From a virus (lineage: Duplodnaviria > Caudoviricetes), in IMG/VR virus record IMGVR_UViG_3300025101_000034, positions 1 through 52,820 of that record: 52,820 nt of DNA; one strand, written 5' to 3'. Below the pieces are notes generated by a model that did no database searches, had not been told where the DNA came from, and was given only the letters and a program-made list of their open reading frames with translations. The translations under genes and the position numbers were made by a program. This document shows positions 1-52,820 of this stretch, piece after piece; position 1 is the stretch's first letter; each line of letters begins with the position of its first letter.

Positions 1-376
1 TGAAGCCTGGGGAGTTTTTAAAGTTCTTCTGGTGCTTCTGGTTTTATTGTCTCGGTTCTTTATAAGTTGTTATTACTTGTTAACTTGTCAGAGCTTGCCA
101 GGTTCTTTAGTTTCTCCTGGTGGTTCTTTGAAATCTACAAAGTCTGACAAGTATAAGAGGTGGGGGGCAGGTGGCCACCCCTGGTGGGGTATATATATGC
201 TAGTGGTCGAATATTTTATGGAACTTTTCGGTGTTAAGTAGGACTAAAAATCGCCCCCCAACCGAGCATGAGGTGTTGTTGGTCGAGGGAGACTTCATAG
301 ACTATATAGAACCCCCACGGACACATCCTCATTATACAGTTGAGATAGGTGTTTGTCAACAGATTTTTGAAAAAAC

Positions 377-404
377 TTGACAAGTTTGATAGTAGCTTTA
401 TAAT
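377..404 (+). promoter_or_regulatory. Sigma70-type promoter for the packaging/structural arm
   Basis: TTGACA (377-382), 16-bp spacer, TATAAT (399-404); ATG at 412 follows 7 nt later. Confidence 0.8.
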
Positions 405-411
405 AATAGAC

Positions 412-828
412 ATGAGTGCTTTAACAACCAGAAAGCTTACAGAGAAGCAAGAAAGTTTCTTGCAACATTTAGTAGACACTAAGGGTAACTTAAAGCTCTC
501 AGCCGAACTCGCAGGTTACTCAGGCAATCACTATCAAGTAATAAATAGTCTTAAAGAGGAAATAATTGATTTGGCCTCGAATGTACTTGCAAGGGAAGCA
601 CCTTCAGCAGCTTTTAAGCTTGTAGAGCTTATGCATAGTAACGAGGCCGTGCCTCAAGCTAACATAAAACTACAGGCAGCACAGACTTTGTTAGATAGAG
701 TAGGTGTTATAAAAAAAGAAAAACTTGACATTAATCACAATGTCACAGGAGGGATTTTTATTCTTCCACAAAAGGAAACCATAGACCTATCAGCCGATGA
801 TGGCGAGTATCAAGAAGTCGATGGATGA
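412..828 (+). CDS. terS: Terminase small subunit (probable start 412 rather than 349)
   Basis: 'LTEKQESFL...SAELAGYS' HTH-type TerS N-terminus; 'AAQTLLDRVG' motif; lies upstream of TerL. Confidence 0.75.
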   Translation: MSALTTRKLTEKQESFLQHLVDTKGNLKLSAELAGYSGNHYQVINSLKEEIIDLASNVLAREAPSAAFKLVELMHSNEAVPQANIKLQAAQTLLDRVGVIKKEKLDINHNVTGGIFILPQKETIDLSADDGEYQEVDG

Positions 829-997
829 CAGAGTTTATGCAACTGAGTTCTTAGAAGATGACCCTAGAGTTGTTTTAGGGCCATTTATAAAAGCCAGTAC
901 ATATAAAGAAGCACAGAACTTAGCAGAACACTACGGTCTTATTATCGTAGGAGAAGTTACAGACTTTGTGCCTAAACAAGAGGTAACATTACACTAA
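821..997 (+). CDS. Hypothetical protein (probable start 821)
   Basis: MDDRVYATEF... overlaps the terS stop and couples to the next ATG (TAATG). Confidence 0.6.
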   Translation: MDDRVYATEFLEDDPRVVLGPFIKASTYKEAQNLAEHYGLIIVGEVTDFVPKQEVTLH

Positions 998-1185
998 TGC
1001 CAGCAAAGAAAAAAGCTAAATCAAAAGTAAACGCAGCAGGAAACTACACTAAACCAACCATGAGGAAACGGCTTTTCAACCGTATCAAGGCTGGTAGTAA
1101 GGGTGGTAATCCAGGACAATGGTCAGCTCGTAAGGCTCAGATGTTAGCCAAAGCCTACAAGAAAGCAGGTGGAGGTTATAAATAA
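997..1185 (+). CDS. Small basic phage protein (NYTKP...GQWSARKAQ type)
   Basis: Lys/Arg-rich 62 aa, translationally coupled. Confidence 0.75.
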   Translation: MPAKKKAKSKVNAAGNYTKPTMRKRLFNRIKAGSKGGNPGQWSARKAQMLAKAYKKAGGGYK

Positions 1186-1418
1186 TGAAGAAGTCTCAAC
1201 TATCTCTAAAGAAGTGGGGACAACAAAAATGGCGAACTTCCGATGGCAAACCAAGTAAAGGTAAGAAAAGATATTTACCTGATGCAGCTTGGAAGGCTCT
1301 AAGTGCTGAAGAAAAACGAGCAACTAATAGAGCTAAAGCAGCAGGTAATAAAAAAGGTAAGCAATTTGTTAAACAACCTAAGAAAATTGCTAAGAAAACT
1401 AGAGCATACAGGAAATAA
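1185..1418 (+). CDS. Small basic phage protein (SLKKW..QKW..RYLP type)
   Basis: Lys-rich 77 aa, TAATG coupling on both sides. Confidence 0.75.
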   Translation: MKKSQLSLKKWGQQKWRTSDGKPSKGKKRYLPDAAWKALSAEEKRATNRAKAAGNKKGKQFVKQPKKIAKKTRAYRK

Positions 1419-1684
1419 TGGCTAAGAAAAAAGACCCTAGGCTAGCTAGAGCAGGTGTATCAGGCTATAATAAGCCGAAAAGAACACCAAGTCACAAAAC
1501 AAAATCACATGTGGTTGTTGCAAAGCAAGGCGATAAAGTAAAAACTATTCGTTTTGGACAGCAAGGTAAGACTGGTGATAGAACTATGACAAAAAGAGCT
1601 AAGTCATTTAAGGCTAGACATGCTAAAAACATTAAGAAAGGTAAAATGTCAGCAGCATATTGGGCTAACAGGGTAAAATGGTAA
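1418..1684 (+). CDS. Small basic phage protein (IRFGQ...SFKARH...SAAYWA type)
   Basis: Lys-rich 88 aa, coupled to the upstream gene. Confidence 0.75.
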   Translation: MAKKKDPRLARAGVSGYNKPKRTPSHKTKSHVVVAKQGDKVKTIRFGQQGKTGDRTMTKRAKSFKARHAKNIKKGKMSAAYWANRVKW

Positions 1685-1685
1685 G

Positions 1686-1865
1686 ATGCCACAGATTGGT
1701 AGCGATGACAAACACAACTCCGTCCCTTTAAGACGTAGTATTTATAGAAATGCAGCAGGTAAAGGTGCAAAACCTAGACCTAGAGAAGTTTCTAAACAAC
1801 AATACGAAGACAACTGGGACAGAATATTTGGAAAAACTAAGAATCAAACCAAGGAGCAGTCCTGA
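1686..1865 (+). CDS. Small hypothetical protein, 59 aa (not in ORF track)
   Basis: Own translation: MPQIGSDDKH...GKGAKPRP...YEDNWDRIFGK...*; starts 1 nt after the previous stop. Confidence 0.65.
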   Translation: MPQIGSDDKHNSVPLRRSIYRNAAGKGAKPRPREVSKQQYEDNWDRIFGKTKNQTKEQS

Positions 1866-1944
1866 GTTATGCTTAAGACCTTTTTAGAATATAAAAATCG
1901 TTATTTCATCTAGGTAATGTCTTCTAAAAGGGCAGCTTTTAATT

Positions 1945-3840
1945 ATGTCTAGTATTCCTACTAACTATATCAAGAAAAAATCAGCAACCATTCCATTTGG
2001 TTACGAAGTTAGTGAGGTTAAAGGTTATCTCAAACCTATTCCAGAGCAACTAGAAGCTCTCAACAAATATCTCAAAAGTATTTACAACAAAGCCTACTCA
2101 TTACGTGAGGCAGCTACATTATTGTCTGAAGAAACAGGTAGAAAGATTAGTCATGTAGCATTAAAGAAACATTTAGAAAAAGATTTGTGGGAAATATTCC
2201 CAGAAGACTACGAAACTAACGAAGACGGCTCGTTTGTCCTAACCAGTTCAGGTAATCCAAAGAAAAAAACAGGAAGACCCAAGGGAGTTACGTCTCAATA
2301 CAACTATTCAGCAGAACAGAAAAGAAAAATAAAACTACGACAGCAGAAAGCTAAGATACAAAAGGAGAAAAAGAAACTTGCCAAACAGGAGAAGAGACTT
2401 AAGACGGAAGAAGAAGTTATTACAAAGGTTACAGAGAACACGGATTCTAAACTGGTCACGGAAGACCAACTTGACGAAACAACAGACAGAATTAGAGACA
2501 CAATAAAAGATAGTAAGGTTATATTCCATGCTAACGAAGGGCCTCAAACAGATTTCTTAGCAGCAGGCGAGAAAGATGTGCTATATGGAGGAGCTGCTGG
2601 TGGTGGTAAGTCCTATGCTATGCTTGTTGACCCTTTGCGATATGCACATAAGAAAGACCATAGAGCCTTAATACTTAGAAGGTCTATGCCAGAACTAAGA
2701 GAACTAATAGATAAGTCCAGGGAACTATATCCACAAGCTTTCCCTGGTGCAAAGTTTAGAGAAGTAGAGAAGTTGTGGAACTTCCCTAGTGGTGCTAAGA
2801 TAGAATTTGGTTTCCTTGAACGAGATGCTGATGTTTACCGATATCAAGGTCAAGCTTATTCTTGGATTGGCTTTGATGAAATCACACATCTCCCAACAGA
2901 GTTTAGTTGGAACTACCTTGCATCTCGTTTGAGAACCACAGACCCTGAAATAGAAACATACTTAAGATGTACTGCTAACCCTGGTGGTGTTGGTTCACAA
3001 TGGGTAAAGAAAAGATATATAGAACCTTATGAGCCTAATAAAAGTTTTGAAGGTAAAGATGGATTAACAAGAAAGTTTATTCCTGCTAAGTTAGCTGATA
3101 ACCCTTACTTAGCTAAAGATGGTGTTTACGAAAAGATGTTAGAATCTTTACCACCTATACAAAGAAGACAATTACTAGAAGGTAACTGGGATGTAGCAGA
3201 AGGTGCAGCCTTTGTTGAGTTTTTACCTGAAGTACATATAGTAGCTCCATTTGAGATACCATTACCCTGGGAAAGACTAAAAGGGATTGACTATGGTTAT
3301 GCATCTGAATCCTGCTGTCTGTGGGGGACTGTGGACGTAAATGATGGAACTCTCATAATATACCGTGAATTATATAGAAAAGGCTTGACAGGTGTCGAAT
3401 TAGCCTCTATAATAACAGATATGGAAATGGAAGACCCATTTTCTGTATCAGGTGTATTAGATACTGCTGCATGGGCTAAGACTGGTACAACAGGCCCTAC
3501 TGTAGGCGAATCTTTAGTTCGAGCTGGTCATAAGCTTAGACGAGCAGACAAGAACAGAGTACAGGGGAAAATACAAATACACGAATATCTTAAGGTTAGA
3601 GAGAGTGGGAGACCTAAGTTACAGATATTTAACACATGTCCTAACTTAATTAGAGAGTTACAATCTATACCTCTATCAAAAACGAATCCAGAAGATGTTG
3701 ATACACATGCATCCGACCATGCATACGATGCACTAAGGTATATGATAATGAGCAGACCAAGAATGCAAAGCTCATTAGACAGAATAAAAGGGATTAAAAG
3801 GGACTTATACCAACCTTTTGATTCTACTTTTGGTTATTAA
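1945..3840 (+). CDS. terL: Terminase large subunit with N-terminal extension
   Basis: Walker A LYGGAAGGGKS, Walker B IGFDE, motif III CTANPG, RNase H-like nuclease GIDYG...DHAYDALRY. Confidence 0.95.
   Translation: MSSIPTNYIKKKSATIPFGYEVSEVKGYLKPIPEQLEALNKYLKSIYNKAYSLREAATLLSEETGRKISHVALKKHLEKDLWEIFPEDYETNEDGSFVLTSSGNPKKKTGRPKGVTSQYNYSAEQKRKIKLRQQKAKIQKEKKKLAKQEKRLKTEEEVITKVTENTDSKLVTEDQLDETTDRIRDTIKDSKVIFHANEGPQTDFLAAGEKDVLYGGAAGGGKSYAMLVDPLRYAHKKDHRALILRRSMPELRELIDKSRELYPQAFPGAKFREVEKLWNFPSGAKIEFGFLERDADVYRYQGQAYSWIGFDEITHLPTEFSWNYLASRLRTTDPEIETYLRCTANPGGVGSQWVKKRYIEPYEPNKSFEGKDGLTRKFIPAKLADNPYLAKDGVYEKMLESLPPIQRRQLLEGNWDVAEGAAFVEFLPEVHIVAPFEIPLPWERLKGIDYGYASESCCLWGTVDVNDGTLIIYRELYRKGLTGVELASIITDMEMEDPFSVSGVLDTAAWAKTGTTGPTVGESLVRAGHKLRRADKNRVQGKIQIHEYLKVRESGRPKLQIFNTCPNLIRELQSIPLSKTNPEDVDTHASDHAYDALRYMIMSRPRMQSSLDRIKGIKRDLYQPFDSTFGY
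3385..3413 (+). promoter_or_regulatory. Internal consensus sigma70 promoter inside terL
   Basis: TTGACA (3385-3390), 17 bp, TATAAT (3408-3413). Confidence 0.65.
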
Positions 3841-6006
3841 ATGGCAGACACAGACAATACAATCCTCAATGCAGATAACATCTACATGGACGTAGAAGGT
3901 GAGTCTGGTCAGCAATTAGAATTAGAAGATGACCAAAAATTAAATCTCGTAGGTATAATCAATTCTAGATTTGACTCTGCTGAAGATGCTAGGAACTCTG
4001 ACGAAACACGTTGGATTACAGCATTTGAAAATTACAGAGGTCTATACAAAAAGAACAAACGATTTAGAGAATCTGAAAAATCACGTGTCTTCGTTAAAAT
4101 TACAAAAACTAAAGTCCTTGCTGCCTTTGGACAGTTAGTTGATGTTATTTTTGGGACAGGTAAGTTTCCTATTGGTATTAGTGAAACAAAGATTCCAGAA
4201 GGAGAGTTAGGTCAAGCTCATCTTGATATTAACAATCCTCAACCTGGTATAGAAACCAGCGAACCTGTAATACCTGATGACATAGGCAATAGAGAAGGAG
4301 CTAATGTAAATCCTTTTGATGTTGGTTATGAGGGTGATGGCAGGACATTAGGCCCAGGCTCTACCTTCTTGAAAGGTGAAGTGTCTCAGCCTATTGAAGA
4401 CCAAGTTCCTTTGAAAGAAGGAGCTATACCTATACCTAATATACCAGAGGTTAATCCAGCACAAGAAGCTGCTAGGAGAATGGAACGTTTAGTCCATGAC
4501 CAAATTGAAGAGTCTAATGGTTCTTCAGAGATTAGAAATGCTTTATTAGAATCAGCATTACTAGGTACAGGTATAGTTAAAGGCCCATTTAATTTTAATA
4601 AAAGATTAAATAAATGGACTACTACTCCTCAAGGAAGAGAGTATAGTCCAGTAGATGTGAGAGTACCTCGCATAGAGTTTGTAAGTTGTTGGGACTTTTA
4701 TCCTGACCCTTCAGCTACAGACATGGATGAATGTGAATACGTTATCCATAGACACAGAATGAATCGTAGTCAACTTAGAGCATTAAGAAACATGCCTTAC
4801 TTTGATGAAGATGCTATAAGAGAGTGTCTAAAAATGGGGCCGAATTATGTAGATAGAGGATATGAAGCTCACTTAAGAGATGATAACAATGCTTATGATT
4901 CTCAAACTACATTTGAGGTATTAGAGTATTGGGGTATTATGGATGCTGAGTATGCTAAAGAAGCAGGCATCGAATTACCAGATGACATAGACGAACTAGA
5001 TGAAGTTCAAATAAATGCATGGGTATGTGGAGATAGATTACTAAGAGCAGTAGTCAATCCATTTACACCATTTAGATTACCATACAATGCATTTCCGTAT
5101 GAACGTAACCCATATAACTTTTTTGGTATAGGTGTTGCAGAGAATATGGATGACTCACAGCAAATTATGAACGGCCATGCAAGAATGGCTATTGATAATT
5201 TAGCTTTAGCAGGTTCATTAGTTTTTGATGTTGATGAGTCTGCTCTTGTTGGAGGGCAAAGCATGGAAGTATATCCAGGTAAAGTATTCAGAAGACAAGC
5301 TGGAATGCCTGGACAATCAATATACGGATTAAAGTTTCCGAATACTGCACCTGAGAACATGATGATGTTTGATAGGTTTAGACAGTTAGCTGACGAACAA
5401 ACAGGAATACCTAGTTATTCACACGGTCAAACAGGTGTTCAGAGTATGACAAGGACTGCTTCTGGTATGTCCATGTTGCTAGGAGCATCAAGTTTAAATA
5501 TTAAAACTGTTATCAAGAACCTTGATGACTTTTTATTAAAACCTTTAGGAGAAGCTTACTATCAATGGAATATGCAATTCCATGAAGGTGACTTAGATAT
5601 AGAGGGAGATTTAGAAGTTAAGGCAACTGGTACTAATAGTTTGATGCAGAAAGAAGTTAGAAGTCAAAGACTTACTATGTTCTTACAAACTGCACAAAAT
5701 CCAACTATTGCACCATTTGTTAAAGTTTCTAAATTGGTTAGTGAACTTGCCTACAGCTTGGATTTAGACCCAGATGAAATTCTGAACGACCCTGAAGAAG
5801 CTGCATTAATGGCACAAATTATAGGAATGCAAAATGCTGGACAAAACGTTAGCGAAGAAACTGAATCCCCTGGTCAACCATCCCCAATGGGAGGGGTTCA
5901 GGGAATACCTGGAACACCAGCAGGGCTTGATAGTCAAGGAACTGGTGGTGGCACAATCGGAACAGGTAATGTACCGACTCCAGGGGAAGATGAATTTGCT
6001 GGATAA
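3841..6006 (+). CDS. Portal protein
   Basis: Directly after TerL; 721 aa; 'LLGTGIVKGP', 'WDFYPDP', 'FFGIGVAE', 'RTASGMSML' are typical of podovirus portals. Confidence 0.9.
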   Translation: MADTDNTILNADNIYMDVEGESGQQLELEDDQKLNLVGIINSRFDSAEDARNSDETRWITAFENYRGLYKKNKRFRESEKSRVFVKITKTKVLAAFGQLVDVIFGTGKFPIGISETKIPEGELGQAHLDINNPQPGIETSEPVIPDDIGNREGANVNPFDVGYEGDGRTLGPGSTFLKGEVSQPIEDQVPLKEGAIPIPNIPEVNPAQEAARRMERLVHDQIEESNGSSEIRNALLESALLGTGIVKGPFNFNKRLNKWTTTPQGREYSPVDVRVPRIEFVSCWDFYPDPSATDMDECEYVIHRHRMNRSQLRALRNMPYFDEDAIRECLKMGPNYVDRGYEAHLRDDNNAYDSQTTFEVLEYWGIMDAEYAKEAGIELPDDIDELDEVQINAWVCGDRLLRAVVNPFTPFRLPYNAFPYERNPYNFFGIGVAENMDDSQQIMNGHARMAIDNLALAGSLVFDVDESALVGGQSMEVYPGKVFRRQAGMPGQSIYGLKFPNTAPENMMMFDRFRQLADEQTGIPSYSHGQTGVQSMTRTASGMSMLLGASSLNIKTVIKNLDDFLLKPLGEAYYQWNMQFHEGDLDIEGDLEVKATGTNSLMQKEVRSQRLTMFLQTAQNPTIAPFVKVSKLVSELAYSLDLDPDEILNDPEEAALMAQIIGMQNAGQNVSEETESPGQPSPMGGVQGIPGTPAGLDSQGTGGGTIGTGNVPTPGEDEFAG

Positions 6007-6061
6007 CTTAGAAAAGTTACCAGAGAAAATTAAAGAAGCATTAACTAGAGGAGAACAATAA
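5834..6061 (+). CDS. Small helical protein overlapping the portal C-terminus
   Basis: Amphipathic 75 aa with 'YRLQGK'; AGGA upstream; its stop overlaps the next ATG (6061). Confidence 0.7.
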   Translation: MLDKTLAKKLNPLVNHPQWEGFREYLEHQQGLIVKELVVAQSEQVMYRLQGKMNLLDNLEKLPEKIKEALTRGEQ

Positions 6062-6237
6062 TGTTAGATTTATTAGATACAATTTTAAAAATAGTTGGAG
6101 TAGTTCCATGGATAGTTTCAATCTGTTCAATGATTGCAGCTTTAACACCTACTCCACATGATGACAATTTAGTAAGCAAAGCTTACAAAGTTATTGATTG
6201 GTTTGCCCTAAACATAGGAAGAGCCAAGGAGAAATAA
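6061..6237 (+). CDS. Small membrane protein, possible holin, 58 aa (not in ORF track)
   Basis: MLDLLDTILKIVGVVPWIVSICSMIAALTPTPHDD...; strong RBS AGGAG; hydrophobic N-terminal half. Confidence 0.75.
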   Translation: MLDLLDTILKIVGVVPWIVSICSMIAALTPTPHDDNLVSKAYKVIDWFALNIGRAKEK

Positions 6238-6238
6238 G

Positions 6239-6913
6239 ATGGCAGAAAGTATTTTATCACCAGACGAAATAGAAGCTCTACCTAATGAAGGTTTAAAAAA
6301 GCTTGCAAAGGAAGCTCCTGAAGTAGTTAAGAGAATGGATTTAAACGAAGGTGGTGTAGCTATTATGATTGCACCAAAAGAGATGGATAAGGAAATGCCA
6401 GAGGCAGAACCAATGACATCTGATGAAGAGATGGAGAACGAATATTTAGATTTCGTTGTAGAAGAATCTTTATCTGAAAGTGAAGAAAAATACTTACTAG
6501 AAAAATTAGAACAAGATGACAGACTAAGCATGATTTTTGATAAAGTCATGGAAGTCGCAACAGAATTTGCTGGGTCTGGTGCTGTAGAAGGCCCTGGCTC
6601 AGGAGTCTCTGATTCGATACCTGCAAGGTTATCGGATGGAGAATTTGTCTTTACTGCGAAAGCTGTGCAAGAAATCGGAAGTGACAACCTTCAGAGAATG
6701 ATGGAAGAAGCTGAGATGAATGCAGATGCTCCAATGGAAAGACAAGCCAGACGTACTGGTGGGAGAATAGGGTATATGATGGACGATGTTCGTAAGGACA
6801 CTTTTGGTTCAACTGACCCTGAAAATATTTACGACCTCAACAGAGCAGAAGTTGAAGATACTGAAAAGAGAATCGCTGATGAGATGATTGCAGGTGGTAT
6901 ACCTATCAGATAA
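6239..6913 (+). CDS. Acidic head-associated hypothetical protein
   Basis: Contains 'GPGSGVSDSIPARLSDGEFVFTAKAV', a motif seen in phage virion proteins; RBS AAGGAG. Confidence 0.75.
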   Translation: MAESILSPDEIEALPNEGLKKLAKEAPEVVKRMDLNEGGVAIMIAPKEMDKEMPEAEPMTSDEEMENEYLDFVVEESLSESEEKYLLEKLEQDDRLSMIFDKVMEVATEFAGSGAVEGPGSGVSDSIPARLSDGEFVFTAKAVQEIGSDNLQRMMEEAEMNADAPMERQARRTGGRIGYMMDDVRKDTFGSTDPENIYDLNRAEVEDTEKRIADEMIAGGIPIR

Positions 6914-6920
6914 ATTAACC

Positions 6921-7030
6921 GTAAAGCTACCTACATTACGTCTGTAGCCCTTTACACAAATCACCAGAAAGGCTACCTTTACAACAAGCCCTCTAGTCGA
7001 CATAGAGCTACCTTGTAAACAAAGCCCTGA
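6921..7030 (+). promoter_or_regulatory. Structured RNA leader upstream of the scaffold gene
   Basis: Two hairpins carrying three copies of a G-CUAC-C / G-CC-C internal loop, ending just before SD AAGGAG (7033-7038). Confidence 0.6.
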
Positions 7031-7044
7031 GTAAGGAGAGAAAG

Positions 7045-7935
7045 ATGGCAACTGAACAAGTCGCACAAAAAGAGGAACAAGCCAATCCTTATAACCAAAA
7101 AAAATCTTGGCATAAACCTGATACAACTAAGTTTGTTTCAGCAGATGATAGTTTATTCTTTGAAGAACCTCAGAATAAATTATTCGACAGTAATGACATA
7201 ACTCAAGCTGAGAATGTTAATACTGAGGAGTTAGAATCTAAGAAACAGGAGTTATCAACAGATACTCCTTATCAGAAGCCTGACTATAAAAAACGTTATG
7301 ATGACTTAAAAAGACATTATGACTCTAAACTCGAAGAGTTCAAAGCTAAAGAACAAGAGTTGAGAAAAGAAGCGAAAGCTCAGTATCAACCTCCAAAGTC
7401 TTTAGAAGAACTTGAAAAGTTTAAACAGGAACATCCTGACTTTTATGCAGTTGCAGAAACTGTAGCTCATTTACAAAGCAATGAGAGAGTTCAAGATTTA
7501 GAACAAACTATTGCAGATATGAGAAATAGTGAAGTCAAGATGAAGAAAGGCGAAGCTGAAAGAAGATTGAGAGAAAGACATCCTGATTTTGATGATATCA
7601 GAAATAGTGATGACTTCCATGGTTGGGCTAAGACACAACCTCAGTCTATTCAAGATTGGATTTATAACAATGCTGAAGATGCAGACTTAGCATCAAGAGC
7701 TTTAGATTTATTTAAAAAGGATTTAGGTATAGAACTTCCAAGTGTGAAGCCTATTTCTCAAAAGCCTGTTCAATCTGCTGCTGATATGGTGTCAACTAAA
7801 ACAACAACTGTTGACCCTAAGCAAGAGAGAGTATGGACAGAAAAGGAGATAAATGCCATGAGCATGGATGAATTTGATAAATACGAACAAGAAATATCAG
7901 AGGCCATGCAACAAGGTAGAATTATCAGAGATTAA
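7045..7935 (+). CDS. Capsid scaffolding protein
   Basis: Acidic coiled-coil protein immediately before the MCP; 'YKKRYDDLKRH', 'HPDF', C-terminal 'MSMDEFDKYEQEI..AMQQGRI'. Confidence 0.8.
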   Translation: MATEQVAQKEEQANPYNQKKSWHKPDTTKFVSADDSLFFEEPQNKLFDSNDITQAENVNTEELESKKQELSTDTPYQKPDYKKRYDDLKRHYDSKLEEFKAKEQELRKEAKAQYQPPKSLEELEKFKQEHPDFYAVAETVAHLQSNERVQDLEQTIADMRNSEVKMKKGEAERRLRERHPDFDDIRNSDDFHGWAKTQPQSIQDWIYNNAEDADLASRALDLFKKDLGIELPSVKPISQKPVQSAADMVSTKTTTVDPKQERVWTEKEINAMSMDEFDKYEQEISEAMQQGRIIRD

Positions 7936-7962
7936 CTATATTAACTTAAAGGAGAAAGTATC

Positions 7963-8937
7963 ATGGCTCAATATTTTGAACCCTCAACAGATACTAATGC
8001 TAACTTTGCTAACTCCGTAAGTGGACAAGAAAATAGTTTCTTCTTACCTTCCGTTTACTCTAGAAAGGTTTTAAACTTTTTCAGAAAAGCGAGTGTGGTA
8101 GAAGCTATTACAAACACCGATTATGCTGGTGAAATTTCTGCTTTCGGAGACTCAGTAAAGATTATCAAAGAACCTGTAATCTCAGTATCAGACTATACTA
8201 GAGGTTCAGACACAACTGCTACTAAGTTGACAGACCAAGAACTAAACCTAGTTGTTGATAGTGCTAAAGCTTTCAAATTCATCGTAGATGATATTGAAAC
8301 TAACATGTCACATGTAAACTTCAAGGAAATTGCATCTTCAAGTGCAGCTTATGCTCTTAAAGATTCATACGATGCTGCTGTTTTAGCATCAATGTTCGCA
8401 GGTGTTTCAGCTTCAAGCCCAGACCATATCATTGGTTCTGATAGTGCTACAGCAGATGCAACATTGTCACATGCAACCAATTCAGTCGACCTATTAGGTT
8501 CTGACGGAACTGGTGTTGATGCATTAGACTTAATGGCTAGAATGGCTAGAAAATTAGACGACCAAAATGTACCTGAAGAAGGTAGATGGTTTGTCGCAAG
8601 CCCAGACTTCTATGAAGAGCTAGGCAAATCTGGTTCTAAGCTATTGTCAGTTGACTTTAATGCAGGTCAAGGTTCTATTAGAAACGGATTAGTTTCAAGT
8701 GGAAAACTTAGAGGATTTGATATGTACAAATCTAACAATATCGCTGCTACATCAAATGCAAGTGGTAAAGTTATGGCTGGACACATGTCATCTACAGCTA
8801 CTGCTAATACAATTCTTTCAACAGAAGTTATCAGAGACCCTAGTTCTTTTGGTGACATCGTGAGAGGCCTTCATGTCTACGGAGCAAAAGTTCTTAGACC
8901 AGAAGCATTAGTAAGTGCATTCTACGTTATTGACTAA
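7963..8937 (+). CDS. Major capsid protein
   Basis: 324 aa; 'GEISAFGDSVKI', 'LDDQNVPEEGRWFV', 'FGDIVRGLHVYGAKVLRPE'; strong RBS AAGGAG; followed by a terminator. Confidence 0.9.
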   Translation: MAQYFEPSTDTNANFANSVSGQENSFFLPSVYSRKVLNFFRKASVVEAITNTDYAGEISAFGDSVKIIKEPVISVSDYTRGSDTTATKLTDQELNLVVDSAKAFKFIVDDIETNMSHVNFKEIASSSAAYALKDSYDAAVLASMFAGVSASSPDHIIGSDSATADATLSHATNSVDLLGSDGTGVDALDLMARMARKLDDQNVPEEGRWFVASPDFYEELGKSGSKLLSVDFNAGQGSIRNGLVSSGKLRGFDMYKSNNIAATSNASGKVMAGHMSSTATANTILSTEVIRDPSSFGDIVRGLHVYGAKVLRPEALVSAFYVID

Positions 8938-8946
8938 TAACTACTC

Positions 8947-8976
8947 GGAGGGGTCTTAACTGACTCCTCCATTTTT
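8947..8976 (+). terminator. Rho-independent terminator after the MCP
   Basis: GGAGGGGTC / GACTCCTCC 9-bp stem (one G-U) followed by ATTTTT. Confidence 0.8.
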
Positions 8977-8993
8977 AATTTAGGAGAGAAATC

Positions 8994-9215
8994 ATGCCAA
9001 TGGGTAAAGGAACATACGGTAGTCAAAAAGGACGACCAAAAAAAGACAAACGAGAACAAATGTATGTAGGCAGTATGCCTGGTAAAAGAAAGAAAATGAT
9101 GGGTGGAAGTATGATGCATTCTGATAAAAGAATGATGAAAGGTACTGGTGGACGTATTCAATATATGGACGGTGGGCCAGTTACAGATAACATCCCTATG
9201 GCTACACCTAACTAA
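8994..9215 (+). CDS. Small Met/Gly/Lys-rich protein
   Basis: RBS AGGAG; 'GKGTYGSQKGRP' and repeated xxGG motifs. Confidence 0.7.
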   Translation: MPMGKGTYGSQKGRPKKDKREQMYVGSMPGKRKKMMGGSMMHSDKRMMKGTGGRIQYMDGGPVTDNIPMATPN

Positions 9216-9217
9216 TC

Positions 9218-9394
9218 ATGGCTAAGGGTGTAAAACATTACAAACGAGATGGTACTGAGCATAAAGGAAGTATGCACAAAATGCCTAATGGTCAGCTACA
9301 CACAAACAAGTCTCACACTAAAACAAGTGTAAGGCTTTTTCATTTTAAAGACTTAAGTAAAAAAGCAAAACTAAAAGCTAGAGGCAAGAAGTAA
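9218..9394 (+). CDS. Small basic His-rich protein, 58 aa (not in ORF track)
   Basis: MAKGVKHYKRDGTEHKGSMHKMPNGQLHT...; its stop overlaps ATG 9394. Confidence 0.7.
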   Translation: MAKGVKHYKRDGTEHKGSMHKMPNGQLHTNKSHTKTSVRLFHFKDLSKKAKLKARGKK

Positions 9395-10161
9395 TGGCAA
9401 CAACCTATTTAGAATTAACAAACCAAGCATTAAGAGAACTTAATGAAATACCATTAACATCTGTTAACTTTGGAGATGCTGTAGGTTTACAGCAGTTTGT
9501 AAAAGATTCTATTAATAGGTCAATTTTTGATATTGCAAATGAAGAACCTCAGCTACCTTTCTTTAGTGCTGGAGTAAGTGGAGGCACAGACCCTTTCTAT
9601 GGGAATGTAACTGTAGCTACTGTAGCAGGACAAAGATGGTACACATTAAAAGCTGGAAGTTCAGATATAACAACAGACTTTGCTTCAATAGATTGGGATG
9701 ACTTTTTTATTACAACAGTAGGTGTATCTGGAGAAACTGCTCCATTTGTATCTAAAGGATTAAATTATATTACTTTAGATGAATGGACTAGATATTACAG
9801 AGACCAAGAAAATTTAGATGATGCTGATAGCCAGAATCATGGTGAACCTCTTAGAGTATACAGAAGTCCAGATAATAGAAAGTTTGGATTAAGTCCTATA
9901 CCTGACAAGGTTTACAATATTCATTTTTATGCTTTTGAAAAGCCAGTAGCTTTATCAGCTCATGGAGATACGATAGCTTTTCCAGACCAGTATGCAACTG
10001 TAATTACTGCTAGAACTAGATACTATGTCTGGCAATTTAAAGATAGTCCTCAACAAGCAGCTTTTGCTTTGGAAGATTATAAGAAAGGTTTAAAACAAAT
10101 GAAATCAAATCTTATGAATCCTCAGCCTAAGTATATTACTGACGATAGGACTTACTTTTAA
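9394..10161 (+). CDS. Head-tail adaptor (tail tubular protein A-like)
   Basis: 'TYLELTNQALRELNE' N-terminus; position after the MCP; 255 aa. Confidence 0.75.
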   Translation: MATTYLELTNQALRELNEIPLTSVNFGDAVGLQQFVKDSINRSIFDIANEEPQLPFFSAGVSGGTDPFYGNVTVATVAGQRWYTLKAGSSDITTDFASIDWDDFFITTVGVSGETAPFVSKGLNYITLDEWTRYYRDQENLDDADSQNHGEPLRVYRSPDNRKFGLSPIPDKVYNIHFYAFEKPVALSAHGDTIAFPDQYATVITARTRYYVWQFKDSPQQAAFALEDYKKGLKQMKSNLMNPQPKYITDDRTYF

Positions 10162-11786
10162 TGGCAAACTCACAACCGTTTACAGTAGCTTGCGAAGGTG
10201 GATTAATAAAATCTACAAACTCGTTAGCTTTATTAAGAACTCCAGGATTTGCTACAAAGCTTAGAAACTTTGAAGTAGGTACTGAAGGTGGTTATAGACG
10301 AGTTAGTGGCTTTACTAGATTTGGTGGAGATGATGCTGTTAATCCTAGTGGTACAAATAAAGTATTAGGATTACAAGTTTATGCAGATGGAGTCATAGCT
10401 TGTGCAGGAGATGGTATATTTTTTAGTCAAGACGGAACTAGCTGGCTACAAATAAACAGAACAGGAGTTTCATCTAGTGGAGATAATTACTCTACATTTA
10501 CAGGTCGAAACTTATTAGCTAGAACTAATCAAGGACAATGTACATTTGATATCTTTGAAGGTGCTAGTGACTTTGGTGATGTCTTAATAGTAGACGGAGC
10601 TAATAAACCATTCAGATTTAGAATGGAAGGAACAGGAGTTCTAACAAGTAGAACTTTTATAACAGAGGAGATTACAGTAAGTGGAACTGTAGCTCCTAAA
10701 GTAGGAACAATCCACGACAAACACTTTGTTGTTGCTGGTGATGCTGCTCAAAAGAATACTATATTTTTTAGTGGGGTCAACGAGATAAACAACTTTAGTG
10801 CAGCTACGGCAGGTAATATATCTTTAGAAGATGCTGTAGTTGGAATTAAAAGTTTCCGTAATGAATTATTTATATTTTGTAGAGAGAGTATTCACAAGTT
10901 AGTAAATATAAATGATTCAAGTACGATAGCTATAGTACCTGTCACAGACAACGTTGGTTGTTTAGATGGCCAAAGCATACAAGAGATTGCTGGTGACTTA
11001 ATATTCTTAGCACCAGATGGTTTCAGAACAGTTGCTGGTACATCAAGAATTGGTGATATTGAGTTAAGTAGTATTAGTAAACAGATACAGCCTTTAGTTC
11101 AAAAGATAGCAAAAGGAATAAATAACTTTACTATCAGTAGTGTAGTTATAGGAGACAGGTCACAATATAGATTATTTTACGTAGATGCAAGTGCAGACAC
11201 TACATCTAGTTCTAAAGGAATTATAGGAACACTACGACCAGGTTCTACTGCTAATCCACAAGCAGGATTTCAATGGTCAGAAACATTAGGTATTCAATGT
11301 CCAGCTATAACAGCAGGATTTGATAGTCTAGGATTAGAGAAATATTTTCATGGAGATTTACAAGGTAAAGTTTATCTACATGATGAAGGTAATAGTTTTG
11401 ATGGAGCAAATGTAATTGCTGAATACGAAACTCCAAATATTGATTATGGAGATTTAGGAACATTAAAGACTTTACATTTTATAAAAATATCATTTGGCCC
11501 AGAAGGTGAGGTAACTCCAGTATTAAGAGTTAGATATAATTACGATGACCCTAACCACCCTCAGCCATCAGATTTTATATTAGACAGAATACCTCCCCCA
11601 TCACTATTTGGGGATGCTAAGTTTGGCATTGGAGCAGTTTTTGGTGCTTCAGAAAAACCGTTAGTAAGACAACAACTACAAGGGAGTGGACATAGTAATA
11701 TGTTCAGAATTAGAAGTGACGATACAAAGTCTCCATATACAGTAAATGGTTTCTTTGTAGATTATGTACCTTCAGGCAGGAGATAA
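10161..11786 (+). CDS. Tail nozzle / tubular protein B-like
   Basis: 541 aa, beta-rich; 'NVGCLDGQSIQE..GDLIFLAPDG'; position after the adaptor. Confidence 0.75.
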   Translation: MANSQPFTVACEGGLIKSTNSLALLRTPGFATKLRNFEVGTEGGYRRVSGFTRFGGDDAVNPSGTNKVLGLQVYADGVIACAGDGIFFSQDGTSWLQINRTGVSSSGDNYSTFTGRNLLARTNQGQCTFDIFEGASDFGDVLIVDGANKPFRFRMEGTGVLTSRTFITEEITVSGTVAPKVGTIHDKHFVVAGDAAQKNTIFFSGVNEINNFSAATAGNISLEDAVVGIKSFRNELFIFCRESIHKLVNINDSSTIAIVPVTDNVGCLDGQSIQEIAGDLIFLAPDGFRTVAGTSRIGDIELSSISKQIQPLVQKIAKGINNFTISSVVIGDRSQYRLFYVDASADTTSSSKGIIGTLRPGSTANPQAGFQWSETLGIQCPAITAGFDSLGLEKYFHGDLQGKVYLHDEGNSFDGANVIAEYETPNIDYGDLGTLKTLHFIKISFGPEGEVTPVLRVRYNYDDPNHPQPSDFILDRIPPPSLFGDAKFGIGAVFGASEKPLVRQQLQGSGHSNMFRIRSDDTKSPYTVNGFFVDYVPSGRR

Positions 11787-11789
11787 AAA

Positions 11790-14700
11790 ATGGCAGGATA
11801 TATAAGACAAAGCACGTTTTCAGATGGCGATACCATTACAGCAGCAATATTTAATAATGAATATAATGGATTGGCAAATGCTTTTAACAATCAAACAGGA
11901 CACAAGCACGATGGCTCGGCAGCAGAAGGGCCAGTTATTGGTGTTATCGGAGATGCAGGAGTAGTTACTCCTCTCAATAAAGTATTAATAGATACTACAA
12001 ATGACCACATTGAATTTTATATAGATGATTCAAGTAGTTCAGTACAGCAAGTTTACATAGGTAATGGAGTTATTGCACCTGTCACAGATAGCGACATTGA
12101 CTTAGGTACTAATGCTTTACGTTTTAAAGATGCTTACATAGATACAATAACTACAACAAGTAATGTTTCTGTAGGAGGAAACCTGACTGTCACAGGTACT
12201 ACTACATTAAACGGAGGAACATTAACATTAGGAGATGCAGCATCAGACAATGTTGTTTTTGGTGCAGACGTAGACTCCAGTATTATTCCAGACGATGACG
12301 ATACGTATGACTTAGGTTCAACAACCCAAGAGTGGAGAAATTTATTCATTGATGGTACTGCTAATATTGATAGCTTAGTATTAGGTAGTGGTGAAACTGT
12401 TACAAGTATTCTTGATGAAGATGGATTAACTTCTGATAGTGCTAGTGCTTTAGCAACTCAACAATCTATCAAAGCTTATGTTGATGCTCAGGTAACAGCA
12501 CAAGACTTAGACTTCCAAGGTGATTCAGGTGGAGCATTATCTATTGACTTAGATAGTGAAACTCTTGATATAGCTGGTGGTACAGGTATAGATACATCAG
12601 GTGCTGGTAATACATTAACAGTTGCTATTGATTCTACTGTAGCAACTTTAACAGGCTCACAAACTTTAACAAACAAAACAATAGATGTAGATAACAATAC
12701 GTTATCTAATATAGAAGTAGATAATCTTAAGTCTGGAGTTTTAGACACAGATATATCTTCAGTTGCAGGTACAGATACAACACTTGCTTCAGCTAAAGCT
12801 ATTAAGACTTATGTTGATGCTCAAGTAACAGCTCAAGATTTAGATGCTACTACTGATAGTGGTACAGTTGCAATAGACCTGGATAGTGAAACATTAACTA
12901 TTGCAGGTGGAGAAGGTATAGATACTTCAGGTTCTGGCAATACAATTACAATCACAGGTGAACTAGCTACAGAAACAAATGCTGGTGTTGCTACTTTTGA
13001 TGGTACTGACTTTACAGTATCTTCAGGAGATGTAACTTTAAATGCAGAAAGAATACAAGATATTACTGGTGCAATGGTATCAGGAAATACTGAAACAGGT
13101 ATTACACTTACTTATCAAGACTCAGACGGAACATTAGATGCAGTAGTTAACCTAACACCATTTGATACTGGAGACTTAGCAGAAGGTAGTAACTTATACT
13201 ATACATCAGCTAGAGCTAATTCAGATTTTGATACTAGATTAGCTACTAAAGACACAGCTAATCTATCAGAAGGTAGTAACTTATATTTTACAAATGCTAG
13301 AGCCGATGCTAGAGCTGACGTAAGAATAGCAGCTTCTACAACAGATGACCTATCAGAAGGTTCAAGTAATTTATATCACACAACAGAAAGAGTACAAGAC
13401 ATCGTAGGTGCTATGGTTTCTTCTAATACTGAAAGTGGTATTAGTGTAACTTATGAAGATAGTGATGGTACTTTAGATTTTAATGCAGATGATTTTACAA
13501 TTACATTAGGTGGAGATTTATCTGGTAATGTAACTATTTCAGATTTAGCTAATGGTACATTAAATGCAACAATAGTAGCTAATGCAGTTGCTCTAAGTAC
13601 AGATACAACAGGAGACTATGTTGATAGTCTTGTAGCAGGAACTGGTGTTACTTTAAGTAATAACTCAGGCGAAGGTGCTACACCTACAGTTGCTATTGGA
13701 CAAGCAGTAGAAACAAATTCAGATGTAAACTTTGCTACAGTTACAACTACAGGTAATGCTACCATAGGAGGAAACCTAACTGTAAATGGAAGTACCACAA
13801 CACTTAATACTGCAACCTTAAATGTAGAAGACCAGAACATAACACTTAACAAAGGTTCAGGAGATACATCAGGTTCAGCAGACGGTGCAGGTATTACAAT
13901 TCAAGATGCTGTAAATGCTTCTACAGATGCAACTATAGCCTGGAGTGCAGCTAATGATAACTTTGTGTTCTCACATGAAGTAGTTGCTCCAAGTTTAGAT
14001 ATATCAGGTAATGTAGATATTGATGGTACATTAGAAACAGATGCTTTAACTATTAATGGTACAGCTTCAGTTCCTTTTGAATCTGCTGACCATAGTAAGT
14101 TAGACGGCATAGAAGCTAATGCAACAGCCGACCAAACAGCTAGTGAAATCAGAACATTAGTAGAGTCAGCAACTAACTCCAATGTATTTACAGATGCTGA
14201 CCATAGCAAACTAAATGCAATAGAAGCCTCAGCTACAGCAGACCAAACAGCTAGTGAAATAAGAGCATTGGTAGAAAGTGCCTCTGACTCAAATGTATTC
14301 ACAGATGCAGACCACACTAAATTAAATGCAATAGAAGCAAGTGCTGATGTAACAGATACTGCTAATGTAACAAGTGCAGGTGCATTAATGGATAGCGAAC
14401 TTACAAGTATCGCAGACGTTAAAGCATTAGACCAATCAGTAGTAAGTGGGGCAACTCCTACATTTACAACTACTAACTTTACTGATGCTACAAACAAAAG
14501 ATTAATGACTGATGCTCAAGAAACAAAACTTGACTCAGTTGAAAGTGGTGCTACAGCAGACCAAACAGCATCCGAGATTAGAACATTAGTTGAAGCAGCA
14601 ACAGATTCAAATGTGTTTACGGATGCAGACCATAGTAAATTAAATGCTATTGAAGCAAATGCTACAGGAGACCAAACTGCTAGTGAAATAAAATCTTTAT

Positions 14701-17700
14701 ATGAAGCTAATTCAGATACAAATGCATTTACTGATGCAGATGAAAGTAAGTTAGATGGTATAGAAGCAAATGCTACAGCAGACCAAACAGATGAAGAAAT
14801 ACAAGATATAGTAGGTGGAATGCTTACTGGTAATACTGAAACAGGTATTGCAGTAACATATCAAGATGGTGACGGAACAATAGATTTTGTTGTAGCCTCA
14901 CAAACAGATGAAAACTTTACAACAGCAGACCATGCTAAATTAGATGGTATAGAAGCTGGAGCTACTGGCGACCAGACAGCAGCAGAGATTAGAACATTAG
15001 TAGAAAGTGCTAGTGATTCTAATGTATTCACAGATGCTGACCATGATAAGTTAAATGGTATTGAAGCAAGTGCTGACGTTACAGACTCAGCAAATGTTGG
15101 TAGTGCCTTAACAGGATTTAGTACAGCAACTGATGCAGTAGCAACAGACTTAGTTGCTTTCTATGATGTCTCAGCAAATGCTTGGGAAAAAGGAACTATA
15201 GAAGATGTAGCTTTACAAGGTACAAAAGGACAGAAAGGTGAAGGTGGAGTTCTTGGTTCTAAAGGCCAGAAAGGTGAAGTAGGTGTTACAGGAGATAAAG
15301 GCCAGAAAGGTGAAGTAGGTGTTACAGGAGATAAAGGCCAGAAAGGTGAAGTAGGAGCTACAGGTGCTAAGGGTCAGAAAGGTGAAGTAGGTGCTGCTGG
15401 TTCAAACGGAACGAATGGTGCAAACGGAGCTAAAGGACAAAAAGGTGAAGTAGGAGCTACAGGAGATAAAGGACAAAAAGGTGAAGCTGGTGTTGACGGA
15501 GCTGCTTCAGATGGTACTAAAGGACAGAAAGGACAAAAAGGTGAAGTAGGTGCTACAGGTGCTAAGGGTCAAAAAGGTGAAGTAGGTGCTACAGGTAATA
15601 ATGGTTCAAATGGTTCTAAAGGCCAGAAAGGTGAAGTAGGAGCTACAGGTAATAATGGTTCAAATGGTTCAGATGGTTCTAAGGGTCAAAAGGGTGAAGT
15701 AGGAGCTACAGGTTCTGGTGGAGCTACAGGTTCTAAAGGACAAAAAGGACAAACTGGTGCTGAAGGTTCTGATGGTTCAAACGGTTCTAAGGGACAGAAA
15801 GGTGAAGTAGGAGCTACAGGTAATAACGGTACAAACGGAGATAAAGGCCAGAAAGGTGAAGTAGGTGCTAAGGGACAAAAAGGTGAAGTAGGTAGTACAG
15901 GTAGTACAGGTAGCACAGGTTCTAAAGGGCAAAAGGGTCAAGAAGGAAACTTCGGTGGTCAAACATTTGCTTATGACTTTGATACAGGTACTTCAGATGC
16001 AGACCCAGGTAATGGTGAATTAAGATTAAACAATGGTACTGTATCTAGTGCATCTGTTCTATTTATAGATGACCAAGATGCAGGTGGTACTGATATACAA
16101 AGTTATCTAAGAACTATTGATGATAGTGATTCTACTATTAAAGGTCATGTAAGAATATCAAACAAATTAGATGCAACAGACTTTGCTCTATTTACAATTA
16201 GTGGTTCTATAACAGAAGCTTCAGGTTACTTTAAAGTTCCTGTAGCTCATGTTAGTGGTTCAGCATCTTCATTCTCAAATGGTGAAGATTTAATTGTAAC
16301 TTTTGCAAGAACTGGAGACCAAGGTGATAAAGGTCAAAAAGGTGCAACAGGTTCTGGAGGAGCTACAGGTTCTAAAGGACAGAAAGGTGAAGTAGGAGCT
16401 ACAGGTTCTGCTGGTTCTAACGGTTCAAATGGGTCTAAGGGTCAGAAAGGTGAAGTAGGTAATACAGGAGCTACAGGAGATAAAGGTCAAAAAGGACAAA
16501 CTGGTGCTACAGGTTCTGACGGTAGTAACGGTAGTAACGGTAGTAAAGGACAAAAAGGTGAAGTAGGTGCTACAGGTTCTGCTGGTTCTAATGGGTCAAA
16601 CGGTTCTAAGGGACAAAAAGGTGAAGTAGGTAACACAGGTGCTACAGGAGATAAAGGCCAGAAAGGTCAAGCAGGCTCTAACGGTAGTAACGGTTCAAAT
16701 GGTTCGAAAGGACAAAAAGGTGAAGTAGGTGGTACAGGTTCTACAGGTCAGAAGGGACAAAAAGGTGAAGTAGGTAGCACAGGTGGAACAGGGTCTAAAG
16801 GACAAAAAGGTGAAGTAGGTGCTGCTGGTTCAAACGGTAGTAATGGTTCAAATGGTTCTAAGGGTCAAAAAGGTGAAGTAGGTGCTGCTGGTTCAAACGG
16901 TAGTAATGGTTCAAATGGTTCTAAGGGTCAGAAGGGACAAGCTGGTAACAATGGCTCGAATGGTTCGAATGGTTCGAAAGGACAGAAAGGTGAAGCTGGT
17001 AATAACGGCTCAAATGGTTCGAATGGTTCTGACGGTTCTAAAGGTCAGAAAGGTCAAGCAGGCTCTAACGGTAACAACGGTAGTAACGGTTCTAAGGGAC
17101 AGAAAGGTGAACCAGGTACTAATGGTAGTAATGGTTCTAACGGTTCTAATGGTTCTAAAGGCCAGAAGGGTGAAGTCGGTGGAACAGGTGGAACAGGTCA
17201 GAAGGGACAAAAAGGTGAAGTCGGTGGAACAGGTGCAACAGGCCAGAAGGGAGAGAAAGGACAAAAAGGCCAGGCAGGTAATAATGGTTCTAATGGTTCA
17301 AACGGTTCAAACGGTTCTAAGGGTCAGAAAGGTGAAGCAGGTACTAACGGCTCTAATGGTTCAAATGGTTCTAAGGGTCAAAAGGGTCAAGCAGGTAATA
17401 ACGGCTCTAATGGTTCAAATGGTTCAGATGGTTCTAAGGGTCAAAAGGGTCAAGCAGGTAATAACGGCTCAAATGGTTCTAATGGTACAGATGGTTCTAA
17501 GGGTCAAAAAGGTCAAGCAGGTACGAATGGTTCTAACGGTTCTAACGGTACTAATGGACAGGATGGTTCTAAGGGTCAAAAAGGTCAAGCTGGTAACAAC
17601 GGTTCTAACGGCTCAAATGGGTCAAATGGTACTGATGGTGAAGACGGTGCTAAAGGACAAAAAGGACAAAAAGGCCAGGCAGGTACTAACGGTACTAACG

Positions 17701-18185
17701 GTTCTAATGGTGCTGATGGTGGATTTACTACCAACTCAAATGCTCAAGTTAATAGCTTAGGTATTGGAACAGCAGGCTCAGGTACAGCAGGTGAAATTAG
17801 AGCAACTAATAACATCACAGCTTTCTACTCTGATGCAAGACTAAAAGACTTTGAAGGTACTATACCTAATGCTCTAGAAAAAGTATTAGCTCTAAGTGGT
17901 TATTACTTTAGAGAGAATGAAAAAGCTAAAGAACTTGGCTATGAAAATGAAAGAAGACAAGTTGGTATATCAGCTCAAGAAGTACAAGCTGTATTACCAG
18001 AGGTAGTAACAGAAGCCCCTATTGATGACAAGTATCTAACAGTATGGTATGACAAGTTAGTTCCTCTTCTTATAGAAGCAATCAAAGAACTAGCAGTAGA
18101 TTCACATGCTCCAAAAGGATTAGGAGATATGGAAGGTTATGAAGAATTACTAGCAAGAATAGAGGAGTTAGAAAACAATGGCTAA
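11790..18185 (+). CDS. Giant tail fibre with collagen-like shafts and a C-terminal intramolecular chaperone (S74-like)
   Basis: N-terminal 'GHKHDG' anchor; several repeat types; Gly-X-Y tracts; 'SDARLK...GISAQEV..VLPEVV..YDKLVPLLIEAIKEL'. Confidence 0.9.
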   Translation: MAGYIRQSTFSDGDTITAAIFNNEYNGLANAFNNQTGHKHDGSAAEGPVIGVIGDAGVVTPLNKVLIDTTNDHIEFYIDDSSSSVQQVYIGNGVIAPVTDSDIDLGTNALRFKDAYIDTITTTSNVSVGGNLTVTGTTTLNGGTLTLGDAASDNVVFGADVDSSIIPDDDDTYDLGSTTQEWRNLFIDGTANIDSLVLGSGETVTSILDEDGLTSDSASALATQQSIKAYVDAQVTAQDLDFQGDSGGALSIDLDSETLDIAGGTGIDTSGAGNTLTVAIDSTVATLTGSQTLTNKTIDVDNNTLSNIEVDNLKSGVLDTDISSVAGTDTTLASAKAIKTYVDAQVTAQDLDATTDSGTVAIDLDSETLTIAGGEGIDTSGSGNTITITGELATETNAGVATFDGTDFTVSSGDVTLNAERIQDITGAMVSGNTETGITLTYQDSDGTLDAVVNLTPFDTGDLAEGSNLYYTSARANSDFDTRLATKDTANLSEGSNLYFTNARADARADVRIAASTTDDLSEGSSNLYHTTERVQDIVGAMVSSNTESGISVTYEDSDGTLDFNADDFTITLGGDLSGNVTISDLANGTLNATIVANAVALSTDTTGDYVDSLVAGTGVTLSNNSGEGATPTVAIGQAVETNSDVNFATVTTTGNATIGGNLTVNGSTTTLNTATLNVEDQNITLNKGSGDTSGSADGAGITIQDAVNASTDATIAWSAANDNFVFSHEVVAPSLDISGNVDIDGTLETDALTINGTASVPFESADHSKLDGIEANATADQTASEIRTLVESATNSNVFTDADHSKLNAIEASATADQTASEIRALVESASDSNVFTDADHTKLNAIEASADVTDTANVTSAGALMDSELTSIADVKALDQSVVSGATPTFTTTNFTDATNKRLMTDAQETKLDSVESGATADQTASEIRTLVEAATDSNVFTDADHSKLNAIEANATGDQTASEIKSLYEANSDTNAFTDADESKLDGIEANATADQTDEEIQDIVGGMLTGNTETGIAVTYQDGDGTIDFVVASQTDENFTTADHAKLDGIEAGATGDQTAAEIRTLVESASDSNVFTDADHDKLNGIEASADVTDSANVGSALTGFSTATDAVATDLVAFYDVSANAWEKGTIEDVALQGTKGQKGEGGVLGSKGQKGEVGVTGDKGQKGEVGVTGDKGQKGEVGATGAKGQKGEVGAAGSNGTNGANGAKGQKGEVGATGDKGQKGEAGVDGAASDGTKGQKGQKGEVGATGAKGQKGEVGATGNNGSNGSKGQKGEVGATGNNGSNGSDGSKGQKGEVGATGSGGATGSKGQKGQTGAEGSDGSNGSKGQKGEVGATGNNGTNGDKGQKGEVGAKGQKGEVGSTGSTGSTGSKGQKGQEGNFGGQTFAYDFDTGTSDADPGNGELRLNNGTVSSASVLFIDDQDAGGTDIQSYLRTIDDSDSTIKGHVRISNKLDATDFALFTISGSITEASGYFKVPVAHVSGSASSFSNGEDLIVTFARTGDQGDKGQKGATGSGGATGSKGQKGEVGATGSAGSNGSNGSKGQKGEVGNTGATGDKGQKGQTGATGSDGSNGSNGSKGQKGEVGATGSAGSNGSNGSKGQKGEVGNTGATGDKGQKGQAGSNGSNGSNGSKGQKGEVGGTGSTGQKGQKGEVGSTGGTGSKGQKGEVGAAGSNGSNGSNGSKGQKGEVGAAGSNGSNGSNGSKGQKGQAGNNGSNGSNGSKGQKGEAGNNGSNGSNGSDGSKGQKGQAGSNGNNGSNGSKGQKGEPGTNGSNGSNGSNGSKGQKGEVGGTGGTGQKGQKGEVGGTGATGQKGEKGQKGQAGNNGSNGSNGSNGSKGQKGEAGTNGSNGSNGSKGQKGQAGNNGSNGSNGSDGSKGQKGQAGNNGSNGSNGTDGSKGQKGQAGTNGSNGSNGTNGQDGSKGQKGQAGNNGSNGSNGSNGTDGEDGAKGQKGQKGQAGTNGTNGSNGADGGFTTNSNAQVNSLGIGTAGSGTAGEIRATNNITAFYSDARLKDFEGTIPNALEKVLALSGYYFRENEKAKELGYENERRQVGISAQEVQAVLPEVVTEAPIDDKYLTVWYDKLVPLLIEAIKELAVDSHAPKGLGDMEGYEELLARIEELENNG
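14090..15080 (+). repeat. ~37-aa fibre repeats (KLDGIEANATADQTASEIRTLVESASDSNVFTDADH)
   Basis: Multiple degenerate copies visible in the protein and DNA; boundaries approximate. Confidence 0.85.
15219..15950 (+). repeat. Collagen-like Gly-X-Y tract 1 (~80 triplets)
   Basis: GxKGQKGEVG units; exact 36-bp tandem copies at 15260-15295 and 15296-15331. Confidence 0.95.
16314..17720 (+). repeat. Collagen-like Gly-X-Y tract 2 (~155 triplets)
   Basis: GSKGQKG and GSN units; tandem duplications at the DNA level. Confidence 0.95.
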
Positions 18186-18363
18186 CATGACAAACGTACA
18201 AGTATTTATTAGTGCTAAACCTGATAGTGAAAGTGAACCTCTACCAATAGCTATCGTAAGCTATGATGATGATACACAAACTTTTTGGAAACAAGATAGT
18301 GATAGGAGTGTTTTAGATAGTCATACAAAAGCTATACTAGACAGTTTCTTTAACGGAGTATAA
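18178..18363 (+). CDS. Small hypothetical protein (fibre-associated?)
   Basis: 61-aa ORF overlapping the fibre stop; RBS GAGGAG. Confidence 0.6.
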   Translation: MANMTNVQVFISAKPDSESEPLPIAIVSYDDDTQTFWKQDSDRSVLDSHTKAILDSFFNGV

Positions 18364-18364
18364 T

Positions 18365-19108
18365 ATGCCAACAGCAGGAGCAATAAGTGCAGCAGGACAA
18401 CAGAAATCTTTTTCTGATTTACAGACTAAGTTTGGTGGTTCTAATCCTATAACTCTAGGCGAGTATGGTGATTTAATTGGTTATTCATCTGGTCAAATAG
18501 ATATAGATGACTATGCAGGTAAATCAGGAGTTATTTGGGGAAGTGTGCCATCACAAGGTGGTAATGCAATGTTCCAAACTTCTTCTTCTTCAAATGTAAC
18601 TGCTTTAGCTATTGCTCAAATTGGTTTTGCTTTTCAACCTGCTGATAAAAGAATTAGAATAAAAATAGGTAAAGGTTCTCACACATCACCTGTTAGTTTT
18701 AACTTTAGTAGTATACTAATGACTTATGTAAATGAACCTGCAACTGTTCAAGTAAAATTAACATGGACTGCTGTAACTACTGGTAACGGTACTTTTACAA
18801 ATGGGTCAGGCTCTTTTACAAGTGGTACTTATCTTACTATTGCAGAACAAAGCTCATCTTCTGATAGTGGTACTTTTTCAGCTTGTACATGGTCAGTTTC
18901 AAAAAGCTCATCACAGTTTCTTGGAAGTGCCTCTTTAGATGCAGGTGGATTTACAAGTGGGGTAGCTCTCAATATAAAATGTAGAGCTTTAGATTCTAGT
19001 GGTAACGTTATTGCAGAGCAAACATCAAGTCAAGATTTAGACCAACCTATATTCCTTCAAGCTACAAGAAGTGGTGGTGGCTTCGGAGGTGGAGGCTTTG
19101 AGCCTTAA
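18365..19108 (+). CDS. Putative tail-fibre tip adhesin / receptor-binding protein
   Basis: N-terminus 'GAIS...SDLQTKFGGSNPITLGEY' resembles fibre-tip attachment domains; Ser/Thr/Gly-rich beta body. Confidence 0.6.
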   Translation: MPTAGAISAAGQQKSFSDLQTKFGGSNPITLGEYGDLIGYSSGQIDIDDYAGKSGVIWGSVPSQGGNAMFQTSSSSNVTALAIAQIGFAFQPADKRIRIKIGKGSHTSPVSFNFSSILMTYVNEPATVQVKLTWTAVTTGNGTFTNGSGSFTSGTYLTIAEQSSSSDSGTFSACTWSVSKSSSQFLGSASLDAGGFTSGVALNIKCRALDSSGNVIAEQTSSQDLDQPIFLQATRSGGGFGGGGFEP

Positions 19109-19126
19109 TAATAGGTATGTTACAAT
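19098..19126 (+). promoter_or_regulatory. Extended -10 sigma70 promoter for the collagen-modifying gene
   Basis: TTGAGC (19098), 17 bp, TACAAT (19121-19126) preceded by TGn; ATG at 19133; no SD. Confidence 0.55.
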
Positions 19127-19132
19127 CTCTAT

Positions 19133-20968
19133 ATGAAGAAATTAGTAATAAGTTTAAAACGAAGAACAGATAGAAAAAAACAATTTTATAAAAATAATTT
19201 AAATAATTATAAATTTATAGAAGCAATAGATTATAAAAGACTTGATAACTTTATAGTCGATGAAGAGTTTAGAGACCCTTTTAGAAATAGACAAGTCTTA
19301 AGAAGCGAAGTAGCATGTTTCTTATCTCATAAAAAAGCATGGTCAACATGTTTAGATTTAAATGAACCTGTTATTATCTTAGAAGATGATGCAGTAATAA
19401 ATGAACATTGGGATGAAGATTACTACCAAGAGCTAATAAATAAATACGATTTTATATACTTACAGAAAAACGAGAACGAACCTGATAAAGTTATAAGTAT
19501 AGACGATAAATTGGAGATACCTTCTTATCCTTATAATTTAACAGGCTACATAATTAAACCGTCAACAGCAAAGATTTTAATAGACAATATAGATAAAATT
19601 ATTCCTGCTGATGAATATGTACCTAAATTAATAAAGGAGAAAGTTTTGAATAACGTAGTTTCATTAAAGAAAGATTCTTGTAATCAAATATCAAGAGAAG
19701 ATAGTCCAAGTGATATTGAAGTTCCAGTAGGTGTAGCTAGAAACTTTAAAGTACATCCTATTACTGTAGGAACAGATAGGAAGAAATGTACTAAATTATT
19801 TACAAGTTCTAGAAGTTGTGGAATAGATGTAGTAAACATTGGTAACAATGTAGAATGGCAAGGGACTGACATGGTTGGCCCTGGTGGTGGACATAAGGTA
19901 AACCTGTTAAGAGAATATATACAGGATTTACCAGGAGATGATGTCATTTTATTTACAGATGCATACGATGTTTTTTATGCTGATAATTTAGAAACTATTA
20001 CCGAAAGATACTTAGGATTTAATTGCAAAGTTTTATTCTCAGCAGAACAACATTGTTGGCCTGATGCAGATATAGAGCATGAGTTTCCTGAAGCTCCAAC
20101 TAAATATAGATTTTTAAATAGTGGGACTTTTATAGGTAGAGTAAAAGAATTAAAAAGAATGTTATCTACAGATTGGATAACTAATGATGCAGACGACCAG
20201 CTATATTATCAAAAGTTATTTTTAAGTGGCGAGTTTGATATACAACTAGACTATGAAGGTTATATATTCCAAACACATGAAGCAGCAGTAACAGTAAGTG
20301 ATGGTCAGATATACAATCCTTTAACTAATTGTTGTGCATGTATTTATCATGGTAATGGTGGCGAGTTAACTAAACAAAAGTTTGAGCAACTCTATAATAG
20401 ATTTATGCCAGCTACTAATGATTTATTCTTTTGGTCAGGTGCAGATTACGAAATTTTAGATGACGACATATTGCTTGTTGATTTTATGACACAAGACCAA
20501 TGTGAAAGAATGATTGAGATAGCTGACAATCATGGAGGATGGGGTTCATTAGAATATGATAAGTTCCCAGCTCAAGAAATAAGATTAAAAGAATTAGGTT
20601 TGTGGGATGAATTAAAAACCCAATGGGAAAACAACATAGTTCCAATCATAGAAAGTTATTGGAAGCCTATGGAAATGTATGGACTTAGAGATGCATTTGT
20701 AATGAGATACTCAGTAGATACACAAAAAGAGTTACCTTTACATACTGATGCTAGTTTAGTTACAGGAAGTATAAAACTAAACGATGACTATGAAGGTGCT
20801 GACTTAGTTTATCCTAGACAAAACTTTAGTAACAAAGATATACCTGTAGGAAAATGTATATTATTTCCTGGAATGGTAACACATGGTCATGCATGTCAAC
20901 CATTAAAGAAAGGAGTGAAGTACAGTTTTACTATATGGACAAACAGATACCCTGGGGATGGTATGTAA
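19133..20968 (+). CDS. Three-domain enzyme: GT25 glycosyltransferase + PLOD-type glycosyltransferase + 2OG-Fe(II) lysyl-hydroxylase-like domain
   Basis: GT25: ISLKRRTDR, ACFLSH, ILEDD. PLOD GT: GGGHKV, FTDAYDV, FSAE..CWPD, FLNSG, DDQ, HGNG. Hydroxylase: FVMRY..Q..L.LHTDAS...DYEG...FPG.VTH.H. Confidence 0.88.
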   Translation: MKKLVISLKRRTDRKKQFYKNNLNNYKFIEAIDYKRLDNFIVDEEFRDPFRNRQVLRSEVACFLSHKKAWSTCLDLNEPVIILEDDAVINEHWDEDYYQELINKYDFIYLQKNENEPDKVISIDDKLEIPSYPYNLTGYIIKPSTAKILIDNIDKIIPADEYVPKLIKEKVLNNVVSLKKDSCNQISREDSPSDIEVPVGVARNFKVHPITVGTDRKKCTKLFTSSRSCGIDVVNIGNNVEWQGTDMVGPGGGHKVNLLREYIQDLPGDDVILFTDAYDVFYADNLETITERYLGFNCKVLFSAEQHCWPDADIEHEFPEAPTKYRFLNSGTFIGRVKELKRMLSTDWITNDADDQLYYQKLFLSGEFDIQLDYEGYIFQTHEAAVTVSDGQIYNPLTNCCACIYHGNGGELTKQKFEQLYNRFMPATNDLFFWSGADYEILDDDILLVDFMTQDQCERMIEIADNHGGWGSLEYDKFPAQEIRLKELGLWDELKTQWENNIVPIIESYWKPMEMYGLRDAFVMRYSVDTQKELPLHTDASLVTGSIKLNDDYEGADLVYPRQNFSNKDIPVGKCILFPGMVTHGHACQPLKKGVKYSFTIWTNRYPGDGM

Positions 20969-21208
20969 ATGGAAGATATGCATTTTTTTTGGAACGTAGT
21001 ATTAACTCTGATTGTAGCTCCTGTAATTTTTGCAATACGTAAAAATGAATCAGAAGCTAAAAGAATAGATATATTATTAAATAAGACTAGAGAAGAGATA
21101 GCAAAAGACTACGTTACTAAACAAGAGGTAAAAGCAGATATGAACATACTAATGGAAAGAGTAGAAAAACTACATGAGAAAGTAGATAAATTATTTGAGG
21201 TGAAATAA
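20969..21208 (+). CDS. Small membrane-anchored coiled-coil protein
   Basis: N-terminal TM segment, then 'TREEIAKDYVTK' coiled coil. Confidence 0.7.
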   Translation: MEDMHFFWNVVLTLIVAPVIFAIRKNESEAKRIDILLNKTREEIAKDYVTKQEVKADMNILMERVEKLHEKVDKLFEVK

Positions 21209-23718
21209 TGGCAAAGAAAAAGTCAAACAGAAAAAGAGCCAAACAAAAAAGACAAGACTATAGAGTTGGTGGAAACGTATTTAATCCAAACAGGATAGAT
21301 AGTCCTATGCCTGCTAAAAAACCAGTTAGTAGGCCTGATAGGCCAATATCTATTGGAAGAACACCAAGTCCAAGACCAGAGCCTGAGCCTATTGCAAAGG
21401 TTGGAAGACCTGTACCACCTCCAATACAACAACCTAAACCTAGTCCTAAACCTACACCTCAACCTAGGACTCAACCTAGACCTAGACCTACACCTCAACC
21501 TCAACCTTCCGTACCTATATCTACTGGCCCAGGATTTACAACTGGCACAGACCCAGATATTGCAAAAGACTACGGAGACTTTGGTGGTCTATTTAATCCT
21601 GGTGGCGAATCAGATGCTGCTAGAAGAGATAGAGGTGGAAGTAGAGATGATGGTGGTAGAGATGATGATAGAGAAGCACCTCCAGGTGGTAAATACTCAA
21701 TAGTAAGAAATGGTTTCATATATGTATGGAATGGCTATACCTACGTAAACACAGGTAATAGAGCTGGAGGAGACGAAGGTGGTGGTGACGAAGGTGGTGG
21801 CGACAACGGTGGTAGCGATGAAGGTGGTGGCGACAACGGTGGTGGCGATGAAGGTGGTGGTAATGAACCAGACCCAGACCCACTAGAAACTATGACCGAT
21901 GCTCAAAGACAAGCAGCATTTGAAGAAGAAAGAAGAATAAGAAATATTAGAGAAGGAAGAACATCTCAAGAGATAGCTTCAGGTAATATACCAGCAGGTA
22001 CTGTACCAGTTCCTACAGTTATGGGAATAGGTAGAGAAGGTACAGAAGCTGATACTGTTGTTGCTCCTGATGCAAGTCAAGTAGGTACATCTACTATAGA
22101 CCAAACACCAGAAGAAACAATTAGTCAGGTAGAAGAAGTAGCACAAATAGACCCAGCTAGAGAGGTTACAACTACAACAACACCTACAGCGACAATAGAA
22201 CAAGCTGCACAAGCAAGAGCTGCTCAACAAGATAAAGAAGAACTTAGACTAGCAGAAGCTGCTGACGTAGCTGATGTTACTCCAGTTGAAGATGTTGATG
22301 TTGTTATTGAACCAGGAGCTGTAGCTAAGGTTGTTACAGGAACATTAAGTCCTGGAGCAAAAGCAAGGATTGTAGAAAATACTGGTACTAATTTAGCCAG
22401 AGTTACTAGAGCTAAAAAACAATTAGCTAATGCTGGATTAGAAGAAGGAGCTATACAAGAGTTAGGTAAAGACCCTGAAACTCTTGAAGCCAAGCTTACA
22501 GATTTTACAGAAGAAGAAAGAGGTATCATAGAAGGATTACCTGAAGAAGCTTTAGTATCTAATCAACTTGAAAGTCTATTAACTGGTATAGAAGAAGGAG
22601 AGATTCCAACATGGGCTAGACCTGCTGTTGCATCTGTTGAAGCTATGTTAGCTAAAAGAGGATTAGAAGCATCTTCAATAGCTAGAGATTCATTAGCTAA
22701 TACTATTATCCAAGCATCTTTACCTTTAGCTCAAGCAAATGCTCAAGCTATTCAAGCTAGTGTAGCTCAACAAAAAAATATAGAAGCTGCTGTATCTGAA
22801 GCTAATGCACAGAGAGAACAACAAACTGTATTAAAAAATGCAGAGAATGTATTTAAATTAGATATGGCTAATATGGCTGCTGAACAGCAAACTGAGTTAG
22901 CTAATAGTAAGTTTTTACAAACAGTTACTTTAACAGAAGCAAATCAAGAGCAACAAGCAGCAGTAGTAAATGCAACTAATATTGCAAGAGCTGATTTAGC
23001 TGAGGCTGACTTTTATCAGAAAGCACAAATAGATAATGCAAAGAATTTCTTAGCTACTGATATGGCTAATTTAAATAACAGACAACAATCAAATGTTGTT
23101 AAAGCTCAGTATGAGCAACAAAGACTACTAAGTAATCAAGCAGCACAAAATGCTATGGGTCAGTTTAATGCTACAAACGACAGACAAGCTCAACAGTTTA
23201 TGGCACAGATTGAAACACAGATTAGACAATACAATGCAGGCTACATAAATGCTACAAATCAATTCAATGTTCAATCTCAGAATGCTGCTGAAGCTAGAGA
23301 TGCTCAAAGAATAACAGATGTTAACAAAGCTAATGCTGCGATTATGAATCAAGTAGAACAGTTTAATGAACAATTAAATTACAACAGACAACAATGGAAT
23401 GCTGCTAATGAACAAGCAGTTATTAATTCTAATATAGACTGGAGAAGAAGAGCAAATACTGCTGATACTGCTGCACAAAATGCAGTTAATCAACAAAATG
23501 CTCAGAATGCTTTTGGGTTGACTCAAGCTGCACAATCTTTCTTATGGCAAGAATTAAGAGACCAAGCTGATTATGATTTCAGATGGGCTACTGATACAGC
23601 TAATAGAAAAGTGCAAGCTATGATGTCTGCTGCAACTGCTGAAGGCGATGCTGCAAAGAATTGGGGTACTAATTTTAGAAATGCATCATCTACAATCAAC
23701 AGTTTATTTGGAAGTTAA
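21208..23718 (+). CDS. Internal virion (ejection) protein
   Basis: Pro-rich and Gly/Asp-rich low-complexity N-terminus; Ala/Gln/Asn-rich helical C-terminus with 'QFNA' repeats; position in the podovirus core-gene block. Confidence 0.7.
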   Translation: MAKKKSNRKRAKQKRQDYRVGGNVFNPNRIDSPMPAKKPVSRPDRPISIGRTPSPRPEPEPIAKVGRPVPPPIQQPKPSPKPTPQPRTQPRPRPTPQPQPSVPISTGPGFTTGTDPDIAKDYGDFGGLFNPGGESDAARRDRGGSRDDGGRDDDREAPPGGKYSIVRNGFIYVWNGYTYVNTGNRAGGDEGGGDEGGGDNGGSDEGGGDNGGGDEGGGNEPDPDPLETMTDAQRQAAFEEERRIRNIREGRTSQEIASGNIPAGTVPVPTVMGIGREGTEADTVVAPDASQVGTSTIDQTPEETISQVEEVAQIDPAREVTTTTTPTATIEQAAQARAAQQDKEELRLAEAADVADVTPVEDVDVVIEPGAVAKVVTGTLSPGAKARIVENTGTNLARVTRAKKQLANAGLEEGAIQELGKDPETLEAKLTDFTEEERGIIEGLPEEALVSNQLESLLTGIEEGEIPTWARPAVASVEAMLAKRGLEASSIARDSLANTIIQASLPLAQANAQAIQASVAQQKNIEAAVSEANAQREQQTVLKNAENVFKLDMANMAAEQQTELANSKFLQTVTLTEANQEQQAAVVNATNIARADLAEADFYQKAQIDNAKNFLATDMANLNNRQQSNVVKAQYEQQRLLSNQAAQNAMGQFNATNDRQAQQFMAQIETQIRQYNAGYINATNQFNVQSQNAAEARDAQRITDVNKANAAIMNQVEQFNEQLNYNRQQWNAANEQAVINSNIDWRRRANTADTAAQNAVNQQNAQNAFGLTQAAQSFLWQELRDQADYDFRWATDTANRKVQAMMSAATAEGDAAKNWGTNFRNASSTINSLFGS
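21767..21865 (+). repeat. GGDEGG/GGDNGG coding tandem repeats
   Basis: ~15-nt period of GGTGGxGAxGAA/AAC; boundaries approximate. Confidence 0.8.
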
Positions 23719-23729
23719 GGAGAAGATAA

Positions 23730-24896
23730 ATGGGATTTTTAAGTAAAGTATGGAAAGGAATTAAAAAAACTGTCAAGAAGATAGGTAAAAGAGTTAAGAA
23801 AACTTTTAAAAGTGTTATGAAAGGTATTGGCAAACTAGGGATAGTTGGTCAAATTGGTATGATGTTTTTAATGCCCTATGCGATGGGAGCTGTAGGAAGC
23901 CTGTTTGGAACGGCAGGCAAGTTAGCTAGTTGGTCTACAAAACTACTTGGGCCAAATGCAAACTTTTTCTCAAAGGTTCTAGGTAAAACTTTAGAAGCTG
24001 TTAATGTTGGTGGTACTTGGATTAAAAATGCATACACAAGTGTAAGTACAGCTATCACTAATGGTATAGATAGAGTCGGAAACTTTTTCAAAGGTAAAGG
24101 GATGACTTTAAGTGAAGGCAGAGCATCTGTTTTCTCTAAAGACTTTTCATCTTCTTTAGATACTTTACCAACTCAAGCAGGAATTAAGTCTGACCAAATT
24201 CAAGCTCAACTATCTGAGACTATTCCAAGAGCTTTGGATAAACCATTAAACTTCAATAAAGACACCTTAAGTTATGAGCTACCTACCAACACCCCAGGTG
24301 AAGTAAGAATACCTGAGTTTGGTAAAACAGGAGAGCTTACTAGAGGTATGAATATAGAATTAGATACTAATGAGTTGTTTAAAAATACTAAAGTAGGAGT
24401 AGATGCTATAGGAGATATAGCTGCTGGCTCAGATGCTTTAAGTGAACAAGCAGCTTCATTGTTATCTCCAAAAGATAGTTTCCTAGATAAGATTAATGTA
24501 TTTGATAAAGACTCTGCAATCAGAAAAGATATAGCAAAATTTGATTTGTATGATGCTGGTAAACAAAAGATAACAGATGGGTTATTAGGTGGCCTTGAAA
24601 GCCGAGCATACGAGGCTGTGGGTGTAGATATGACACCTCAATACACTTATAACAAAATTAATATACCAAACATTATGGGTATTGGTAGCTCCCCTACAAT
24701 TAGTTTAGGAGCTATAGACCAGTTTACAGCACCAAGAGGTAACTCATGGCAAGCTACAAGCATGTACTCAAGTGGTATTTTAAATGATATTTTAAATAGA
24801 GATGCTGGTCAGGACTGGAGAAATTGGATGAATGCTTTTGCTTTACAAAATACTGTTAATCCAACAGGTTCTGGAACAAATATGACAGCATACTAA
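23730..24896 (+). CDS. Internal virion protein with a basic amphipathic N-terminus
   Basis: 'MGFLSKVWKGIKKTVKKIGK' followed by a Gly-rich hydrophobic segment; RBS AAGGAG. Confidence 0.7.
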   Translation: MGFLSKVWKGIKKTVKKIGKRVKKTFKSVMKGIGKLGIVGQIGMMFLMPYAMGAVGSLFGTAGKLASWSTKLLGPNANFFSKVLGKTLEAVNVGGTWIKNAYTSVSTAITNGIDRVGNFFKGKGMTLSEGRASVFSKDFSSSLDTLPTQAGIKSDQIQAQLSETIPRALDKPLNFNKDTLSYELPTNTPGEVRIPEFGKTGELTRGMNIELDTNELFKNTKVGVDAIGDIAAGSDALSEQAASLLSPKDSFLDKINVFDKDSAIRKDIAKFDLYDAGKQKITDGLLGGLESRAYEAVGVDMTPQYTYNKINIPNIMGIGSSPTISLGAIDQFTAPRGNSWQATSMYSSGILNDILNRDAGQDWRNWMNAFALQNTVNPTGSGTNMTAY

Positions 24897-24907
24897 GGAG
24901 TGAAATT

Positions 24908-25552
24908 GTGATAAAAAGACAACCAGGCGAAGAAATGAATCCAGAAGCTGTAGAAGCTTTTGCGAATAGAGGATATCCTATACCAGGTCAATCCTGGACA
25001 CAACCTGTAGAAGAAAGAAGACCTTTTGAAGGTAAGCCTGACTTTACAGATATGAGAGAAGCTTTAGAGTTTACAGCTTTAGAATTACTTGATGAAGAAA
25101 ACTATGTTCCTATTGTTCTTGCAATGGGCGATGGAGTTCCAGTCATGGACTTAGCTTTACAAATGGGCTATGTAGGTTTTAGAGAAGGTAAATGGAATCC
25201 TGATTTAATGCTGATGTTGTTAGAACCTTTTGCATATTTACTTATGGCTCTTGCTGAAAAGTCTGGAGTAACCTATAGAGTAGATTCAGATGATGCTTCA
25301 GCTCTATTAGATATGGAAGACGGAGAGGCTGACGAAGAAGAACAAATGCTAGTAGCTAAAGCTAAGAATGTAGCTGAAGTTGCTAGAAGAAAAAAAGCAA
25401 GAGAAGGAGGAGGAATACCTGAAGGTGTTTTACCTCAAGAAGTGGTAGAACAAATAGAGGCTTTACCTGAAATAGGACTATTAGATAGGCAACCAGAAGA
25501 AATGGTAGAACCTACTAATGATAGTCTATTAGCTAGAGGAGAGGAAGAATAA
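24908..25552 (+). CDS. Conserved-type virion-associated hypothetical protein
   Basis: 'PIPGQSWT...PFE..P', 'GFREGKWNPDL'; RBS AAGGAG before GTG. Confidence 0.7.
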   Translation: MIKRQPGEEMNPEAVEAFANRGYPIPGQSWTQPVEERRPFEGKPDFTDMREALEFTALELLDEENYVPIVLAMGDGVPVMDLALQMGYVGFREGKWNPDLMLMLLEPFAYLLMALAEKSGVTYRVDSDDASALLDMEDGEADEEEQMLVAKAKNVAEVARRKKAREGGGIPEGVLPQEVVEQIEALPEIGLLDRQPEEMVEPTNDSLLARGEEE

Positions 25553-27684
25553 TGGGATTATATGATGACGGTGGTGTTGAGTTTACTAAACAAGCATTTA
25601 ACGATGCAAGTGAACGAGGCATAAAACAAGCAAAAGAAGCTGAAGAAGAAGGTTACAAAAAAAGTTTAGTTAGAGGACTGCTTATAGAGCCTGCTATTGG
25701 AGGTATCTTTGGAGAAGTTAAAAGTATGTTTGATGCAAAAGGACAAGCTTTACAAGATAAAAATATACCTATGAGAACTTATCTTCAAAGTTATTTATCT
25801 AATCAAGAAGGTCAAAGACAAAGTTTAGAATACAATAAAGAAACTAATCCAAATGGTTTTATTGTAAATGGTAATGTAGATATACAGAGACTACAAAATT
25901 ACATTGCAGCAGATTTAAGAACTAGATTACAAGATGGAAGTTATGGGGGAGAGTTTACTAATTTAAATCCTGTGCAATTAGCTTCTTATTTAACTTCTGA
26001 GTCAAGAGTACAAGCAAATAAATTAAAAGGATATTATCAAACTTTATACAATGAAAGCATGGATGTTCCTGATATGGACACAATACTAACTCAGTTTGAT
26101 AAATGGAATAGTAGAGAAAACCCTAAAGATGTATTTGGTAAGATTACCAAAGGTGTAAGAAACATATTAGGTATGGAAACAGAAGAAACCATAAACTTTA
26201 AAAACCTTGAAGCCCATGAAAACTTACGTTTAACATTAGGCGAAGGGACATCAAAAGAATTAATAGACTTAAAAAATGCTGTAACTGCATACGACACAGC
26301 AGCTACAGACCAAGGCAGTAGATTTAATATTGATGGTCTAATAGAAAAAATAAGAGCTAACATAGGTAAACCACCTTCAGAGGGAGGTATTCAGGGAAAG
26401 CCTATAGAAGGTACATTCGAGATTAAGGATAGAAGTTATACAAGTGGTGGTGACGAGTTTACATTTCAAGAAGGTATATACATGAGTTTAGATGAGTTTG
26501 GTATTCCTAGATTATCTAGTGCTGGTGTGAATGAAGCTGTAAAAAGTAAGCAAGCAGACATTAAAGTACCTACTGACGGACAGGTAAAATCTGGTGAGTC
26601 AGCTATGATGTTAGTCTTAACTGATGGCTCTAATCCTGAAATGAATACACTTTATCAAAATGTAATTAAAGGTAAAGGACGAACTACAACTGACCCTCAA
26701 AATACTGTAAAAAATTATGGTGTTAAGGTTGCTTATGCAGCTAATCATATTAGACAGAAAGTAAAAGATTTTAACTTAACTATAGCAGATGGAGATATTG
26801 ATTACCTTGCAGCTATGCATGTATTAGGTCAAGTAAACGAAGGATATCGTGATTCTATATCTAAAAACCCAACACATGATAGTTCACATCAACAGTTATT
26901 AATGAATAATCCTAATACTACTCCTGATTTATTCGACTTATTGAATATAGCTAAATTAAATACTGTAGGTAGTAATGGTGAATTTACTTTAATAATGCAA
27001 ATACCTAACATAATTAGAGATGTTCGAGCTAGTAAAAAGTTTGAATATGAACAAAGTGCTAGGTTTAAAGAAATTATTACTGACCTACAAGCAAGTGTTA
27101 TAGGAGAAGGTAGAAACTTTACAGGGAGTGCTGACATAAATTTACCAGAGTATATAGCTAAGTATGAAGGTACTAATGAAGAAAAAGTTTTACAGTATGA
27201 ACTAGAAAGAATTAATCAAATAAATAGTTACTTCCCTGAAGAACTTAGATACATAGACTCTAGGTATGATGGGGTTATACAAAAGTTTGGTAGCACAGGA
27301 ACATTACCAGAAGTAATAGAAGAACCTATGGAAGTAGAAGAAGGTAATACTTCTGATGCAACAGACACAAATCCTCCTCCAGTAAGTTCAGAAGAAAACA
27401 GACAACTTAAATTTATTGCTGGTAATAAAATAAGTAAACTAGAAAAAGCTATTCAAAAAATGGAAGCAGGACAAATGACTGCTTATAATAGTCAAGCATT
27501 TAGAAACTATGTAAAAGAACAGACAGACGGTGGTACATTATTTGGTAAAAATAAAATATCTAAAGAACGTGAACTATCTTTAATGAAACAGTATCTTCAA
27601 AGTCTATTAGACGACCCTGATAATTACAAAGGGACTAGACAACCTATGTCAGAGGAATTAAAAGCTGAGATAGGAGTAAACTAA
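25552..27684 (+). CDS. Internal virion protein (hypothetical)
   Basis: 710-aa ORF, coupled, in the core-protein block. Confidence 0.65.
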   Translation: MGLYDDGGVEFTKQAFNDASERGIKQAKEAEEEGYKKSLVRGLLIEPAIGGIFGEVKSMFDAKGQALQDKNIPMRTYLQSYLSNQEGQRQSLEYNKETNPNGFIVNGNVDIQRLQNYIAADLRTRLQDGSYGGEFTNLNPVQLASYLTSESRVQANKLKGYYQTLYNESMDVPDMDTILTQFDKWNSRENPKDVFGKITKGVRNILGMETEETINFKNLEAHENLRLTLGEGTSKELIDLKNAVTAYDTAATDQGSRFNIDGLIEKIRANIGKPPSEGGIQGKPIEGTFEIKDRSYTSGGDEFTFQEGIYMSLDEFGIPRLSSAGVNEAVKSKQADIKVPTDGQVKSGESAMMLVLTDGSNPEMNTLYQNVIKGKGRTTTDPQNTVKNYGVKVAYAANHIRQKVKDFNLTIADGDIDYLAAMHVLGQVNEGYRDSISKNPTHDSSHQQLLMNNPNTTPDLFDLLNIAKLNTVGSNGEFTLIMQIPNIIRDVRASKKFEYEQSARFKEIITDLQASVIGEGRNFTGSADINLPEYIAKYEGTNEEKVLQYELERINQINSYFPEELRYIDSRYDGVIQKFGSTGTLPEVIEEPMEVEEGNTSDATDTNPPPVSSEENRQLKFIAGNKISKLEKAIQKMEAGQMTAYNSQAFRNYVKEQTDGGTLFGKNKISKERELSLMKQYLQSLLDDPDNYKGTRQPMSEELKAEIGVN

Positions 27685-30600
27685 GTGGCAAACTTTAATT
27701 ATTCTCCTAGTTATGCTAGAAGGAACATGCAAAGTGAGCCTATCCAGCAATATGACCTAAATGATTTAGAGTCAGATAAAGAGTTCCAGGCAGTCTCTGA
27801 AAGATTCTTAGGTTCTATTGGTGAACAAGATGATATCTTTGAGTATTTAAGAGACTCTGATTTTAACCTTACGTCAGCTATGAAAAGATATGCTGACTCT
27901 GGTAAGTTTACTGAACAACAAAAGAAAGACTATCAATACTTAAGAACTATGTTTGATGGTGCAGATATAGGTAGTACAGGACAGTTCCTTGAATTAGTTA
28001 AAGACGGAGCAATAGATATGGTTACTGACCCTACTCTAATATTAGCTGCTTTGTTTACTCCTTTTTCAGGAGGAGGAACATTAGCTACTAGAGCTACAGT
28101 AGGTAAAGGAACTGCTCAAGCTTTGAAGATGTTAGGCCAAGCCAATAAAGGAGCTTTAAATAAAACACAGCTTAAAAAGGCTATTGCTGATGGGTCATTA
28201 GAAGAAGCTGCAAAAGCTGCAACAAAAGTAGCAGGTGGTATGGGTGCAATAGAAGCTGGTGGTTGGATGGGTCTACATAACCATGCTAATCAAAACATAG
28301 AAATAAACACAGGTTTAAGAAGAGCTTACTCAGCAAAAGAATTAGTAGGCTCAACTGCTGCTGGTGTTTTACTAGGTGGTGTTGTTGGTTATGGTGGACA
28401 GAAGTGGTCTAATTTTTCTAATCCAGTTTTACAAATAAACAATAAACCTAAAGTCTATAGAGACGATAGTATTATAGATAATGTCCGATTAAAGTTTAAT
28501 CAAGCCTGGGACAATACTGTAGGTAGAGTTATATTAGGTAATGCTGCTCAACTAAGAACCTTAGAAAAACAAGGGGTAAAGTATGCATCTTTCTTCAGAG
28601 GTTTATTAGACCATGATTCTCAGTTAGGTATAGGTAAAAGAAGTAATAAAAAAGTAGAGTGGAGTTTTCCTGAACAATTAAATGCCAGACGAGGTGATTA
28701 TATGTTCATGGAAGAAGGACAGCGAATAGGATTTTTTAAGGCTATCGAGCCTATAGCTCCTGATGGAGTTATGATGCAAGCTGATGAGATTGCTATTATT
28801 AGATTCTTAAGAGGAAATAAAAAAGCATTACAAGGAAAAAGTAAAGAAACAGTACAAGTAGCTAATGACTTAAGAAAATGGTTTGATGGTATAGCTAAAG
28901 ATGCTCAAGATGCAGGCTTTGGCGATATAAGAATAGAAGATTATTTTCCAAGAGAATGGAATAGACAAGCTATAAAAGATAATAGACCAGAGTTTGTTGC
29001 ACAGTTATCTAAAGATTTAAAAATATCCCAAAAAGAAGCAGATGATATTGCAGAGGGTATGTTAAATATTAATAATGAATTATATGCCAGCCATAGTAAC
29101 TTACTTACCCACGGTAGAAAATTAAAATTAGATGACAATGCTTATGAAAAATATTTAACCAATGAGTTAATACCTGTTAGTGCTAGTTATGGTTTAAATG
29201 CTGCTAATACAATACAAACTAAAATAAGTTTTTTAGGTGGTGCTAAATCTAATACAAAGGTTGTAAAAAGCAGAGACATAGAAGGTAAAGAAGTATTAAC
29301 ATTTCAAAGCTTAAGACAAAATAATATAGATGATTTTATAAGAACTCATGTAGATACGTTAGATGATGATGTATTTAACACTTTAGGTAGACGTTTAACA
29401 TCTACAGAAAGAAAAGACATGATAGAATCTTTCAAGTCTGTTACAGGTGCAGTAAACTTTTTTGAAGGACAAATAAAACAAGGAGTATATGATGGCCTCA
29501 AGCTTGCTAATGCTATGGCTTATCTGCCTTTAGCTACTATCTCTTCTTTCTCAGAAGGTTTGATAGCAGCTTCCAGGGTATCAGGAAAGCAGTCTGTAAA
29601 AAACTTTCAGTATCAACTAGAAAATGGTATGCAATTTTTAACAACAGATTTAAAAAGTTTGTTAAAAGAAAGAAGGGGTTTATCAGAAGTTGTAGCTAAT
29701 AGAGAAGCTAACAGAGTTTACTTAGCTGTAGATGATGTGCAAGCAGATTTAACAAATAGATTAGCTGGTGATGGATTACAAAATGCAGCTTTGCAAAGAG
29801 GAGCTAGAGTATTCTACAAAGCTAACTTACTATTACCTTGGACAAAGACTATTGAGCTTGCAGCTTTTAATACAGGTAGAGATATAGTTGAGGAGTCATT
29901 AATTCAACTAAGTAAACTACAAAAAGCTGGAGTAAAAATATTTGATGATGTTGATACTTTTGTAAACTCAACAACAGGTAAAGATAAAGACATACTTAAA
30001 CAACTAGATAGTATGGATGGAGTTTGGGCTGGTAAAGGTAATCTTTATAAAAGAACAAACTATCTAAAAGAACAAGTACAGGACATGGGTATAAGTGTCA
30101 AAGAAGGACTGGACTGGTTAGAGTCTGGTGCAAATAGAAATAGTAATTTCTGGACAAAAGAAATGTCTAAAGCAGGTGGTAGATTTGCAAGAAGTATAAT
30201 TCTACCTACATCTAGAGAATTTTCTAAAGTTCCTAGATATATGACTAATCCTAAATTTGATATATTTACACAGTTTTTAAGATACCCTACAGCATTTAGT
30301 AATACTGTATTAAAAAACTTTGCTAGAGATACTTTAAATAGCCCTGCAATGTCAGCTCCAAGGTTTGCAGCTTTTGTAGCAGGCTCAACAGCTATTGCAA
30401 GAGGTACTAATTACTGGAGAAGTAGTCCAGAACAACAAGCAAGGTACGACCAGTTTGCAAGAAAGCCAGGAACTGATTTAAAAGGTAAAGCTTTTGATGC
30501 TTTTGTAGCTAGAAGTGCAGACGAGAATCTTAGAGCTTTCCAAAGAGTAGGTTTATTAGGGCCAACAGAATATGCATTGAGGTTTGCAGATGCTTATAGA

Positions 30601-31419
30601 GCAAATCCAAATCCTTTAGTAGCTATCTCAAGTTTAGGTGGGCCGATTATGGGTGACATTACAGGCTCTACACTTTACAACAGAGGGCTTTTTGAAACTA
30701 TAGCAAGGAAAACTCCTTTGATAGGTATTAGACATCCGTTAAAAAGATACACAGGATATGACCCTTTCGAACCAATTATTGAAGGTGGTAAATTTTTAGA
30801 TGAAGAAGCTAGATACCAACTACAACAAGGTATTGAAGATGTACTACCACCAAGAGTAGGTTATAAAAAAGGTGGGGTTGTAAAAGAATCATTTAAAGAA
30901 GTAGGACGTATGCGATATAACACAGGAAGTCTTGTAATAAATGATAGAACTATTGATAAAGAAACAAGAATAAGATTAGATAGTATAGATAATGATTTAA
31001 AAAACTTAGGATATAGTAAAGTTGCTAGAGCAGCTATCCTAGGTAATATTCATGTAGAAACAGGTGGTACTTATGACCATCAACAAAGACAAGATAACGG
31101 TAATGGTTATGGTCTTTATCAGTTTGATTTCCAAAAGAAATTTTATATGGAAAATGAAGATAGCTATTTAGCATCTAACAAGTTTGAAGATACTCCTATG
31201 AATCAAACTATGTTTATGCATGAAAGTATTAATCAATTAGCACCAGGAAAACATACAGTAGATAAAAATAAAATAGGTCAGTTACAAAGAGATTTACAGG
31301 GTGATGATGTAGCAAGAGCAGCTATCTCATTTTCTGAAAATTACTTACAACCTAGCATGCCACATATAGATAGAAGAAGAGATGCAGCAAGAACTATATT
31401 TAAAGTATTAGGAGATTAG
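27685..31419 (+). CDS. Large internal virion protein with a C-terminal phage-tail-lysozyme-like domain
   Basis: 1244 aa; C-terminal 'AAILGNIHVETGG...GYGLYQF...AAISFSENY..P' is typical of the phage tail lysozyme fold. Confidence 0.8.
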   Translation: MANFNYSPSYARRNMQSEPIQQYDLNDLESDKEFQAVSERFLGSIGEQDDIFEYLRDSDFNLTSAMKRYADSGKFTEQQKKDYQYLRTMFDGADIGSTGQFLELVKDGAIDMVTDPTLILAALFTPFSGGGTLATRATVGKGTAQALKMLGQANKGALNKTQLKKAIADGSLEEAAKAATKVAGGMGAIEAGGWMGLHNHANQNIEINTGLRRAYSAKELVGSTAAGVLLGGVVGYGGQKWSNFSNPVLQINNKPKVYRDDSIIDNVRLKFNQAWDNTVGRVILGNAAQLRTLEKQGVKYASFFRGLLDHDSQLGIGKRSNKKVEWSFPEQLNARRGDYMFMEEGQRIGFFKAIEPIAPDGVMMQADEIAIIRFLRGNKKALQGKSKETVQVANDLRKWFDGIAKDAQDAGFGDIRIEDYFPREWNRQAIKDNRPEFVAQLSKDLKISQKEADDIAEGMLNINNELYASHSNLLTHGRKLKLDDNAYEKYLTNELIPVSASYGLNAANTIQTKISFLGGAKSNTKVVKSRDIEGKEVLTFQSLRQNNIDDFIRTHVDTLDDDVFNTLGRRLTSTERKDMIESFKSVTGAVNFFEGQIKQGVYDGLKLANAMAYLPLATISSFSEGLIAASRVSGKQSVKNFQYQLENGMQFLTTDLKSLLKERRGLSEVVANREANRVYLAVDDVQADLTNRLAGDGLQNAALQRGARVFYKANLLLPWTKTIELAAFNTGRDIVEESLIQLSKLQKAGVKIFDDVDTFVNSTTGKDKDILKQLDSMDGVWAGKGNLYKRTNYLKEQVQDMGISVKEGLDWLESGANRNSNFWTKEMSKAGGRFARSIILPTSREFSKVPRYMTNPKFDIFTQFLRYPTAFSNTVLKNFARDTLNSPAMSAPRFAAFVAGSTAIARGTNYWRSSPEQQARYDQFARKPGTDLKGKAFDAFVARSADENLRAFQRVGLLGPTEYALRFADAYRANPNPLVAISSLGGPIMGDITGSTLYNRGLFETIARKTPLIGIRHPLKRYTGYDPFEPIIEGGKFLDEEARYQLQQGIEDVLPPRVGYKKGGVVKESFKEVGRMRYNTGSLVINDRTIDKETRIRLDSIDNDLKNLGYSKVARAAILGNIHVETGGTYDHQQRQDNGNGYGLYQFDFQKKFYMENEDSYLASNKFEDTPMNQTMFMHESINQLAPGKHTVDKNKIGQLQRDLQGDDVARAAISFSENYLQPSMPHIDRRRDAARTIFKVLGD

Positions 31420-31420
31420 A

Positions 31421-31864
31421 TTGGGATTTCCGTTTGAAATAATTACTATGCTTGCATCTACAGTCCTAGGTGGACTGATGAGTGTATGGGCTGAAAGTAG
31501 AAAAGCTAAAGCAGAACAGCAAAAGCTACTCATTACACGTGGTGAGTTTGAGATGAAAGCTAGAAAGCAATCACTTGACCATGGATTAAAAGATAAAGGA
31601 TTTGCCTGGACAAGAAGAATTATAGCTTTGACTTCAGTATTTGCTATTGTACTTTTACCAAAGTTAGTTGCTGTATATTATCCGAATGTAGATGTAACAG
31701 TAGGTTACACTAACTGGAATCCTGGGTTTTGGTTTTTTAAAGAAGGAAGAGAAGTATTTGAGTGGATAACTTTTCAGGGCTTAGTAATAACACAATTAGA
31801 CACTAACTTAGTATCAGCAATTATAGGTATGTACTTTGGTGGTAGTTTAGCAAAGGGCAGATAA
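31421..31864 (+). CDS. Membrane protein (holin-like candidate), TTG start
   Basis: RBS AGGAG; ~3 hydrophobic segments; C-terminal 'AIIGMYFGG'. Confidence 0.7.
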   Translation: MGFPFEIITMLASTVLGGLMSVWAESRKAKAEQQKLLITRGEFEMKARKQSLDHGLKDKGFAWTRRIIALTSVFAIVLLPKLVAVYYPNVDVTVGYTNWNPGFWFFKEGREVFEWITFQGLVITQLDTNLVSAIIGMYFGGSLAKGR

Positions 31865-32151
31865 TGAATACAAATCAATGGATGAGCCTACTAGAGACAG
31901 TAGGAATACCAGCAGCCTTTGCAGTTGCATGTGGCTACATGGTCTGGAAATTATTTCAACATCTAATAGCAGATGTACATAAGAAACTAGATACTCAACA
32001 CGGCATGATAGTTGCATTGATAGATAGAATAAGACAAATGGATAACGATATGATAAGAATAGACTCTATGGTACGAACAGCAATGGGAGTATCTATAGAT
32101 GTCGATAGACTAGCGAGGGCAGATGGGAAAAAAGACCAAAGAAAAGATTGA
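31864..32151 (+). CDS. Small single-TM membrane protein
   Basis: 'VGIPAAFAVACGYMVW' TM segment, then helical 'LIDRIRQMDNDMIRID'; coupled on both sides. Confidence 0.7.
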   Translation: MNTNQWMSLLETVGIPAAFAVACGYMVWKLFQHLIADVHKKLDTQHGMIVALIDRIRQMDNDMIRIDSMVRTAMGVSIDVDRLARADGKKDQRKD

Positions 32152-32599
32152 ATTAGGAACTTTGATTGCAGTATTTGTAATCTCAGTATTAGGTGTTAGC
32201 AATATACATGCTGATGAAATGGTGCATAAATTTAAAAATCCATCATTTAGTGGCATAGGTACATCTGCACATTACCTTACCATAGAGAACCAAGAGTTCA
32301 CTAGAAAAATGAGTATAAAAGAAGAACTCAAAGCCCTACAAGAACAAATAGAAAGAGATAAAGAGAATACAACACTAGCTAGATTTATTAGAAATTTAGA
32401 ATCTAGAATATATGCACAACTATCTAGACAGTTGGTAGAAAATTTATTTGGAGAAAATCCTAGTACAAGTGGAATACTAACTTTAGAAGGTAATACTATA
32501 GAATATAGTATAGAAGACGGAATAATAACACTAACTATAACAGCAAGCGATGGAACACAAACGACTATTCAGTTGCCTATTGGCGATTTTAGCTTTTAG
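32123..32599 (+). CDS. csgF: Curli assembly component CsgF-like
   Basis: Signal peptide, then 'MVHKFKNPSFSG' (cf. mature CsgF TMTFQFRNPNFGG); C-terminal 'ITLTIT..DGTQTTIQLP'. Confidence 0.85.
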   Translation: MGKKTKEKIELGTLIAVFVISVLGVSNIHADEMVHKFKNPSFSGIGTSAHYLTIENQEFTRKMSIKEELKALQEQIERDKENTTLARFIRNLESRIYAQLSRQLVENLFGENPSTSGILTLEGNTIEYSIEDGIITLTITASDGTQTTIQLPIGDFSF

Positions 32600-33359
32600 T
32601 GGTTGTGCAGTAATAAGTGAGAATAACGATTTAGTTTTAACAAAAAAAATACAACCCTCAACTATATTAGAAATACAATCAGATGAGCTATTTGAGATGC
32701 CTGGTGCTAAACAGCAGCCAGTTGTCGCAGTATACCCTAACAGTTTTAAAGATTTAACAGGCCAAAGAAGAAGTAATAGTTCTTTTGCCTTATTTAGTAC
32801 AGCCATAACACAAGCTCCAGAAGCAATATTGATAAGAGCTTTGAAGCATACAGCAGATGGCAAGTTCTTCAAAGTAGTAGAACGTGTGGGACTCGATGAC
32901 CTCACAAAAGAAAGACAATTAATTAGGTCAACTCGTAAAGAGTTTGAACAAGATGCAAAATTACAGCCTTTGCTTTTCGCAGGGCTTATGTTCCAGGGAG
33001 GGGTAATCTCGTATGAGGCTAACCTAAAGTCTGGAGGATTGGGAGCTAGGTATCTAGGTATAGGTAATAGCAAACAATATCGAGAAGATACTGTAATCAT
33101 TTCACTACGATTGGTTTCTGTATCTACAGGTGAGGTGCTAATGGAGACATCCGTTTCTAAAAGCATTTTATCTACAAGTGTTTCTCAGGACGTGTTTCGT
33201 TTTATTGAAGCTGGCACAGAGCTAGTAGAGATAGAAGGAGGAGTTGCTGAGAACGAATCTATCGCTATTGCTTTAACAAAGGCAGTAGAGGCAGGGGTAC
33301 TAAATATAATAAAAATAGGAATAGAGAGAGGCTATTGGGAATATGAAGAATCTAATTAG
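32550..33359 (+). CDS. csgG: Curli secretion channel CsgG-like lipoprotein
   Basis: Lipobox LAFSG-C; 'VAVY..FKDLTGQ', 'FSTAITQ', 'VVERVGLDDLTKERQLIR', 'GARYLGIG..QYREDTV..LRLVSVSTGEVL', 'EIEGG..NE'. Confidence 0.92.
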   Translation: MEHKRLFSCLLAILAFSGCAVISENNDLVLTKKIQPSTILEIQSDELFEMPGAKQQPVVAVYPNSFKDLTGQRRSNSSFALFSTAITQAPEAILIRALKHTADGKFFKVVERVGLDDLTKERQLIRSTRKEFEQDAKLQPLLFAGLMFQGGVISYEANLKSGGLGARYLGIGNSKQYREDTVIISLRLVSVSTGEVLMETSVSKSILSTSVSQDVFRFIEAGTELVEIEGGVAENESIAIALTKAVEAGVLNIIKIGIERGYWEYEESN

Positions 33360-34050
33360 TATATTAGTTATGTTATCGCTAAGTGTATTAGCAGATAATG
33401 AAATATATATTGACCAATCAGGCGATACTGCCAATATTGATTTGGAGCAACTAGGAGGAGATAGTAACATCATTGCTGGGTTAGAAAGCACAGCAGGAAA
33501 TTTAACACCGTTAGATTTAGATGGAGATAATCTTACACTAGACATAAATCAAATAGGTGGTTCTAATACTTTTCTAGGAGATATTTGGGCTGACAACTTT
33601 ACAGGTTATTTTAATTTTGATGGAAGCAGTAATGATTTCACAATTCAAGTAGACCCAAGTAACACTTATGGTGCAGACGGCTCAGATGTTAACATTGACG
33701 TGTCAGGGAGTAGTAATGACTTTACACTAGACTTAGCTACAACAGCTATGGCTACTAATACAGACCTTGACTGGATTGTAAATGGAGATGGAAACGTATT
33801 TGATTTTGATATTAATTATGATGGAGCTACAAACTATGTAGACGTTGATGGTGATTCAAACACAGTCAACTTTGAAGGTAGTGGTTATGCTGGTGGGTAT
33901 TTTTACCTAGACCAAACAGGCGACTCACGAACTTTCGACATCCAACAATTAAGTACATTAAATAATGATTGGCTCAAGATTATATCCAATGGTTCTAATG
34001 GTAGCGTGTGTATTATCCAAGACGATAATGGCACAGCCGTTGGATGCTAG
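33343..34050 (+). CDS. Secreted curlin-repeat-like (CsgA/CsgB-like) protein
   Basis: Signal peptide; 'NEIYIDQSG..ANIDLEQLG..N', 'LTLDINQIGGSN', 'FYLDQTG..FDIQQ' beta-arcade repeats; next to csgG. Confidence 0.7.
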   Translation: MKNLISILVMLSLSVLADNEIYIDQSGDTANIDLEQLGGDSNIIAGLESTAGNLTPLDLDGDNLTLDINQIGGSNTFLGDIWADNFTGYFNFDGSSNDFTIQVDPSNTYGADGSDVNIDVSGSSNDFTLDLATTAMATNTDLDWIVNGDGNVFDFDINYDGATNYVDVDGDSNTVNFEGSGYAGGYFYLDQTGDSRTFDIQQLSTLNNDWLKIISNGSNGSVCIIQDDNGTAVGC

Positions 34051-35074
34051 CATTGGTAACATAACAGAACTTAACGGAGCAGGCAGGATTGTAAGGGATA
34101 AACCTTATGATGCTGCCTTATCTTTTAATATAGAAAGTTTTGATAATGTTCAAACTTCAGAAGGTCGTATAGGTATTACATTCCTAGACGATAGTCAGGT
34201 TAGATTAACAGAACATTCTGAACTTATCATAGACGAGTTTATCTATGATGCTGACCCATCTAAATCTAAGATGGCTTTACAGTTTGCAAGTGGTACTGCA
34301 AGATTTATTACAGGCAAACTTGCAACAATAAATAAAGAAAATATTTTTATAGAGACTCCTAGTGCTACTATTGGTATTCGTGGTACAGACTTTACGATTA
34401 CTATAGACGAGCTTGGAAGGTCTCTTATTATTTTATTGCCTGATGAAAATGGTTTACCAAGTGGAGAGATAGTAGTAGCTACAGCTATGGGTGAGGTTGT
34501 TTTAAATCAGCCCTATCAAGCTACATCAGTATCTACATTTGAGAGTGAGCCTGCAAAGCCTGTAGTGTTGGACATAACTACAGAGCTAATAGATAACATG
34601 TTAATAGTTAGTCCACCAGAGGAAGAGTTTAATGCTAGTGAAGAGAATATGTCAGATAGTGGTAGTAACATACTTGATGTTGATTATCTGGAGTTTGACG
34701 ACCTGGATGTAGATTTATTAAAAGATGATAGTTTAGAATTTACAGAGCTAGATATAAATTATTTAGATGTAAATTTTTTAGAAGACTTACTAGATATAAT
34801 AGAAGAAGTAAACGAGCTAGATGAAACAGAAAGCTTACTAAGAACAGATGTAAACTTAAAAGGTACACAGGTAGGGTTTGACCCTAATACTCAAATAAAT
34901 ACTTTTATTACAGACCAACAAATAAGTTTGCTTAGAAGTGTAGAGCATACAGTTAGAATAGATTTAGATAAAGCAGGAGCTTATACCGTCATACTAATAC
35001 AAGATGGTAAGAGTACACAACTTGTAGTAAATGGTGGTGGAGATTCTGTTATAAAAATTAAGCAGAGTAACTAA
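33965..35074 (+). CDS. FecR-domain periplasmic protein with an acidic C-terminal extension
   Basis: 'DNVQT.EGRIGITFLDDSQVRLTEHSELIID', 'GTARFITG', 'IETPSATIGIRGTDF' are FecR signatures. Confidence 0.85.
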   Translation: MIGSRLYPMVLMVACVLSKTIMAQPLDASIGNITELNGAGRIVRDKPYDAALSFNIESFDNVQTSEGRIGITFLDDSQVRLTEHSELIIDEFIYDADPSKSKMALQFASGTARFITGKLATINKENIFIETPSATIGIRGTDFTITIDELGRSLIILLPDENGLPSGEIVVATAMGEVVLNQPYQATSVSTFESEPAKPVVLDITTELIDNMLIVSPPEEEFNASEENMSDSGSNILDVDYLEFDDLDVDLLKDDSLEFTELDINYLDVNFLEDLLDIIEEVNELDETESLLRTDVNLKGTQVGFDPNTQINTFITDQQISLLRSVEHTVRIDLDKAGAYTVILIQDGKSTQLVVNGGGDSVIKIKQSN

Positions 35075-36804
35075 TGAGATGGGCTAGTTTATTAATAGGA
35101 TTATTGGCATTGCCTTTGTTATTTAATGTAGCTCCGTTAGAAACATTAAGACTTAAAACATTTGACAGGCTAGTAGATACACCTGAACCTACAGGATATT
35201 TTACAATACTAAATATAACTGAGGAGTATATAGATAGTCAGGGTGGTTATCCTTTACCTAGAGAAACACTAGCAGATATACACATAAAACTTTTACAAGA
35301 AGGAGCAATAGGAGTAGGGTGGACTATGTTATTTCCCCATCCTGATAGACTAGGAGGAGATGAGAAGTTTGCTGAAGTCTTGTCTTTTTCTCCTAGTATA
35401 CTTGCAATGCCTGAAGTACCTAATGGCATATATCCTAAAACACATGGTACAGTCATCCGAGGGCCAGAGGTAAATCTACCAAAAGCCCAAGGATTTTTAC
35501 AAAACATAGACATACTTAAAAACAATTCTAGCCAGGGGGCTGTGTCTGCTCCTGTTGATGTAGATAATCTTGTTAGACAAATACCTTTAATGCAACAAAC
35601 ACCTAATGGGTGGGTCGCTTCTTTTGGGACTGAAGTATTAAAAGTATTAGGTGGTGGTAATACATATCAGATTGTTACCAATGATAACGGTATAGAGATG
35701 GTAAGAGTTAGAGGACTAGACCCTATACCTACTGATAGTTATGGACGTAAATGGATTAGCTGGGTAGATACACCACAGACAACACTAGATAATTTAGATG
35801 TAGCAGGCAAGTTTGTCTTCGTAGGTTTTACAGCTAAAGGTATAACAAGTCAGCTAGCAACTCCTGTTGGATTACTTGAGCCTCACAAAATTCAAGCAGC
35901 TCTTGCCGAGTCAATATTATTAGATACACCACAGATACCAGACTACAGATTGTTTGTAGAGCTACTATTATTATGTGTCTCTGGTCTTCTTATAGCTGTT
36001 GTAATACGTTCTTTTGGTATCACACTATCAATGGTATTAGCTGGAGGTTTGTTTGCTTCAGTAGGATATCTGGGATATTACTTTGTGTCTATTGGTTATC
36101 TTATAGATGTGACCTGGAGTATGACAAGTATGACACTTTTATCTCTACAACAATTTTATTTAAGATTTAGACAGCAATATAGATTAAGACAACAAATCAG
36201 AAAACAGTTTGAACATTACCTTGACCCAAGACAAGTTGCCAGGCTACAAAAAAATCCAGGGCTTTTGAAGTTAGGTGGTGAAAGAAAAAGATGTACGATT
36301 ATGTTTACAGATGTCAGAGGCTTTACAAGTCTATCAGAAAAGTTAGAGCCTGAAGAAGTTATAAAGATTATGAACAAGGCCTTGACTGTACAAGCTGATG
36401 CCGTTCAAAAGAATGGAGGGATGGTAGACAAATATATAGGGGATGCAATGATGGCTGTATGGAATGCTCCATTAGATGTAGACAATCAAGAACAGTTAGC
36501 TATTGAAACAGCTCTTCAAATACAACACGACATGCAAGAAGCAGAGTTAGAAGTTGAAATTGGTATAGGAATAAATACAGGAATAGTTTGTGTAGGTAAT
36601 ATGGGGTCAGCTTCCAGGTTTGAATATAGCTGTTTAGGTGATGCTGTAAATTTAGCTGCTCGTTTGGAGTCTTCATGTAAGTCTGTTGGTAAAAATTTAG
36701 TCATAGGTGAGGAGACAATTAAGAATTATCAGGGTGAATATACAGAATTAGAACCTATTTTTGTAAAAGGTAAGGAAAAAGAGGTCAAAATCTACACAAT
36801 ATAG
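35074..36804 (+). CDS. CHASE2-domain class III adenylate cyclase
   Basis: N-terminal TM, CHASE2 ('YPLPRETLA', 'DVDNLVRQIPL', 'GKFVFVG', 'TPVG'), 3 TMs; cyclase motifs MFTDVRGFT, DKYIGDAMM, GDAVNLAARLE. Confidence 0.93.
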   Translation: MRWASLLIGLLALPLLFNVAPLETLRLKTFDRLVDTPEPTGYFTILNITEEYIDSQGGYPLPRETLADIHIKLLQEGAIGVGWTMLFPHPDRLGGDEKFAEVLSFSPSILAMPEVPNGIYPKTHGTVIRGPEVNLPKAQGFLQNIDILKNNSSQGAVSAPVDVDNLVRQIPLMQQTPNGWVASFGTEVLKVLGGGNTYQIVTNDNGIEMVRVRGLDPIPTDSYGRKWISWVDTPQTTLDNLDVAGKFVFVGFTAKGITSQLATPVGLLEPHKIQAALAESILLDTPQIPDYRLFVELLLLCVSGLLIAVVIRSFGITLSMVLAGGLFASVGYLGYYFVSIGYLIDVTWSMTSMTLLSLQQFYLRFRQQYRLRQQIRKQFEHYLDPRQVARLQKNPGLLKLGGERKRCTIMFTDVRGFTSLSEKLEPEEVIKIMNKALTVQADAVQKNGGMVDKYIGDAMMAVWNAPLDVDNQEQLAIETALQIQHDMQEAELEVEIGIGINTGIVCVGNMGSASRFEYSCLGDAVNLAARLESSCKSVGKNLVIGEETIKNYQGEYTELEPIFVKGKEKEVKIYTI

Positions 36805-36921
36805 TGTAAATGCTCTCTCGCTTACGGAGAAGCTCTCTAACGAATTTTATGCCTTTTGATACCTAGAGCATTACTTACATGCTAATCGTTCACCACAGAG
36901 CATTCTGTGAGGTCGATTTTC

Positions 36922-37146
36922 TTATAAAGCTTGAATTTCACGTTGCAAGTACACATGTAATGGTTCAAGCTTCGCTTTTGCTCTTTGAAGTAAAACTCTG
37001 ATGATTTGTCTATCCATTTCTGAAAATACTACATCAACTTTATCAACTGGAAACTCAGATATCTCTGAGACTATTTTACCCTCTGGTGTAAGTAGCACCG
37101 AAAAACTTATTAGGTTGCCCTCACTCTTTTGTTTTTTCCTCTTCAT
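36922..37146 (-). CDS. Hypothetical protein
   Basis: 74-aa ORF overlapping the upstream gene; last gene of the - arm. Confidence 0.65.
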   Translation of the reverse strand: MKRKKQKSEGNLISFSVLLTPEGKIVSEISEFPVDKVDVVFSEMDRQIIRVLLQRAKAKLEPLHVYLQREIQAL

Positions 37147-37573
37147 TTCTTTTCCTTAATTCAGTAGTGCTAAATCTGTGTCCCCTCTTGTTATAATATA
37201 TTTCTATTCCTCTTTCTTTACATAATCCTCTACCAGTAAATACAGAGTTTCTATATTCCTCTCCTATAATTCTTACATCTATAGGAAAGGTATATAAAAT
37301 ATCTTCTAGTTCATCCTCTCTATGGTAGACAACAATCTCATCTACCCACTTTATTCCTTTTAATTGTATCTGTCTTTCTACAATACTTTGTAAAGGTTTG
37401 TTTTTTTCTGGCCTGTCTGTGGATGGGTCAGTCTGTAATGCTACAATCAAGTAGTCACATACTGTCCTGGCTTCTTCTAACATAGTAACATGACCTGCAT
37501 GTAATAAATCAAAAGCCCCACAAGTAATACCTACTTTAGCTTTGAGTCCTAAGATATCAAACTTCTTGCTCAT
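37121..37573 (-). CDS. Glycerol-3-phosphate cytidylyltransferase-like (TagD family)
   Basis: HxGH motif 'GAFDLLHAGH', 'DYLIVALQTDP', 'R..RFSTTELR'. Confidence 0.88.
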   Translation of the reverse strand: MSKKFDILGLKAKVGITCGAFDLLHAGHVTMLEEARTVCDYLIVALQTDPSTDRPEKNKPLQSIVERQIQLKGIKWVDEIVVYHREDELEDILYTFPIDVRIIGEEYRNSVFTGRGLCKERGIEIYYNKRGHRFSTTELRKRNEEEKTKE

Positions 37574-38553
37574 TCAGATAAATCTGCAAACGTAATGTTC
37601 TTATGACTACCTCTTAGTCCTGCTTTCATATAAGTAGTTGCTCTACCCTCAAAGAAGTTCTGATGTTCTACACCCATAACTTCATCTAACCAAGGTAAAG
37701 GATTTTCTTTTTGATTGTAATTAGGTTTTAATCCTAACTGTAATAATCTTCTATCAGCTATGTATCTATTGTAAGCATACATGTCGTCTTTAGTAAGGCC
37801 TTGTAAATCTCCCATCTCAAATACTAAGTCAAGAAACTTGTCTTCAAGCTTTACCATCTCTCTACATATTTGATAGATTTCTTTTTTAAATTCATCAGTC
37901 CATATATTTAAGTTCTCTTGTATGAACTCTCTAAATAATTTAGTCATAGCTTCAACATGCATTGATTCATCACGAATAGAATAAGTTACAATCTGACCCA
38001 TTCCTTTCATTTTACCGAACCTTGGAAAGTTTAATAAGATTGCAAAGCTACTAAATAATTGTAGGCCTTCTGTAAAAGCTGAGTAAACTGCTAGAGTTTT
38101 AGCTATAGTTTTTTTATCAGACTTTAATGGTTTAAAGTTACCAACATAATCATGCTTGTCAGACATCTCTTCATACTCAGCAAATGCTTTGTATTCTATC
38201 TCAGGCATTCCTACTGTATCTAATAATAGACTGTAAGCATCTTGGTGTATTGACTCCATGTTAGCAAATGAAGACATCATCATTCTTGCTTCTGGCTTTT
38301 TAAATATAGGCATGTACTTGTCTACATAACCTGCACCTACGTCTACATCTGATTGTGTAAATAATCTAAAGATTTGAGTAAGTAAATACTTCTCATTCTT
38401 TGTAACATCCTGCCAATCTTTTACGTCATTGTGTAAAGGTACTGACTCAGGCATCCAATGCATTTGATTCTGTAGTTTGTAATAATCATACATCCACGGA
38501 TATTCAAACGGTTTGTAATAATCTCTATCAGTTAATAGTGCCATCTTGCTCAA
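37570..38553 (-). CDS. nrdB: Ribonucleotide reductase class I beta subunit
   Basis: Di-metal ligands SDVDV, ESIH, TEG, RDESMH; radical Tyr in 'HQDAY'; C-terminal 'NFFE'. Confidence 0.95.
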   Translation of the reverse strand: MSKMALLTDRDYYKPFEYPWMYDYYKLQNQMHWMPESVPLHNDVKDWQDVTKNEKYLLTQIFRLFTQSDVDVGAGYVDKYMPIFKKPEARMMMSSFANMESIHQDAYSLLLDTVGMPEIEYKAFAEYEEMSDKHDYVGNFKPLKSDKKTIAKTLAVYSAFTEGLQLFSSFAILLNFPRFGKMKGMGQIVTYSIRDESMHVEAMTKLFREFIQENLNIWTDEFKKEIYQICREMVKLEDKFLDLVFEMGDLQGLTKDDMYAYNRYIADRRLLQLGLKPNYNQKENPLPWLDEVMGVEHQNFFEGRATTYMKAGLRGSHKNITFADLSE

Positions 38554-38761
38554 CCTCCCCTATTAGTTTTTTAAGCCCACTTATTCTTTCGTCTGCTTCA
38601 TTATATTTTTTTATTAGACCATCTAATGTTTCAATTAAATTAGGATGGTCTGCCACTCCTACTGGATTTTCAAAGTAAAGTATTATGTTTACCTTTGCTT
38701 CTTGTTTCTCTGCTTCGTATTTACAAAACAAAGATTGTACTACTTGTTGTTGTAATTTCAT
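38528..38761 (-). CDS. Hypothetical protein ('NPVGVADHP' type)
   Basis: 77-aa helical ORF within the operon. Confidence 0.7.
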   Translation of the reverse strand: MKLQQQVVQSLFCKYEAEKQEAKVNIILYFENPVGVADHPNLIETLDGLIKKYNEADERISGLKKLIGEVEQDGTIN

Positions 38762-38910
38762 TTGTTTACCTTATATCTTTTATCTGGTGTCCCATCTTTT
38801 TTGAGACGTACCGTTTTATTCTTTTTATTTTGATTTAGTCCTACCATCTTCATTATCTTATGTAATCTAGCAGACTTCATCAGTCTGTGAAAATATTTAA
38901 CGAATCGCAT
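38758..38910 (-). CDS. Small basic protein, 50 aa (not in ORF track)
   Basis: MRFVKYFHRLMKSARLHK...RLKKDGTPDKRYKVNK*; RBS GGAGG; fills the gap with ATGA coupling. Confidence 0.65.
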   Translation of the reverse strand: MRFVKYFHRLMKSARLHKIMKMVGLNQNKKNKTVRLKKDGTPDKRYKVNK

Positions 38911-39463
38911 ATATGTCCTCCCCTTCTGTCCATGTTAAATAACCTTGAGCTTGTAATATATCTACAGCTTTGATGTCATCAATATGTTTGTGTTCCATCT
39001 TTATAAATGTAGGTTTAACATCCCAAGTATAATCTTCTATAATATTCATCTCATGTCCTTCGACATCTATCTTTAGAAAATCTATGTTTGTAATTCCATT
39101 CTCGTAAATAAGAGTATCTAATCTTGTACAAGGAACTTCTATAACTTTGTCTAAATACTCTTCTTTACTCCAAGACTCATACTCAAATATCTTACCACCT
39201 TTATGGTTGTCAGATACAATAGATGACATTCCTCTGACAGATTTATCTGGATAGTCTTGTTTAGATACACCTAGCTCTATCATACCTTCATAGTCTGATA
39301 TAGCATATTGTAAAGTTATAACATTATCATAGTCTTCCATAACCCTATTCATATTTTTAAATGCCTGTGGGTTAGGCTCTATCATAATTCCTTGCCAGCC
39401 GTTATCAGCTAACTTTTGACAAGTATCAAAATCACACGTTCCTATTTCTATAAATGTTTTCAT
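38897..39463 (-). CDS. FkbM-family SAM-dependent methyltransferase
   Basis: 'FIEIG', 'GWQGIMIEP', 'IDFLKIDVEGHE'. Confidence 0.88.
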   Translation of the reverse strand: MKTFIEIGTCDFDTCQKLADNGWQGIMIEPNPQAFKNMNRVMEDYDNVITLQYAISDYEGMIELGVSKQDYPDKSVRGMSSIVSDNHKGGKIFEYESWSKEEYLDKVIEVPCTRLDTLIYENGITNIDFLKIDVEGHEMNIIEDYTWDVKPTFIKMEHKHIDDIKAVDILQAQGYLTWTEGEDIYAIR

Positions 39464-39798
39464 TTCTTCCTTTTATGTAATTTAATAAAATATTCTGCAT
39501 CAATAACAATCAATGGTTTATGCCTGTTCTTTTTTATAACAACTACAGGTTCATACTTCCCACAGTTTTCCGATGCTTGTTTGTAGGATGTCCAGACATT
39601 GACTCGTTCCTGATTTTTACATTCAACTGAGTAAGGAAAATTCTTCCTTGCAGCTCTTGCCATAATAAGGTCTTCACCAGAAGAACCCATAGGGCGACTT
39701 TCAATATCTTCCACATGTATTTTTAATTCTTTTATAAGTTGGTCTCTAGTCCACTTTTGTAGATTACGACCTTTAGCTTTTGCTGATTGTGTCTTCAT
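39460..39798 (-). CDS. Holliday-junction-resolvase-like PD-(D/E)XK nuclease
   Basis: 'SAKAKGRNLQ', 'MGSSGEDL', 'SVECKNQE'. Confidence 0.75.
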   Translation of the reverse strand: MKTQSAKAKGRNLQKWTRDQLIKELKIHVEDIESRPMGSSGEDLIMARAARKNFPYSVECKNQERVNVWTSYKQASENCGKYEPVVVIKKNRHKPLIVIDAEYFIKLHKRKK

Positions 39799-41690
39799 CC
39801 TTCACAGGCTATACATTCCACGTCATCTAATTTTATTCTAGGTACTTTTATGTTTACATTCTCTACATTCCTTGCAGCATTTGACCTGAAGTAATATAAA
39901 GATTTTAATTTATTCATTCCGTACCAATGAACATCATTTACATATTGCATGTAATCGTCATGTATTTCCTGAGCCTCCGTTGTCTTTGGTAAAGTAAAAA
40001 ATAAGTTTACTGATTGTGCTTGACATATATATTGTTGTCTTTGATAAGCATGCTCTACTATCCATATCTGATTTATCTCGTTAGCTGTCTTAAATATTTC
40101 TTTCTCTTCGTCTGTAAGAATATCTAATTGTTGAACACTTCCTTCGTTTGCTGTAATACTCTTCCAGGTTTCTTCTAATTTTTTTCCTCTAAGTTTTTTT
40201 TGCTTGAAGATTTTTGATAAGTATTTGTTCTTGACCTGGTAAGAGCCTGATAAAGTTTTGTGGGTATATGCATTAGCACGGTAAGGCTCAATGCTAGGGC
40301 TAGTACCACTACAAATAATGCCAGAGCTAGCATTAGGAGCAACAGCAAGAAGGTTAGCATTACGAAGCTCCCCACCATGTAGGTCAGGACATTCACCACG
40401 TAACTCGCAAAGTCTCTTAGAAGCTTCTGTGGCTGAATTTTTAATAAAGCTAAATGCCTTATGGTTAAAGCTCGTAGCAAAGATGCTTTCAAACGAAATG
40501 TTTTTAGACTGGAGATAAGCATGGAAACCCATTGCTCCCAGACCAAGAGACCTTTCTCTATAAGCAGAGTAAGCAGACTTAATAAAGCCTTCTTTCCCAG
40601 GTTTGATATAGTTTTTAAAACGTTTAAAATTTGCAATGTACCCTCCTAAGTTTGATGTATCTATGGCATTCTCAATATAATGTTCAATGACGTTATCCAA
40701 CATTGTTATTAAATCTTGAATGAACAAAGGTTCTTTAGACCAGGTATCAAAGTGTTCAAGGTTTACACTAGACAAACAACAAACGGCTGTTCTTTCTTCA
40801 TCTGTTGGTAAAGTAATCTCAGAACATAAGTTACTTTGTTTTATACTTAAGCCTAATTCTTTTTGTGGTTCAGGTAAACTATCATTACATGTATCTATAT
40901 TAACCATGTACGGCTCGCCTGTCTCAGCCCTGGCATTTAACATCTGCCACCATAAATCTCTAGCTTTTATAGTCCTTACTGCTTCTTTTGTTTTAGGGTC
41001 AATCAGTCTCCAGTCTGCATCTTCTTTTACTGCCTGGAGATAATCGTTAGTTATGTTTACTCCGTTGTGTAGATTAAGAGACTTTCTATTTATATCGCCA
41101 CCAGATTCTTTTCTAATATTTATAAACTCTTCTATCTCAGGATGTGATATATCCATATAAGCAGCATAGCTACCACGTCTTGTAGTGCCTTGATTGAAGG
41201 CCAGCATCTGTGAGTCTACTACATGGATGAAAGGAATACTTCCAGTAGAACGAGAGCCATGAGCAGTAGATATCCCATTACTCCTAACATCCCCCCAATA
41301 TCCACCAATCCCTCCACCTGAGCTTGCGAGCCAAATATTCTCATCATAATGAGCAGAAAGACCATCCCTACTGTCAGGTACGTAATTAAGAAAGCAACTG
41401 ATAGGAAGCCCACGTGTTGTTCCTCCGTTACTAAGTATAGGAGTGCTGAACATGAACCAACGAGAGGAACAGTAAGAGTAAAGTCTCTGAGCCAATTCAA
41501 AATCTGTTTCACCTTTGTATGTTGCTCCGAAGATGGAGGCTCTTGCGAATGCTTCTTGTGCATGTGTCTCATTATCCCATAAATATCTATCTTTTAAAGT
41601 ATCTAAACTGAATTTATCAAACTCTTTTTCTTTATCGTAGTCTATCGTTATACCTAAATAAGGTTTATTTCCTATTTTATCTTCCATCAT
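39795..41690 (-). CDS. nrdA: Ribonucleotide reductase class I alpha subunit (compact, no evident ATP cone)
   Basis: 'PISCF', 'QGTTRRG', 'SNLCSEI', 'APNASS', C-terminal 'KSLYY' and 'CIACEG'. Confidence 0.95.
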   Translation of the reverse strand: MMEDKIGNKPYLGITIDYDKEKEFDKFSLDTLKDRYLWDNETHAQEAFARASIFGATYKGETDFELAQRLYSYCSSRWFMFSTPILSNGGTTRGLPISCFLNYVPDSRDGLSAHYDENIWLASSGGGIGGYWGDVRSNGISTAHGSRSTGSIPFIHVVDSQMLAFNQGTTRRGSYAAYMDISHPEIEEFINIRKESGGDINRKSLNLHNGVNITNDYLQAVKEDADWRLIDPKTKEAVRTIKARDLWWQMLNARAETGEPYMVNIDTCNDSLPEPQKELGLSIKQSNLCSEITLPTDEERTAVCCLSSVNLEHFDTWSKEPLFIQDLITMLDNVIEHYIENAIDTSNLGGYIANFKRFKNYIKPGKEGFIKSAYSAYRERSLGLGAMGFHAYLQSKNISFESIFATSFNHKAFSFIKNSATEASKRLCELRGECPDLHGGELRNANLLAVAPNASSGIICSGTSPSIEPYRANAYTHKTLSGSYQVKNKYLSKIFKQKKLRGKKLEETWKSITANEGSVQQLDILTDEEKEIFKTANEINQIWIVEHAYQRQQYICQAQSVNLFFTLPKTTEAQEIHDDYMQYVNDVHWYGMNKLKSLYYFRSNAARNVENVNIKVPRIKLDDVECIACEG

Positions 41691-41937
41691 TTCTCTCTAT
41701 GTATATGGCTATAATTGCATAATGTATTATCTTTAATAGCTCTTTTTCTTTTTCATCCTTCTTGCCACATCGCATAGCATATTTCATTATGTTACCAATA
41801 CAAAAACCTTCGCCATGTCCAGCATCAATAATCATATCTGTAGCTTGATACTTACCTGCATAGTGTTGTTTATAAGTATCAACAATATAATCTTCGACTT
41901 CTGCTAGAATTTCTAGTTCATCAAATTTACCTTCCAT
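41677..41937 (-). CDS. DUF3310-like protein (T7 gp1.7-related family)
   Basis: 'HY...GFCIGNIMKYAMRCGKK...LLKIIHY'. Confidence 0.75.
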   Translation of the reverse strand: MEGKFDELEILAEVEDYIVDTYKQHYAGKYQATDMIIDAGHGEGFCIGNIMKYAMRCGKKDEKEKELLKIIHYAIIAIYIERNDGR

Positions 41938-42281
41938 TAAAATGTTATTCCTGTATTTACTCCTAAGCCTGAAGGAGCTTCTTCTTTTTTCTTGTCTAAT
42001 AATAAAGTATAGTTTATATCTTCTAGGTTATATCCTTTCTTAATTAAAACCTTTATCTTTTTCTGTACCCACTTCAAAGTCCAGGCTGATAAGTGTAAAG
42101 TTTCTTGATGAAAGTAATGAGTTTGTTTTGGTATCATCGACATCATATCTTTCTTTACCTCACTATCAACAACAGGATTCATAGTGTTTCTTTCTTCTTC
42201 AGATAAACATTCAAATCTTATCCAGTCATATAACACTTGATAACTTTTCTTTCTTATAGCTTTAGATTTCTTTGCATTCAT
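41937..42281 (-). CDS. Hypothetical protein
   Basis: 114-aa ORF coupled on both sides. Confidence 0.65.
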   Translation of the reverse strand: MNAKKSKAIRKKSYQVLYDWIRFECLSEEERNTMNPVVDSEVKKDMMSMIPKQTHYFHQETLHLSAWTLKWVQKKIKVLIKKGYNLEDINYTLLLDKKKEEAPSGLGVNTGITF

Positions 42282-43087
42282 AAGGTTGATGAGTCGTAAT
42301 TCTTAACTAACTTCCAGTAACTTAATAAACTATTAAACATTTCTACATGTTTTATATGTGAGTCTTCATCCCAGATATGTCCTAGGGCTAAGTCTGTTTG
42401 TTCTCTATCAACAAATACAGATACACGTTGAGGGTTATCAAAGCCACAGCCCTGTGCATAGGCTGACAACTGCATACCATGCTCATCATAAACTAATTTA
42501 GCTGGGTCTTTACCTTCCAGGCCATCTTTGGTTTTAAAATCCACAAAGATACCTGACTTAGAATATAAGTCTATCTTACCACCATAGCCTAATTCCGAAC
42601 AAAAAGAATCTTCAGCAATCCACTCCTCTTCTGGAAAGTAATCGTCTAAGATTTTCTTTACGGCACGATAAGATTTATTGTCTGACTTACCTTCAAACCC
42701 TTTTTCAATAAGGGCATGTATCTTAGTACCTAGGGATGCTGCCGTTTGACCGATGTCTCTTTGAGCAGTCTTACATCTATAAATAAAGTCTTCGTTTGAT
42801 TCGTCCTCGCCTTGTTGTAATTCAATGGAGGCTTCAAGAGCTTTATTTATTTTCCAATTTTCTAATGAAGGTTTAGCTACAATATTAAGAACCGTAGTCA
42901 CAGAGGGTACTAACCCTTCTTTCTTGGCATCTCTTAATGTTGTGTTTCTTTCTTTACCGTTTGCACCGATGATGGTGTAAGCTGGCGACCCCTCTCTGTC
43001 ATACCAATGTCCAGCTTCCGATGTGAACTTATTATTATACACCTGACTTTGCGATTTGTCGATAGGCTCTTCAGTTTTTGTCGTCAT
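42278..43087 (-). CDS. PD-(D/E)XK exonuclease (Cas4/RecB-like)
   Basis: 'PSVTTVL', 'GTKIH', 'GGKIDL', 'DFKT', 'QLSAY'. Confidence 0.85.
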   Translation of the reverse strand: MTTKTEEPIDKSQSQVYNNKFTSEAGHWYDREGSPAYTIIGANGKERNTTLRDAKKEGLVPSVTTVLNIVAKPSLENWKINKALEASIELQQGEDESNEDFIYRCKTAQRDIGQTAASLGTKIHALIEKGFEGKSDNKSYRAVKKILDDYFPEEEWIAEDSFCSELGYGGKIDLYSKSGIFVDFKTKDGLEGKDPAKLVYDEHGMQLSAYAQGCGFDNPQRVSVFVDREQTDLALGHIWDEDSHIKHVEMFNSLLSYWKLVKNYDSSTL

Positions 43088-43508
43088 TTTTTTGTCCTTT
43101 GTCTAACTCTTCTTTGAATGCTTTGATGACATCACTAGAGAAAAGTTTTTGTAAGTTTACAAGATACATCCTACTGGCATTGTGGTCGCCTCCTGATACC
43201 GTCTTGAATGTATCTAATTGATTTACTATTAACTTTAACATCTCAGTATCAAAAACAATAGTACAAAACTCTTTGTCTCCTACACATAGATTATGAAACC
43301 AATAGTCTGATTCCGTTGCTCGTATGCCAGATGGTTTACTCCAGGATTCGTATTCAATACAAATGTTTCCTGTCTCCATCCATCTACCACGTTCAGATTT
43401 AACTTCTATCTTTTTATTTTCTAACATGTCCCTGATTTTATCTTCTCGTATCTCCCCATACTTTAAGTCCAGGTCAAATTTCTTTTGGTCTTTCTTAGTG
43501 GGTTTCAC
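43071..43508 (-). CDS. Restriction-endonuclease-like PD-(D/E)XK protein
   Basis: 'IEVKSE...TGNICIEY...SGI.AT.SDYW'. Confidence 0.65.
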   Translation of the reverse strand: MKPTKKDQKKFDLDLKYGEIREDKIRDMLENKKIEVKSERGRWMETGNICIEYESWSKPSGIRATESDYWFHNLCVGDKEFCTIVFDTEMLKLIVNQLDTFKTVSGGDHNASRMYLVNLQKLFSSDVIKAFKEELDKGQKNDDKN

Positions 43509-45243
43509 TCCAGTTTCCTCCTACTTTATACTCAGCATCTAAAGGACACCTCATATCATAGTATTCAGCAGTTTCTCTTATTGCTCTTATCCCCATCTCT
43601 CCTACAAAGTCTGCTGTTTTCTCTGTGGTTTCTATCTGCCACTCATCGTGTACGTTGGCTACAATTTTATAATCTACTGTATTTAATTTTAATAAATCAA
43701 CTAACTTTACTAAGGCTCTCTTCATTACTATTGCTCCACCACATTGTAGTAACGTATTTAAAGCAGCATGTTTGTGCCTTAGCCTTATCTTCCTACCGTC
43801 CAGGCCTTTTAAGAATCCCTTTCTTGTCGCTGATTCAACTCTGTTCTTAAGATTGTTAAATGATGGGAGACTACTGAGAAAAGACTCTCGCATTCTTTTA
43901 CCTTCCTTTCTACTTCCTCCAATGATTTTTCCAATCTTTTCGTCTCCTGCTCCGTATATGAGGGCATAGATGAAAGTTTTTGCCTGGTCTCTTGATTCAA
44001 GGCCAGCAAGTTTTTGGTTAGCTGTGTGAATATCTCCGTGTAATATCTCATTTATATACTCCTTATCTGCCATATAGTGTGCTAATAATCTAAGCTCTAA
44101 CTGACTTGCATCTATACCTACAAGTCTATTGCCTTCGTCTACCGTCCAACATTGTCTGCATTCCTTTCCGTATACATTGTGTATGCTAGGAACTTGAGCC
44201 ATGTTAGGATTGTTGTGTGTCATTCTTCCTGTAATAGCACCGTTACTTATTACATATCCATGAACCCTACCATCGTCTTCAACAGCATCTATCCATGATT
44301 GTATCTGTGCTACTCTCTTTTGTAATAATAAAAACTCTGCAATAAGATTAGCCTCATGTATGTGGTCAATCTTTTTTAGTGTACCCTCATCTACTATAGG
44401 TTGTCCAGTAGGTGTAAATCTTTCAGGCTTCCATCCGAAGTCCATCAAGTATTCTCCTATCTGTTTTCTACTGCCTAAATTAAACTCTACTAATTGTTTT
44501 CTTATAAACTTATAATCTTTTGGCATGGGTACATCTGCAAACTTTTCTAATAGATTATTGTACTCATGCTCATTCAGTCCTTGCTTAGATAGTGTGCCGT
44601 CTTTTTTTAAACGTGGTTCAACTTCTTTTACATCAACCCATTTAGGTTTAAATGTTTCATGCACCTCGTCCTCAACTTCTTTCCGTCTTGAAACTAATTT
44701 ACTTAGTAAAGTCATAGCTTGCTCCATGTCAAACTTGAAGCCGTCTTTACGTTGTTGGTTTATAATTTTAAAAACAGAATGTTCCAGGTTCACACACTCC
44801 TGGGAAAAACCTTTGACGTGCTGTTGTAAATGTTGATAAAGTTTTTTGTTTAACTTCACATCTAAAACACAATAGTCCAGCATTTCTTTACTGTAGATAG
44901 TAAAGTCTTCAGGGGGTGTTCCTTTGTTTTGTCCTAAAAGAAATCCCCAGTTTTTTAAACTGTGTCCTTTCTCTTTGTTGGGGTTTATTAATCTTGATAC
45001 AACAAGAGTATCAACAATTTGTTTATCGTATAGGTCAACATCATGTAGCTTTTTTATTACTGGAATGTCAAAGCCTAATATGTTGTGGCCTACCAAAGTG
45101 TCAGCTTGTTGTAGGTATTTGATACCGTCTTCTATCTGGTCAGGGTCAAAAGTCTTTACGTTGTTCTCTTCGTCTATTGTTACTATACACCATATCTTAG
45201 TCGCCTTAAGGTCATCAGTCTCAATATCAAAGACTAACTTCAC
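43495..45243 (-). CDS. polA: DNA polymerase family A (T7-like, with 3'-5' exonuclease)
   Basis: Exo DIET, GHN..FD, YC..D; polymerase motif A DASQLELR, motif B AKTFIYALIYG (Tyr at the E. coli 762-equivalent, as in T7), motif C VHDE. Confidence 0.97.
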   Translation of the reverse strand: MKLVFDIETDDLKATKIWCIVTIDEENNVKTFDPDQIEDGIKYLQQADTLVGHNILGFDIPVIKKLHDVDLYDKQIVDTLVVSRLINPNKEKGHSLKNWGFLLGQNKGTPPEDFTIYSKEMLDYCVLDVKLNKKLYQHLQQHVKGFSQECVNLEHSVFKIINQQRKDGFKFDMEQAMTLLSKLVSRRKEVEDEVHETFKPKWVDVKEVEPRLKKDGTLSKQGLNEHEYNNLLEKFADVPMPKDYKFIRKQLVEFNLGSRKQIGEYLMDFGWKPERFTPTGQPIVDEGTLKKIDHIHEANLIAEFLLLQKRVAQIQSWIDAVEDDGRVHGYVISNGAITGRMTHNNPNMAQVPSIHNVYGKECRQCWTVDEGNRLVGIDASQLELRLLAHYMADKEYINEILHGDIHTANQKLAGLESRDQAKTFIYALIYGAGDEKIGKIIGGSRKEGKRMRESFLSSLPSFNNLKNRVESATRKGFLKGLDGRKIRLRHKHAALNTLLQCGGAIVMKRALVKLVDLLKLNTVDYKIVANVHDEWQIETTEKTADFVGEMGIRAIRETAEYYDMRCPLDAEYKVGGNWSETH

Positions 45244-46898
45244 AATAGCAACTCCTGCTCATCTGGTTCAAGTTCTGATAAATCTTGTTCAGCTAATCTA
45301 CCTGTCTCAACATCGTATATTAGATTAGTAGCTAGACCTACGTCTCCTGTATATCTTGATTTAAGTATTCTTAATTTAGTTGTCCTGGACACTAACTCAT
45401 CATCACTTTGTTGGTTTCTTTCTAAAGCAATAACACAATCAGATAACTGTGCAATACTGTTAGAACCTCTCAAGTGTGAAAGAGAAACTTCTATACCGTT
45501 CTCATGTCCTTTGTTACCGTCCACTCTTCTAAGATGACTAACTAAAATGATGCCAGCTCCTGTCTCTTCAACCATACTTCTAAGCCTGGTCATAATATTA
45601 TCAATAGCTCTTCTCTCGTCCCCTTCTCCGATGGCTGATACCAGCATGTGCAAGTGGTCTACTACTACCCACTTACAATCACATCCTATAATTAAGTATC
45701 TTAGTTTTGAAAATATACTCTCAATATCATTAGTACCAAAGTGAGCATGGACAAATACTCTATCTCCGTCAAAGGTTCTATCATACATATCCTCCAATGT
45801 TTTCCTATCAAACTTATCTCTTTCCTGGTCTATGTATATCCTGGCATTTGCTTCTATAGATAACACACCGTCAACTGTTCTTCTCCAGTCTTCTTCAAGA
45901 GCTATGATACCAACGTTGTCTGCTGTCTCATTGATGAGCCAATGCTCAAGCTCCCTGGTTACACTTGATTTACCTAGGCCTGTACCACCTGTAAGTGTTA
46001 GTAACTCTCCTTGTCTCAAGCCGTATAGTTTATTGTTAAGACCTTGCCAAGGATATGGAACACACTCTTTCTTTTCTCGTTGAAAGAACTGGTCTTTCTT
46101 CTCAGCTACTCTAATGATACCAGAGGGAGTAAAGACTTGTGCATCCCACCATGCTCTTACAAAGTGTTCAAACTTCTTTTGTTTAAGCATATCGTTAGCA
46201 TCTTTAAAACCATTGGGTAAGGTCATAATCTTTGCCTTGCCTGGCTTAAGAATAGATGCTACTTCTTTGGATGCTTTTATTCCTGGAGCATCGCCATCAA
46301 AGCAAATAACAATATGTTCAAAGCTCTCTACATATTCTAGGTTTTCTTTTATATCTTTGACTGCTGAGGAAGCTCCTCTTTTGATTGATACTGAAGCCCA
46401 CTTAGAACCCATGAGTTCAAATGCAGACATAGCATCTACTTCCCCTTCAGTAATCGTGAGGAACTTCCCACCCTCTTTAAATAAATGTTGGCCAAATAAT
46501 CCTGTGCCTTGTATCTGTCCCTGGCATAAAAACTTTTTATCCCTGGTATATCTTATCTTGTTAGCTGTTAACTCATGTTTAATATAGTAAGGATATACAT
46601 GCTGTGCTATCTCGCCTTGACTATCATAGACAACTTTAACACCGTACTTCTTAGCTGTCTCAGAGCTTATGTTCCTGTCTTTAAGGGATGCAAAAGAAGC
46701 TCCGTGTACGTTTAGCAAGGGAGCTGACTTTGGTTCTGGAGTATAAAATTCATCTGTATTCTCTTCAAACTTTGGGAAGAATTTGTCGCAACTAAAACAC
46801 TTAGCTGACCCATCTTCGTTAACTGATAAAGCATCTGAACTATTACATGCTGGACATGGCAAGTGATACTTTTTAAATTTACTTTTTTGTTCGTTCAT
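45240..46898 (-). CDS. T7 gp4-like primase-helicase (probable start 46898)
   Basis: Zn finger CPAC...CFSC, TOPRIM EGEVD / FDGD, Walker A GGTGLGKS, 'LRGS..IAQLSD'; RBS AGGAG before MNEQ. Confidence 0.95.
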   Translation of the reverse strand: MNEQKSKFKKYHLPCPACNSSDALSVNEDGSAKCFSCDKFFPKFEENTDEFYTPEPKSAPLLNVHGASFASLKDRNISSETAKKYGVKVVYDSQGEIAQHVYPYYIKHELTANKIRYTRDKKFLCQGQIQGTGLFGQHLFKEGGKFLTITEGEVDAMSAFELMGSKWASVSIKRGASSAVKDIKENLEYVESFEHIVICFDGDAPGIKASKEVASILKPGKAKIMTLPNGFKDANDMLKQKKFEHFVRAWWDAQVFTPSGIIRVAEKKDQFFQREKKECVPYPWQGLNNKLYGLRQGELLTLTGGTGLGKSSVTRELEHWLINETADNVGIIALEEDWRRTVDGVLSIEANARIYIDQERDKFDRKTLEDMYDRTFDGDRVFVHAHFGTNDIESIFSKLRYLIIGCDCKWVVVDHLHMLVSAIGEGDERRAIDNIMTRLRSMVEETGAGIILVSHLRRVDGNKGHENGIEVSLSHLRGSNSIAQLSDCVIALERNQQSDDELVSRTTKLRILKSRYTGDVGLATNLIYDVETGRLAEQDLSELEPDEQELLL

Positions 46899-47006
46899 TG
46901 GTTCTCCTAATTGGTGTTGAAGCAAGAGATGGAGAACAAATATACACTACGATATAACTCACTCCAACACCGTGCTACTTTTATGGAGTAGCCAACCATA
47001 TTACTT

Positions 47007-47234
47007 TTACTCGTCCTCGGATGAGGCTTCTATCTTAGACTCAGGGGATGCCTGACAAATGTCTTCAAGGTTTTTACGATGGACAACATTAGCTATCTGT
47101 AATGCTTCTCTTTGTATTTCAAGTGTAGATACTTTCCTTACTAAGACTTCTGCTTGTACTCTGCTATCTTTGTTCTTAATAGCATTTGTATCGTATTCAG
47201 ATACACCGTCTGAGGTTTCTATTTTTACTATCAT
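47007..47234 (-). CDS. Hypothetical protein
   Basis: 75-aa ORF coupled to SSB. Confidence 0.65.
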   Translation of the reverse strand: MIVKIETSDGVSEYDTNAIKNKDSRVQAEVLVRKVSTLEIQREALQIANVVHRKNLEDICQASPESKIEASSEDE

Positions 47235-47671
47235 TAGAACTCCTCGCCACCTTCTACTGAACCAAGCTCATCGCCATCGCCACTTCTATAAGACACCAGC
47301 TCAATGACTTGCATTGCCTGGAGGTCTAGCCCTTTGAAGTCTCCGTACTTATTGCTGGTCTCCCATTCTGCATACTGTACTTTTACTTCACTTCCATTAC
47401 CTACTACTTCATCCATAGGTACTTTGTCTTTATCAAAAAGTTTAGGAGCTTGTCTGGTTCTACCATCTGCTCCATTCATTTTCCTTTTGATAGTTATTGC
47501 ACGGCCTACAGGCTCTTCGTTGATACTTAAGTCTTTGACTTTATATCCACGTGCCTGAAAATCATCAGCCGTCTTATCATCTACAACCAAGTCTACTGTA
47601 TAGACTGGTTCAAACGTTGTGTTAGGGCTTGTTATCGAAGCCCAATAAGCTTTACCACTTACTACTGCCAT
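47234..47671 (-). CDS. Single-stranded DNA-binding protein (T7 gp2.5-like)
   Basis: 'GKAYWA...P', 'VGNGSEVKV', 'LQAMQVIELV', acidic tail ending in Phe; RBS AAGGAG. Confidence 0.85.
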   Translation of the reverse strand: MAVVSGKAYWASITSPNTTFEPVYTVDLVVDDKTADDFQARGYKVKDLSINEEPVGRAITIKRKMNGADGRTRQAPKLFDKDKVPMDEVVGNGSEVKVQYAEWETSNKYGDFKGLDLQAMQVIELVSYRSGDGDELGSVEGGEEF

Positions 47672-47713
47672 ATATATTCTCCTTTCGAATAATGTAGTTA
47701 GATTTAACCATAA

Positions 47714-47917
47714 CTATAAATTCAATGCAACTACTAAATCATTGAATTTATTTTCGTCTTCTTCAAAGACAGAAACTTTAAAAGTATTTTTATGTGCTTT
47801 TTCTTTCTGCACAAACTCAACCATGTAACTGTTGATACCGTGTTCCGTATTACAAAACTTTCTATACTGCTCATAGCTCATTTCTTTAGTAATGAATATG
47901 GCTTTGTCTTTACTCAT
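47714..47917 (-). CDS. Hypothetical protein
   Basis: 67-aa ORF in the operon. Confidence 0.6.
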   Translation of the reverse strand: MSKDKAIFITKEMSYEQYRKFCNTEHGINSYMVEFVQKEKAHKNTFKVSVFEEDENKFNDLVVALNL

Positions 47918-48078
47918 ACTAGCTTTAGTAATAATGTTCTAAGGGTCTCTAAGTCATACCACTTGCAATCAAATGTCATAGTACCCATCTTGCTGTCAAC
48001 CTGGTACACAGGCTCATCGTATGTGTTCTTGCTTTTGTAAACAATAAACTCTCCAATGCTTGTAATAAATAATCTCAT
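47914..48078 (-). CDS. Hypothetical protein, 54 aa (not in ORF track)
   Basis: MRLFITSIGEFIVY...LLLKLV*; ATGA overlaps on both sides. Confidence 0.55.
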   Translation of the reverse strand: MRLFITSIGEFIVYKSKNTYDEPVYQVDSKMGTMTFDCKWYDLETLRTLLLKLV

Positions 48079-48320
48079 TTCCAAATCTCCATATTGAGTG
48101 GCTTAGTATCTATGGTTACGTCTCTATCTCCATATATACTTTCAGCCATATCTTTTAAACTGGTAGTAACTATCAAATTCTCAGGGTCTGGTAGCTCTCC
48201 GTTGTTGTAAAGACTAACAAAAAGCTCTACTGATATTGCTCTTACATCAGGCTCTTCGCCTGCTTCATACTTAGGGCATACATATAATTGTGCAACCCCA
48301 CAAATATTTCCTTTCTCCAT
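48075..48320 (-). CDS. Hypothetical protein
   Basis: 81-aa ORF with AAGGA upstream. Confidence 0.6.
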   Translation of the reverse strand: MEKGNICGVAQLYVCPKYEAGEEPDVRAISVELFVSLYNNGELPDPENLIVTTSLKDMAESIYGDRDVTIDTKPLNMEIWK

Positions 48321-48321
48321 T

Positions 48322-48636
48322 TTAATATCCTTGTGTCATGTGAACGTAGCAGTTATCGTCTACGTCCTTCCAGTAATCTTCGCTGAGACTACGGCCACAA
48401 ATACATGTGGCTTCGTCTTCAATAAAGTGAGGATGAGACTTCCCAGGATAGGTTCGCAAATGATTTACCTGGTTAACTTCGCTTGCACTTATACGTGGAT
48501 TATTTTTCTTAGTACCTTCCACAACCTCTTGAAGTATCTCGCTTCCTCCAGATGATGAGCCTCTGTCAGTAGGGTTCAAACCTACTGGAGTCAGGGTGTT
48601 TAAATGACTAACTCGCTTTTTTTGTGTCATACTCAT
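48322..48636 (-). CDS. Hypothetical protein with a C-terminal CxC...CxxH cluster
   Basis: RBS AGGAGG; 'CICG...CYVHMTQGY'. Confidence 0.55.
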   Translation of the reverse strand: MSMTQKKRVSHLNTLTPVGLNPTDRGSSSGGSEILQEVVEGTKKNNPRISASEVNQVNHLRTYPGKSHPHFIEDEATCICGRSLSEDYWKDVDDNCYVHMTQGY

Positions 48637-48649
48637 CCTCCTTTTAAAC

Positions 48650-49462
48650 TTATTCTACATTAATCCTAAAAGGTAATCTACAATTCCTACCTTCAGGGTC
48701 AATTACAATAGCACTAGCAAGTAAATACTTTTCTAATGCTTCAAACAATCTTCTACCAGCATTACCGTTAATGTCAGTAAAGTGTATGTTAGTTATGTTA
48801 CCGTCAACAACATCATAATTTAATACAACAGTTGTTGTCTTTGAGAACTCTATTCTTCGTATATATCTATCAAGGTCTACACTTTTGTCCCTTTCAGGGC
48901 ATGTGAAGATTGGGGCTGGGTCTTCTAGTTCTAACAAGGGGGTTAAGATTTCCAGCCCCTCTTCATTCCTCTCTACTTCCTCTACAAGTGTGCCTTCTTC
49001 AAACTGTTCTTCTTTAAACATTGTGAAGTCGTCCTCTACAAATGGTTCATCCATAGGCTCATCAAGATTAGCTGGCATAGGTAATACTTCATTACCTGTC
49101 AATACACCATAGCCACCAGTAGCTGATAACTCTGATAGTTCTTCAGCCATCATCTCCTGGTTTCCTGCTACCTCATTGATACTCTCAGCCAGTTCGATGT
49201 TGTTATCATCCATCTGCATCTTCAAAGTATTAATACCATCACGATAGACAGCCATCAACATTAGAACTTTGTCTTGTTTATTAATGACCTCCGTCAATTC
49301 TTTTTGCATAGTATTATACTTTGCATCTAATTCATTCAGTCTTTTATCAAGCATCACTCTATCTTGTTCTATAAGATTAAAAGATACTATCAATCCAAAA
49401 GACAACCCAACCAATAACAATACTGCTATTAGTGACATTACATATTGTTTTACAATACTCAT
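48650..49462 (-). CDS. Membrane-anchored coiled-coil protein with a TonB C-terminal-like domain
   Basis: N-terminal TM, coiled coil, acidic linker, then 'VVLNYDV.DGNITNIHF...LFEALEKYL...LPFRI'. Confidence 0.6.
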   Translation of the reverse strand: MSIVKQYVMSLIAVLLLVGLSFGLIVSFNLIEQDRVMLDKRLNELDAKYNTMQKELTEVINKQDKVLMLMAVYRDGINTLKMQMDDNNIELAESINEVAGNQEMMAEELSELSATGGYGVLTGNEVLPMPANLDEPMDEPFVEDDFTMFKEEQFEEGTLVEEVERNEEGLEILTPLLELEDPAPIFTCPERDKSVDLDRYIRRIEFSKTTTVVLNYDVVDGNITNIHFTDINGNAGRRLFEALEKYLLASAIVIDPEGRNCRLPFRINVE

Positions 49463-49593
49463 TTCTTTCTCCTTTTTTTAATTCTCTTCTCACGTTTCAT
49501 TTCGTCAACTATCATTGTGCTTTCCCAGGCAAACCAGCCTGCTCCTATCATCATCAATAGTCCCATTATGTTACTCAGTATCTCTTCCATCAT
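49459..49593 (-). CDS. Small membrane peptide, 44 aa (not in ORF track)
   Basis: MMEEILSNIMGLLMMIGAGWFAW...KKRRKK*; ATGA coupling to the downstream gene. Confidence 0.55.
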   Translation of the reverse strand: MMEEILSNIMGLLMMIGAGWFAWESTMIVDEMKREKRIKKRRKK

Positions 49594-49828
49594 CTACCTT
49601 TGTTACTTGAAAGCCCCAGCACCAATGCTTATTGTCTAGGCCTAAGATACATTCCCTGTCTCTTACAAAGTTCCAATGCAGACTACCTACATCGTCTCCG
49701 TATTTTGTTCCAGGTTCAACTACAGTAATAGTCTCAACCTTTGCTTTCTTTGGTGGCTCATGTCCCCATGCTCCAGCCCACATTACTACATCTCCTGGAT
49801 ATAAAAAGTTTTGCTCATCAAATGTCAT
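49571..49828 (-). CDS. Hypothetical protein
   Basis: 85 aa, 'GDVVMW.GAWG...LDNKHWCWGFQ'; GAGG upstream. Confidence 0.65.
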   Translation of the reverse strand: MTFDEQNFLYPGDVVMWAGAWGHEPPKKAKVETITVVEPGTKYGDDVGSLHWNFVRDRECILGLDNKHWCWGFQVTKVDDGRDTE

Positions 49829-50022
49829 CTTACCCTCACTTCGTCATTAGCTCTACAGTCATTTACAAAATCAATACACTCATTCATGCATTCGCTGATA
49901 TGTCTTATCCTGTACTCGCCTGGATTATCTTCTACTCGGTCAACCAACTCACTAAGTAAGCTGACTGCTTTATTTAATTTAGTTTTGTAATCAATTAGTA
50001 ATTGTTTTTGTACTCTACTCAT
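49825..50022 (-). CDS. Hypothetical protein
   Basis: 65-aa helical ORF, coupled; RBS GGAGG. Confidence 0.6.
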   Translation of the reverse strand: MSRVQKQLLIDYKTKLNKAVSLLSELVDRVEDNPGEYRIRHISECMNECIDFVNDCRANDEVRVR

Positions 50023-50174
50023 CTGCCTTGTCCTCCATATCTTTTGTGGCTACGTTTTTTGTGCTTGTTCATAGTAGACATTGCAACCTTGATACGTCTA
50101 CCACGTCCACCTCTACCCTGTGAAGTAGCCTTCTTCACGTGGTCTATTGTAACTATTTGTTTTGCTCTTCTCAT
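50019..50174 (-). CDS. Small very basic protein, 51 aa (not in ORF track)
   Basis: MRRAKQ...KKATSQG...MNKHKKRSHKRYGGQGR*; ATGA overlaps on both sides. Confidence 0.7.
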   Translation of the reverse strand: MRRAKQIVTIDHVKKATSQGRGGRGRRIKVAMSTMNKHKKRSHKRYGGQGR

Positions 50175-50476
50175 TTTGTTAAATATTTAAAATGCTCTGG
50201 CATAGTCTTAGCTCTTTGATATTCCTCTGCCATAGTATTGATATCTTTAGCTGACATAGTATCTGCCGTTCTCTGTACAAGCCATTCAATAACTAACTGT
50301 AGTATTGGGAACTCTTGTCCAGCATCTTCATAGCCTTCAACGTATGACATGACATGCTCAAGTAAATCATCTTTTAAATCAGCTCTCATGCCGTCCAGGC
50401 CTGGTATGTTCTTAAGACTTTCCTGGACTAACTCCAGCTTGTCTTCTAAGTATCTTGTGTGTCCTTCGTGGCTCAT
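50171..50476 (-). CDS. Hypothetical protein
   Basis: 101-aa ORF, coupled; GAGG upstream. Confidence 0.65.
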   Translation of the reverse strand: MSHEGHTRYLEDKLELVQESLKNIPGLDGMRADLKDDLLEHVMSYVEGYEDAGQEFPILQLVIEWLVQRTADTMSAKDINTMAEEYQRAKTMPEHFKYLTK

Positions 50477-50736
50477 CCGTTACCGTCCTCATCTTCTGTT
50501 AATGGATATCCTTTCTTGTTAAAGAACTCTAAGTTCTCAGGATATTTCCAGTCTATATCATAAAGATGACTGTCAGAAACCTCATGTGTCGTGCCGTCCA
50601 CCATCTCTATCATAAGAGTTCCATACTTACACCAATGATATGCGATATCGTTGTAATCAAGTTTAAGGTGGCTTACATCATAGCTAGCTACCTGGTTGTA
50701 ACTAGCATGAACTTTTTTAACTGTGTGAACACTCAT
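50473..50736 (-). CDS. Hypothetical protein
   Basis: 87-aa ORF, coupled. Confidence 0.65.
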   Translation of the reverse strand: MSVHTVKKVHASYNQVASYDVSHLKLDYNDIAYHWCKYGTLMIEMVDGTTHEVSDSHLYDIDWKYPENLEFFNKKGYPLTEDEDGNG

Positions 50737-50906
50737 CCTTGACCCCCTGCTCTTAACAGAACTGCATAGTCTTTTTTGCTGGCCTTACCGTCCAACAACC
50801 TATCAAGTGCCTTGAGTTCTTTGAGTGAAAATACTTTTACTTTGTCTACGTTGACTGTCTGATGAAAGTCTGGAAACGTAACTTCTTTTTTATATTTATT
50901 TGCCAT
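50733..50906 (-). CDS. Hypothetical protein, 57 aa (not in ORF track)
   Basis: MANKYKKEVTFPDF...RAGGQG*; RBS AAGGAG; first gene after the promoter. Confidence 0.65.
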   Translation of the reverse strand: MANKYKKEVTFPDFHQTVNVDKVKVFSLKELKALDRLLDGKASKKDYAVLLRAGGQG

Positions 50907-50937
50907 ATATTGTTCTCCTTTTATATAGTCTTTATAG

Positions 50938-50967
50938 AATATAGAACAGTATTTATTAAGTTGTCAA
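50938..50967 (-). promoter_or_regulatory. Sigma70-type promoter for the - strand early/replication operon
   Basis: TTGACA (50967-50962), 18 bp, TATATT (50943-50938), with an AT-rich upstream tract. Confidence 0.6.
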
Positions 50968-51107
50968 GTATTTTATAAAGATATTTATAAAAATAAATAA
51001 AAAAATAAATATATATTATTTAGTTCTTATGATACTATATAGTCTTTATAGACTATCAAGAGGCAGAACCTAGGCTGTATAACTATTTACTTCGATACCC
51101 TAGGCAC

Positions 51108-51131
51108 AAAAAAGCCCCAATTAAGGGGCTT
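51108..51131 (-). terminator. Rho-independent terminator
   Basis: AAGCCCC-ttaatt-GGGGCTT running into a U-tract on the - strand. Confidence 0.8.
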
Positions 51132-51197
51132 CATGTGTACCGTCTTTTAGTTTAATATCAAAGTAAACGTATTGTCTTTACCTAATTATTTTAAAAT

Positions 51198-51226
51198 AAA
51201 AAAAACCCCAGCGATTGCCAGGGTTT
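51198..51226 (-). terminator. Rho-independent terminator (copy 1 of a shared hairpin)
   Basis: AAACCCTGGC-aatc-GCTGGGGTTT plus U-tract, just after the stop of 51562-51233. Confidence 0.8.
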
Positions 51227-51232
51227 ATAGTT

Positions 51233-51562
51233 TTAATATCCGTAGCCTGCATAGTGATTATCAGGGTTCAACTGCTGAAATTTTATCTGGCCGTCTTTGA
51301 TTCTCTTTTTAGTTTCTGGAGTATCAAAACCAGTAAAATTATTTCTGTGTCTGCTGGTTGTCCTGGAGTAGTTCCAGTAATCAGCATCAAAGACTAAACC
51401 TGCATCAGTATAACCAGCTATTATAGTGCCGTAGCTTTGGAAAAATGTCCCCTCTGCTGTCGTTACTATAAACTGATTTGCTACCTTGTTGCCGTTGCTA
51501 TTGGTCAAGCTTTTGACCTTTAAGCCTGTGGCACATATTGGGTTTTTAGATTCGTTCTTCAT
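51233..51562 (-). CDS. Early phage protein
   Basis: 'GNKVANQF...FQSY..IIA...YWNYSRTTSRHRN.F'; has its own promoter, RBS and terminator. Confidence 0.8.
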   Translation of the reverse strand: MKNESKNPICATGLKVKSLTNSNGNKVANQFIVTTAEGTFFQSYGTIIAGYTDAGLVFDADYWNYSRTTSRHRNNFTGFDTPETKKRIKDGQIKFQQLNPDNHYAGYGY

Positions 51563-51570
51563 ATCGTTTA

Positions 51571-51597
51571 GCCCTCCTTGGGCTGTTTAGTTAATAT
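51571..51597 (-). repeat. 27-bp early-gene leader repeat, copy 1
   Basis: gccctccttgggctgtttagttaatat, identical to 52619-52645; contains SD AGGAGG on the - strand. Confidence 0.9.
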
Positions 51598-51605
51598 CAA
51601 GGTAA

Positions 51606-51635
51606 AGTATACCATCATAATAATTTTTAATGCAA
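51606..51635 (-). promoter_or_regulatory. Early sigma70 promoter
   Basis: TTGCAT, 18 bp, TATACT with a TGn extension. Confidence 0.65.
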
Positions 51636-51812
51636 GCCGTCAGACTGTCCAAATACATTTTTTAAAAATTCTTCAGGGTCTATTGCTCCTGGTGTATTTA
51701 TTGCCAGGTCAAAAGCTTTTAATATTGCCTGCTGTACATTTTCTGGGCTGTTGTCATTAGCCATTTTTAGGATTGCATCTATTAAGTCGTTATATAGTTT
51801 TTTATTTTTCAT
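51627..51812 (-). CDS. Early hypothetical protein
   Basis: 61 aa; RBS GGAGG. Confidence 0.65.
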   Translation of the reverse strand: MKNKKLYNDLIDAILKMANDNSPENVQQAILKAFDLAINTPGAIDPEEFLKNVFGQSDGLH

Positions 51813-51885
51813 ATCTTAGAGCCTCCAGCTCTTATTTTATTAGTTTATATATAGATAACGATTGAACCTAGAAAATGTTACAGAT

Positions 51886-51916
51886 AAAAAAAAGCCCCAG
51901 CGATTGCCAGGGCTTC
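51886..51916 (-). terminator. Rho-independent terminator (copy 2 of the shared hairpin)
   Basis: AAGCCCTGGC-aatc-GCTGGGGCTT plus U-tract; 18-bp core identical to 51206-51223. Confidence 0.8.
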
Positions 51917-51932
51917 AGGGGAGCTTTAAGGA

Positions 51933-52280
51933 TTAACTATAGTGCCACATATCCCATTTATGGACTATGGCCTGCAATTCCTCCTCTGTGGGCTTCTCAT
52001 CTCTTTCTAAAAGCTCTTTAAATATATCTGCCTTTGCTGAGTGGTGGGCTATCTGAAAGCCTCCAGGGGTTTTAATCTTGTCAGCTTTGAAATATACCCA
52101 GCCTTGAAAGTCTCTACCTCCAGCATCAAATATATGAGACCTAATATTAAGAGCTTCAGCATATAAAGACTGCAAGCCCTCCACAAAGTTTATGAAGCTG
52201 GCCTTGGCCTCCACCTTGCCAGCTTTCATTTCTTCCATTAATTTAACGTTGTTTAAATATCCGTTACTCATTGTTATCAA
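51933..52280 (-). CDS. Early hypothetical protein
   Basis: 115-aa ORF (start may be the second Met, after AAGGAG), followed by a terminator. Confidence 0.7.
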   Translation of the reverse strand: MITMSNGYLNNVKLMEEMKAGKVEAKASFINFVEGLQSLYAEALNIRSHIFDAGGRDFQGWVYFKADKIKTPGGFQIAHHSAKADIFKELLERDEKPTEEELQAIVHKWDMWHYS

Positions 52281-52611
52281 GCTCCTTTTCTATTGTAGTC
52301 ATTAAACATCTGTTCGGAGCTTGGTAGATATCTCTATATAATTGCCCCAGTCTAAAAAACTCAGGGTAATTCTTATAGACTTCTAACAGTCTCCACTCAT
52401 CCAGGCCACAAAGAGCAGACCAAATCAACTTGCTTGCTTCTGCTAGCTTGTCGGCTGGCTTGCTGTATATTGCACCATCTGAGTTATCAACCAGGAACTG
52501 AGCCAGTAGCTCGTGAGTCGTTCCCTCTTCAATGCTGAAATAATCCAGGTTGTTTTTAGCCTGGTATCTTTCCTGCCTTTCGTTCTCGTAAGTCATTCTC
52601 ATATTTTTCAT
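52264..52611 (-). CDS. Early hypothetical protein
   Basis: 115-aa ORF with a strong RBS inside the repeated leader. Confidence 0.7.
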   Translation of the reverse strand: MKNMRMTYENERQERYQAKNNLDYFSIEEGTTHELLAQFLVDNSDGAIYSKPADKLAEASKLIWSALCGLDEWRLLEVYKNYPEFFRLGQLYRDIYQAPNRCLMTTIEKELDNNE

Positions 52612-52618
52612 AGTGTTC

Positions 52619-52645
52619 GCCCTCCTTGGGCTGTTTAGTTAATAT
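52619..52645 (-). repeat. 27-bp early-gene leader repeat, copy 2
   Basis: Identical to 51571-51597. Confidence 0.9.
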
Positions 52646-52658
52646 ATCGTCTGAGATA

Positions 52659-52688
52659 ATCTTACTATGATTTTAAGTTTAGTTGCAA
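52659..52688 (-). promoter_or_regulatory. Early sigma70 promoter
   Basis: TTGCAA (52688-52683), 18 bp, TAAGAT (52664-52659), upstream of the repeated leader. Confidence 0.55.
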
Positions 52689-52820
52689 GTAAAAGAACCA
52701 GCCCCAAAAAATAGACCTTATATAAGGGTGTAAAAATTCAACTTAACACCACCCCCAGGGTCATTAGTTTTTATAAGCTGTAAAGCTTGCCAGGTTGCCA
52801 GGGAATAACTAAAGAACCCT

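What the first reader, a model, noticed from the sequence alone, without database searches (positions are those of the whole stretch)
31421..36804. Phage-encoded curli export plus trans-envelope cAMP signalling operon (top candidate system)
Seen: seven consecutively overlapping genes: two membrane proteins, CsgF, CsgG lipoprotein, a secreted curlin-like protein, a FecR-domain protein and a CHASE2 adenylate cyclase. Overlaps are 1, 29, 50, 17, 86 and 1 bp. Established: CsgG/CsgF form the outer-membrane curli pore; FecR domains relay outer-membrane signals across the periplasm; CHASE2 cyclases (e.g. Sinorhizobium CyaD1/CyaD2/CyaK) make cAMP in response to envelope cues; csgF/csgG have been noted before in some marine phages. 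Inference: a complete surface-to-cytoplasm circuit (curlin at the CsgG pore, FecR relay, CHASE2 sensor, cAMP). It could sense superinfecting phage, cell contact or particles and tune lysis timing or host CRP regulons, rather than build biofilm. No csgE, csgC, csgD or cAMP effector is encoded, so the output would be a host protein or an unrecognised phage protein.
Basis: partly seen in the sequence, partly recalled or inferred. Interest (0 to 1): 0.92.

Follow-up and report, generated by a model that had tools for sequence, protein, structure and literature searches.

The report
Phage curli pore plus cAMP sensor operon
A marine phage carries a six-gene cassette, already described in other ocean phages, that combines a curli-type outer-membrane secretion pore with a periplasmic FecR-like protein and a membrane adenylate cyclase; what it does during infection is still unknown.

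Summary
Seven overlapping + strand ORFs lie at 31421-36804, with CsgF, CsgG, FecR and CHASE2+class III cyclase domains at strong E-values.

It is not new. Wittmers et al. 2022 (PMC9599517) described this module (small "HK", CsgF, CsgG, CsgA/B, FecR, adenylate cyclase) in HTVC023P-type podophages and pelagimyophages. HTVC008M and Melnitz carry it.

- The window is an HMO-2011-type podophage, a third carrier lineage.
- ORF1 is a backbone gene, not part of the module.
- The five-gene core sits contiguously in bacterial chromosomes (Henriciella and Caulobacteraceae MAGs).
- FecR-like genes lie next to CHASE2 sensors in 33 of 69 unrelated bacterial loci, typically with an OmpA lipoprotein between them.

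Coupling to the CsgG pore is untested.

"Tuning host CRP regulons" is doubtful. No cNMP-binding domain was found in the phage, and only 2 of 61 genomes of the presumed SAR11 host family had one.

Verdict: a new member of a known kind, function still open, moderate interest.

The parts
31421..31864 (+). ORF1, a 147-aa membrane protein. It is a podophage backbone gene adjacent to the module but NOT part of it.
   Evidence: No Pfam hit. Matches phrog_38283, unknown function. About 67% nt identity to genes of 16 Pelagibacter and Roseobacter podophage records that lack the module. In HTVC104P it sits in the same position, after the giant virion protein. No homologue in the HTVC008M or Melnitz module. 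Strong hydrophobic segment at residues 61-88.
31864..32151 (+). ORF2, a 95-aa protein with one N-terminal hydrophobic helix. It is the virus-specific first gene of the module, labelled 'HK' in PMC9599517.
   Evidence: phrog_18771, 2.3e-21. 34% identical to two small paralogues upstream of csgF in HTVC008M and Melnitz. Found in phage-type loci L021, L022, L024, L029 and L030 but not in the bacterial loci L025, L026 and L031. No HisKA or HATPase_c match at E<=0.1. Atlas neighbours are all viral hypothetical proteins.
32123..32599 (+). CsgF-family secreted protein.
   Evidence: Pfam CsgF 1.9e-18, covering 5-132 of 132 profile positions. Signal-peptide-like N-terminus. 42% identical to HTVC008M CsgF. 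No PDB sequence hit at E<=1.
32550..33359 (+). CsgG-family outer-membrane lipoprotein (pore).
   Evidence: Pfam CsgG 9.9e-49. E. coli CsgG structures match at 1.3e-43 over residues 5-266. Signal peptide ends in a Cys-containing lipobox-like FSGC.
33343..34050 (+). Secreted Asp/Asn/Gly-rich repeat protein, curlin-like by homology.
   Evidence: Signal peptide and about seven G-[DGS]-[SG]-N-containing repeats. blastp 1e-17 and 7e-15 to the HTVC008M and Melnitz 'curlin' proteins. The Melnitz orthologue passes Curlin_rpt at 26 bits against a 20.7 cut-off, while the window protein alone scores 7.7 bits. The single-sequence AF2 model is all-beta but poor, pLDDT 50.
33965..35074 (+). Periplasmic FecR-like protein (probable start 33989). 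It has a signal peptide, a FecR/PupR-type domain, an acidic disordered linker and a small C-terminal Ig-like beta domain.
   Evidence: Pfam FecR 2.7e-10. AF2 with a 25-sequence alignment gives pLDDT 78.6: residues about 30-200 mostly >90, 220-293 disordered, 300-369 about 85-93. Foldseek matches the PupR C-terminal signalling domain 6ovk (3e-5) and the anti-sigma factor 4m0h (2e-5). The C-domain lead is 5ix9, 'cell surface anchoring domain' (E 0.02, TM 0.70, 26% id), and Lap adhesin repeats (E 0.015). The linker has 29 D/E in 84 residues.
35074..36804 (+). CHASE2-domain class III nucleotide cyclase, predicted adenylate cyclase. Order of parts: TM helix, periplasmic CHASE2, TM cluster, cytoplasmic catalytic domain.
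   Evidence: Pfam CHASE2 1e-27 and Guanylate_cyc 6.8e-23. Hydrophobic segments at 1-25 and 290-334. Best solved relatives are adenylate/guanylate cyclases. Metal Asp413 and Asp457, Arg530 invariant, and Lys453, Arg515, Asn526 nearly invariant in 13 homologues. Lys stands where the guanylate cyclase Cya2 (2w01) has Glu. The window lineage lacks the ~100-aa C-terminal extension of the bacterial and myophage homologues.

Best explanation
ORF2 to ORF7 (31864-36804) are one mobile envelope module. It most likely originated in Alphaproteobacteria and now circulates among marine phages. It lies at the 3' end of the rightward structural gene block, so it is probably expressed late.

It has two functional halves:
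1. A minimal type VIII secretion unit. The CsgG lipoprotein pore and CsgF export a curlin-repeat-like protein to the surface of the infected cell.
2. A two-part envelope sensor. A soluble periplasmic FecR/PupR-type protein works with the periplasmic CHASE2 domain of an inner-membrane class III cyclase, so that cAMP synthesis reports an envelope or periplasmic state.

Shown: the domain identities, intact catalytic residues, co-conservation of the genes in phages and bacteria, and a general FecR-next-to-CHASE2 rule in bacteria.

Inferred:
- that FecR and CHASE2 touch;
- that the extra acidic linker and C-terminal Ig-like domain of this FecR protein connect the sensor to the CsgG/CsgF/curlin half, because the short FecR proteins of the OmpA-type cassettes (about 150 aa) match only the N-terminal domain;
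- that the product is cAMP;
- what the product acts on. The receiver is unknown, because neither the phage nor most genomes of the presumed SAR11 host family show a cNMP-binding domain.
For: - Domains: Pfam; CsgG against E. coli structures, 1.3e-43; cyclase against solved adenylate/guanylate cyclases; catalytic residues conserved across 13 homologues.
- Module identity: ORF2-ORF7 each have a homologue in the same order in HTVC008M and Melnitz. 17 of 17 IMG/VR loci with 75-97% identical FecR keep every module gene their contig reaches.
- Bacterial counterpart: of the 11 best genome-contig loci, L025 and L026 (Caulobacteraceae MAGs) and L031 (Henriciella MAG, 396-kb contig) carry CsgF-CsgG-curlin-like-FecR-CHASE2 cyclase. 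L025 and L031 were scanned and sit among TonB receptors, FAA hydrolase, methylmalonyl-CoA mutase and acyl-CoA dehydrogenase, with no ORF2-like gene.
- Sensor pairing: in 33 of 69 more distant bacterial loci chosen only by a FecR-like match, a CHASE2 ORF lies at most 767 bp away, and every CHASE2 ORF found in those loci is the neighbour. In 7 sampled CHASE2 proteins the output domain varies: HD_5 in 6, histidine kinase in 1. It is a cyclase in 4 of the 33. An OmpA-family lipoprotein lies between the two genes in the cassettes inspected.
- Fold: the FecR domain matches the PupR periplasmic cell-surface-signalling domain.
- Literature: a LysM-FecR protein next to a CHASE2 histidine kinase in Burkholderia (PMC5192318, passages). 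The outer-membrane protein NsrA is required by CHASE2 cyclases in S. meliloti (PMC7529298, abstract and introduction). The module is reported as expressed in metatranscriptomes and found at all 65 GOV2.0 stations (PMC9599517, passages).
- Position: the module follows the virion genes on the same strand with no gap, and the GC skew flips sign at 36-38 kb, right after it.
Against: - No direct evidence that the FecR-like protein binds CHASE2, CsgG, CsgF or the curlin-like protein.
- The window's ORF5 does not itself reach the Curlin_rpt threshold.
- A cAMP receiver is missing. There is no cNMP_binding domain in the phage record, and it was found in only 2 of 61 genomes of the family of the Pelagibacter MAG G001. 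A cAMP signal therefore has no obvious target in the presumed host. Host assignment is itself by similarity only, and those genomes are a sample of unknown completeness.
- PMC9599517 reports that FecR and the cyclase are not present in every viral curli region, so the two halves can be separated.
- L028 has FecR flanked by curlin-like genes but no CsgF/G or cyclase hit within its 18.9 kb.
- Promoter and terminator scans gave no more sites than shuffles, so the operon structure rests on gene overlap only.
Confidence: 0.45

Rival explanations
1. Fibre-making T8SS as an auxiliary function (Wittmers et al.; Zaragoza-Solas et al. as quoted in PMC9004378). The module makes curli-like fibres on infected SAR11 cells, causing aggregation ('sibling capture') or superinfection exclusion. 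FecR and the cyclase are merely regulators of the secretion system, possibly iron-linked, and not an envelope sensor tied to the pore.
For: CsgG, CsgF and curlin-repeat proteins are all present. HTVC008M's second curlin-like protein also has a PA14 domain (2.7e-6) plus five Curlin_rpt stretches, typical of adhesins. This is the published interpretation, with reported expression and global distribution (PMC9599517, passages).
Against: Buchholz et al. saw no clumping of Melnitz-infected cultures (PMC9004378, passage). The FecR-like protein has no cytoplasmic anti-sigma part, only a signal peptide and then the FecR domain, so it cannot act like FecR of the iron-citrate system. Its bacterial relatives pair with CHASE2 sensors of varied output, not with iron genes. 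The window lacks the second, PA14-bearing curlin gene.
Confidence: 0.25
2. Lysis-timing pore (Buchholz et al. 2022). With no CsgE gate, CsgG, alone or with CsgF, serves as a gated outer-membrane channel or pinholin-like device that helps time release of progeny. The other genes modulate its opening.
For: No CsgE in the phage. The module lies at the end of the late block, directly after a virion protein with a lysozyme domain and the membrane protein ORF1. ORF2's nearest named Atlas clusters are small holin-like families, but only at lead level: YvrJ 0.89 and Holin_BhlA 0.86. The hypothesis is published (PMC9004378).
Against: The same five-gene core sits in bacterial chromosomes among housekeeping genes, where a lysis role makes no sense. 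An outer-membrane pore about 1 nm wide (figure from PMC9004378) cannot depolarise the inner membrane by itself. Nothing explains conservation of a curlin-like substrate, FecR and a cyclase.
Confidence: 0.1
3. Import channel. The ungated CsgG pore lets nutrients or cofactors into the periplasm of the infected cell, and FecR/CHASE2 senses the incoming substrate.
For: CsgE is absent. The idea was raised in PMC9599517 and, via PMC9004378, by Zaragoza-Solas et al..
Against: A secreted curlin-like substrate and CsgF are conserved with the pore, which fits export better. There is no transporter or binding protein in the module.
Confidence: 0.07

Closest known systems
Pelagiphage T8SS module of HTVC023P-type podophages and pelagimyophages (Wittmers et al. 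2022, PMC9599517)
   Same: Same gene set and order: small 'HK' protein, CsgF, CsgG, CsgA/B-like, FecR, adenylate cyclase. It lacks CsgE (CsgC and CsgD were not searched in the window). An alphaproteobacterial origin and spread between phage families are proposed.
   Different: The window's phage is of another type. Portal and capsid are 58-61% identical to the HMO-2011-type pelagiphages HTVC115P, 103P and 104P. Only 2 weak ORF matches link it to the first 50 kb of the HTVC023P-type genome MW574966. It is 52.8 kb with 36.6% GC, against 58.8 kb and 42% reported for that type. It has one small TM gene and no second curlin gene. The paper does not mention CHASE2 (0 occurrences) and reads FecR as iron-related.
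Curli-FecR-cyclase region of Pelagibacter phage HTVC008M and Methylophilales phage Melnitz (KC465899, MZ577097)
   Same: ORF2 to ORF7 all have homologues in the same order (30-44% identity).
   Different: These are T4-like myophages. They carry two ORF2-like genes, a second curlin-repeat gene between FecR and the cyclase, and a cyclase with a ~100-aa C-terminal extension.
Escherichia coli curli system (csgBAC/csgDEFG)
   Same: CsgG pore lipoprotein (1.3e-43 to the solved E. coli protein), CsgF, and a repeat-rich secreted subunit.
   Different: No CsgE was found. CsgC and CsgD were not searched. The subunit is only distantly curlin-like. In the constriction loop the Phe aligned with E. coli Phe56 is kept, but the residues aligned with Tyr51 and Asn55 differ (alignment; residue numbering recalled). 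FecR and a CHASE2 cyclase are added.
Sinorhizobium meliloti NsrA with CyaK and CyaD1/D2
   Same: Inner-membrane CHASE2 adenylate cyclases that need an outer-membrane protein to perceive an external signal (PMC7529298, abstract and introduction). This is the closest working analogy for an outer-membrane-to-CHASE2 relay.
   Different: NsrA is described as a beta-barrel receptor, not CsgG. The paper does not mention a FecR-domain partner (0 occurrences). The output goes to the Crp-like regulator Clr, for which no counterpart was found here.
Bacterial FecR-(OmpA lipoprotein)-CHASE2 cassettes, including the Burkholderia 'BiofilmReg' operon (PMC5192318)
   Same: A secreted FecR-domain protein is encoded next to a CHASE2 sensor (33 of 69 loci; literature). 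An outer-membrane-associated lipoprotein is encoded alongside.
   Different: The output is mostly an HD-GYP-type HD_5 domain or a histidine kinase, not a cyclase. The FecR protein is only about 150 aa, without the acidic linker and C-terminal Ig-like domain. The lipoprotein is OmpA-like, not CsgG.
FecR/PupR anti-sigma factors of TonB-dependent cell-surface signalling
   Same: Same periplasmic fold (6ovk, 3e-5; 4m0h, 2e-5) and Pfam family.
   Different: There is no cytoplasmic anti-sigma domain and no membrane-spanning helix after it. The protein starts with a signal peptide. No TonB-dependent transducer or ECF sigma factor lies within the module.

Membership tests
Type VIII secretion (curli) system | CsgG-family outer-membrane lipoprotein pore | tested here: met
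   Pfam CsgG 9.9e-49. E. coli CsgG structures match at 1.3e-43 over residues 5-266. Signal peptide with a Cys lipobox-like motif.
Type VIII secretion (curli) system | CsgF accessory protein | tested here: met
   Pfam CsgF 1.9e-18, nearly the full profile. No PDB sequence hit at E<=1. The N-terminal F-x-N-P-x-F motif seen after the signal peptide matches the pore-inserting peptide as I recall it (recalled, no call).
Type VIII secretion (curli) system | Secreted curlin-repeat subunit (CsgA/CsgB type) | tested here: inconclusive
   The window ORF5 scores 7.7 bits on Curlin_rpt against a 20.7 cut-off. Its Melnitz homologue scores 26 bits, and homology between them is 7e-15. The AF2 model is too poor to judge, pLDDT 50.
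Type VIII secretion (curli) system | Accessory and regulatory genes CsgE, CsgC, CsgD | tested here: not met
   CsgE (PF10627) had no match at E<=0.1 in the 52.8-kb record, while the control found it in E. coli. CsgC and CsgD were not searched. PMC9599517 states that they are absent from viral and alphaproteobacterial modules.
Type VIII secretion (curli) system | Formation of extracellular amyloid fibres | not testable with these tools
   Needs microscopy or dye binding on expressing cells.
Class III adenylate cyclase | Catalytic domain with two metal-binding Asp, transition-state Asn/Arg, and Lys plus Ser/Thr/Asp base-specifying residues | tested here: met
   Guanylate_cyc 6.8e-23. Asp413, Asp457 and Arg530 are invariant, and Lys453, Arg515 and Asn526 nearly invariant, in 13 homologues. 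Lys stands where the guanylate cyclase Cya2 (2w01) has Glu. The assignment of roles to residues is from recalled literature.
Class III adenylate cyclase | cAMP synthesis | not testable with these tools
   Needs an enzyme assay or complementation of a cyaA mutant.
CHASE2 receptor | Periplasmic CHASE2 domain between an N-terminal helix and a cluster of membrane helices | tested here: met
   CHASE2 1e-27 over residues 12-305. Hydrophobic segments at 1-25 and 290-334.
FecR/PupR-type anti-sigma factor | Periplasmic FecR domain and fold | tested here: met
   Pfam FecR 2.7e-10. Foldseek 6ovk at 3e-5 and 4m0h at 2e-5, about 147 aligned columns.
FecR/PupR-type anti-sigma factor | Cytoplasmic anti-sigma domain plus a membrane helix N-terminal to the FecR domain | tested here: not met
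   The protein has only about 25 N-terminal residues (signal-peptide-like helix 6-21) before the folded domain starts at about residue 30. There is no other Pfam domain. It should not be filed as an anti-sigma factor.
FecR-CHASE2 sensor cassette (bacterial) | FecR-domain gene immediately beside a CHASE2-domain gene | tested here: met
   In the window the two genes overlap by 1 nt. The same adjacency holds in 33 of 69 bacterial loci.
Histidine kinase (label given to ORF2-like genes in PMC9599517) | HisKA/DHp and HATPase_c domains | tested here: not met
   ORF2 is 95 aa with no Pfam match above cut-off, and none of the weak matches is a kinase domain. Atlas neighbours are viral hypothetical proteins. 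The paper's supplements, which may give the basis of the label, were not available.

The most novel reading that the evidence does not exclude
The FecR-like protein is a periplasm-spanning tether. Its C-terminal Ig-like domain, which resembles adhesin anchoring domains, docks on or passes through the CsgG/CsgF channel or the exported curlin-like fibre. Its 80-residue acidic linker crosses the periplasm, and its FecR domain engages CHASE2. A type VIII secretion pore would then serve as the outer-membrane half of a cAMP-producing surface sensor, a relay not described for any T8SS. In SAR11 cells, which mostly lack cNMP-binding proteins, the cAMP would act on an unrecognised phage or host receiver, for example to time lysis or block superinfection.
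Probability: 0.15. Interest if true: 0.8.

Novelty: new member of a known kind. Interest (0 to 1): 0.45.

Why it matters
These modules are among the most widespread non-structural gene sets of ocean phages. PMC9599517 reports them at all 65 GOV2.0 stations. Their function is unknown.

Three results make the question more testable:
- The FecR and CHASE2-cyclase genes also lie contiguously with csgF/csgG in bacterial chromosomes.
- FecR-CHASE2 is a general bacterial sensor pair.
- The presumed host family mostly lacks canonical cAMP receptors.

Together these suggest a defined sensor hypothesis, possible culturable bacterial model systems, and a specific missing component: the cAMP receiver.

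Tried and rejected
- Complex prediction of the CHASE2 periplasmic domain (residues 21-292, 13-row alignment) with the FecR N-domain (27-222, 25-row alignment): score 0.00 and 0.00, controls not run, 'no answer'. It is not used as evidence either way.
- The look-up of sequencing runs (kind rna) for 29000-37500: no RNA holder was listed. No reads were laid.
- Single-sequence AF2 of the curlin-like ORF5: pLDDT 50, unusable, so no fold search was made on it.
- Idea that the FecR protein's C-terminus is a single curlin repeat: hhalign against 13 curlin-like proteins gave probability 19.8%. The fold and sequence leads point instead to an Ig-like adhesin-type domain. The idea was dropped.
- Promoter and terminator scan of 27000-38000: 30 promoter-like sites against 39.3+/-6.3 in shuffles, and 4 terminator-like sites against 4.6+/-2.4. 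Uninformative.
- Origin of the window's copy. Quick trees place the window lineage, on a long branch, with the Caulobacteraceae and Henriciella sequences for FecR (99) and the cyclase (98). The AU test does not reject a tree with all six bacterial cyclases together (p 0.135). No claim of independent capture is made. Only 15 rows per tree were used, chosen by me from the loci with full-length genes.
- CsgF against PDB by sequence: nothing at E<=1.
- tRNA scan of the window: none found.
- Literature: 'HMO-2011-type' with 'CsgG' or with 'curli' gave 0 papers. This holds only for the held library. Supplements of PMC9599517 and PMC9004378 could not be seen and may list contigs of this lineage.

Full report
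**Observation**

Pfam gives the following, all above curated cut-offs:
- CsgF, 1.9e-18
- CsgG, 9.9e-49
- FecR, 2.7e-10
- CHASE2, 1e-27, and Guanylate_cyc, 6.8e-23, in the last protein

PHROGs has unknown-function families for six of the seven proteins. Hydropathy and N-terminal sequences fit the expected locations:
- signal peptides on CsgF, the repeat protein and the FecR protein;
- a lipobox-like FSGC on CsgG;
- one N-terminal helix in ORF2;
- helix, periplasmic domain, helix cluster, then catalytic domain in the cyclase.

The repeat protein ORF5 does not reach the Curlin_rpt threshold on its own (7.7 bits against 20.7). It is homologous to the 'curlin' proteins of HTVC008M and Melnitz (1e-17 and 7e-15), and the Melnitz one does pass at 26 bits. 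The FecR ORF probably starts at 33989, since most homologues are 358-361 aa.

**What the window is**

G000 is a 52,820-bp virus record rated 99% complete. It encodes:
- terminase, portal and major head protein on the + strand, and ribonucleotide reductase on the - strand;
- a 1244-aa virion protein with a C-terminal phage lysozyme domain directly upstream of the finding.

Portal and capsid are closest (58-61% and 51-59% identity) to Pelagibacter phages HTVC115P, HTVC103P and HTVC104P. Next come HTVC033P, Puniceispirillum phage HMO-2011 and Roseobacter CRP phages. This is an HMO-2011-type podophage, and its host is presumably SAR11. That host assignment is by similarity only.

**Extent of the module**

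blastp against the annotated regions of the T4-like myophages HTVC008M and Melnitz shows that ORF2 to ORF7 all have homologues there in the same order:

| Window gene | Identity to myophage homologue |
|---|---|
| ORF2 | 34%, to two small paralogues upstream of csgF |
| CsgF | 42% |
| CsgG | 44% |
| repeat protein (ORF5) | 30% |
| FecR | 39% |
| cyclase | 35% |

ORF1 has no counterpart in the myophage module. Instead it shows about 67% nucleotide identity to genes of 16 Pelagibacter and Roseobacter podophage records that lack the module. In HTVC104P the homologue lies downstream of the giant virion protein, separated from it by an Hsp20 gene. The module is therefore 31864-36804 (six genes), and ORF1 is backbone.

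The myophages have an extra curlin-repeat gene between FecR and the cyclase. In HTVC008M that gene also carries a PA14 domain. The window lacks it.

**Prior knowledge**

- Buchholz et al. 2022 (PMC9004378; passages read) discuss csgF/csgG of Melnitz and HTVC008M and propose a role in lysis timing. Their text never mentions the cyclase or FecR.
- Wittmers et al. 2022 (PMC9599517; abstract, passages and section 8 read) describe the full module as one or two 'histidine kinase' genes, CsgF, CsgG, CsgA/B, FecR, often a second CsgA/B, and an adenylate cyclase. They found it in nine HTVC023P-type podophage genomes and in pelagimyophages. They infer an alphaproteobacterial origin with transfer between viral families. 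They report expression in metatranscriptomes and presence at all 65 GOV2.0 stations.

The finding as a gene set is therefore already published.

The carrier phage differs from theirs. The first 50 kb of their HTVC023P-type genome MW574966 shares only two weak ORF matches with the window. That type averages 58.8 kb and 42% GC, against 52.8 kb and 36.6% GC here. No paper in the library combines 'HMO-2011-type' with 'curli' or 'CsgG'.

**Co-conservation**

A scan of IMG/VR with the FecR protein gave 17 loci at 75-97% identity. All 17 carry every module gene their contig reaches. The FecR protein is very common in metagenomes:
- 6416 clusters at E<=0.001 among 8000 scored candidates;
- 12,101 representatives at E<=0.001, and 126 at E<=1e-30, in the 50% library.

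The 11 best loci (L021-L031) match the FecR protein over all or most of its length:
- Nine of the 11 have CsgG and FecR ORFs together by phmmer.
- L021 has the FecR match by tblastn only.
- L028 has FecR and curlin-like genes but no CsgF/G or cyclase.
- A cyclase or CHASE2 ORF follows in 8 of the 9 loci with enough downstream sequence.

Loci with ORF2-like genes (L021, L022, L024, L029, L030) look like phage contigs binned into MAGs:
- L022 carries T4-type DNA polymerase, ligase and clamp loader.
- L029 matches several PHROG families.

L031 (Henriciella MAG, 396-kb contig) and L025 (Caulobacteraceae MAG) are different. They carry CsgF-CsgG-curlin-like-FecR-CHASE2 cyclase without any ORF2-like gene. 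Their flanks are TonB-dependent receptors, FAA hydrolase, an FAD oxidase, amidohydrolase, acyl-CoA dehydrogenase and methylmalonyl-CoA mutase. L026, a second Caulobacteraceae MAG, has the same core without an ORF2-like gene, but its flanks were not scanned.

The five-gene core is therefore a bacterial chromosomal unit. This qualifies the statement in the abstract of PMC9599517 that FecR and the cyclase are not within bacterial T8SS operons. ORF2-like genes appear to be a viral addition.

**The sensor half**

The other 69 loci (L032-L100) match only the N-terminal FecR domain. They were selected with no regard to neighbours.
- An iterated CHASE2 profile finds a CHASE2 ORF in 33 of the 69, in every case at most 767 bp from the FecR gene.
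- In the cassettes inspected, the gene between the two is an OmpA-family lipoprotein.
- Of 7 CHASE2 proteins scanned, 6 end in an HD_5 (HD-GYP-type) domain and 1 in a histidine kinase. Of the 33, 4 are cyclases.

The same input pair is thus wired to different outputs, as expected for a sensor module. The literature agrees:
- A LysM-FecR protein lies next to a CHASE2 kinase in Burkholderia (PMC5192318).
- S. meliloti CHASE2 cyclases depend on the outer-membrane protein NsrA (PMC7529298).

An AF2 model of the window's FecR protein, built with a 25-sequence alignment, has mean pLDDT 78.6. It shows three parts:
- a confident N-domain, residues about 30-200;
- a disordered acidic linker, residues 220-293, with 29 D/E of the 84 residues counted (215-298);
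- a confident small beta domain, residues 300-369.

Foldseek matches the N-domain to the PupR cell-surface-signalling domain (6ovk, 3e-5) and an anti-sigma factor (4m0h, 2e-5). For the C-domain it gives the lead 5ix9, 'cell surface anchoring domain' (E 0.02, TM 0.70, 26% identity). phmmer gives Lap adhesin repeats at E 0.015.

The protein has no cytoplasmic anti-sigma part, so it is not a FecR-type anti-sigma factor. The short FecR proteins of the OmpA-type cassettes lack the linker and C-domain. This is the basis, by inference only, for proposing that this extension links the sensor to the secretion half.

**The cyclase**

The best solved relatives are bacterial class III cyclases. Across 13 homologues the two metal Asp and one Arg are invariant. 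The Lys, a further Arg and the Asn are nearly invariant. The window has Lys where the guanylate cyclase Cya2 has Glu, and Ser at the second specificity position. That pattern is adenylate-type. The residue roles are recalled from the literature.

The window lineage lacks the ~100-aa C-terminal extension of the bacterial and myophage enzymes.

**The missing receiver**

- No cNMP_binding domain occurs in the phage record.
- In the family of G001, the Pelagibacter sp. TMED203 MAG that holds L024, the domain was found in 2 of 61 genomes sampled. Class III cyclases were found in 3 of 61.
- The Henriciella and Caulobacteraceae genomes that carry the chromosomal module have 4 and 7 cNMP_binding matches.

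These are samples of MAGs of unstated completeness, so the correct wording is 'not found in those searched'.

**ORF2**

The 'histidine kinase' label in PMC9599517 is not supported here. ORF2 is 95 aa with no kinase domain, and its Atlas neighbours are only viral hypothetical proteins.

**Evolution**

Quick trees of CsgG, FecR and the cyclase put the window lineage on a long branch. In the FecR and cyclase trees it sits beside the Caulobacteraceae and Henriciella sequences, not beside the myophages. The AU test does not reject the tree that holds all six bacterial cyclases in one clade (p 0.135). The route of acquisition stays open.

**Verdict**

- The gene set is already known, here in a new phage lineage.
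- The complex prediction gave no verdict, and no RNA runs were listed. Both are reported under Tried and rejected only.

Noticed in passing
L032-L100 (e.g. L045:9923-13060, L044:9911-13092, L052:9977-13051): A recurrent bacterial three-gene cassette: a secreted ~150-aa FecR-domain protein, a ~200-aa OmpA-family lipoprotein, and a CHASE2 sensor ending in an HD_5 (HD-GYP-type) domain. It occurs across beta-, gamma- and deltaproteobacterial and Nitrospirae-type MAGs. The searches made here turned up no paper describing it.
   Followed up: partly
L031:6466-12489; L025:7074-13094; L026:7037-13094: Chromosomal CsgF-CsgG-curlin-like-FecR-CHASE2 cyclase modules in Henriciella and Caulobacteraceae MAGs, without the viral ORF2-like genes. 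L025 and L026 have two curlin-like genes. L031 has one 504-aa weakly curlin-like gene. These could serve as bacterial model systems for the phage module.
   Followed up: partly
window 35074-36804 versus L022, L025-L027, L029, L031 (alignment A3): The cyclase of the window lineage (576-577 aa) ends right after the catalytic domain. Bacterial and myophage-type homologues carry a further ~100 aa ending in a conserved W-D-G-V...K motif.
   Followed up: no
window 27685-31419: A 1244-aa protein with a C-terminal Phage_lysozyme2 domain (2.1e-17) and a match to a large 'endolysin' PHROG. It is probably an ejected internal virion protein with a cell-wall hydrolase, directly upstream of ORF1.
   Followed up: no
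window 11790-18185: A giant 2131-aa ORF. The stretch 14-18 kb has the highest GC (0.405-0.422) and GC skew (0.26-0.32) of the window. It was not annotated.
   Followed up: no
window 19133-20968: A 611-aa protein matching the PHROG '2OG-Fe(II) oxygenase' family over its full length (2.6e-110), with weaker glucosyltransferase and ferrochelatase-family matches. PMC9599517 describes 2OG-Fe(II) oxygenase/ferrochelatase partner genes in other pelagiphages.
   Followed up: no
G013:C1:11393-11917, G062:C11:2599-3144 (family of G001): The few class III cyclase matches in SAR11-family genomes lie in open frames of 583 and 596 aa, close to the phage cyclase length (576 aa). They may be phage contigs binned into MAGs and not host genes. 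This was not checked.
   Followed up: no
L028:9039-11850: An alphaproteobacterial MAG contig with a full-length FecR-like gene flanked by two curlin-like genes, but with no CsgF, CsgG or CHASE2 hit within the 18.9-kb locus. It is an exception to the co-conservation.
   Followed up: no
window 36922-38553, minus strand: The module ends at a convergent junction, and the cumulative GC skew turns over at 36-38 kb. The first minus-strand genes are a 74-aa ORF, a 150-aa ORF and the ribonucleotide reductase small-subunit-like 327-aa ORF. The minus-strand genes here were not Pfam-scanned. Only the 631-aa RNR large subunit at 39795-41690 was scanned, against PHROGs.
   Followed up: no
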